This document shows, piece by piece, positions 1-33,539 of a DNA stretch of 33,539 nucleotides (the stretch's first letter is position 1; each line of letters begins with the position of its first letter). Location of the stretch: contig VFKO01000354.1 of assembly GCA_009885515.1 (NCBI GenBank), positions 1 through 33,539 of the forward strand, read 5' to 3'. Source of the DNA: Rhodobiaceae bacterium (GTDB taxonomy: Bacteria; Pseudomonadota; Alphaproteobacteria; Micropepsales; Micropepsaceae). A program made the translations under genes and the position numbers. A model generated the notes under the pieces. It worked only from the letters and a program-made list of their open reading frames with translations. It was not told where the DNA came from and did not search any database.

Positions 1-3
1 ACC

Positions 4-942
4 TCAGAAACTGTATCGAAAAGCGACACTTCCGATATTTTCTTGATAGTCCGAGGCCGCCAGGTTCGAGTTGCGGCTAACGTGACGGAATTCTGTCACC
101 CACGTCAACGCGTTTGTGATCTGAAGTTCGGTGTTCAGGCGCAGAGTGTGGCGATCATCCGAACGCGTTAAGGTGGTGATCGGCATCAAACTCTCGACAT
201 TGTCGTAGTTGCGCTTCTGATAATTATACGAGAATTTAACCCGGCCATCGAGTTCAAACAAGCTCACGGGAAATTGCACGGCCGTGCGGCCCATAAAGCC
301 GTCATAGTCGAAGTCTGGGCCAAACGTATCTTCACTGGTAAAGCCGCCACCGAAGGTAAAATAACCCATTTTCGGCCGGTCGAAATAATAATAAACATCC
401 GCCCCCGTTTGATGCGTTTGCGCATCACGGGCGTCGTCGCTGCTATTATAATCTTTGTCAAAGAACCGGTAATACGCGGTGACAAAAAAGTTGTCCGACA
501 AGAAGGCGGAAATCGTCGGGGACACCATATGCTGGTCAAGGAAAAAACTATCGTCGAGCAGCGAGTGCAAATACGTGTACTCAAACCCCAGCTTGATGCC
601 ACCCGGTTTAATCCAGGCCTTAAAGCCTGGGGTGTGGGACTGATAGTTGAACGCGCTCAAATCTTGATAAAGACTTTGATAGAAATCATATCCAATTTCG
701 ACACGGGCATCTTTTTCGTCGACCACTTTATAACCGGCATCAAGCTTAAGGATGGCAGCAATGTCGCCGCTTTCGCTATTGTCGTCATTTTGTTCAACCG
801 CAACATTATCATCAAATTCAGTGCCGGCTTCCAGATCGAGCCACCAGCTTTTGCCCTGTGCCAGCGCCGATTGAGCCGCAAATGGAACCGTGGCCGCGAG
901 CGTCAGCACTGCCGCACATAAGTTGGATGTCGAAATACGCAT
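4..942 (-). CDS. outer-membrane beta-barrel protein (family not assigned)
   Basis: Taken from ORF 4..1026. I place the start at ATG 942, with AGAGGG just upstream, which gives the signal peptide MRISTSNLCAAVLTLAATVPFAAQSALA. The body is rich in Y/F/D/G/N with alternating strands, and the C-terminus ...VAFRYSF ends in Phe, the usual OMP beta-signal. Confidence 0.7.
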   Translation of the reverse strand: MRISTSNLCAAVLTLAATVPFAAQSALAQGKSWWLDLEAGTEFDDNVAVEQNDDNSESGDIAAILKLDAGYKVVDEKDARVEIGYDFYQSLYQDLSAFNYQSHTPGFKAWIKPGGIKLGFEYTYLHSLLDDSFFLDQHMVSPTISAFLSDNFFVTAYYRFFDKDYNSSDDARDAQTHQTGADVYYYFDRPKMGYFTFGGGFTSEDTFGPDFDYDGFMGRTAVQFPVSLFELDGRVKFSYNYQKRNYDNVESLMPITTLTRSDDRHTLRLNTELQITNALTWVTEFRHVSRNSNLAASDYQENIGSVAFRYSF

Positions 943-1390
943 TGTCCCTCTACCATTCTGCTGAAATGTACAATCGGGGTTCAGCCCCGTTTTGCATTCA
1001 GACATGCACCGTTGATAAAGCCCCACGACGCCCTGTGTAAAGTTAGCAAGCTAGGCGATCATCAATTGCCGGTGGTGCCGTGTCCTAAAAACAAGACAGG
1101 GTCTGCAACTCTTGGGCCACATCGCAAATAAATGCTCGCAATGGATAGGTGATTGTCGCCACGCCAGTCCGAGCGAATAGGTGCAAATCACATCAGAAAG
1201 GCCCAGAGCGCCCCTAAAAAAGTGCATCTGCCATGCGCAGGAAATAGAGGCATGTTGTAAAAATTGCATCAGCAAAGAATCACAACTTTCGCACACACAT
1301 CATTGGCCGTGACATGCAAGGACTTGCTTCAAAGATATTTCGCTTGGAGCGGGGGAATAGGGTGCGAAGGGTTCAACGCACCACACCTAT

Positions 1391-2869
1391 TTACTTTTCC
1401 AGTCCGACCAATCCGTATCCGAAAATGGGATCGCGGCCAGGTTGGCCCAAATCCCGTGCTGACTTTGCCAGAAATTGAGAAGCACTTTGTGCTAAAGCGA
1501 CGTCGGGACGATCAATGCGGCGCGCCAGCGCCACCGCCACAACCGGCGCGGCGTATGATGTTCCCGAAACTTTTTCGACATCGCCGCTGGAATTGGCGAC
1601 GGTGGTATCCACGCCACCCGCAGCGAAATCCACATAGTCGCCCTGATTGGCGTACAAATAGACACGATCCTGTTTGTCGACGGCGGTAACGCCCACCACA
1701 TTTTCATAAGCGGCCGGAAATTGAGGCGCCGCATGCGGGCCTTCATTTCCCACCGCAGCCACAAGAATATGTCCCTTGGCGGACACATGTGCCGCCATCG
1801 CTTCAAGCAATGGGTTGGCCGGTCCGCTCAGACTGAGGTTGATCACTGGAATTTTCATTTGTGAAAGCCAGTCCAAGGCTTGCACAATCGCGTCGGCAGA
1901 CGCAATTTCCTTTCCATTCTCCATCATCGTAAAGACGTTGGCGACAATAATATGCGCCCCCGGTGCAGCTTCCGCTATCCGCGAAGCGACCGCCGTACCG
2001 TGATTCTCCGGCGTACTTTTGGCGGCGCCAAATGTTTGTGCCGATATTTTTACGTCGCGCAGCATCTCATGCATCGAATCGACGCCCGCATCGACGAGCC
2101 CTATGCGAATGTGGGCGCGCTTCGCCAAGGTTTGCGGCGCAAGAGACGAAACACCTGCAATGGTCGCCCCACCGCGCGCCGGACTATATATGTGATTGAA
2201 AGTACTGATTCCGCGCGGATCGACCCTGCGCAGCTCATCGAGAACCGAGTGGCCGGAGCGTGCATTTGGCACCGCAATCCGCAATCCTTTCATCCCCATG
2301 GACGGCAATTGAAAGATCTCGATGATTCTCAATCCGCGCCGGGCGACCATTGTCGAGATATCTGCATGTGACGAGACATGCACGACTTCCCCGCTCCGCA
2401 CCAAATCGCCATCATCGTTTTCGCTGATTTCAAACCGGTCCTGAGCGCGCGCGACGCGCTCTTCCCCGCTGTGGCCCTTACCCGAGTTCTCTGACGGCCC
2501 ACTCACCTGATTGCTCGAGCCCGAAGAGCTGTCATCATCATCGTCGTCGCCGGATCCGGACGAACCAGAGCTTGCCGACTGGCCCGAATCAACACTGTCC
2601 CCGTCGCCTGCCCCAGAATCGCTTTCACTATCGTTTGATGATCCGGACGATTCTCCGCCATCTCCCGAGTCGGGTTCGCCCTGGTCATCGGAGCTTCCGC
2701 TATTGTCCGAGGGGCCGGACCGGTCGTCATCGTCATCCGGTGCGGGCTCATCTGAACCCGAAGATCCGCTTCCGCTGCTGGCAAAAGCCTGCGGAACCGC
2801 GAAAGCACCTGTTGCAGCCATCAAGAAAAACAGGAGAATTCCAAAAGGAGATTTGCTACGCTGACGCAC
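1391..2869 (-). CDS. S8 (subtilisin-like) serine peptidase with an N-terminal polyanionic low-complexity region
   Basis: The subtilase triad motifs appear in D-H-S order: GLVDAGVD, HGTAVAS, SGTSYAAP, plus the oxyanion motif AVGNEG. The ORF opens at GTG 2923, but GTG 2869 gives a canonical signal peptide (M)RQRSKSPFGILLFFLMAATGAFAVPQAFA. The start is therefore uncertain by 54 nt. Confidence 0.85.
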   Translation of the reverse strand: MRQRSKSPFGILLFFLMAATGAFAVPQAFASSGSGSSGSDEPAPDDDDDRSGPSDNSGSSDDQGEPDSGDGGESSGSSNDSESDSGAGDGDSVDSGQSASSGSSGSGDDDDDDSSSGSSNQVSGPSENSGKGHSGEERVARAQDRFEISENDDGDLVRSGEVVHVSSHADISTMVARRGLRIIEIFQLPSMGMKGLRIAVPNARSGHSVLDELRRVDPRGISTFNHIYSPARGGATIAGVSSLAPQTLAKRAHIRIGLVDAGVDSMHEMLRDVKISAQTFGAAKSTPENHGTAVASRIAEAAPGAHIIVANVFTMMENGKEIASADAIVQALDWLSQMKIPVINLSLSGPANPLLEAMAAHVSAKGHILVAAVGNEGPHAAPQFPAAYENVVGVTAVDKQDRVYLYANQGDYVDFAAGGVDTTVANSSGDVEKVSGTSYAAPVVAVALARRIDRPDVALAQSASQFLAKSARDLGQPGRDPIFGYGLVGLEK

Positions 2870-2961
2870 AGAAAGTCCCAAAGTTGAGGTGAAACCATAA
2901 CACGGTAAGCTGAAGTAAAACACTAATCGGGATCGATATTACTATACAATCCGGAAATTAT

Positions 2962-2987
2962 TGGAATAAAATCCCTCTTCGTTCGTT
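2962..2987 (+). promoter_or_regulatory. candidate ECF-type promoter upstream of the sigma gene (TGGAAT-N16-CGTT)
   Basis: GGAAT at 2963-2967 and CGTT at 2984-2987 are separated by 16 nt, which resembles the GGAAC-N16/17-CGTT layout common at autoregulated ECF promoters. It lies only about 18 nt before ATG 3005, leaving a very short leader, so the call is weak. Confidence 0.25.
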
Positions 2988-3004
2988 GTAAATACTGGAC
3001 CGAA

Positions 3005-3547
3005 ATGACTGACAGCACCGATGAATTGCGCCGAGGGATAACTGGTCTTTTACCAAGGTTACGTCGCTTTGGTGCGGTGTTGTCGGGAACTCAGGACGAA
3101 GGGGACGACTTAGTGCAAGCAGCGATTGAGCGGGCCCTATCCAAGCACGAGCAATGGCAGCCCGGAACACGTATAGATAGTTGGTTGTTCAAAATCATGC
3201 AGAACAGCTGGAAGGACGAAATTCGTAAGCGTAAAAACGTTCAAAAGAAGCTAATTTTGGATAGTGCGGGAACCGATCAGTCAGTCGATGGGCGGCGTGT
3301 CACGGAAACCATGTTGATGTTAACGAAGACACGCGAACAATTTGGAAGGTTGTCGGACGAGCACCGTGCAGTTTTGGCTCTGGTTGTGATCGATGGCCAT
3401 TCTTATCAGGAATCCGCTGATCAACTTGAGATTCCAATCGGAACCTTGATGAGCAGGCTGTATCGTGCGCGTGAGGCTTTACGGCATATGGTTGAACAAA
3501 CGAACAGTCACGAAAAAGCAGAAATCAACAAACGAATTGGTTCATGA
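3005..3547 (+). CDS. ECF (group 4) RNA polymerase sigma-70 family factor
   Basis: 180 aa. It has a region 2-like stretch, DDLVQAAIERAL...SWLFKIMQNSWKDEIRKRK. It also has a region 4 helix-turn-helix, LSDEHRAVLALVVIDGHSYQESADQLEIPIGTLMSRLYRAREAL. Confidence 0.9.
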   Translation: MTDSTDELRRGITGLLPRLRRFGAVLSGTQDEGDDLVQAAIERALSKHEQWQPGTRIDSWLFKIMQNSWKDEIRKRKNVQKKLILDSAGTDQSVDGRRVTETMLMLTKTREQFGRLSDEHRAVLALVVIDGHSYQESADQLEIPIGTLMSRLYRAREALRHMVEQTNSHEKAEINKRIGS

Positions 3548-4281
3548 GCACGATCACAGACGATACATTAATGGCCTATTGCGATGGCGAGCTCGACGAG
3601 CGAAACGCCGGTGTTGTGCGCGCGGCGCTGGAACAAGACGGCGGCTTGCGGGTGCGTTTGCAAAACATCCGCAACCTCGATGATGTGCTGCGCGCCTCCT
3701 TCCAGCCTCGTCTCGAGACGCCTGGACGGTTTGATCAACTGCTTGCCGGAAAACAGCCCGCACAAGTCATCCCGTTGCGCTCCAAATCAAACGCGTTGCG
3801 CAACTGGATTCCTACCGGCACCGGGATTGCGGCGGCGGTGTTAATCCTGTTTGCCGGCAACGCCTTCGCGCCTGGCCCAATGGCTTGGCTCGAACAAGTG
3901 GACGATGGCATCGCTTTGGCAGGTCCTGTCCTAGCCGCAATCGTTTCAACACCATCGGGAAAGCACGTCAAGCAAAACGGACTTAATATTTTGCCGGTTG
4001 TCAGTTTCGAGTCGGCTGATGGACGCCTGTGCCGCGAAGCGCAAGTCGATGACGCTGAACTTGCGGCCCGCATCGTGGCGTGTCGCGACAAAGATCACGA
4101 CGATTGGTGTATTGAAGCGTTTGCGCGAATGCCCGCACAACCTCGTACGAACGGGTACTATACCGCAGGAGTCCCCAAGGACCCTGTAATCGATGCCGCC
4201 TACGCAAGGCTCGGTATCAAAAATACTCTGACCGCCGATGCCGAAAAGCAGGCTATGGCGAGGAATTGGGTCTTGCAGTAG
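3544..4281 (+). CDS. membrane-spanning anti-sigma factor (cognate to the upstream ECF sigma)
   Basis: Its start overlaps the sigma gene stop as ATGA. The N-terminus is anti-sigma-domain-like (DDTLMAYCDGELDERNAGVV). There is one TM helix, WIPTGTGIAAAVLILFAGNAFA, followed by a periplasmic domain of about 140 aa. Confidence 0.75.
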   Translation: MSTITDDTLMAYCDGELDERNAGVVRAALEQDGGLRVRLQNIRNLDDVLRASFQPRLETPGRFDQLLAGKQPAQVIPLRSKSNALRNWIPTGTGIAAAVLILFAGNAFAPGPMAWLEQVDDGIALAGPVLAAIVSTPSGKHVKQNGLNILPVVSFESADGRLCREAQVDDAELAARIVACRDKDHDDWCIEAFARMPAQPRTNGYYTAGVPKDPVIDAAYARLGIKNTLTADAEKQAMARNWVLQ

Positions 4282-4371
4282 GGCAGGCAGAGATCAACCT
4301 CAGATTTGCAGCTCGCCGTCCAGCCAGCTAAGATTGCCGCCTGGACTTTCCGCAAACGAGAGTACGCCAAC

Positions 4372-4980
4372 GTGAGTGCCATCCGGTTCGCATTGCTCCT
4401 GACATGCGCGGTGATTGCGGCGGCACCAGAACTTGCCATTGCAGGGCCACAAAATCCCATTCCGGCGGTGCAAAAATCATTGGCAAAGCTTGGCCAAGGC
4501 ATTGACGACGTCTCGCTGACAAACGATTCGGGCAGCAAGGTTCTTTGGCGCGACTTCGCTGGCAGTCCTAGGGCCGTATTCTTTGGCTTTACAAACTGTC
4601 CGGTCGTGTGCCCGGTAACCGTTTGGGAATTGGACACCGCCATGATTGAGCTCGGGGCGAGTGCGGACAGCTTGAAAATCATCTTCGTTACGCTCGATCC
4701 CGCGCGCGACACGCCGACGGCCTTGAAAGCTTATTTTTCGGGATTTAAAGGCCGCGTCATCCCCCTCACCGGACAAGAGCAAGCCATCCAACGCATCGCC
4801 AAATCCTTCGACGTCAATTCTGAGAAGGTCGAAACCGGCAAGGGGACATATACGCTCGATCACACCGCGGCCGTTTACCTTCTGAACAAAGAAGGGCAGG
4901 TCGTCGATAATTTGGCGTTCGGCACGCCGCGCGACGTAACCCTGGCACGCCTTAAGACGTTATTGGCTGGCGCAAAATAG
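4372..4980 (+). CDS. SCO1/SenC family thioredoxin-fold copper chaperone
   Basis: Contains the motif FGFTNCPVVCPVT (CxxxC) and the downstream DHTAAVYL His motif. The ORF opens at TTG 4306, but GTG 4372 gives the signal/anchor (M)SAIRFALLLTCAVIAAAPELAIA with GAGAG 9 nt upstream. Confidence 0.85.
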   Translation: MSAIRFALLLTCAVIAAAPELAIAGPQNPIPAVQKSLAKLGQGIDDVSLTNDSGSKVLWRDFAGSPRAVFFGFTNCPVVCPVTVWELDTAMIELGASADSLKIIFVTLDPARDTPTALKAYFSGFKGRVIPLTGQEQAIQRIAKSFDVNSEKVETGKGTYTLDHTAAVYLLNKEGQVVDNLAFGTPRDVTLARLKTLLAGAK

Positions 4981-5102
4981 GGTGCCACCCGGCTAACAAG
5001 ACTCATTAACTGCCTAATCTCGCCGCAGACACGATAATTCCAGTTCTCAATTTCGCCCAGCGGGCTCCATCTCTATGATGCGCCATCGCAAGGGACCTGA
5101 CA

Positions 5103-6323
5103 GTGCCCAACTACCTCTATGAAGCGGCCGATTCCAATGGCATCATTACGCGCGGCACCCTTGAGGCGCCGACGCGCAGCATCGCTGTTGAGCGCATCAT
5201 CGGGCTCGGTCGCACGCCTGTCCGGGTTGTTGAGCACGCAGGCACCCCGCTCAAGCTTTCAAGTGGCTCGCAGCCGCTGTGGCCACAATTCAATTTGGCA
5301 AATGACCGCCTCACACTGCTTCAGGAATTCAGCATTCTTCTGCGGGCAGGCCTCAGCGTCGAGCGCTCACTGGTCGCCATGCTTGCGTTGACCAACAAAA
5401 CCCGGATCAAAGCATCAATCCAGAATGTCCTCGAGGGCTTGAGGGCTGGCGAACCACTTTCCACAGCCATGCGCCGGGCTGGACTTCTGTTTCCGGATGC
5501 GCTGCGCAAACTCATTGCTGCGGGTGAAGCCAGCGGACGCTTACCCGAAGTCATGACGCGTTTGGCTACAGCGCAAGCCCGTAACAAAGAACTCACAGAC
5601 AAAATTGCCTCAGCCATGATCTACCCGGCGTTGCTGCTGGTGGTCATGCTTGCAGTCCTGATCATGATCTTCACCGTGGTCTTGCCCCGGCTAGAGCCGC
5701 TGTTCGAGCAAAGTGGCGCGGCCTTACCTTGGCCCGCAGCTTTGTTGCTGGGTATTTCTCACTTCCTCGACGCGTATGGGATATTGTTTGCCGTCGCAGT
5801 CATCGGTGCACTTGCAGCACTGCTTTACGCGCTCCGCCAACCGGCGATGCAAATCACGCTGGACAAGCGCGCCCTCTCCAGCCGCTTTCTTTTGAAGATT
5901 CCACAAGCGTACCAGGCGGCACAAATATGCCGGAATTTGGCAATGCTGCTTGATGGCGGCATGCCACTCAATCGCGCATTGGAAACGGCGGAGGGGGCGG
6001 TGACCAACAGCTACATGCGTCAAAGCTTGACCTCGGTTATTGACCGCGTAAAACACGGCCGCTCCCTCAAACTTTCGCTGGAGGACGCAAATGTCTTTCC
6101 TCGGGTGACACTGGAGTTCGTTGGTGTCGGTGAAGAAACCGGTCGGCTTGGACCGATGCTCAACGAGGCCGCCGACGTGCTGGATCGCGACGTTCAAGTA
6201 AAACTCGACCGGCTGTCGGCCCTCCTCTTGCCAATCGTAACGATTTTCCTCGGCATTATTGTGGCTGGCATTATGAGCGGCGTCGTCAGCGGCATCCTGG
6301 CCGCCAATGACTTGGCACTCTAG
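5103..6323 (+). CDS. gspF: type II secretion system F-family inner-membrane platform protein
   Basis: 406 aa with a GTG start. The N-terminus PNYLYEAADSNGIITRGTLEA is typical of GspF/PilC. It shows two repeated cytoplasmic T2SSF-like domains and three TM segments. Confidence 0.9.
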   Translation: MPNYLYEAADSNGIITRGTLEAPTRSIAVERIIGLGRTPVRVVEHAGTPLKLSSGSQPLWPQFNLANDRLTLLQEFSILLRAGLSVERSLVAMLALTNKTRIKASIQNVLEGLRAGEPLSTAMRRAGLLFPDALRKLIAAGEASGRLPEVMTRLATAQARNKELTDKIASAMIYPALLLVVMLAVLIMIFTVVLPRLEPLFEQSGAALPWPAALLLGISHFLDAYGILFAVAVIGALAALLYALRQPAMQITLDKRALSSRFLLKIPQAYQAAQICRNLAMLLDGGMPLNRALETAEGAVTNSYMRQSLTSVIDRVKHGRSLKLSLEDANVFPRVTLEFVGVGEETGRLGPMLNEAADVLDRDVQVKLDRLSALLLPIVTIFLGIIVAGIMSGVVSGILAANDLAL

Positions 6324-6325
6324 CC

Positions 6326-6766
6326 ATGAACCCTATCCCTTCGCGCACAGCCGGTTATTCGATGCTGGAGCTATTGGTGGTACTTGCCATCATGTCCCTC
6401 CTCGTGGTGGTCGCGATCCCGGCAGCAAGTGGCGCCTTGCAACGCCTGTCACTGTCGGGCGATGCGCGCCTGGTCGCTTCGAATTTGCGCAGCTTGCGCG
6501 AACAGGCGGCAGACCAGCAATCCGAAATCATCATCACAGCCCCCCCTGGCCGCGCCGGTGTACTTAGTGTTTCGAATGGCAGCGAAATTCTTCTGGCTTG
6601 GGGGACCACAGCGCAAATTCTGTCGCGCCATGATCGTAGTCAAAGCCTGAGGTTGAGCTGGGATGGCAGTGTCTCAGGGTCGGTCATGCTAACCCGCGGC
6701 GGGTCTACCATCCGCATCTCTGCTGATCGCATGACAGGTAGACTCATCTTCGAAGATACACCATGA
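6326..6766 (+). CDS. gspH: minor pseudopilin, GspH-like
   Basis: Prepilin leader and cleavage motif RTAG|YSMLELLVVLAIMSLL with Glu at +5. The size is 146 aa and it sits directly after gspF. Confidence 0.6.
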   Translation: MNPIPSRTAGYSMLELLVVLAIMSLLVVVAIPAASGALQRLSLSGDARLVASNLRSLREQAADQQSEIIITAPPGRAGVLSVSNGSEILLAWGTTAQILSRHDRSQSLRLSWDGSVSGSVMLTRGGSTIRISADRMTGRLIFEDTP

Positions 6767-7155
6767 GCGGCGAGCGTGGATTTACACTGATAGAGGCGTT
6801 GATTGCATTTGCGATCTTGGCCGTCACGCTTGTTTCACTTTATGAGGCCATGGGAACCGGCCTGCGCAGCTTTGGCGCTGCCTCCCGCGTCGAAACCGCG
6901 GTGATGATCGCTCGCTCTCAGTTGGACCGGATCGTTGCCCTCCAGCGCCTGCCGCAACCCCGGCAAGGCCCAAGTGCGGGTTCGGACTATGAGTGGAAAA
7001 TCGAGATCCTGCCGGCACCCGCGCATCCGGAATCAACAACGCTTTTTCAACCCGCGTTGATCCGCTTGTGGGTCACCTGGCCTGGCAACGCTGGGCCGCA
7101 AAAAATCTCAATTGATCGCCTGGTTTTCGTTCGCAAGCAGGAAAGCCAGCGATGA
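6763..7155 (+). CDS. gspI: minor pseudopilin, GspI-like
   Basis: ATGA overlap with the upstream gene. Prepilin motif ERG|FTLIEALIAFAILAV. 130 aa. Confidence 0.65.
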   Translation: MSGERGFTLIEALIAFAILAVTLVSLYEAMGTGLRSFGAASRVETAVMIARSQLDRIVALQRLPQPRQGPSAGSDYEWKIEILPAPAHPESTTLFQPALIRLWVTWPGNAGPQKISIDRLVFVRKQESQR

Positions 7156-7799
7156 AAAGGCATAACGAATCCGGGTATTCGCTTGTTGAGCTTCTGGTCG
7201 TGCTGGCGTTGTTTGGGCTCATAGCAATCGCCATGACCGGCGGCATACGTTTTGGCGCCCGCGCCTGGGAAAAAAGCGGCGCTCAAGTTGACGCCATCGA
7301 ACGGATCGAGGGCGCACAGAATATGCTGCGCACTCTGCTGCAGCGCGTTGTGCCACGCGACCTCAACCCCGAAAATCCTGCCGACCCCGATGTGTTTCAG
7401 GCGTCGCGGCACCGCATGACCTTCACCGCCCTGTCGCCATCGGCTATTGAAGCCAATGGTTTGGCCCGTTTTGTGCTGGAGGTCACCGAGGCATCAGGCA
7501 AAAAACAATTGAACCTGTCCTGGACCGGCATCAATGGAAACAGCGGGCGCCAGAGCCAAAGCTTGCTCGTTGATGCCAACGACATTTCATTTTCATTCGC
7601 CACCCTGGACCAAACAGGTGTCTTCGTCTGGCGCGACGATTGGATCGAACAGTCTGGCGCACCGGCGCTTGTCATTGTACGCGCAAAGTTTCCCTCAGGA
7701 TCGGCCATCCAGTGGCCCGAACTTGTCATCCGCCCGCGCATTTCCCGCGATCCCTCTTGTGTATACGACCCGGTGTCGTTCAGCTGCCGCCATGCGTAA
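7152..7799 (+). CDS. gspJ: minor pseudopilin, GspJ-like
   Basis: ATGA overlap with the upstream gene. Prepilin motif ESG|YSLVELLVVLALFGLIA. 215 aa. Confidence 0.65.
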   Translation: MKRHNESGYSLVELLVVLALFGLIAIAMTGGIRFGARAWEKSGAQVDAIERIEGAQNMLRTLLQRVVPRDLNPENPADPDVFQASRHRMTFTALSPSAIEANGLARFVLEVTEASGKKQLNLSWTGINGNSGRQSQSLLVDANDISFSFATLDQTGVFVWRDDWIEQSGAPALVIVRAKFPSGSAIQWPELVIRPRISRDPSCVYDPVSFSCRHA

Positions 7800-8700
7800 C
7801 ATTTTAGCCAACCCCTTGAATGCAGGTGAACGTGGAATCGCACTGATTGCGGTACTGGGATTTCTTGCCACGATGTCTCTCCTGGCAATCGGTGTTGTCA
7901 GCGCCGCACGAACCACTGTTACTAACGCCTCGCGCCATCTTGTCCGCGCCCAGGCACAAGCCGCAATCGAGAGCGGGATCGATTTTGCCGCCAATCAATT
8001 GGCCCAAGCGAGAGGCACCGCTCCAGCGCTGCTTTCACAACCTGAAACTTTGGAAATCGGTGGGTTTAGAGTTCAGGTTTCGGTTCGCCCTGAACGGGCG
8101 AAAGTCGATCTGAATTTTGCCGATGCTGATTTGTTGGCAACCCTCTTTCGAGCAGGCGGGGCAAGCCATGATGACGCGCAGGCGCTTGCTGCTTCAGTCG
8201 AAGATTGGCGCGACGGCGATGATCTGTTGCATCTTAAGGGCGCCGAGTTCAGGCAGTACAAAGAGCAAGGCTTGGACTATGGTCCGGCAAACGGATTTTT
8301 TGTCAGCGTCGACGAGCTACGGCTGGTTCTGGGAATGACCGGGCAAATTTACGCGTGTGTGCGTCCTCAACTCACAATATTGACCCAGTCACCCGGCATC
8401 GAACTTGAAATGGCCGCTCCGATGATCAGGCGCGCACTTGGTCTGGAAGAACGATCAGAAGCAAACGGCGCTGCCGGGGCCAGCGTTATTGCCAGCCAAC
8501 TCATCACACCTGGTCAAGTTTTCGAGATTACGGCACGCCTTGAAGATTCGGTCAGGCAGGTCAAGCGGTCGGAGCGGGTGATGATCAGGATTACCGGAGA
8601 TCCGAATGATCCATTTTGGAGTCTGAATATCGAACCCGCAATTCCCTTGGAAGCGGCAGCGCGCCGCCATTGCCCCGCCAAAAGTCCCTCTTTTCCCTAA
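7792..8700 (+). CDS. gspK: minor pseudopilin, GspK-like
   Basis: I start it at ATG 7792 (MRNILANPLNAGERG|IALIAVLGFLATMSLLAIGVV, no Glu+5, as in GspK). This overlaps the gspJ stop by 8 nt. It carries GspK-like segments ERAKVDLNFADADLL and SVEDWRDGDD. The longer ORF from 7534 overlaps gspJ out of frame. Confidence 0.65.
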   Translation: MRNILANPLNAGERGIALIAVLGFLATMSLLAIGVVSAARTTVTNASRHLVRAQAQAAIESGIDFAANQLAQARGTAPALLSQPETLEIGGFRVQVSVRPERAKVDLNFADADLLATLFRAGGASHDDAQALAASVEDWRDGDDLLHLKGAEFRQYKEQGLDYGPANGFFVSVDELRLVLGMTGQIYACVRPQLTILTQSPGIELEMAAPMIRRALGLEERSEANGAAGASVIASQLITPGQVFEITARLEDSVRQVKRSERVMIRITGDPNDPFWSLNIEPAIPLEAAARRHCPAKSPSFP

Positions 8701-9458
8701 TGACAACCCTCATCAGCGACGCGCTCATTGCAGCCATCATCGCCCCCTTCATCGGCAGCTTTTTGAGCGTGCTGGTATTGCGGCTGCCAAAGGGCGAAGA
8801 CGTCATCGTCACGCGTTCGCGTTGCCGTAGTTGCGGCCACATCCTCGGTGCATGGGAACTCATCCCCATAGTCTCTTGGCTTGTTCAGGCCGGAAGGTGC
8901 CGCGCGTGTGGCAGCGCCGTCAGCCCAGTGTATCCGGGAATGGAAATTGCATCCATTGTCGTGGCGCTTTGGGCGGTTTCGACAGTCGATGCGGAAGTGC
9001 GTTGGATAACAGTGGCCCTGGGGTGGGTCTTGCTGGCTTTGGCAGTCATGGACGCGCGAGATTTTTTTCTGGCCGATGAGCTGACTTTGCCCTTGGTGCC
9101 GTTGGGTTTGGCTGTGTGTTGGCTGCTGTCCCCAGAGCAGATCTACCTTCATGTTTCTGGTGCCATTTTGGGACTGGCGAGCATGATCGCGTTAGCCTGG
9201 GGCTACAAAACAGTGAGAGGCCGCGACGGCTTGGGTTTGGGAGATGCCAAACTTTTTGCTGCAGCCGGCGCGTGGACAGGTTTAGAAGGGCTTGGCACAG
9301 TGCTGCTCTATGCGGTCTTGGTTAACCTTTTGATGTTGGCGGTCTCGCGTTCAAACGCTGGGGAACTCGGCGCCACCACGCCTGTTCCATTGGGCACGGG
9401 GCTTGCAGCTGGTATTTGGTTGACGTGGCTGTATGGCCCGCTTGTGCTGGCGTTTTGA
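8700..9458 (+). CDS. gspO: A24-family prepilin peptidase
   Basis: TAATG overlap with gspK. Zn-finger-like cysteines CRSCGH...CRACG. It has eight or so TM segments and the second catalytic Asp motif GLGDAKLFAAAGAWTG. Confidence 0.85.
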   Translation: MTTLISDALIAAIIAPFIGSFLSVLVLRLPKGEDVIVTRSRCRSCGHILGAWELIPIVSWLVQAGRCRACGSAVSPVYPGMEIASIVVALWAVSTVDAEVRWITVALGWVLLALAVMDARDFFLADELTLPLVPLGLAVCWLLSPEQIYLHVSGAILGLASMIALAWGYKTVRGRDGLGLGDAKLFAAAGAWTGLEGLGTVLLYAVLVNLLMLAVSRSNAGELGATTPVPLGTGLAAGIWLTWLYGPLVLAF

Positions 9459-9466
9459 AAGAGACA

Positions 9467-11188
9467 ATGGGCAAAGAAAGTGTGGCGCAATTGATGGCCG
9501 GAAGCTCTCGGGAAGATCGCTTCATCGATCACCTTGTGCGCGCGGGCAAACTCGACATTGAGGGCGCTACGCGGGCCCGCCGTGTTGTTGAGCACAGCCA
9601 TGTCAGTTTGACCAAGGTCTTGCTGGAGCTCGGTCTGGTTCCCGAACGCGAGCTCATCGCCGAGTTCGAAACTGGTCTGCGAATTCCCCTGGCAACGGCA
9701 GAAGAGTTTCCGTTGGAACCTGTTCTGGCCGATGCCGTGTCCGAGAGGTTTCTCAAAGAACACCACACAATTATTCTGGCGGCCGAAGGAGAGAGCGTCA
9801 CAGTTGCGACGTCCGATCCGCTGGATCCGTTCACGACGGAGGCTATAGCACTCGCCACCAGCAAGCGCGTCATCGTCAAGGCCGCAACCTCGTCGGACAT
9901 TGAACAAGCCCTGCGCAGAATATACGCCAGCTCCGAAGCCCAGGCACTCACCCCAATGGGTGCGGGCGGTGCAACGGAAGTATCCGAAGCCGATCTCGAG
10001 CGCCTGCGTGAAAGCGCCAGCGTGGCGCCTGTCATTCGCTTTGTCAACACGCTGATTTCCAGAGCTGTAGAAGCCGGCGCTTCAGACATTCACATAGAAC
10101 CGTTCGAACGCCGCCTGCGCATCCGGACACGCATCGACGGCGTTTTGAAAGAAGAAGAGCCCGCGGCAATCGAACTTGCGCCAGCCGTCGTCTCTCGCTT
10201 GAAAATCATGAGCGGGCTCAACATTGCCGAGCGCCGCTTGCCGCAAGACGGCGCGGTGAAACTGGCCGTGCGCGGCAAGGAAATAGACCTTCGCATCGCC
10301 ACCGCCCCCGTCGCGTACGGCGAATGCGCTGCCATACGCATTCTTGACAAATCATCGGTGCCCTTGGATTTCACTACGCTCGGCTTTGATGCAATTGCGC
10401 AAGACAACCTCGCGGCGCTCCTGGCGCGGCCCAACGGCATCGTGCTGGTCACCGGGCCGACAGGCAGCGGCAAGACCACCACGCTCTACGCGGCATTGAC
10501 GCGCCTCAACACGGTTGAGCGCAAAGTTCTGTCTGTCGAAGATCCGGTTGAATACAAAATTTCCGGCGTAAATCAGGTTCAAGTAAAGCCCGAAATTGGT
10601 CTGACATTCGCCAACGTCTTGAGATCGTTTTTGCGCCACGATCCTGACGTGATTTTGGTCGGTGAAATTCGTGACCCCGAAACCGCGCGCATCGCTGTCC
10701 AGGCATCGCTGACGGGGCATTTGGTTTTGTCGACTGTTCACACCAACAGTGCCGCCGCCGCGATTACCCGCCTTCTCGATATGAACGTCGAGGACTATTT
10801 GCTATCCTCGACCATTGCCGGAATTTTATCACAGCGTTTGGTTCGCGCGCTGTGCCAGCAATGCAAGGCGCCGGTCGAGATGCGGGCGGAATGGGCACAG
10901 GAAATGTTAAAAGTTGGCCTTGTTCCAACAGGAAAGCCAATTTTTCAAGCGCAAGGCTGCCCCGCCTGCAATGGCACTGGCTACCGAGGCCGCACCGTCA
11001 TTTCGGAATTGCTTGTGCCCGACGAGCGCCTGCGTCGCATGATTGTCGCGCGCGCAGGGGCGTCGCAACTCCATAGCGCGGCGGTAGAGCAGGGGATGGA
11101 AACACTGCGCCGCTGCGGCCTGCGAAAAGTACTGGACGGCACGACCTCAATCGAGGAAATTTCACGCGTCGCTCAGGAAGAGGAGTGA
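9467..11188 (+). CDS. gspE: GspE/PilB-family secretion ATPase with a T2SSE_N (MshEN-like) N-terminal domain
   Basis: Walker A GPTGSGKTTT, Walker B/Asp box DPDVILVGEIRD, His box LVLSTVHTN, and the tetracysteine CQQC...CPAC. The N-terminal 150 aa (FIDHLVRAGKLDIEG...LTKVLLELGLVPERELIAEFE) resembles the helical T2SSE_N repeat. ATG 9467 is chosen because it avoids overlapping gspO. Confidence 0.9.
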   Translation: MGKESVAQLMAGSSREDRFIDHLVRAGKLDIEGATRARRVVEHSHVSLTKVLLELGLVPERELIAEFETGLRIPLATAEEFPLEPVLADAVSERFLKEHHTIILAAEGESVTVATSDPLDPFTTEAIALATSKRVIVKAATSSDIEQALRRIYASSEAQALTPMGAGGATEVSEADLERLRESASVAPVIRFVNTLISRAVEAGASDIHIEPFERRLRIRTRIDGVLKEEEPAAIELAPAVVSRLKIMSGLNIAERRLPQDGAVKLAVRGKEIDLRIATAPVAYGECAAIRILDKSSVPLDFTTLGFDAIAQDNLAALLARPNGIVLVTGPTGSGKTTTLYAALTRLNTVERKVLSVEDPVEYKISGVNQVQVKPEIGLTFANVLRSFLRHDPDVILVGEIRDPETARIAVQASLTGHLVLSTVHTNSAAAAITRLLDMNVEDYLLSSTIAGILSQRLVRALCQQCKAPVEMRAEWAQEMLKVGLVPTGKPIFQAQGCPACNGTGYRGRTVISELLVPDERLRRMIVARAGASQLHSAAVEQGMETLRRCGLRKVLDGTTSIEEISRVAQEEE

Positions 11189-11191
11189 GCC

Positions 11192-11632
11192 ATGAACACC
11201 ATCACCAAAACGCAAAAGCGCCTGCGCCGCCAAGGCGGATATTCATTGCTGGAACTACTGGTCGTGCTCGCGATCCTGGGGCTGATCATTGCCATCGCAG
11301 CGCCGCGGGTCATCGGCTACTTCGAGGCTTCCAAGGCGAAGGCGGCAAAGATACAAATCGCCAACATTTCGACGGCCCTTGATCTCTACAAGCTCTCCAA
11401 CAACGCCTTCCCGACGGAACAGCAAGGCCTAAAGGCGCTCGTAGAAAAGCCCGACAGCGTCGCGACGTGGGACGGTCCATATCTCACGCGGGCCGACGGC
11501 ATCAACGATCCTTGGGGAAGGAATTACAATTACAAGGTTCCCGGTATTCATGGCGCCTTTGACGTAAGCTCGCTGGGTGCAGACGGAAAAGAAGGTGGAG
11601 TCGGCGAAAACCAGGATTTGGGTTCCTGGTGA
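11192..11632 (+). CDS. gspG: major pseudopilin GspG
   Basis: GAGGAG Shine-Dalgarno sequence. Prepilin motif RQGG|YSLLELLVVLAILGLIIAIAAPRV. It has the T2SS G signature DPWGRNYNYK and the Ca-loop-like segment SLGADGKEGGVGENQD. Confidence 0.9.
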   Translation: MNTITKTQKRLRRQGGYSLLELLVVLAILGLIIAIAAPRVIGYFEASKAKAAKIQIANISTALDLYKLSNNAFPTEQQGLKALVEKPDSVATWDGPYLTRADGINDPWGRNYNYKVPGIHGAFDVSSLGADGKEGGVGENQDLGSW

Positions 11633-11641
11633 TACGGGTAT

Positions 11642-12175
11642 TCACTTCTCTGCTTCCAATTGTTCGATCAAGGGCTCGATAGTCTCTTTCCAGACATAGG
11701 CATCGATAGGCCCGATCTGCTTGAATCGGATGCGACCCTGCCGGTCGATCACAAAGGTTTCAGGTGCGCCGGTGACGCCCAGGTCGATTGCAGTGCGTCC
11801 AGTGGCATCATCGCCGATCACGATATAGGGGTCCCCCAACTCCTCAAGCCAGGCTTTGAGCTCGCCGGGTTTATCCTTCCAGGCCAGGCCGTAAATTGCA
11901 ACGCGCTTGGTCTTCGTCAATTCAAGCAGCACCGGATGCTCTACACGGCACGCGATGCACCATGAAGCAAAGACATTCAACAGACTCACTTGACCTTTGA
12001 GCGCTTCGCTTTTGAAGGACGCGCCGCCGCCGACGGTTGGCAAATCAAATGCGGGCAAGGGCTTGTTGATCAATACCGAGGGAACGGTTCGCGGATCGAG
12101 CGATAACCCGATGGCAAAATACACCACCAACCCCAGCAGCAGCATCAACGGCACAACTGAAAGCCAGCGGTTCAT
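11642..12175 (-). CDS. ccmG: DsbE/CcmG-type periplasmic thiol:disulfide oxidoreductase
   Basis: N-terminal anchor MNRWLSVVPLMLLLGLVVYFAI, active site FASWCIACRVEHP, and the CcmG-typical GVTGAPETFVID. Its ATG overlaps the rlmE stop as ATGA. Confidence 0.8.
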   Translation of the reverse strand: MNRWLSVVPLMLLLGLVVYFAIGLSLDPRTVPSVLINKPLPAFDLPTVGGGASFKSEALKGQVSLLNVFASWCIACRVEHPVLLELTKTKRVAIYGLAWKDKPGELKAWLEELGDPYIVIGDDATGRTAIDLGVTGAPETFVIDRQGRIRFKQIGPIDAYVWKETIEPLIEQLEAEK

Positions 12176-12849
12176 GGCTTTCGAAAATCCATAGCGAGAA
12201 CATACATTTCAGCGGAGTCAGCGCGGCTGGCGGGTGGTTTGATGTGAACGACTTTTCCAAACTGGCGTTTCAGCGTTTCCAACAATGACCGCTCCGTGCC
12301 GCCGCGCAGGACCTTGCACAAAAACGTACCTCGCGGCTCAAGTACATCGATCGCAAACTCCAGCGCCGCCTCACACAAGGCCATGACCCGCATGTGATCG
12401 GTTTCCCTGTGTCCGGTTGCGGGTGACGCCATGTCGGACACGACGATATTTACCGGACCATTGAGGTTCTGCACTATGATGGCTGGCGCATCAGCTTGCA
12501 TGAAATCAAGCACGAGTAACACTGCGCCTTCAATCGGTTCAATGGCTTGAATATCAATCCCCAACACCGTGTTCGCACCAACTCTTTCTACCAGGATTTG
12601 CGTCCAGCCGCCGGGAGCCGACCCAAGATCCACCGCGCGAGCCCCGCGCTTCAAGAACCGGTGCTTGTCGTCCATCTCTTTGAGTTTGTAGGCGGCTCGC
12701 GAGCGATAACCCTGCGCTTTTGCCGCGCGAACATACGGATCGTTGATCTGGCGTTCGAGCCAGGTTTGCGAGGATTTCGTTCGTTGCTTTGCAGTGCGCA
12801 GGCGCACTTTCAGGGCGCGGGACGCCTGGGGTTTGTCGTCCCGGTTCAT
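12172..12849 (-). CDS. rlmE: 23S rRNA (uridine-2'-O)-methyltransferase RlmE/FtsJ
   Basis: Contains WLERQINDPYV, YRSRAAYKL, the SAM motif AVDLGSAPGGW, and VVSDMASPATGHRETDH. ATG 12849 overlaps the ppx stop as ATGA. The ORF extension to 13011 overlaps ppx and is not credible. Confidence 0.9.
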   Translation of the reverse strand: MNRDDKPQASRALKVRLRTAKQRTKSSQTWLERQINDPYVRAAKAQGYRSRAAYKLKEMDDKHRFLKRGARAVDLGSAPGGWTQILVERVGANTVLGIDIQAIEPIEGAVLLVLDFMQADAPAIIVQNLNGPVNIVVSDMASPATGHRETDHMRVMALCEAALEFAIDVLEPRGTFLCKVLRGGTERSLLETLKRQFGKVVHIKPPASRADSAEMYVLAMDFRKP

Positions 12850-14045
12850 GTTGCTGGCCCGCGATGTCGTGAGCGCCGTTTGCGCCGCTTGCCACCGCGG
12901 CGGCGGCGCTTTGCCTTGTGCTCTTTGTGGTCGCCAGCACCTTCCATAAGCGCCAGGAGCATGCCTTCCCTCAAGCCGCGATCCGCAACCCTTAACCGGG
13001 GAGGAGTCCACAACCGGAAGATTGACTCAAATATCGCAAGCCCAGGAATCACCAATTCTGCGCGATCGGCACCAATGCAAGAATGCGCCGCACGTTGGGC
13101 AAGCGACATGGATTTGAGTTGTTCGATGACCTTCAGAATATCGTCGCGCGCGATCCATGTTCCATCGACTTTGGATCGTTCATAACGTTCAAGCCCCAGA
13201 AATAATCCGGCAATTGTCGTCACGGTGCCCGAAGTCCCCAGCATGTGGAAGGACCCTGCAGGATGCTCGCCGGGCGGGACGGGATCTGGCAGGCCCATCA
13301 GGTGATGGGTAATCTCCGCCACCATTTCGCCATAGACACCAGGCTCATCAAGGCGCCCGGAAAACTTCTCTCCTAATGTAACGACACCCAACGGAATGGA
13401 GCCCCACCGCAAAATTCGCGGCCGGCGTTTTGGCTCGCGCAGATCAAGCCAGATCAGCTCGGTCGAGCCGCCACCGATATCGAAGACCAACGCTCCGTTG
13501 TCGGTGCGGTCAAGCAGCGGGGTAACACCGCGTGCCGCCAGCCGCGCCTCTTCCGCAGGCGGGATGATATCGAAGTGCAGCCCCGTTTCCTTGGCGACCC
13601 GCCGGATAAATTCAGGGCCATTCCTCGCCATCCGGCAGGCTTGCGTAGCAATCGCGCGCGCGCTCGTCACGCCGCGCTTTCGCATTTTGGCGGCGCAAAT
13701 TCGAATGGCATCGATCGCCCGGGTGATTGCCGCTTCGGAGAGTTCACCCGATTGCGCAAGTCCCTCGCCCAGCCTGACGGTTCGCGAAAATGAATCCAGC
13801 ACCCGGAAGCCTGAGGCTTCGGGCTTTGCTATCAACAACCGGCAATTATTTGTGCCGAGATCGAGCGCCGCATAAATGTGCCCCGGCCGTTCTTTGGGCC
13901 GCGAAACCTGAATTTCTCCCGCACCCGCGGAAGCATTGCCCGGTGGGCCATTCTGCTGCGCCCCACGCGAGACTATCGTCACGGGGCAATTCTCACTTGC
14001 TTTGCCTGGTTCGTTCCCGCCGCCCTTGTCAGGCGACTGCCGCAC
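12846..14045 (-). CDS. Ppx/GppA family phosphatase (exopolyphosphatase-like)
   Basis: ASKHA-fold motifs IYAALDLGTNNCRLLIAK, VFDIGGGSTEL and GTSGTVTT, with a basic C-terminal tail KAKRRRRGGKRRKRRSR. The GTG start at 14045 is the longest option and the exact start is uncertain. Confidence 0.85.
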   Translation of the reverse strand: MRQSPDKGGGNEPGKASENCPVTIVSRGAQQNGPPGNASAGAGEIQVSRPKERPGHIYAALDLGTNNCRLLIAKPEASGFRVLDSFSRTVRLGEGLAQSGELSEAAITRAIDAIRICAAKMRKRGVTSARAIATQACRMARNGPEFIRRVAKETGLHFDIIPPAEEARLAARGVTPLLDRTDNGALVFDIGGGSTELIWLDLREPKRRPRILRWGSIPLGVVTLGEKFSGRLDEPGVYGEMVAEITHHLMGLPDPVPPGEHPAGSFHMLGTSGTVTTIAGLFLGLERYERSKVDGTWIARDDILKVIEQLKSMSLAQRAAHSCIGADRAELVIPGLAIFESIFRLWTPPRLRVADRGLREGMLLALMEGAGDHKEHKAKRRRRGGKRRKRRSRHRGPAT

Positions 14046-14125
14046 ACAAGCGCTGATGTCAGTTCCCCCTGATCCTAGCCTCCGCAGCCCGAAAAAGCCA
14101 CCTCGGGCCCAATCCAGCAGGGCGA

Positions 14126-14290
14126 GTGTCCTGTTTCACCCCAAAAACCCCGTACTTCAGCCCCGAATTTCAGGACAAACAGGACACGAGACGCTGTCTC
14201 AGAACACTGTCCGCGCTGTCCTGTTCAGCCCGTAAGCGCTTGAGTGCGCTCGCGTTTTTCACCGCCATCAGGACAAACATCACGAGACAC
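14126..14290. repeat. two tandem units of about 90-98 bp with conserved ends (TGTCCTGTT ... CAGGACAAACA..CACGAGAC), holding a cluster of five GTCCTG/CAGGAC hexamers
   Basis: Unit ends: TGTCCTGTT at 14127 and 14217, and CAGGACAAACA at 14171 and 14269. A perfect 11-bp inverted repeat, GTGTCCTGTTT 14126-14136 / AAACAGGACAC 14177-14187, has a 40-nt spacer. The cluster lies 80-245 bp upstream of the ppx start. Confidence 0.7.
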
Positions 14291-14351
14291 CCATTCCGCA
14301 TCAATTCCAGCAGCATCGAAGACGCAATTCCGGGCACTCACCCGCAATAAG

Positions 14352-14448
14352 TTTTTCGCGCGGGCTCACGAGGCGGACCCCAACCCCCAAGGCCGCGCCA
14401 GTTTTTTTCACGATGTCAAGCACTAACAGGAACATATAACGAACAGTG
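14352..14448. repeat. direct repeat copy A (core 14352-14423)
   Basis: The 72-nt core matches 17317-17387 with 7 substitutions and a 1-nt gap, aligned by hand. Patchy similarity extends to 14448. Confidence 0.8.
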
Positions 14449-14478
14449 CGGCCCATGTCAACCCCCCTCCCTGGGAGC

Positions 14479-14511
14479 GCCGGCATCCTGCCGGCCCTTT
14501 CTTGTTCTTCC
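14479..14511 (+). terminator. orphan terminator-like hairpin (GCCGGCA-tcc-TGCCGGC followed by CCTTTCTTGTTCTTCC)
   Basis: A perfect 7-bp GC-rich stem with a 3-nt loop, followed by a 16-nt tract with 9 T. No plus-strand gene lies upstream for about 2.8 kb. It could end a small RNA or be a REP-like element. Confidence 0.25.
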
Positions 14512-14718
14512 TCTCCCCGTCACAAAGAGCAGGCTGGAAGCCGGCGTTCCCACGAAAGGCTCCCCGCAGCCGTACAGGGCCGCGCGCGAATGGCGCGAAA
14601 GTTTGGGAAAAGTTTGGGCTGGCGCCGAGCGTCGGAGCGTGCGCTCAGAATTCGCGGCGGAGCGCGAAGTTCCGGGCGGTTGACGAAGCGTGCTGGTAAG
14701 AGTCCCTGGTATTGTCGC

Positions 14719-14804
14719 CGAAATCGTGTCATATCATTCTAACGCGACAGGACCTTGCACCGGTAAGAGGCACCGGTCAATTAGGTATACCGTCCCCTTA
14801 ATTC
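14719..14804 (+). promoter_or_regulatory. left arm of the 86-nt inverted repeat; upstream/leader element of the FAD oxidase gene
   Basis: 72/86 identical to the reverse complement of 16838-16923. It ends 15 nt before ATG 14820. It contains the hairpins ACCGGT-N7-ACCGGT (14759-14777) and AATTAGG-N11-CTTAATT (14779-14803). Confidence 0.7.
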
Positions 14805-14819
14805 CAATAGGATCAGGCC

Positions 14820-16238
14820 ATGAAAGACGATGCACTGTCCGAGCTCAGATCCGCCCTTCGGGGGGAAATCATCACCCGCGCCGACGCGGCAGCGTTTGCC
14901 GCCGCGCGCTTCCGGGGATGGAATCGCGATCTGAACACGCGAACCAATCCACTGGGTTTTGTCATCGCCTCAGGTGTCCGGGATATCGTGACGACCGTAA
15001 ACTACTGTCGGTCGCACAACATTCCTGTCGCGGTGCGCGGAAAGGGTGCCCACTCACCCTACGGAATGGCCAATGACGCAATCGTGGTCGACCTCATGAG
15101 GATGACGGCGGTCCGCGTCGACCCTGACGAGAAGCTTGTTTTTGTACAGGCGGGCGCCGATGGAGGGGACGTCGATCACGAAACGGCCCTCCATAATCTC
15201 GTGTGCCTGACCGGCTCGGTCTCGCATACCGGATTTGCGGGTGTCGCGCTTGGCGGCGGCATTGGACACCTGAGCCGATGGCTGGGCGCGGTGGTTGATA
15301 GCATCCTCGGATACGAGATGGTCACCGCAACGGGAGAAGTTGTCCGCGTGGACGCAGCGAAGGATCCGGAACTTTTCTGGGGCATGCGCGGGAACGGCGC
15401 CAGCTTTGGAATCGTCACCGAATTTGTCCTGAAGCTGCGCGATATGCCGAACAACGGACTTATCCGTGGCGCTCCAATATTGTGGGGAGCGGACAAAGCA
15501 ACGGACGTGATGAGATCCTGGATGGACCGCATCGGCCGTCCCGGGCGCAAGAACACAGAAATATATCAGTTTGCGTTCATGCACTCGCCCGACGGCGATC
15601 CGGTCTGTGGAATAGTGCCTCTGATCGTTGGTGAGACCGAACGCACGGCGAAGGCCACGTGTGACGAGCTGGCGGCCTACGCGGGCGGGGCAGTAGTACG
15701 GCAGGACACTCAACTGCCCTATACGGCGCTTCAGGCGGCGCTGGACGACCGCTTCCCCTACGACGTGAACTACTGGGAAAAGGGAGTGTTCATCGACTGG
15801 GACCCGCGTGACCCAAACGCGGTGAACAGCATCGTGGACGCGGCGGTGAAGCAGTGGAGTGAAAGGCCCGACTTCGCCACGAAACTGTCGACGGTCCTGC
15901 TCTTTATGGAGGTCAACGGCGCGGTGGCAACGGGAGATACAGCCTCCACGTCGTTTGCCGCTCGGGGCGCGCGCCTCTGGTGCACGGCCATTATCAGTTG
16001 GCCGGATGACGATGCCTCAAAGCGCGCGGCCAGCAGGAAATGGTGTGGGTCCCTGGTCGAGAAGCTGAGTCCATTTCATGTGACCACCTATCTGAACAAC
16101 GCCATGCCGGAGAGCGAAGCTGAAATGCTCAGCGTCTTCCCTCGGGACACTATGAAGCGTCTGCGTGCTCTGAAGGAAAAGCACGATCCCAATAATTTGT
16201 TCAAAATGGGCGCGTGGCAGTATGAGGCCAACCTATAG
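14820..16238 (+). CDS. FAD-linked oxidase (PCMH-type FAD_binding_4 with a BBE-like C-terminus)
   Basis: 472 aa. RGKGAHSPYG resembles the R-x-G-G-H-S covalent-FAD region. The FAD-binding core includes GGGIGHLSRWLG. The C-terminal motif LRALKEKHDPNNLFKMGAW is berberine-bridge-like. Confidence 0.85.
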   Translation: MKDDALSELRSALRGEIITRADAAAFAAARFRGWNRDLNTRTNPLGFVIASGVRDIVTTVNYCRSHNIPVAVRGKGAHSPYGMANDAIVVDLMRMTAVRVDPDEKLVFVQAGADGGDVDHETALHNLVCLTGSVSHTGFAGVALGGGIGHLSRWLGAVVDSILGYEMVTATGEVVRVDAAKDPELFWGMRGNGASFGIVTEFVLKLRDMPNNGLIRGAPILWGADKATDVMRSWMDRIGRPGRKNTEIYQFAFMHSPDGDPVCGIVPLIVGETERTAKATCDELAAYAGGAVVRQDTQLPYTALQAALDDRFPYDVNYWEKGVFIDWDPRDPNAVNSIVDAAVKQWSERPDFATKLSTVLLFMEVNGAVATGDTASTSFAARGARLWCTAIISWPDDDASKRAASRKWCGSLVEKLSPFHVTTYLNNAMPESEAEMLSVFPRDTMKRLRALKEKHDPNNLFKMGAWQYEANL

Positions 16239-16354
16239 TCGGATCGTGAAGACGATCAGACCCGCCGGATCGTTTCAAGGGCGGCTTCCGACTTGGCGCG
16301 TTTTTCCAACGCCATTGATCTTCCCGCCGCCCCGGCTGATGCGCCAATCGCGTT

Positions 16355-16798
16355 CTAGCCCACCGTCAGCTTGAGGTATTTGATCGTTGAGGCCGGTAGC
16401 ACGGCTTTGTTTTTCGCGAACCACTTCTCACCGCCGGGTGAAGAGAACGTTTGCCTGTATGCGGGTAACACCCAGTTCTCTAATAAGTCGTTGTTGATTG
16501 CGTCGTTCTCCGCCGCGTAGATGACATTCTGCAAATTGTGCCATTGGCGTGACATGAGCAGATCGAACACAATTTGCTCGCCCTCGAAAAGTTCAGCCGA
16601 CCCCTGAAGTCCTTTGATCCAGGTTTCTGCGTCGGAGCCCATGTATACGGGATCGAAGGCGCGATCACGAGCAGCCGACACTTCCAGTGCGGTGTTCAGT
16701 CTGGTTTGCCGGTTGCCTTCGCGCAGTTGCATCGCAACGAAAAGAAGCGAAACGACAATGGCAGTTGCCGGCACTGCGTCGCTGATTGTGCTGATCAA
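16355..16798 (-). CDS. hypothetical N-terminally anchored small protein (possibly disrupted; see finding)
   Basis: 147-aa ORF from TTG 16798 with one N-terminal TM helix, AVPATAIVVSLLFVAM. An SD-preceded ATG at 16810 lies in the same frame but is separated from the ORF by a TAA at 16799-16801. I recognise no family. Confidence 0.5.
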   Translation of the reverse strand: MISTISDAVPATAIVVSLLFVAMQLREGNRQTRLNTALEVSAARDRAFDPVYMGSDAETWIKGLQGSAELFEGEQIVFDLLMSRQWHNLQNVIYAAENDAINNDLLENWVLPAYRQTFSSPGGEKWFAKNKAVLPASTIKYLKLTVG

Positions 16799-16837
16799 TT
16801 AAAGGGACATGACGCTAGCCTTCCGGTTGAGTTCTGA

Positions 16838-16923
16838 GAATTAAGGGGACGCAATACTTAATTGACATGCGCCTCCAGCAGGTGCAAGCTCCTGTCGCGC
16901 CAGAATGATTTGACACGATTTCG
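16838..16923 (-). promoter_or_regulatory. right arm of the 86-nt inverted repeat; upstream/leader element of the 147-aa gene
   Basis: It is the reverse complement of the left arm (72/86). It ends 27 nt before ATG 16810. The equivalent hairpins, on plus-strand coordinates, are ACATGC-N7-GCAGGT at 16865-16883 and AATTAAG-N10-CTTAATT at 16839-16862. Confidence 0.7.
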
Positions 16924-17141
16924 CTGATCATGCCAATGTCTCTAGCCAACTCGTGCCGCCAACCGCTCGGACCTTCGAAAATACGGCGGCAAGCTATTGG
17001 ACTGCACCCTTCCCGTGAGACACGGAAATTGGGAGGCAGGTTGGCCGTCGCGGGATTGCTGCGGCTTTGTGTAAAGACGTAAAAGCAATGATCCGGCGAA
17101 GCAGAAGCGGGCGGTGGTGGTGCGTCAAACGCGAATGCCCA

Positions 17142-17324
17142 TCAAACGCGAATGATCGTGTCGCTGTAACGGGCAACCTGATCGTCATGGGTCACGAGCC
17201 GCAGGGGCTCGCAAATGGCCTGAGCAACCAGCAATCGGTCAAACGGGTCGAAATGATGCACCGGCAGGTCCTCGACGGGAATATGGTGACAGGTTACCTC
17301 TCGCCGCATTCCATCCTTTTTCAC
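17142..17324 (-). pseudogene. 5'-truncated PIN-domain (VapC-like) toxin fragment
   Basis: The 60-aa ORF ends ...LPVHHFDPFDRLLVAQAICEPLRLVTHDDQVARY, which matches the C-terminal third of COG3744-type PIN toxins (HH.DPFDR.L.AQA). About 70 N-terminal residues and any antitoxin gene are absent. An in-frame stop lies at 17352-17354. Confidence 0.6.
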
Positions 17325-17453
17325 GCGGGCTAACGGGGCGCACCCCGACCCTCAAGGCCGCGCCAGCTTTTTCACGATGTCAAGCACGAGAACATGTAGG
17401 GAGAAAAATGGCATTGCCGAGAGGGGTATTGTGCGGGGACATAACGAAAAGTG
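17317..17453. repeat. direct repeat copy B (core 17317-17387)
   Basis: Matches 14352-14423. It starts inside the 5' end of the PIN fragment. Relative to copy A it carries an insertion of about 45 nt between GAACAT and ATAACGAA. Confidence 0.8.
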
Positions 17454-17540
17454 TTTCGTTGTGGGTCACCTTGCCGTATTTGGCGGTTAGGCCGAAATTG
17501 ATGAGTTTCACGTAGTCTGTACCAGTTCCGGGGGAAAGCC

Positions 17541-20500
17541 ATGAGCTGGAAAATTGTGGCAGGATGGATGCTAGCAGCTGTTTGGGCTGCAGAGTTCGTC
17601 ACAATGGTATCGCTCGACTCCTTTGGAGTGGTCGTTGCAGATGCGCAACTCGAAGCCCTTGTCGACTCTGTTGCAGTTGGGGCGTTTTCGCTTTGCGCAT
17701 ATTTGGCTTTGCTGATGATCGACCGGCGCAGCATGAAGCTCATCCGTGCTGGTGATTGGTACAATGGGCTTGTGATCGTATTGACGGTCATTGGTTTTGA
17801 AAGTGTGTTTCATCCACTTTCAGAAAACGTATCAACGCTTTTCACGAATGAAGTAAGTGTGGAATTGGTAAATTCCGTCTTGCTGGCGATTGCTGTAGCC
17901 TGTGTATGCGCATGGATACACGCTATCGATCAGCGTGTTACGGAACTCGTTCCAAGCAGAAAAGTATTTTTGAAGAAAGCCGGACCAGCGGTGCTCATTG
18001 GCGTGCTTGTCAGTGCCATATGCGTTTCCTCAGTGGCAGCATTGCGTGAAGTCAATCAGCGCATGTTTTCCCATGAAGTGGGTCTGGGGGCAGCGCTTGG
18101 CGATGCTGTTGCACATCAACGTGAAGCAAGTCATTCGGTCGGGCGTGCCGCGCTGATGTCCCTACAGACCGGCGGGGGCAGTCTGCCGTTCGTAAATGCA
18201 ATGGGCGCCGCGGGCGGGCGCGCATCAATTACACAAAATCTTGCTGCCGAGTATTTTCGTCGAAATGAAAGTGAACTGCAGAAGCTGGTTCGTCGGCCAA
18301 GTCTTGCATCCTTTGACAGGGCATGGGGGCAGGTGGTGGACTCCGCGCGAGTTTTTAGCACAGCTGGGGAAACTTCTAAGCGCGAAGCTGCCTTAGCATT
18401 GCAGTTTTCCATCGACGAGTTTGCATATAGCGCCAATGCTATGCTCAATTCGATCGCCATTCTTGAAAGTCGGCGCGCCGTTCACCACGGCTCTGTCATC
18501 GGGGAAATAGCAAACGGCGTCCTTGTCTTCCTGATGGCGGCGGGATTGCTGCTGCCATTGCTTCGCCTTACGGGTGCGCAAATGAGCAGGCTTGGCGCAT
18601 CGTTGAGCGACGCGCAACGCTTGAATGGAAATTTGGCGGCGTACAAACGTGCGCTGGACGAGCATGCTATTTTTTCCGTGACAGACCAGCGCGGCAAAAT
18701 TCTGCAAGCCAACGAGCATTTCCTGGCGATTTCGAAATACACGCACGAAGAAGTCATTTCTCAAAACCATCGAATCGTATCGTCCGGCATGCATGGGCCA
18801 GATTTCTTTGCAGGGATGTGGAAGACTATTTCGCGCGGCGATACCTGGCGTGGCGAGGTTTGTAACCGGGCGGTTGACGGTTCGCTCTATTGGGTTGATG
18901 TTTGCATCACGCCATTGATGGGAACGGATGGTACGCCGGAACAATATGTGTCGATCGGTTATGATATCACCGAACGCAAAGGCGCAGAGGAGCGATTTGA
19001 ACGTAAAATCAAATTGTCGCGTGCCATCGAAGCGATGCGCTCTGAGTTCATGGTGCATGACTCCGTTTATGCCACTTTGACGCCTGTACTGAATGAAATC
19101 AACGCTGTCATGGGTTCGAATGCCTCTCTTGTGGTGGAGTTGGCTCGAAACCGTGAAGGGTGCGCCTCGGCATTGATGCTCGGCCATAGCAAGAGCGAAA
19201 GAGCCGGCGATGATGCATTAACGGGCACACAACCTCGACTGACTAACCCGGAAGGACAGCACGAACTTATCGAAGAAGCGCTAAGCCTGGGTGAGATGTT
19301 TGGCGGTCTTGGCGCAAAGCAATTGGGCGCGGACGAGTTTACAGGGTTTCCCATTGCAGTGGGTTTCGATCCTGTGGGCTTATTGCTGGTCTCTGGTGAC
19401 ATTGATCGGGTGTTGTTCGACGATGAGATCACGATAACGGTGAATGCGCTCGCAGAAATAGTGTCCGCGCGCCGGGAATCTGACCGTCGGCGTGCGGACG
19501 AGGAGGGAACCAAGAAACTTGCCAAGCGCGATCCTTTGACCGGCTTGGGCAATCGACGCGATTTGGAGGAGGAATTTGAGTCTCGCACCGACCATCCGGA
19601 CGCGCAGTTTGGGTTGCTGCTGATCGACCTTGACCGGTTCAAACCTATCAACGACACGTTTGGTCATTTGGTGGGTGACACTGTTCTTCGAGTTGTGGCG
19701 GAGCGGCTCGTCGCGATGGCCAAAGGCGATTATACTGTGTCGCGCATCGGCGGTGACGAGTTTGCGATTCTCACTGAATCGCATGCGGTCTTGAATGAAC
19801 ATCAGGCGCTTGAACTGGCAAGGCGCGTAATTGAAGAATTATGTGCGCCAGTCCAATGCGGGCAATATGAGGTGTCGGTGGGTGCTTCGGTGGGCGTGGC
19901 TCTTTACCCTCGGCACGGTCACACCTTTCAAGAGATTTTCCATTGCGCCGATGCTGCAATGTATCGGGCCAAGGAGAACAGATCCGAAGCAAAGATGTTT
20001 GATGCTTCTATGGATGAAGGCATACGACACCGTGCGGAACTTGAAACTGACCTCAAGCGGGCGCTGGAGCAGGACGAAATCGTTCCCTATTTCCAACCGT
20101 TCGTCGATCTTTCGAGTGGCAAGGTTGTTGGTCATGAAGTGCTTGCACGCTGGACACATTCTGTTCGCGGTGACGTGGCACCGTCTGAATTCATAAAAAT
20201 TGCGGAGGAGGCGGGGCTCGTTGATCGCTTATTCTGGCAGATACTGAGCCGTGCCTGCAAAATGCATGTATCGGGAAGGCACAAAACCACTTTGTCGGTG
20301 AATTTGTCACCCACGCAAATCAATAATCCGCTTTTTGCAAGGCATTTGATTGAACAGATCGAACAACTTGGATTTCCTGCCAATCTTCTCGAAGTAGAAA
20401 TTACGGAAACGTCGATGATCGGCGACCTCAACCGGGCGCGGCCGCTGTTGTTGCTGCTGAAGAGTTGCGGCATTCAGATCGCGCTTGATGATTTTGGCAC

Positions 20501-20807
20501 GGGTTATTCATCACTTGCACTTCTCAGGAGTCTGCCGATCTCGAAGCTCAAGATTGACCATTCGTTCACTGCAGATCTTGAAAGTCAAGACGCAACGCGC
20601 GGTACGATCATCGACGCGATTTTGGGCATTGCCAAGGCGATGCATCTCAAAGTCACGGCGGAAGGGATCGAGACTCCTGAGGTCGCAGATTACCTGCGTG
20701 CGCAAGGTTGCCACTATGGCCAGGGCTATTTATTCTCGAAGGGCGTGCCTCAGATTCTGACTGAGGTAAGTGAGGGCGGGCCGACTGCGTGGCGCAATTC
20801 AGCTTAG
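17541..20807 (+). CDS. membrane sensor with PAS, GGDEF and EAL domains (c-di-GMP cyclase/phosphodiesterase)
   Basis: 1088 aa. The N-terminal 340 aa or so hold several TM helices and an extracytoplasmic helical region. The PAS domain reads IFSVTDQRGKILQANEHFLAISKYTHEEV...YDITERK. The GGDEF domain reads DPLTGLGNRR...IDLDRFKPINDTFGH...RIGGDEFAI. The EAL domain reads HEVLARW, SVNLSP, EVEITE, DDFGTGYSS, KIDHSF, AEGIET and GQGYLFSKG. Confidence 0.9.
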   Translation: MSWKIVAGWMLAAVWAAEFVTMVSLDSFGVVVADAQLEALVDSVAVGAFSLCAYLALLMIDRRSMKLIRAGDWYNGLVIVLTVIGFESVFHPLSENVSTLFTNEVSVELVNSVLLAIAVACVCAWIHAIDQRVTELVPSRKVFLKKAGPAVLIGVLVSAICVSSVAALREVNQRMFSHEVGLGAALGDAVAHQREASHSVGRAALMSLQTGGGSLPFVNAMGAAGGRASITQNLAAEYFRRNESELQKLVRRPSLASFDRAWGQVVDSARVFSTAGETSKREAALALQFSIDEFAYSANAMLNSIAILESRRAVHHGSVIGEIANGVLVFLMAAGLLLPLLRLTGAQMSRLGASLSDAQRLNGNLAAYKRALDEHAIFSVTDQRGKILQANEHFLAISKYTHEEVISQNHRIVSSGMHGPDFFAGMWKTISRGDTWRGEVCNRAVDGSLYWVDVCITPLMGTDGTPEQYVSIGYDITERKGAEERFERKIKLSRAIEAMRSEFMVHDSVYATLTPVLNEINAVMGSNASLVVELARNREGCASALMLGHSKSERAGDDALTGTQPRLTNPEGQHELIEEALSLGEMFGGLGAKQLGADEFTGFPIAVGFDPVGLLLVSGDIDRVLFDDEITITVNALAEIVSARRESDRRRADEEGTKKLAKRDPLTGLGNRRDLEEEFESRTDHPDAQFGLLLIDLDRFKPINDTFGHLVGDTVLRVVAERLVAMAKGDYTVSRIGGDEFAILTESHAVLNEHQALELARRVIEELCAPVQCGQYEVSVGASVGVALYPRHGHTFQEIFHCADAAMYRAKENRSEAKMFDASMDEGIRHRAELETDLKRALEQDEIVPYFQPFVDLSSGKVVGHEVLARWTHSVRGDVAPSEFIKIAEEAGLVDRLFWQILSRACKMHVSGRHKTTLSVNLSPTQINNPLFARHLIEQIEQLGFPANLLEVEITETSMIGDLNRARPLLLLLKSCGIQIALDDFGTGYSSLALLRSLPISKLKIDHSFTADLESQDATRGTIIDAILGIAKAMHLKVTAEGIETPEVADYLRAQGCHYGQGYLFSKGVPQILTEVSEGGPTAWRNSA

Positions 20808-20970
20808 CATTTTGAAGGCTTGCAATGCTTTGGTAGCTGTATTGGTGTCAGAGTCGGCTTGACAGCAAGAGCGGCGTCACACGCAAATCAGTTGAGTGTG
20901 ACCTGGGAAGGCACATTCTAGGGACATGTCACCATCCAGGCCTCGCCGTCCGTCTCCCCAACCAACCTCC

Positions 20971-21555
20971 CTACCGCGTAAACGCCCGCCCCGGCACGAG
21001 TTCGCCTTCAGGCCCCAGCCGCCCGACATAGCACCGGTTGAAGGCGCCGCAATATGTGTAGTACATCGCCACGCGATTCCCGCGCCGGTCGATCCAGTAG
21101 CAAAGCTCGACACCCCAGCCGACCTTTGGAATAGTCTGGCACAGATCACCCTCGCCATCGATGCGCCAGGTTCCGTACTCGACATAGCCAAGCGCTTCGA
21201 TGGAGGCGTGCGGCACGCGCGCACCAAGTTTTTGGAAATGGGCCTCTAGCTTGCCGCCCGCCATGTAATAAATCTGCCAGTAAAATTCCGAGCGTTGCCC
21301 GACATCGGCCGGCGCAGAGCCGTCGGCAAACCCTTCGGTGCCACGCAGCGTGTGATTGGTGAGCCAGTCCCGCAAATTTCCACGCCGGCCAATAACGGTG
21401 ACGCGTTCCGTCGGCCAATCAGATCTGGACTTCGGCTGTTCACTGGAGCCCTTCGGCTTTGTTTCCGCAGCGGCTGAAAGCCCGATTGAAAGCGCAGCCG
21501 CACATCCCATCGCAAGGCATGCGGCAAAAACTATTCGTGCTGATCTGGCTTTCAC
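20971..21555 (-). CDS. hypothetical secreted protein
   Basis: GTG 21555 has GAGG 9-10 nt upstream and gives the signal peptide (M)KARSARIVFAACLAMGCAAALSIGLSAAA|E. The mature part is W/Y/G-rich with 4 Cys. The ORF opens at TTG 21564. I cannot assign a family. Confidence 0.55.
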   Translation of the reverse strand: MKARSARIVFAACLAMGCAAALSIGLSAAAETKPKGSSEQPKSRSDWPTERVTVIGRRGNLRDWLTNHTLRGTEGFADGSAPADVGQRSEFYWQIYYMAGGKLEAHFQKLGARVPHASIEALGYVEYGTWRIDGEGDLCQTIPKVGWGVELCYWIDRRGNRVAMYYTYCGAFNRCYVGRLGPEGELVPGRAFTR

Positions 21556-21693
21556 GGCTGACAAACCTCAATGCTGACACTCAAATTGGAGTGGATCAAA
21601 GTTTCCGCTTCTTGGCAAAGCGCAATTGCGCCTGGCGATTTAGCCCACCATTTTCAATCAGCAATCTGATATTGGTAGTGCAGTTTCGACTCA

Positions 21694-22956
21694 ATGGGGA
21701 CTTCAGTGGATTTTCCGCCGCAACTCCAAAGCGCCATCGGACTGGGCGTGTTCGTTTTTATCGGTTGGGCTCTGTCCGAGAACCGGGCCGCCTTTCCGTG
21801 GACCCTGGTGGCCGTTGGAATTACCTTGCAAATAGGCCTGGCAACCCTTTTCCTCGGCGTTCCCTTCATGCGCGACGGCCTGCTCTCGCTAAACGTCCTG
21901 GTCGATGCCATCCAGTCTGCAACCGCCAAAGGCACATCCTTTGTCTTCGGGTTCACCGGCGGCGGCCCGGCTCCGTTTGCGGTCACCAACCCCAATTCGA
22001 TCATAACAATTGCCTTCACTATTCTCCCGATCGTCATCGTTATGTCAGCACTTTCCGCCCTGCTTTGGCATTGGCGCATTCTGCCCGTCGTCGTGCGCGG
22101 CTTCGCCTATGCCCTGGAGAAGAGCATGAAGATCGGCGGCGCGCTGGGCCTGGGGTGCGCCTCCAATATTTTTCTTGGCATGATCGAAGCCCCGCTGCTC
22201 ATTCGTCCATACCTGGAAAAAATGACACGCAGCGAGCTCTTCACGCTGTTGACCTGCGGCCTGGCAAATGTCGCAGGCACAGTTTTGGTGCTTTACGCAA
22301 CCATCCTTGAGCCGGCCATTCCAGGCGCATTGGGACATATCATTGTGGCGTCTCTGCTGTCGTTGCCCGCATCAATTTTGTTGTCGAAAGTGATGATCCC
22401 CGGCACCGAAACGACGCCAGCCGACCTCGGCACCAAGCCGCTCTATCGCTCGACCATGGACGCTATTTCCACTGGCGCTGAGGATGGTATGAAAATGTAC
22501 CTCAGCATTATCGCCATGCTCATCGTGATGATCTCATTGGTAGCGCTGGCAAATATTGCCCTCGGGCATATTGAAGTTGCCGGCGCGCCACTGAGTTTTG
22601 AACGGGCAATCGGCTGGATATTCGCCCCCATAGTTTGGCTGATCGGTGTCCCGTTCAGTGATGCAGCAGTGGCCGGCAGCCTCATGGGCACCAAAACCAT
22701 TCTCAACGAACTCATCGCCTACCTCAATCTTGCCGCATTGCCGGGCGATGCTTTGACTGAACGCTCGAAGCTGCTCATGCTCTACGCCATGTGCGGCTTC
22801 GCCAACCTTGGATCTGTCGGCATGATGATCGGCTCAATCAGTGCGCTCGCGCCCTCCCGCCGGGACGAAATCGTCGAACTGTCGCTCAAATCCATCATCC
22901 CGGGAACCTTGTCCACTTGCATGACGGCCGCAGTCGTCGGATTGTTGCCGGGATAG
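21694..22956 (+). CDS. nupC: NupC/CNT family nucleoside transporter
   Basis: 420 aa and polytopic. The N-terminus GLGVFVFIGWALSENR, the central GFTGGG...TILPIVIVMSAL, and the C-terminal CGFANLGSVGMMIGSISALAPSRR are characteristic of concentrative nucleoside transporters. Confidence 0.8.
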   Translation: MGTSVDFPPQLQSAIGLGVFVFIGWALSENRAAFPWTLVAVGITLQIGLATLFLGVPFMRDGLLSLNVLVDAIQSATAKGTSFVFGFTGGGPAPFAVTNPNSIITIAFTILPIVIVMSALSALLWHWRILPVVVRGFAYALEKSMKIGGALGLGCASNIFLGMIEAPLLIRPYLEKMTRSELFTLLTCGLANVAGTVLVLYATILEPAIPGALGHIIVASLLSLPASILLSKVMIPGTETTPADLGTKPLYRSTMDAISTGAEDGMKMYLSIIAMLIVMISLVALANIALGHIEVAGAPLSFERAIGWIFAPIVWLIGVPFSDAAVAGSLMGTKTILNELIAYLNLAALPGDALTERSKLLMLYAMCGFANLGSVGMMIGSISALAPSRRDEIVELSLKSIIPGTLSTCMTAAVVGLLPG

Positions 22957-22959
22957 ACC

Positions 22960-23340
22960 ATGTCAAAATCACTCGCCAGATTGCAGTCGTGGATGCTTTG
23001 GATCGCAGGCGTGCTTGCAATTCTGGGTTCCATCGGTCTCGCAAGTCTTCCGCTGAAAATTCTGTTCCTCTCGGCCAATATCCTGATGCCCATCGTGGGG
23101 CTGCTGTGTTTGGGTTCGGCCTTCATCGTCAGTGAGCGCGCCACAATCGATGTCAAAGACCCATCGCTGTCACGCCGTGTACGGATTTGGGCATTGATCA
23201 TTTTGGGCATATTGAGTTTTATCTCCATTCTGCCCATAATCGATTTGCCGGTTCAGTTGCCTTTTCTGCGCCTGGATATGTTGATGCTAATCATTGGATT
23301 CGGCTGTCTTTTCTTCGCCTATATCGGCACCCGCACCTGA
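22960..23340 (+). CDS. hypothetical small membrane protein (4 predicted TM helices)
   Basis: Its ATG lies 3 nt after the nupC stop. The 126-aa protein is hydrophobic. I recognise no motif. Confidence 0.5.
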   Translation: MSKSLARLQSWMLWIAGVLAILGSIGLASLPLKILFLSANILMPIVGLLCLGSAFIVSERATIDVKDPSLSRRVRIWALIILGILSFISILPIIDLPVQLPFLRLDMLMLIIGFGCLFFAYIGTRT

Positions 23341-23457
23341 CAAAACACAAAAATAAACAATTCGTGTATGAACCGCTCTTGAGTCCGTGCGCTTAATGCC
23401 GCATTAGCCCGCATCGAATACAATCCCATCCAAAAGACGGTTTCAGGAGTGCCGAGT

Positions 23458-24897
23458 TTGCAGCGTTCAGCAACTGAGTTGAAACCCTCTGATCGTATGT
23501 CCTGGTTGACCATCCTGGGCTTCGGCCAACTGGCAGTACCTTTGGCATTCGCAGGACTTCCCATCGCGGTTTTTGTCTCGAAGTTTTACGCCGAAGATTT
23601 GAAAATCAACATCGAAACCGTCGGCCTCATTCTCCTCGTGGCCCGCCTTGCCGACTTCATCGTCGACCCCATCATCGGTTACGCCAGCGACCGCACCACG
23701 TGGAGTTTGGGCCGCAGACGCACCTGGGTGTTGCTCGGTGCTCCGGTCTTCATGCTCGGCGTCTACATGCTGTTCCTGCCCCCTCCAGGCGCTGACGAAA
23801 CTCACCTTTTGATCTGGATAGCCGTCTTCTATCTGGGCTGGACAATGATCACAATTCCCTACGGCGCCTGGGGCGCCGAACTGTCCGGCGACTATAACGA
23901 ACGCTCGCGCATCACCGGCGTCCGCGAAGTCTTCACGCTCGTGGGCCTGGCGTTGGCCGGCGCCATCCCCGTCATCGTCGGCGTCGCATCGGCGGCCGAA
24001 GGCGGCGGCTACTGGAACGCGATGGCCGTGCTCGGCTGGACCATTGTCGTCCTCACGCCGTTCGGTGTCGCCATCATGTTCGCCTCCACACCCGAAACGC
24101 CCTATGGCTCGACCGAACACGTCTCGGTTTGGAAAGGTGCGAAGGCGGCCATTTCCAACCTGCCGTTCTTGCGCTTGTTCTTTGCCACTTTTTTCGTTCG
24201 CATAGCCTCCCGCGCCGCTGAAGTCTTATTCTTGTTCTATATGGTGGACGCGGTCGGTCTGACCAAGGCCCAGGGCAACCATTTTCCCCTGGCCCTTATC
24301 ATTGCTGCCATCGTCTTCGCGCCCCTGTGGATCTGGCTTGGCGGCAAGATCACCAAACACCGGGCACTATCCATCGCCATGCTCATCGGCGTAGGTGTTT
24401 TTGCAACCTTGCCCCTGCTTCAGGATTTTGGCTACTGGCCCAATCTCGCATTATTCGCGTTGTTGGGCGCTGCATTTTCAGCTCCCTATACATTGGGCCA
24501 ATCCATCGCCGCCGACGTTGTCGATCTCGATTCACTGCGAACCCACGAACCACGCGCTGGCCTTCTGATCTCCTTCTTCGGCCTCGCCATCAAAGGCGGC
24601 GATGCTGTCGGGGCGGGCTTCGCGCTGATGCTCGTGGGTTATCTCGGTTTCAGCTCAGGCGTTGTCGAGAAATCTCCGGAAGCCATTTCCGCTCTGACCT
24701 ATGTATTCTCGCTCCTGCCCATCGTCTTCTACGTTCCAGCTATAGCTCTTCTGTGGTCGTTTCCCATCACTCCGGACGTCCAGCGCCGCATACGAAGCCT
24801 GGTCGAGCATCGCGCCAAACGCGCCCCTAAGCGCCCAGAGCAAACGACTTCGCAATCAATTCATACGACCGCACCCGCGCTGCAAAATCAAAGGTGA
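23458..24897 (+). CDS. MFS transporter, glycoside-pentoside-hexuronide (GPH/MFS_2)-like
   Basis: About 12 TM segments. The GPH-like loop reads GYASDRTTWSLGRRRTWVLLGAP. TTG 23458 has AGGAG 8 nt upstream. Alternative starts are GTG 23449 and ATG 23497. Confidence 0.75.
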   Translation: MQRSATELKPSDRMSWLTILGFGQLAVPLAFAGLPIAVFVSKFYAEDLKINIETVGLILLVARLADFIVDPIIGYASDRTTWSLGRRRTWVLLGAPVFMLGVYMLFLPPPGADETHLLIWIAVFYLGWTMITIPYGAWGAELSGDYNERSRITGVREVFTLVGLALAGAIPVIVGVASAAEGGGYWNAMAVLGWTIVVLTPFGVAIMFASTPETPYGSTEHVSVWKGAKAAISNLPFLRLFFATFFVRIASRAAEVLFLFYMVDAVGLTKAQGNHFPLALIIAAIVFAPLWIWLGGKITKHRALSIAMLIGVGVFATLPLLQDFGYWPNLALFALLGAAFSAPYTLGQSIAADVVDLDSLRTHEPRAGLLISFFGLAIKGGDAVGAGFALMLVGYLGFSSGVVEKSPEAISALTYVFSLLPIVFYVPAIALLWSFPITPDVQRRIRSLVEHRAKRAPKRPEQTTSQSIHTTAPALQNQR

Positions 24898-25849
24898 TCG
24901 TCAGCACCACGGCTTCTTCGGCGCCATACTCGCCAGCAATCTTTTCAAGTCCTGCTCGCACCCGTTCTGCCGTTCCGGTAATTCCGCGCGCAGCAATGCC
25001 CCGCAACATCACCCGGTCCTCAGGCGTATACGCATAGGCCGCTGCTTCCTCCGGCGACGGGAATGGCCCCGCCTGATTGCGCAGCAACTGCATCACCCAA
25101 AGATTGCGCGTCAGGCACAAGCGCTCGGCCTCAGCCTCGGTATCAGCCGCCAGTGCAAACACCGCCACACTCACCCGGGGCACGTCGCCATCGCGATGCG
25201 GTTTGAACTGCCGACGGTACGTCTGCGCCGCCTCTGCACCGCTGCCGTCAGGCGAAATAAACTGCGCAAACGACAATGGCAGCCCAAGCTCTGCCGCAAA
25301 AACAGCACCGCTCAGACTTGAAGCCAGCATCCACATTTCCGGCATCCCCGGCCCGCGCGGCGAAGCATGGATTTGCCGGTAGGGATGCGTCGCAGGCCAT
25401 TCGGCAAGACCTGCCGCCTCCTCAAGATAGTGCCGCAGCAACTCCGCCTGTTGGGGAAACGCAGCGATATCCCAAGCCTGCGGCCCCGCTTGCAGCGCCA
25501 CACTCGTGCGCCCATCCGCTCCCGGCGCCCGGCCAATGGCCAGATCGACCCGCCCCGGATAAAGCGTCTCCAACATCCGGAAATTCTCGGCCACCTTCAG
25601 CGGACTGTAGTGCGGCAGCATGATCCCGCCCGAGCCGACGCGGATCGTTTTCGTTTCCGAAGCGACCCGCGCGATCAAAATCTCGGGTGTCGAGCCCGCA
25701 AACGAACTCGTGTTGTGATGCTCGGCCAGCCAATAGCGGCTGTAGCCGAAGCGCTCGCAACACTTCGCAAGTTCAATCGTCTCACGCACGGCATCAGCGG
25801 CCGTGCCACCTTTGCGAATGGGCGATTGATCAAGTGCGCTAAGTTTCAT
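24827..25849 (-). CDS. LLM-class (luciferase-like) flavin-dependent oxidoreductase
   Basis: MKLSALDQSPI...FGYSRYWLAEHHNTSSFAGSTPEILIA is the typical N-terminus of the YhbW/LLM family. I use ATG 25849. The ORF extension to 25894 overlaps the upstream gene. Confidence 0.85.
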   Translation of the reverse strand: MKLSALDQSPIRKGGTAADAVRETIELAKCCERFGYSRYWLAEHHNTSSFAGSTPEILIARVASETKTIRVGSGGIMLPHYSPLKVAENFRMLETLYPGRVDLAIGRAPGADGRTSVALQAGPQAWDIAAFPQQAELLRHYLEEAAGLAEWPATHPYRQIHASPRGPGMPEMWMLASSLSGAVFAAELGLPLSFAQFISPDGSGAEAAQTYRRQFKPHRDGDVPRVSVAVFALAADTEAEAERLCLTRNLWVMQLLRNQAGPFPSPEEAAAYAYTPEDRVMLRGIAARGITGTAERVRAGLEKIAGEYGAEEAVVLTITFDFAARVRSYELIAKSFALGA

Positions 25850-26258
25850 CCGCCAAGGGTCTATGCGCTTGCCGGTCGCCAAGCAAGCTCGCACCCAGTC
25901 CCGTCAGTGTAATTGCAAACATCGCGCCAATCACCAGTGTCAACCACGGTTCATCCAGCGACGACTGGGCGTTCGTGTTTGCGACTTCGGTGCCCGCACT
26001 CATGAGGTCAGACACATGCCCGAACAGTGACATGTAAAACATGGCGCTCGTAAATCCCCACCCTGCGGTCAAGATCGCCGTGCCGCGATTGCCCGGGCTC
26101 CAAAGTACCGACACCGCGCCCCATTGCAGAAGCAGCACGGCGATGTAGTCCACGACCCAGAAAGGCCACCATTGAACCTCGCCCGAGTTGCGCAAGGCCT
26201 CGGCGACGGCAAGAAAAGTTCCAAACCCAAGCGCGAGCCACGCCGCGAAATTCTTCAT
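25839..26258 (-). CDS. hypothetical membrane protein (4 TM helices)
   Basis: ATG 26258 lies directly after the CoA-transferase stop at 26260. The hydrophobic 139-aa protein begins MKNFAAWLALGFGTFLAVAEAL. No family is recognised. Confidence 0.5.
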   Translation of the reverse strand: MKNFAAWLALGFGTFLAVAEALRNSGEVQWWPFWVVDYIAVLLLQWGAVSVLWSPGNRGTAILTAGWGFTSAMFYMSLFGHVSDLMSAGTEVANTNAQSSLDEPWLTLVIGAMFAITLTGLGASLLGDRQAHRPLADET

Positions 26259-26259
26259 G

Positions 26260-27474
26260 TTACCCCAAGCGGTTTTCGACAACCGCCCCCAACCCAATCA
26301 ACTGATCGATCTCTTCCTCACCATAGCCTGCCTCACGCAACACCGCACGATTGTCGGCACCGAAATCGGGCGGCGTGTGACGGGTCTGCGCTTCATTACG
26401 GGACATTTTCACCGGGGAGGCGATCCCCCGGTAGGAATTTCGCTCGACAAGCATTTCCCGCGCCGCCGTCTGCGGATCGTTGAGCGCCTCTTCGATCGTG
26501 TTCAGCGGACCCGCAGGCACTCCTGCCTTCAGAATCTCCAGCGCAACCTTTGGTCCATCCACGTTCGCAAAGGCATCGCGCAACAGCGTTGTCAGCTCCG
26601 CCCGATGCGCATTGCGATCCGCCATCGTTTTGAACCTTGGATCGTCGGCAACCGCCGCCATCCCCAATACAGTCAACGCCTTGCGAAACTGTCCATCATT
26701 GCCGATCCCCAGATAGATAGGCCGCGTTGCCGTCGGGTAAAGGTCATAAGGCGTCAAATTCGGATGCGCGTTGCCCAAGAGTTTCGGCGTTCGTCCATCC
26801 ATCAACCAATTGCCTGAATGCGGATGCAGGATCGAAAGCCCCGCGTCATAGAGCGCCACCTCGACAAACTGTCCAGTGCCGGCGTGCCCCCTGGAGTGCA
26901 GCGCCAGCAGGATCCCGATCACCAGATTGAGCCCCGTTGCCATGTCCACCATCGGCACGCCTAATTTCACCGGCCCTGACTCCGGCGAACCGTTGCACGA
27001 CGACAAACTGGTCATCGCCTGCACGATCGCATCATAGCCGGGCATGCCGCCAAGTGGCCCCTCGCTGCCGAAGCCCGACACCCTTGCATGGATCAGCCGC
27101 GGAAAACGCTTCGACAAAACGTCGAACCCCATCCCCCATCGCTCCATCGTGCCACTCTTGAAATTCTCGACCAGCACGTCGGCATCGCCAAGCAACTTGA
27201 ACACCACCTCCCGCGCCTCTGGCTTCGTGAGATCGAGCGCCATCCCGCGCTTGTTGCGGTTGATATTCACATAATACGCCGAAGCCCCGCTCGCGCGATC
27301 GCCGTCCCGGAACGGCGGTCCCCATTCGCGCGTCTCGTCGCCTTGGGGCGGCTCTACTTTGATCACGTCCGCCCCATGATCGCCCAAGATCTGCGTCGCA
27401 TACGGTCCGCCGAGCACGCGGCTCAGATCGATCACTTTGATCCCGGCCAAGGCCCCGGTATTCTTGGTCGCCAT
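26260..27474 (-). CDS. CaiB/BaiF family (class III) CoA-transferase
   Basis: The N-terminus LAGIKVIDLSRVLGGPYATQILGDHGADVIKVEPPQGDETR is characteristic. About 404 aa, starting at ATG 27474. Confidence 0.9.
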   Translation of the reverse strand: MATKNTGALAGIKVIDLSRVLGGPYATQILGDHGADVIKVEPPQGDETREWGPPFRDGDRASGASAYYVNINRNKRGMALDLTKPEAREVVFKLLGDADVLVENFKSGTMERWGMGFDVLSKRFPRLIHARVSGFGSEGPLGGMPGYDAIVQAMTSLSSCNGSPESGPVKLGVPMVDMATGLNLVIGILLALHSRGHAGTGQFVEVALYDAGLSILHPHSGNWLMDGRTPKLLGNAHPNLTPYDLYPTATRPIYLGIGNDGQFRKALTVLGMAAVADDPRFKTMADRNAHRAELTTLLRDAFANVDGPKVALEILKAGVPAGPLNTIEEALNDPQTAAREMLVERNSYRGIASPVKMSRNEAQTRHTPPDFGADNRAVLREAGYGEEEIDQLIGLGAVVENRLG

Positions 27475-27541
27475 CAGTACGCTCCGCTCTTTGCGCCCGC
27501 ATAGCACACCGGTCGTCCTGAACCCGCCATCGTTGAGAAAG

Positions 27542-29452
27542 TTACTCCCAGAGTTTCATGCCGATCCAGCCGTACGACCAGAGATAGCCCGCGAAGGCCA
27601 GCGTTGCCATGCCGCTCAGCCAGGCGACCCCGCGTGCAAGGATGTTTGCGTCGGGAGCGCCCATGGCTGAGCGGAGCAACGTGAGGACGCCCAAAGCAGG
27701 CGTGGCTAGCGTCGCGCCATAGAGGGCCCATCCAAGCGGGCTTGGTTTGCCGAGTTGGTCGAGGCTTGCGCCTGCGAAGCTGAAAATGGCGATCCCTGTG
27801 ACGGCGACAGTCGAAAGCATCGCGAGCCACGGCAGCAACCTGATCGTCAAGCCGCCGCGTTCTCGCAATCGGCCGAAGAATGCGCTGGGGATCCAGATCA
27901 GCATGTAGAGGGCAGTCAGCACGAGAGCGAGCGCGTACACCGCCGCAAGCGCCGCTTTGCTCACGAGTTCCGCGAGCGGCACTTTGCGGTCGGCGCCGAT
28001 CGCCGTAAACATCAGCATGTCGTCGCCTTTGGGTACGAAGACGATATTGGGCGCGGCCTTGTCAGACTTCTGGAAGATGTTGTTGCCGATATGAATGCGT
28101 TTCGTGTCGTTGAACTCGAGTTCGCCGCCCTTTGCGCGCGCGGTTTGCCAGCTGAAGATGCTCTCAAGGACCGCGAGCTTCTGCTGGCGTGGCGTGATTG
28201 ATTGGTAGAAACCGGTCAACCGTTCCAATTCGGCAGGTGCCAAAGGCACTGTGACGGCCATTGACTCGGGAAAATTGCGCTCAAGGTAGCTTCTGATTTC
28301 ATCGCCGGCCGCGAAGACTTCCGACGCGCCAAGGTTCCCCATGACCACGAAGCCGGCACCTTGGCCGGGCGCGTATTCGTATTTCGAGACGAACCCGTCG
28401 ATGCCGCCGTCGTGGCCGAAGAACAGGCCCTTCTTGCCGGCATAGATCATGTTGCCCAGACCGTAGCCGTATTTCAGGCCGGCGCGCGCGCCGTCGTTGG
28501 ATTCGGGGCGCTCGATCCGCTCGACGGAGGCGGTGCCCAGGTACGTGCGTCCGTCCAGCGTGCCGCGGCCGAGCATCAGCAACGGCAGCTTCGCCAGGTC
28601 TCTCGAGGTGACGTTCAGCGACCCCGCCGGCCGTCCCAGGATTTCGACGAACGGCTCTTCCTTGGCGCCTCCGTCGCTGTAGCTCTTGGACAGCCGATCG
28701 CTGATTTGCGGTTCGCGCGTCCAATAGGCGCTCTCCATGCCGAGCGGGCCGGTCAGGCGGCTTGCAATGAAGTCCTGAAATTTCTGCCCGCTGACCTTTT
28801 CGATAATGCGCCCGGCGATCACAGGCCCCGCGTTGCAGTACGACGTCATCGTGCCGGGCTTCCAGCGGCTCGTGTAGGGCCCGTACTTGTCGACGGCCTC
28901 AGACAGCGGAACATCTTTGCCTTCGAGCAAATAGTGGCGGAAGGTAATGTCGTCGAATCCCGTCGTGTGCTCGATCAGGTGCACGACGCGGATCGGGTCG
29001 GTCTTTTCCCAGGGGTTGTCGTATTTCAGTTCGGGCATCAGATCGGCAAGCTTTGCGTCGAGGTTGAGCTTGCCTTCTTCGACCAGCATCATAACCGCGA
29101 TGCTGGTGAAGCTTTTGGAGATGGAGCCCGCGCGGAAGACCGTTTCCGGGGTGACCGGCCTTTTCGTTTTGATGTCGGCAAAACCATAGCCTTTCGAAAG
29201 GACGATTTGCCCGCCCTCGACGATGGTAACGCTTGCGCCGGGGACTTTTCCTTTGGCGAATGCTTCAGCAAGCCGCTTGTCGAGCTCTTCAAGTGAGGCG
29301 GCAGGCTTGGGCTTCTCCGGTTCGGCCGCTTGAGCGCTGGCTGCAAACACAAAACCAACAACAACGGCCATGGCCGCGACGCAATGATTCAAGGCAACCC
29401 CCAGGAAGATGAGCAAGAACGTGCAATACCGTATCACGCGTGCTCCACGCAC
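27542..29452 (-). CDS. beta-lactamase-fold serine hydrolase with a C-terminal 4-TM membrane domain
   Basis: This is the only credible part of the 1997-aa ORF. Motifs are SxxK (GSISKSFT), YxN (SYCNAG) and GHDGG. The C-terminal 200 aa or so are hydrophobic. The start is either GTG 29452 ((M)RGARVIRY...AASAQA signal peptide) or ATG 29371. Confidence 0.8.
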   Translation of the reverse strand: MRGARVIRYCTFLLIFLGVALNHCVAAMAVVVGFVFAASAQAAEPEKPKPAASLEELDKRLAEAFAKGKVPGASVTIVEGGQIVLSKGYGFADIKTKRPVTPETVFRAGSISKSFTSIAVMMLVEEGKLNLDAKLADLMPELKYDNPWEKTDPIRVVHLIEHTTGFDDITFRHYLLEGKDVPLSEAVDKYGPYTSRWKPGTMTSYCNAGPVIAGRIIEKVSGQKFQDFIASRLTGPLGMESAYWTREPQISDRLSKSYSDGGAKEEPFVEILGRPAGSLNVTSRDLAKLPLLMLGRGTLDGRTYLGTASVERIERPESNDGARAGLKYGYGLGNMIYAGKKGLFFGHDGGIDGFVSKYEYAPGQGAGFVVMGNLGASEVFAAGDEIRSYLERNFPESMAVTVPLAPAELERLTGFYQSITPRQQKLAVLESIFSWQTARAKGGELEFNDTKRIHIGNNIFQKSDKAAPNIVFVPKGDDMLMFTAIGADRKVPLAELVSKAALAAVYALALVLTALYMLIWIPSAFFGRLRERGGLTIRLLPWLAMLSTVAVTGIAIFSFAGASLDQLGKPSPLGWALYGATLATPALGVLTLLRSAMGAPDANILARGVAWLSGMATLAFAGYLWSYGWIGMKLWE

Positions 29453-29680
29453 CGAAGCGATTGATGAACTCGTGGACAACAAAACCCCGCAAAATAACTC
29501 GCCTGCTTGGAGAAATTCACTTTGCGAGCATAGGCTGGGAGATGTAAGCATCACCGGCAACGAAGCCCATCTGCGGCCTCGCCAAGGGGTACAAAGCTGA
29601 TCGAACTGGTCCCAAGAAAACAGCTTGACGGCTTCATCGCCAAGTACGATCCGAGCATCGCAGCCTCCGCGCGACAGATA

Positions 29681-30046
29681 TTGGCCGCCATGCGCAAGCG
29701 GTTGCCAGGCGCATTGGAGCTTGTCTATGACAACTATAACGCGCTCGCCGTAGGCTTTGGCCCGTCGGAGAAAGTGTCTGATGTTGTATTCTCCATTGCC
29801 CTTTACCCGCGGTGGATCAGCCTGTTCTTTTTCAACGGGCCAAAGCTCAAGGACCCGAAAAAACTTCTGAAGGGAAGCGGCAGCAAGGTCCGCCACATCG
29901 TGCTCGAAAGCGCAAAGTCGCTCGCCGATCCGGATGTCGGTGCCTTGATGGACCAGGCCCTGATACTCAATCCGCTGAACGCCACTGGAAAACACCGCAT
30001 CGTCATAAAATCGGTCTCCGCGAAACAGCGCCCGCGACGGCCTTGA
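29681..30046 (+). CDS. DUF1801-like small protein (start unresolved)
   Basis: ALELVYDNYNALAVGFGPSEKVSDVVFSIALYPRWISLFFFNGPKLKDPKKLLKGSG resembles proteins I recall being annotated DUF1801. The reading frame is open and looks coding from about 29597, but it has no ATG/GTG/TTG before TTG 29681. Confidence 0.5.
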   Translation: MAAMRKRLPGALELVYDNYNALAVGFGPSEKVSDVVFSIALYPRWISLFFFNGPKLKDPKKLLKGSGSKVRHIVLESAKSLADPDVGALMDQALILNPLNATGKHRIVIKSVSAKQRPRRP

Positions 30047-30172
30047 GTGTTCACATTTCTCCCATTCGCTGTCATGGTCCGCGCAGGCGGACCACCCACG
30101 ACGTGACTTGAATTTGGTGTAAGAAGTCGTGAAAGGTCGGCCTTCGCCGAACAAGTCCACCGGAACCCCTCC

Positions 30173-31321
30173 ATGCCTCTCGACATTGAAACCCGTAACG
30201 AACTCATCGCCACCGTCCGCCGCTTCGTCAGCGAGCGCCTTGTTCCGAATGAGGACAAGACCGCGCGTGACGATCTTGTCCCCGATGCCATCGTCGCCGA
30301 GATGCGCGAGCTGGGCTTGTTCGGCATTTCCATCCCCACCGAATATGGCGGTCTCGGCCTGACCATGGAGGAAGAGGTCCTCGTCTGCATCGAACTCGGC
30401 CAGACCTCGCCCGCCTTCCGCTCGACCATTGGCACCAATGTTGGCATCGGCAGCCAGGGCCTGGTCATGTTCGGCCGCGAAGATCAAAAGCGCGAATGGC
30501 TGCCCAAACTCGCCAGCGGCGAAGCCATCGCCAGCTTCTGCCTCACCGAACCGGGTGCGGGCTCCGACGCTGCTTCGTTGCGCACCACCGCCATTCGCAA
30601 GGGCGACCACTTCGTCGTCAACGGCACCAAGCGTTACATCACCAACGCCAACAAGGCCTCGGTCTTCACGCTGATGGCGCGCACCGACCCCGCGAACAAG
30701 GGGGCAGGTGGCATCACCGCCTTCTTCGTGCCCGCGAACCTCAAGGGCATCACCATCGGCAAACCGGATCGCAAAATGGGCCAGCAGGGCGCCCATATCT
30801 GCGATGTGATTTTTGAAGACTGTCATGTCCCCGCAAGCTGCATGCTGGGTCAGGAAGGGCAGGGCTTTCGCGTTGCCATGCAGGTGCTGGATCGCGGCAG
30901 GCTTCACATCTCGGCCGTCTGCGTCGGCGTCTCCGAGCGTCTGATCCGCGACGCCGTCAAATACGCGCTGGAACGCGATCAGTTCGGCCAGAAGATCGCG
31001 GAGTTCCAGCTCATCCAGGCCATGCTCGCCGACTCCAAAACCGAATCCTACGCCGCCCGCTGCATGGTGCTCGACGCCGCGAGGAAGCGCGACGCCGGCG
31101 ACAACGTCACGATGGAGGCCGCGTGCACCAAATACTTCGCCTCCGAAATGGTGGGTCGGGTGGCCGACCGCGCCGTGCAAATCTTCGGCGGCGCCGGTTA
31201 CGTCACCGACTACGGCGTCGAACGCTTCTACCGCGACGTCCGCATTTTCCGCATTTACGAAGGCACCAGCCAGGTCCAGCAACTCGTCATCGCCAAAAAC
31301 CTGCTCAAATCCATGGGTTGA
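30173..31321 (+). CDS. acyl-CoA dehydrogenase
   Basis: 382 aa. Motifs are CLTEPGAGSDAASL and QIFGGAGY, with the catalytic Glu context IFRIYEGTSQVQ. Confidence 0.9.
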   Translation: MPLDIETRNELIATVRRFVSERLVPNEDKTARDDLVPDAIVAEMRELGLFGISIPTEYGGLGLTMEEEVLVCIELGQTSPAFRSTIGTNVGIGSQGLVMFGREDQKREWLPKLASGEAIASFCLTEPGAGSDAASLRTTAIRKGDHFVVNGTKRYITNANKASVFTLMARTDPANKGAGGITAFFVPANLKGITIGKPDRKMGQQGAHICDVIFEDCHVPASCMLGQEGQGFRVAMQVLDRGRLHISAVCVGVSERLIRDAVKYALERDQFGQKIAEFQLIQAMLADSKTESYAARCMVLDAARKRDAGDNVTMEAACTKYFASEMVGRVADRAVQIFGGAGYVTDYGVERFYRDVRIFRIYEGTSQVQQLVIAKNLLKSMG

Positions 31322-31356
31322 AAAAGTGCTGGCATTTTGATAGCATGATGCCAGCA
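31318..31356 (+). promoter_or_regulatory. candidate sigma-70 promoter (TTGAAA-N17-TAGCAT) overlapped by a 9-bp perfect inverted repeat; likely vapBC operator
   Basis: TTGAAA lies at 31318-31323 and TAGCAT at 31341-31346. TGCTGGCAT (31327-31335) and ATGCCAGCA (31348-31356) are separated by 12 nt. The site is 22 nt upstream of the vapB ATG. Palindromes overlapping the promoter are typical of autoregulated TA loci. Confidence 0.4.
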
Positions 31357-31377
31357 AATGAACTGGAGCATCATGAC

Positions 31378-31779
31378 ATGGCACCCAGAACAAAACCGAA
31401 AACCAGGGCACTGACGGTTCGCAAGCTACCTGAAGACCACTACAACTGGCTGCAAGAGCGTGCTGCCGCCAACGGCCGCAGCATGGAAGCAGAAATGCGC
31501 GAGATCGTAGCCCAGACGAAGCGAGGGGCCACCGAGTGGCCGCAGAAACCTCAAGACCAGTCGAGCACGGCGCCTCGCGGATTTGCCGAACCCGCGACGC
31601 GCGGGAAGGCCGGGCGCATCCCCAAGGGCAAGGCGAAGCCGGTAAAGAAATTGTCGAGCAACATGGCAATAGCAAAGCTGCAATTGCTTTTTGCCAAGGC
31701 AACAAAGGGCCGCAAGTCAAAAAAGCTATTGTCTGAGGAGTTTCTCGAAGAACGCCGTCGTATGTGGGGCGAGGAGTGA
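31378..31779 (+). CDS. vapB: ribbon-helix-helix (Arc/FitA-like) antitoxin with a long Lys-rich C-terminal extension
   Basis: GGAG lies 10 nt upstream of ATG 31378. RALTVRKLPEDHYNWLQERAAANGRSMEAEMREIV matches the RHH antitoxin pattern (TIRNL.d...L...A...GRSME.E.R.IL). The 3' end overlaps the PIN gene. The ORF extension back to 31123 overlaps the ACAD gene. Confidence 0.7.
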   Translation: MAPRTKPKTRALTVRKLPEDHYNWLQERAAANGRSMEAEMREIVAQTKRGATEWPQKPQDQSSTAPRGFAEPATRGKAGRIPKGKAKPVKKLSSNMAIAKLQLLFAKATKGRKSKKLLSEEFLEERRRMWGEE

Positions 31780-32153
31780 TCGCCCTCGATGCTTCTGCTC
31801 TCATCGCGCTGTTAAAGCTGGAGCCCGGATGGGAAGTTGTGGAACAGCATCTGCGGGCTTCAATCATTTCCTCGGTCAACTTGGCCGAAACCCTCAGCAA
31901 ATATGCCGAGTATGGTGGCGACATCGACCAGGCTATGTCGCTGTTTGAGGAAGCCGCCATCGAAATCGTCCCGGCCAGTTTTGAGCAAGCAGTTGACGTT
32001 TCCCGTTTGCGCTTGCCGACCAGGGCGTTCGGCCTTTCACTCGGGGACCGTTTCTGCTTTGCCTTGGCGCGTGAGCGCAAAATTCCCGTGCTGACGGCCG
32101 AGCATATCTGGGACAAAGTCAAGGTCGGTGTGAAAGTTGTTCGAATTCGCTGA
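31764..32153 (+). CDS. vapC: PIN-domain ribonuclease toxin VapC
   Basis: Contains (V)IALDASALIALL (first acidic residue), NLAETL, and LSLGDRFCFALA, with C-terminal IPVLTAEHIW. The start is GTG 31764 or GTG 31776; the latter overlaps the vapB stop as GTGA. Confidence 0.8.
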   Translation: MGRGVIALDASALIALLKLEPGWEVVEQHLRASIISSVNLAETLSKYAEYGGDIDQAMSLFEEAAIEIVPASFEQAVDVSRLRLPTRAFGLSLGDRFCFALARERKIPVLTAEHIWDKVKVGVKVVRIR

Positions 32154-32194
32154 CCGATTGTGCCAGTGTCGGTCCCAACGGAGAATTCATCACC

Positions 32195-33539
32195 ATGACC
32201 AAAACCATCCGTATCGGCTGCGCTTCCGGCTTCTGGGGCGACAGTTTCACCGCCGCCCCCCAGCTCGTCGCCAAGGGTAACATCCAGTATCTCGTCTTCG
32301 ACTATCTGGCCGAGATCACCATGTCGATCATGGCCCGCCAGCGCGAGAAGGATCCGAACTTCGGCTATGCGCACGACTTCGTCACCGTCACCATGGCCGG
32401 TATCGCGCGCGAAGTGGCCGAGAAGAAAATCAAGGTCATCGCCAACGCCGGCGGCATGAACCCCAAAGCCTGCGCCGCCGCCCTCGAAGCGCTGCTCGCC
32501 AAACAGGGCGTGACGCTGAAGGTCGCCTATGTCGATGGCGACGATGTGCTGCCGCAACTCGATAAGTGGAAAAACCAAGGTGTCACCGAAATGTTCACCG
32601 GCGCACCGCTTCCCGAAAAGCCCATCAGCATGAACGCCTATCTCGGCGGCTTCCCGATTGCAGCAGCACTCGCCAAAGGCGCCGATGTCGTCATCACCGG
32701 CCGCTGCGTCGATAGCGCGGTGACGCTCGGCGCCTGTATCCACGAGTTCGGCTGGACCGCGAAGGACTACGACAAACTCGCCGGCGGCAGCCTCGCCGGT
32801 CACATCGTTGAGTGTGGCGCCCAGGCCTGCGGCGGCATCTTCACCGACTGGGAGCAGGTGCCGGAGTGGGAAAACATCGGCTACGCTATCGCCGAAGTCT
32901 CGCCTGACGGCAGCTTCACTGCCACCAAACCCGAAGGCACCGGCGGCCTGGTCTCCGTTGGCACCGTCGGCGAACAGATGCTCTACGAAATCGGCGACCC
33001 GCAGGCCTATATGCTGCCCGACGTCGCCTGCGATTTCAGCCAAGTTCGCCTTGAGCAAAAAGGCAAGGACCGCGTTAGCGTTTCCAGCGCCAAGGGTTAC
33101 GCGCCGACCGCAACTTACAAATGCTCCACCACCTTTGAAGACGGCTACCGCATCGGCAATCTGGTTTCCATCGGTGGCATCGACGCGGCGGCCAAGGCCA
33201 GGCGCACCGGCGAGGCCGTCCTCAAACGCATGGAAGGCATCCTGCGCCAGCGTAATTGGGGACAGTTTACCGAAACCAGCATCGAAATCTTGGGCGACGA
33301 AGACAGCTATGGACCGCACAAGCACCGCATCGCCGGGCGAGAAGCGATCCTGAAATTGGCCGCCAAGCACGCCCGCAAGGAACCGCTGGAACTGATGATG
33401 CGCGAACTGACCTCGTCCGGCACCTCCTTTGCGCCCGGCACCTCGGGCTATGCGGGCCTGCGTCCGAAAGTGGCGCCCGTCGTGCGCCATTTTTCGTGCC
33501 TGATTCCCAAGAAAGACGTCAGCGTCACGGTGCATGTGG
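32195..33539 (+). CDS. AtuA/DUF1446-like protein (acyclic terpene utilisation family), 3'-partial
   Basis: This ORF is not in the supplied track because it has no stop before the window ends. My translation from ATG 32195 (GGAG 12 nt upstream) is MTKTIRIGCASGFWGDSFTAAPQLVAKGNIQYLVFDYLAEITMSIMARQREKDPNFGY...GHIVECGAQACGGIFTDW...MLYEIGDPQAYMLPDV. It is open for 448 codons to position 33539. Confidence 0.8.
   Translation, partial: MTKTIRIGCASGFWGDSFTAAPQLVAKGNIQYLVFDYLAEITMSIMARQREKDPNFGYAHDFVTVTMAGIAREVAEKKIKVIANAGGMNPKACAAALEALLAKQGVTLKVAYVDGDDVLPQLDKWKNQGVTEMFTGAPLPEKPISMNAYLGGFPIAAALAKGADVVITGRCVDSAVTLGACIHEFGWTAKDYDKLAGGSLAGHIVECGAQACGGIFTDWEQVPEWENIGYAIAEVSPDGSFTATKPEGTGGLVSVGTVGEQMLYEIGDPQAYMLPDVACDFSQVRLEQKGKDRVSVSSAKGYAPTATYKCSTTFEDGYRIGNLVSIGGIDAAAKARRTGEAVLKRMEGILRQRNWGQFTETSIEILGDEDSYGPHKHRIAGREAILKLAAKHARKEPLELMMRELTSSGTSFAPGTSGYAGLRPKVAPVVRHFSCLIPKKDVSVTVHV

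Follow-up and report, generated by a model that had tools for sequence, protein, structure and literature searches.

An inverted repeat ahead of a convergent FAD-linked oxidase and small membrane-protein gene pair is most likely a duplicated promoter/leader region

The DNA considered here, which we call the window, is a stretch of 33,539 nucleotides from contig VFKO01000354.1 of a Rhodobiaceae bacterium (assembly GCA_009885515.1). Its plus strand encodes an FAD-linked oxidase of 472 amino acids (14820..16238), a member of the VAO/PCMH/BBE-like superfamily with an FAD_binding_4 domain (Pfam E 1.8e-24) and with EncM as its closest solved relative (PDB, E 1.7e-41; end-to-end alignment). The minus strand encodes the oxidase's partner, a small membrane-anchored protein of 147 amino acids that is read from a TTG codon (16355..16798) and belongs to an unnamed family of proteins of about 160 amino acids. 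No Pfam family matched this protein; its fold is confidently predicted to be all-helical, and a comparison of the predicted model with the PDB returned no structural relative. Against its closest homologue, at locus L006, the small gene has a dN/dS of 0.12. The two genes converge, as an earlier note on this DNA had described, and reading the sequence of the 116-nt spacer between them revealed no relic of a deleted oxidase or small-gene copy. Upstream of each gene lies one arm of an inverted repeat, the subject of this report. The module is further bracketed by a 72-nt direct repeat that the earlier note did not mention, located by repeat search and blastn, with its left copy at 14352..14423 and its right copy, 89% identical, at 17317..17387 (both on the plus strand). 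These two copies, which could be att-like ends of an islet, enclose 2.97 kb in the interval from ppx to GGDEF-EAL; their folding is unremarkable. The right copy abuts the remnant of a VapC/PIN toxin gene (17142..17324, minus strand), of which only the C-terminal part remains, flanked by the right arm and the right direct repeat, and which matches annotated plasmid VapC genes at 77% over 128 nt (blastn E 1e-16).

Relatives of the oxidase that are 75-82% identical at the protein level are present in many phyla. At the DNA level, genomes classified in different phyla contain oxidase genes that are 91-98% identical to one another, and every such gene is accompanied by about 70 nt of its leader. 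Since the oxidase in these relatives carries its own upstream DNA, the gene does move together with a private leader, and the leaders of other lineages share no common fold. Across 27 genome loci, the small membrane-protein gene is the only conserved neighbor of the oxidase. In several phyla, and in eight or more other loci, relatives of the small protein adjoin FAD/BBE-type oxidases; five of these loci are operon-like. The small gene lies directly downstream of the oxidase on the same strand in L010, L011, L103, L105 and L107, and upstream of it, again on the same strand, in L043, L044 and L067. The pairing extends to two oxidase subfamilies, the present one (L010, L011, L043, L044 and L067) and a second that is about 25% identical to it (L103, L105 and L107), while more distant members of the small-protein family (L106 and L109-L112) occur without an oxidase. 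The idea of a two-gene module, raised when the locus was first described, thus finds a recurrent counterpart elsewhere, and we take the oxidase and the small membrane protein, on the evidence of gene order, to be functionally linked. Among the loci that contain the pair, the convergent arrangement is seen in the present window only.

The arms had been described as 86 nt long, with 72 identical positions, and realignment reproduces this gapless match between 14719-14804 and the reverse complement of 16838-16923. The outward continuation noticed at the time is also present, yet it extends well past the 15 nt or so first allotted to it. In full, the left arm (14665..14804, plus strand), which forms the upstream region of the oxidase, aligns without gaps over 140 nt to the right arm (16838..16977, minus strand), its inverted copy ahead of the small membrane-protein gene, with 77% identity and 32 differences (blastn E 1.3e-25). 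No run of identity exceeds 14 nt. The arms have diverged unevenly, on two scales. Conservation is higher over the inner 86 nt than over the outer 54 nt (14665-14718 in the left arm; 84% versus 67%, Fisher P 0.024), and within the core a 16-nt stretch at 14762-14777, which is only 56% identical, is set between block 1 (14719-14761, 43 nt, 91%) and block 2 (14778-14804, 27 nt, 89%; Fisher P 0.003), where both P values, of 0.02 and 0.003, derive from just two arm copies. Chance or mutational heterogeneity could account for this unevenness. All three of the population variants that we found fall inside or adjoin the arms, and one of them, 16855 T to G, changes the conserved block 2.

Both arms have the same orientation and a similar spacing relative to their genes, and their inner limits are informative. 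Nucleotide similarity between the arms ends inward at 14804 and 16838, and beyond these positions each gene has sequence of its own. On the oxidase side this is the native ribosome-binding region, ATAGGATCAGGCC ahead of the ATG (14805..14819, plus strand), a segment beyond the repeat with homology to the corresponding region of orthologues: local alignment against shuffled controls gives P 0.002-0.008 for the leaders of L008, L011 and L043, and is not significant for those of L009, L010 and L041. On the other side, the native ribosome-binding region of the small gene (16799..16837, minus strand) contains GGAAGG followed by an ancestral ATG at 16810, and homology with L006 covers 16811 to about 16833, close to the inner edge of the right arm at 16838. 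Thus, each arm halts where a native ribosome-binding region starts, as if a common upstream piece had been fused to two native gene starts. The distances of 15 nt (left) and 27 nt (right) from the arms to an ATG given in the earlier note are correct, but the ATG that it assigned to the small gene opens an ORF of three codons closed by a stop (ATG TCC CTT TAA); it is with the neighboring TTG, at 16798, that the long ORF starts. In L006 the equivalent ATG is the true start, with no stop behind it. Because the ancestral frame is here stopped at codon 4, expression of the small gene from the arm leader is uncertain. The in-frame TAA is overlain by a third copy of the 12-mer GTCCCYTTAATT (16797..16808, minus strand), the same word that terminates both arms; it matches the window three times against 0.11 expected, and none of 100 shuffles reached three.

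The arms appear to be particular to this locus. Sequence-profile and covariance-model searches recovered two copies only, both in the window. Self-BLAST of the 33.5-kb window gave no third copy, nor did nhmmer at maximum sensitivity over the window and 556 kb of related loci, blastn against plasmids, an exact scan of viral contigs with an arm word shorter than 21 nt, or an exact search with one 21-mer of 596 Gb of species-representative genomes. The covariance-model search that the earlier note had proposed, run with HP0, HP1 and HP2 over 562 kb of loci, likewise matched just the two arms. A dispersed repeat family, which the earlier note had named as an outcome that would undo its proposal, is accordingly rejected for the sequences searched. 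An oxidase upstream region repeated beyond the gene was seen in one of 52 loci, namely the present window, and in none of the other 51. The same searches do not bear out a leader kept in relatives, since the arm precedes none of about 60 oxidase homologues, nor L006, the only close homologue of the small gene. We do not take its absence at L006 as a sign of recent insertion: synonymous divergence from L006 is about 2, at which non-coding DNA would be unalignable anyway, and the absence is uninformative. We also considered the arm as a conserved leader of the oxidase family, comparing its 3' end, CGTCCCCTTAATTC, with GCGCCCCTTCAATTC of the "group A" orthologues, and rejected this because the likeness is only marginal. 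In comparisons with oxidase leaders in other phyla the arm reaches P 0.01-0.04 at two loci out of six, with no match by nhmmer; a likeness this marginal is a hint only, and offers no pointer to which arm is the original.

Overall, we believe that the repeat is most likely a duplicated promoter/leader region, the product of an already described kind of event, rather than a demonstrated new RNA element. The orientation and spacing of the arms, together with their better-conserved core and the recurrence of the gene pair, make a shared upstream control region for the two-gene module a reasonable reading, and to this extent the earlier proposal stands; the structured-RNA form of it does not. More specifically, the arms are probably, if only just, copies of one promoter/5'-leader region that keep a split gene pair under common control. 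Consider the pathway that this would entail. The oxidase and the small gene, which in most relatives share one strand, often as an operon, would here have become convergent, and a copy of the upstream 140 nt would run into the native ribosome-binding region of each. With the same 140 nt ahead of both genes, the same transcription machinery would act on both and keep them co-expressed. That machinery would consist of RNA polymerase and a putative regulator reading blocks 1 and 2, and the 16-nt variable stretch between them would serve as a spacer whose sequence is free to drift. The block pattern, as far as two aligned sequences can tell, suggests a two-part promoter/operator recognized by protein and fits this better than a structured RNA. 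Promoter/operator activity and co-regulation are what we infer, as are the mode and direction of copying. A sigma-70 consensus scan of 14000-17600 returned no site, and a relaxed promoter scan gave weak candidates only, with awkward spacing (TTGCAC-N17-CAATTA, and (T/A)ATCAT at 14732); inspection by hand and by script for sigma-70, sigma-54 and ECF-type promoter motifs yielded nothing convincing.

In another reading, the arms are transcribed as 5' untranslated regions, and their two hairpins, HP1 and HP2, act on both genes after transcription initiation, as a riboswitch-like or protein-binding RNA. The pairing of both hairpins is as it was first written. HP1, which corresponds to the variable 16-nt stretch, keeps five of six pairs in the right arm, two of them by substitution on both sides, and loses the sixth, and its loop contains a GAGGC common to both arms; HP2 keeps all seven pairs, one having changed from A-U to G-U, which only the sense strand tolerates. 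In addition, transcription from the weak -10-like (T/A)ATCAT at 14732-14737 would include both hairpins. The compensatory changes emphasized in the earlier note are therefore present, but they do not attain significance with two sequences: when the differences are placed at random, 3.4% of simulations yield a retained stem with two or more compensated pairs (P 0.034), a share that rises to 31% (P 0.31) when the actual positions of the differences are kept, and 110 of 500 shuffles reach the observed pair counts. Folding is equally ordinary, with z-scores of -0.33 and -1.50 for the cores and 0.02 and -1.66 for the full arms (overall range +1.5 to -1.7). The best folds of the two arms differ, HP1 being missing from that of the right arm and HP2 from both, and a two-sequence consensus fold recovers neither. 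Rfam yielded no match over the whole window at gathering scores and nothing on the arms over 14000-17600 at E up to 5, in agreement with the original impression that this is no known riboswitch. Given also that the hairpin model found nothing else in 562 kb, that the oxidase leaders of other lineages have no shared fold, and that the arm is missing at homologues, we consider an RNA leader of this kind distinctly unlikely. We have similar doubts about the most ambitious formulation, in which the arms are an undescribed cis-regulatory element, whether structured leader RNA or operator, dedicated to the uncharacterized oxidase/small-protein module and duplicated to keep co-regulation after the operon split, with HP1 held by real compensatory evolution; this, too, is improbable in our judgment.

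The arms might instead be a relic with no present regulatory role: decayed transposon-like or foldback ends, or an inverted segmental duplication with deletions, in a small decayed islet. The surroundings lend themselves to such an account, with a direct repeat bracketing the module and a truncated vapC adjoining it, an oxidase that has been transferred between phyla, and, in L099-L101, an oxidase remnant that adjoins a transposase fragment; the confinement of all three population variants to the arms and their vicinity is also what weakly constrained DNA would show. The arms themselves argue otherwise. Their likeness is strongest next to the genes and fades outward, the reverse of transposon ends, identity dropping without any edge from 84% in the core to 67% outside it, and the mirrored outer boundaries have no target-site duplication (no direct repeat above 4 nt), on which grounds transposon or MITE ends were rejected. 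No transposase or recombinase lies between the arms, the sequences searched hold no other copies, none of the 51 other oxidase loci has such repeats, and the block pattern of conservation suggests constraint. Nor are the arms integron attC sites, a type that the earlier note had not recognized in them either: neither RYYYAAC nor GTTRRRY occurs inside either arm, and the single attC-motif match lies in the ribosome-binding region of the small gene, outside the repeat. We regard a relic as unlikely. Inverted repeats around a segment are likewise the geometry of invertible elements, so that the arms could in principle be substrates for DNA inversion, flipping the 2-kb segment between them. Inversion between the arms, however, would put an arm ahead of each gene once more and so restore the same layout without any switch, and it is on this geometric argument that we reject the reading. 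The arms are moreover 77% identical with no identical run beyond 14 nt, and homologous recombination needs longer identity than this to be efficient; between or beside them no invertase gene was recognized, and all five population contigs have the same orientation. An inversion switch is thus exceedingly improbable.

Should the promoter/leader reading be true, the locus would be a clean natural case of co-regulation kept after the break-up of an operon by copying the control region, without gene order being restored. Such a case would be useful for studies of regulatory evolution and would establish no new principle. Two by-products may outweigh the repeat itself, namely the gene pair, uncharacterized but recurrent, that joins an EncM/BBE-like oxidase to a small membrane protein, and the oxidase genes, 91-98% identical in DNA, that occur across phyla with their own leader.

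Several known systems invite comparison. The promoter-bearing miniature repeats, among them Correia elements, ERIC and REPIN (PMC3575422), resemble the arms in being short non-coding repeats that can provide neighboring genes with promoters and in some cases form hairpins; they are multi-copy, with defined ends and target duplications, whereas the arms have two copies, fuzzy outer ends and no duplication. With riboswitches and other cis-regulatory leader RNAs the arms share a position directly upstream of coding sequence, the possibility of hairpins, and the prospect of one element governing several genes of a pathway, but unlike the leader RNAs in Rfam they have no Rfam match, thermodynamic signal, significant covariation or conservation ahead of homologues. 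The oxidase resembles EncM/BBE-like oxidases in its FAD_binding_4 domain and its end-to-end alignment with EncM, and differs from the named ones in its pairing with a small membrane-anchored helical protein that has no named counterpart. The closest parallel is with putative mobile promoters and promoter reuse (Nijveen, Matus-Garcia and van Passel 2012, PMC3575422; Matus-Garcia et al., NAR 2012), defined by at least 80% identity over at least 50 nt within -150 to -50 (PMC3575422); the name implies promoter activity, which this definition does not demand. The arms are 84.6% identical over 52 nt (14719-14770 and its partner), which falls within this definition whether the small gene starts at ATG 16810 or TTG 16798, and the downstream genes are not paralogous (BLASTP of the oxidase against the 147-aa protein, best E 0.45). 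As in putative mobile promoters, similar non-coding DNA precedes two unrelated genes of one genome and matches no known insertion sequence or Rfam family. Most such families are pairs, with a typical mean pair identity of 92% (PMC3575422), and the arms, at 77-84%, would be older or less constrained. Unlike putative mobile promoters, however, the genes that the arms head are adjacent, convergent and functionally linked, and form an operon elsewhere. In this context, the copy would not rewire an unrelated gene; it would preserve a co-regulation that already existed.

We believe that the two arms of the inverted repeat are a putative duplicated promoter or leader, by which the two genes of a split pair would stay under one control. 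This is the most likely explanation of the locus, and we place moderate confidence in it. The 86-nt inverted core described in the earlier note (14719-14804 and 16838-16923) is borne out at 72/86 identical positions, but its length was underestimated: repeat search and self-BLAST agree on a gapless match of 140 nt between 14665-14804, ahead of the oxidase gene, and 16838-16977, ahead of the small gene (77% identical, E 1.3e-25). The outer 54 nt are 67% identical between arms and the 86-nt core 84% (Fisher P 0.024), and within the core two blocks of 43 nt (14719-14761, 91%) and 27 nt (14778-14804, 89%) enclose a variable stretch of 16 nt (14762-14777) at 56% (P 0.003 against the two blocks). 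The longest run identical in both arms is 14 nt. Each arm stops where its gene's own ribosome-binding region begins: 14805-14819, before the oxidase, resembles its counterpart in oxidase orthologues (P 0.002-0.008, three of six loci), and 16811 to about 16833, before the small gene, is homologous to L006, the locus of the small protein's closest homologue. Thus, a common piece is joined to two different native gene starts.

The ATG at 16810, 27 nt after the right arm, had been taken as the start of the small gene, an assignment that proves wrong, as it reads ATG TCC CTT TAA. The long 147-aa ORF (16355-16798, minus strand) opens at TTG 16798, adjoining that TAA, and translation probably re-initiates at TAATTG. 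In L006, which encodes P0002, the only close homologue of the small protein (68% identical), the equivalent ATG is the true start and is followed by no such stop. The small gene is no decayed pseudogene, to judge from the comparison with L006, where a dN/dS of 0.12, at a dS of about 2, indicates purifying selection. GTCCCYTTAATT, the 12-mer closing each arm, is present a third time exactly over the TAA that follows the ATG at 16810 (16797-16808, minus strand), so that the window has three matches where 0.11 are expected.

The two genes form a module, as the earlier note had supposed. The oxidase (14820-16238, plus strand) is a FAD_binding_4 protein whose closest solved relative is EncM (E 1.7e-41), while the small protein, which belongs to no Pfam or NCBIfam family, retrieves by profile search some 150 unnamed proteins, each about 160 aa long and likewise without a Pfam family. 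Its confident AlphaFold model (pLDDT 88.9) is all-helical with an N-terminal helix of roughly 50 residues, and nothing in the PDB matches this fold at E below 2. Members of this family recurrently adjoin oxidases: in the Gemmatimonadota genomes L010 and L011 (oxidase 79% identical to ours) directly downstream on the same strand, with 12 nt from stop codon to next start in L010; directly downstream of an oxidase of a different subfamily, about 25% identical (L103, L105, L107); and upstream on the same strand (L043, L044, L067). No further conserved neighbour accompanies the oxidase in 27 genome loci. The convergent orientation of the pair in the window is unusual. More distant family members are found without an oxidase, and in L106 (1313-6237), L109 and L110 such members form runs of tandem paralogues with no oxidase at all.

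Around the pair lie a Ppx/GppA phosphatase gene (12846-14045, minus strand), a VapC/PIN remnant (17142-17324, minus strand) and a gene for a PAS-GGDEF-EAL protein (17541-20807, plus strand); the window contains no tRNA gene. The remnant is the C-terminal fragment of a toxin gene, lacking both antitoxin and N-terminal half, with 77-81% nucleotide identity to annotated plasmid VapC genes. A 72-nt direct repeat missed earlier (14352-14423 and 17317-17387, 89% identical, final 20 nt identical) encloses the entire 2.97-kb oxidase module, and its right copy starts at the truncation point of the vapC remnant. The folding of this repeat is unremarkable; its copies may be the att-like ends of a decayed islet. 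Farther off, an ECF-type sigma factor (best Pfam match the PhyR sigma2 domain) adjoins an unannotated downstream ORF at 3005-4281; a type II secretion/pilin-like gene cluster follows (5103-11632), and we found no connection of either to the arms.

The oxidase in relatives appears to travel with a private leader. Group A oxidase genes, 91-98% identical in DNA across genomes labelled Thermoanaerobaculia, Gemmatimonadota and Acidobacteriota (L008-L012, L041, L043, L044), share about 70 nt upstream, and homology is gone beyond about -70; the high identity would reflect either a very recent cross-phylum transfer or contigs assigned to the wrong bin. On three large contigs (L099-L101, 3006-3053) we observed a 48-nt remnant of the oxidase 3' end, 87.5% identical, a few hundred bases from an ORF resembling, by eye, the C-terminus of an rve-type transposase.

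In the sequences searched, the arm is neither a conserved leader nor a common repeat. No third copy is present in the window (self-BLAST, nhmmer). Searches by blastn, by nhmmer run at maximum sensitivity and by a covariance model with the proposed hairpins found no copy in about 560 kb of loci, among them about 60 oxidase homologues and the DNA upstream of each. Species-representative genomes (596 Gb) contain no exact match to a 21-mer of block 1, a shorter word is absent from viral contigs, plasmids gave no match, and in none of 51 other oxidase loci is the oxidase upstream region repeated beyond the gene. The age of the arm can nonetheless hardly be judged from its absence in relatives: the nearest oxidase shows only 81% protein identity and L006 stands at a dS of about 2, so that neutral non-coding DNA would be unalignable.

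A structured RNA leader, the reading that the earlier note built on two hairpins (HP1 and HP2) kept by compensatory changes, is improbable. Our recount reproduces its pair counts, but from two sequences these carry little weight, with 110 of 500 shuffles reaching the observed values. HP1 coincides exactly with the variable stretch, and in simulation at least two compensated pairs arise with P 0.034 when differences are placed at random but P 0.31 at their actual positions. Folding stability is unremarkable, with z-scores of -0.3 and -1.5 for the two cores, 0.0 and -1.7 for full arms and as high as +1.5 once the start region is included. The best fold of the right arm has neither hairpin, nor are they recovered in the consensus fold of the two arms. 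No Rfam family is found in the window at gathering thresholds, and a permissive search of 14000-17600 gave no match on the arms. The earlier interpretation is partly supported: the two-gene module is borne out, and the structured RNA is unsupported.

Against transposon ends, similarity is greatest at the inner ends and declines towards the outside, the mirrored boundaries show no target duplication, no transposase lies between the arms, and no other copies occur in the sequences searched; the arms also contain no attC core sites of an integron. An inversion switch is rejected since a flipped segment would give an identical layout, the identical run reaches just those 14 nt, and five same-population contigs are all in one orientation. 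Less probably, the arms are a functionless relic of rearrangement: direct repeats flank the module, a truncated vapC adjoins it, and the sole differences (14706, 16836 and 16855) between the window and those five contigs, which come from other samples and were compared over 14378-17800, all fall within or adjoining the arms, none in coding sequence.

In favour of the duplicated promoter or leader, two conserved blocks around some 16 nt of freely varying spacer are what a bipartite protein-recognised site, such as a promoter or a dimeric operator, would show. A consensus scan found no promoter in the arms, and a relaxed scan gave weak candidates, the best being TTGCAC-N17-CAATTA and a -10-like (T/A)ATCAT at 14732-14737. 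By a published operational definition (PMC3575422), putative mobile promoters lie within -150 to -50 of unrelated genes of a single genome and share 80% identity or more across no fewer than 50 nt. The arms fall under this definition with 84.6% over 52 nt, and protein comparison finds the oxidase and small protein unrelated. Unlike the usual putative mobile promoter, however, the genes here are neighbours and functional partners, and the arm copy would thus preserve co-regulation rather than rewire an unrelated gene.
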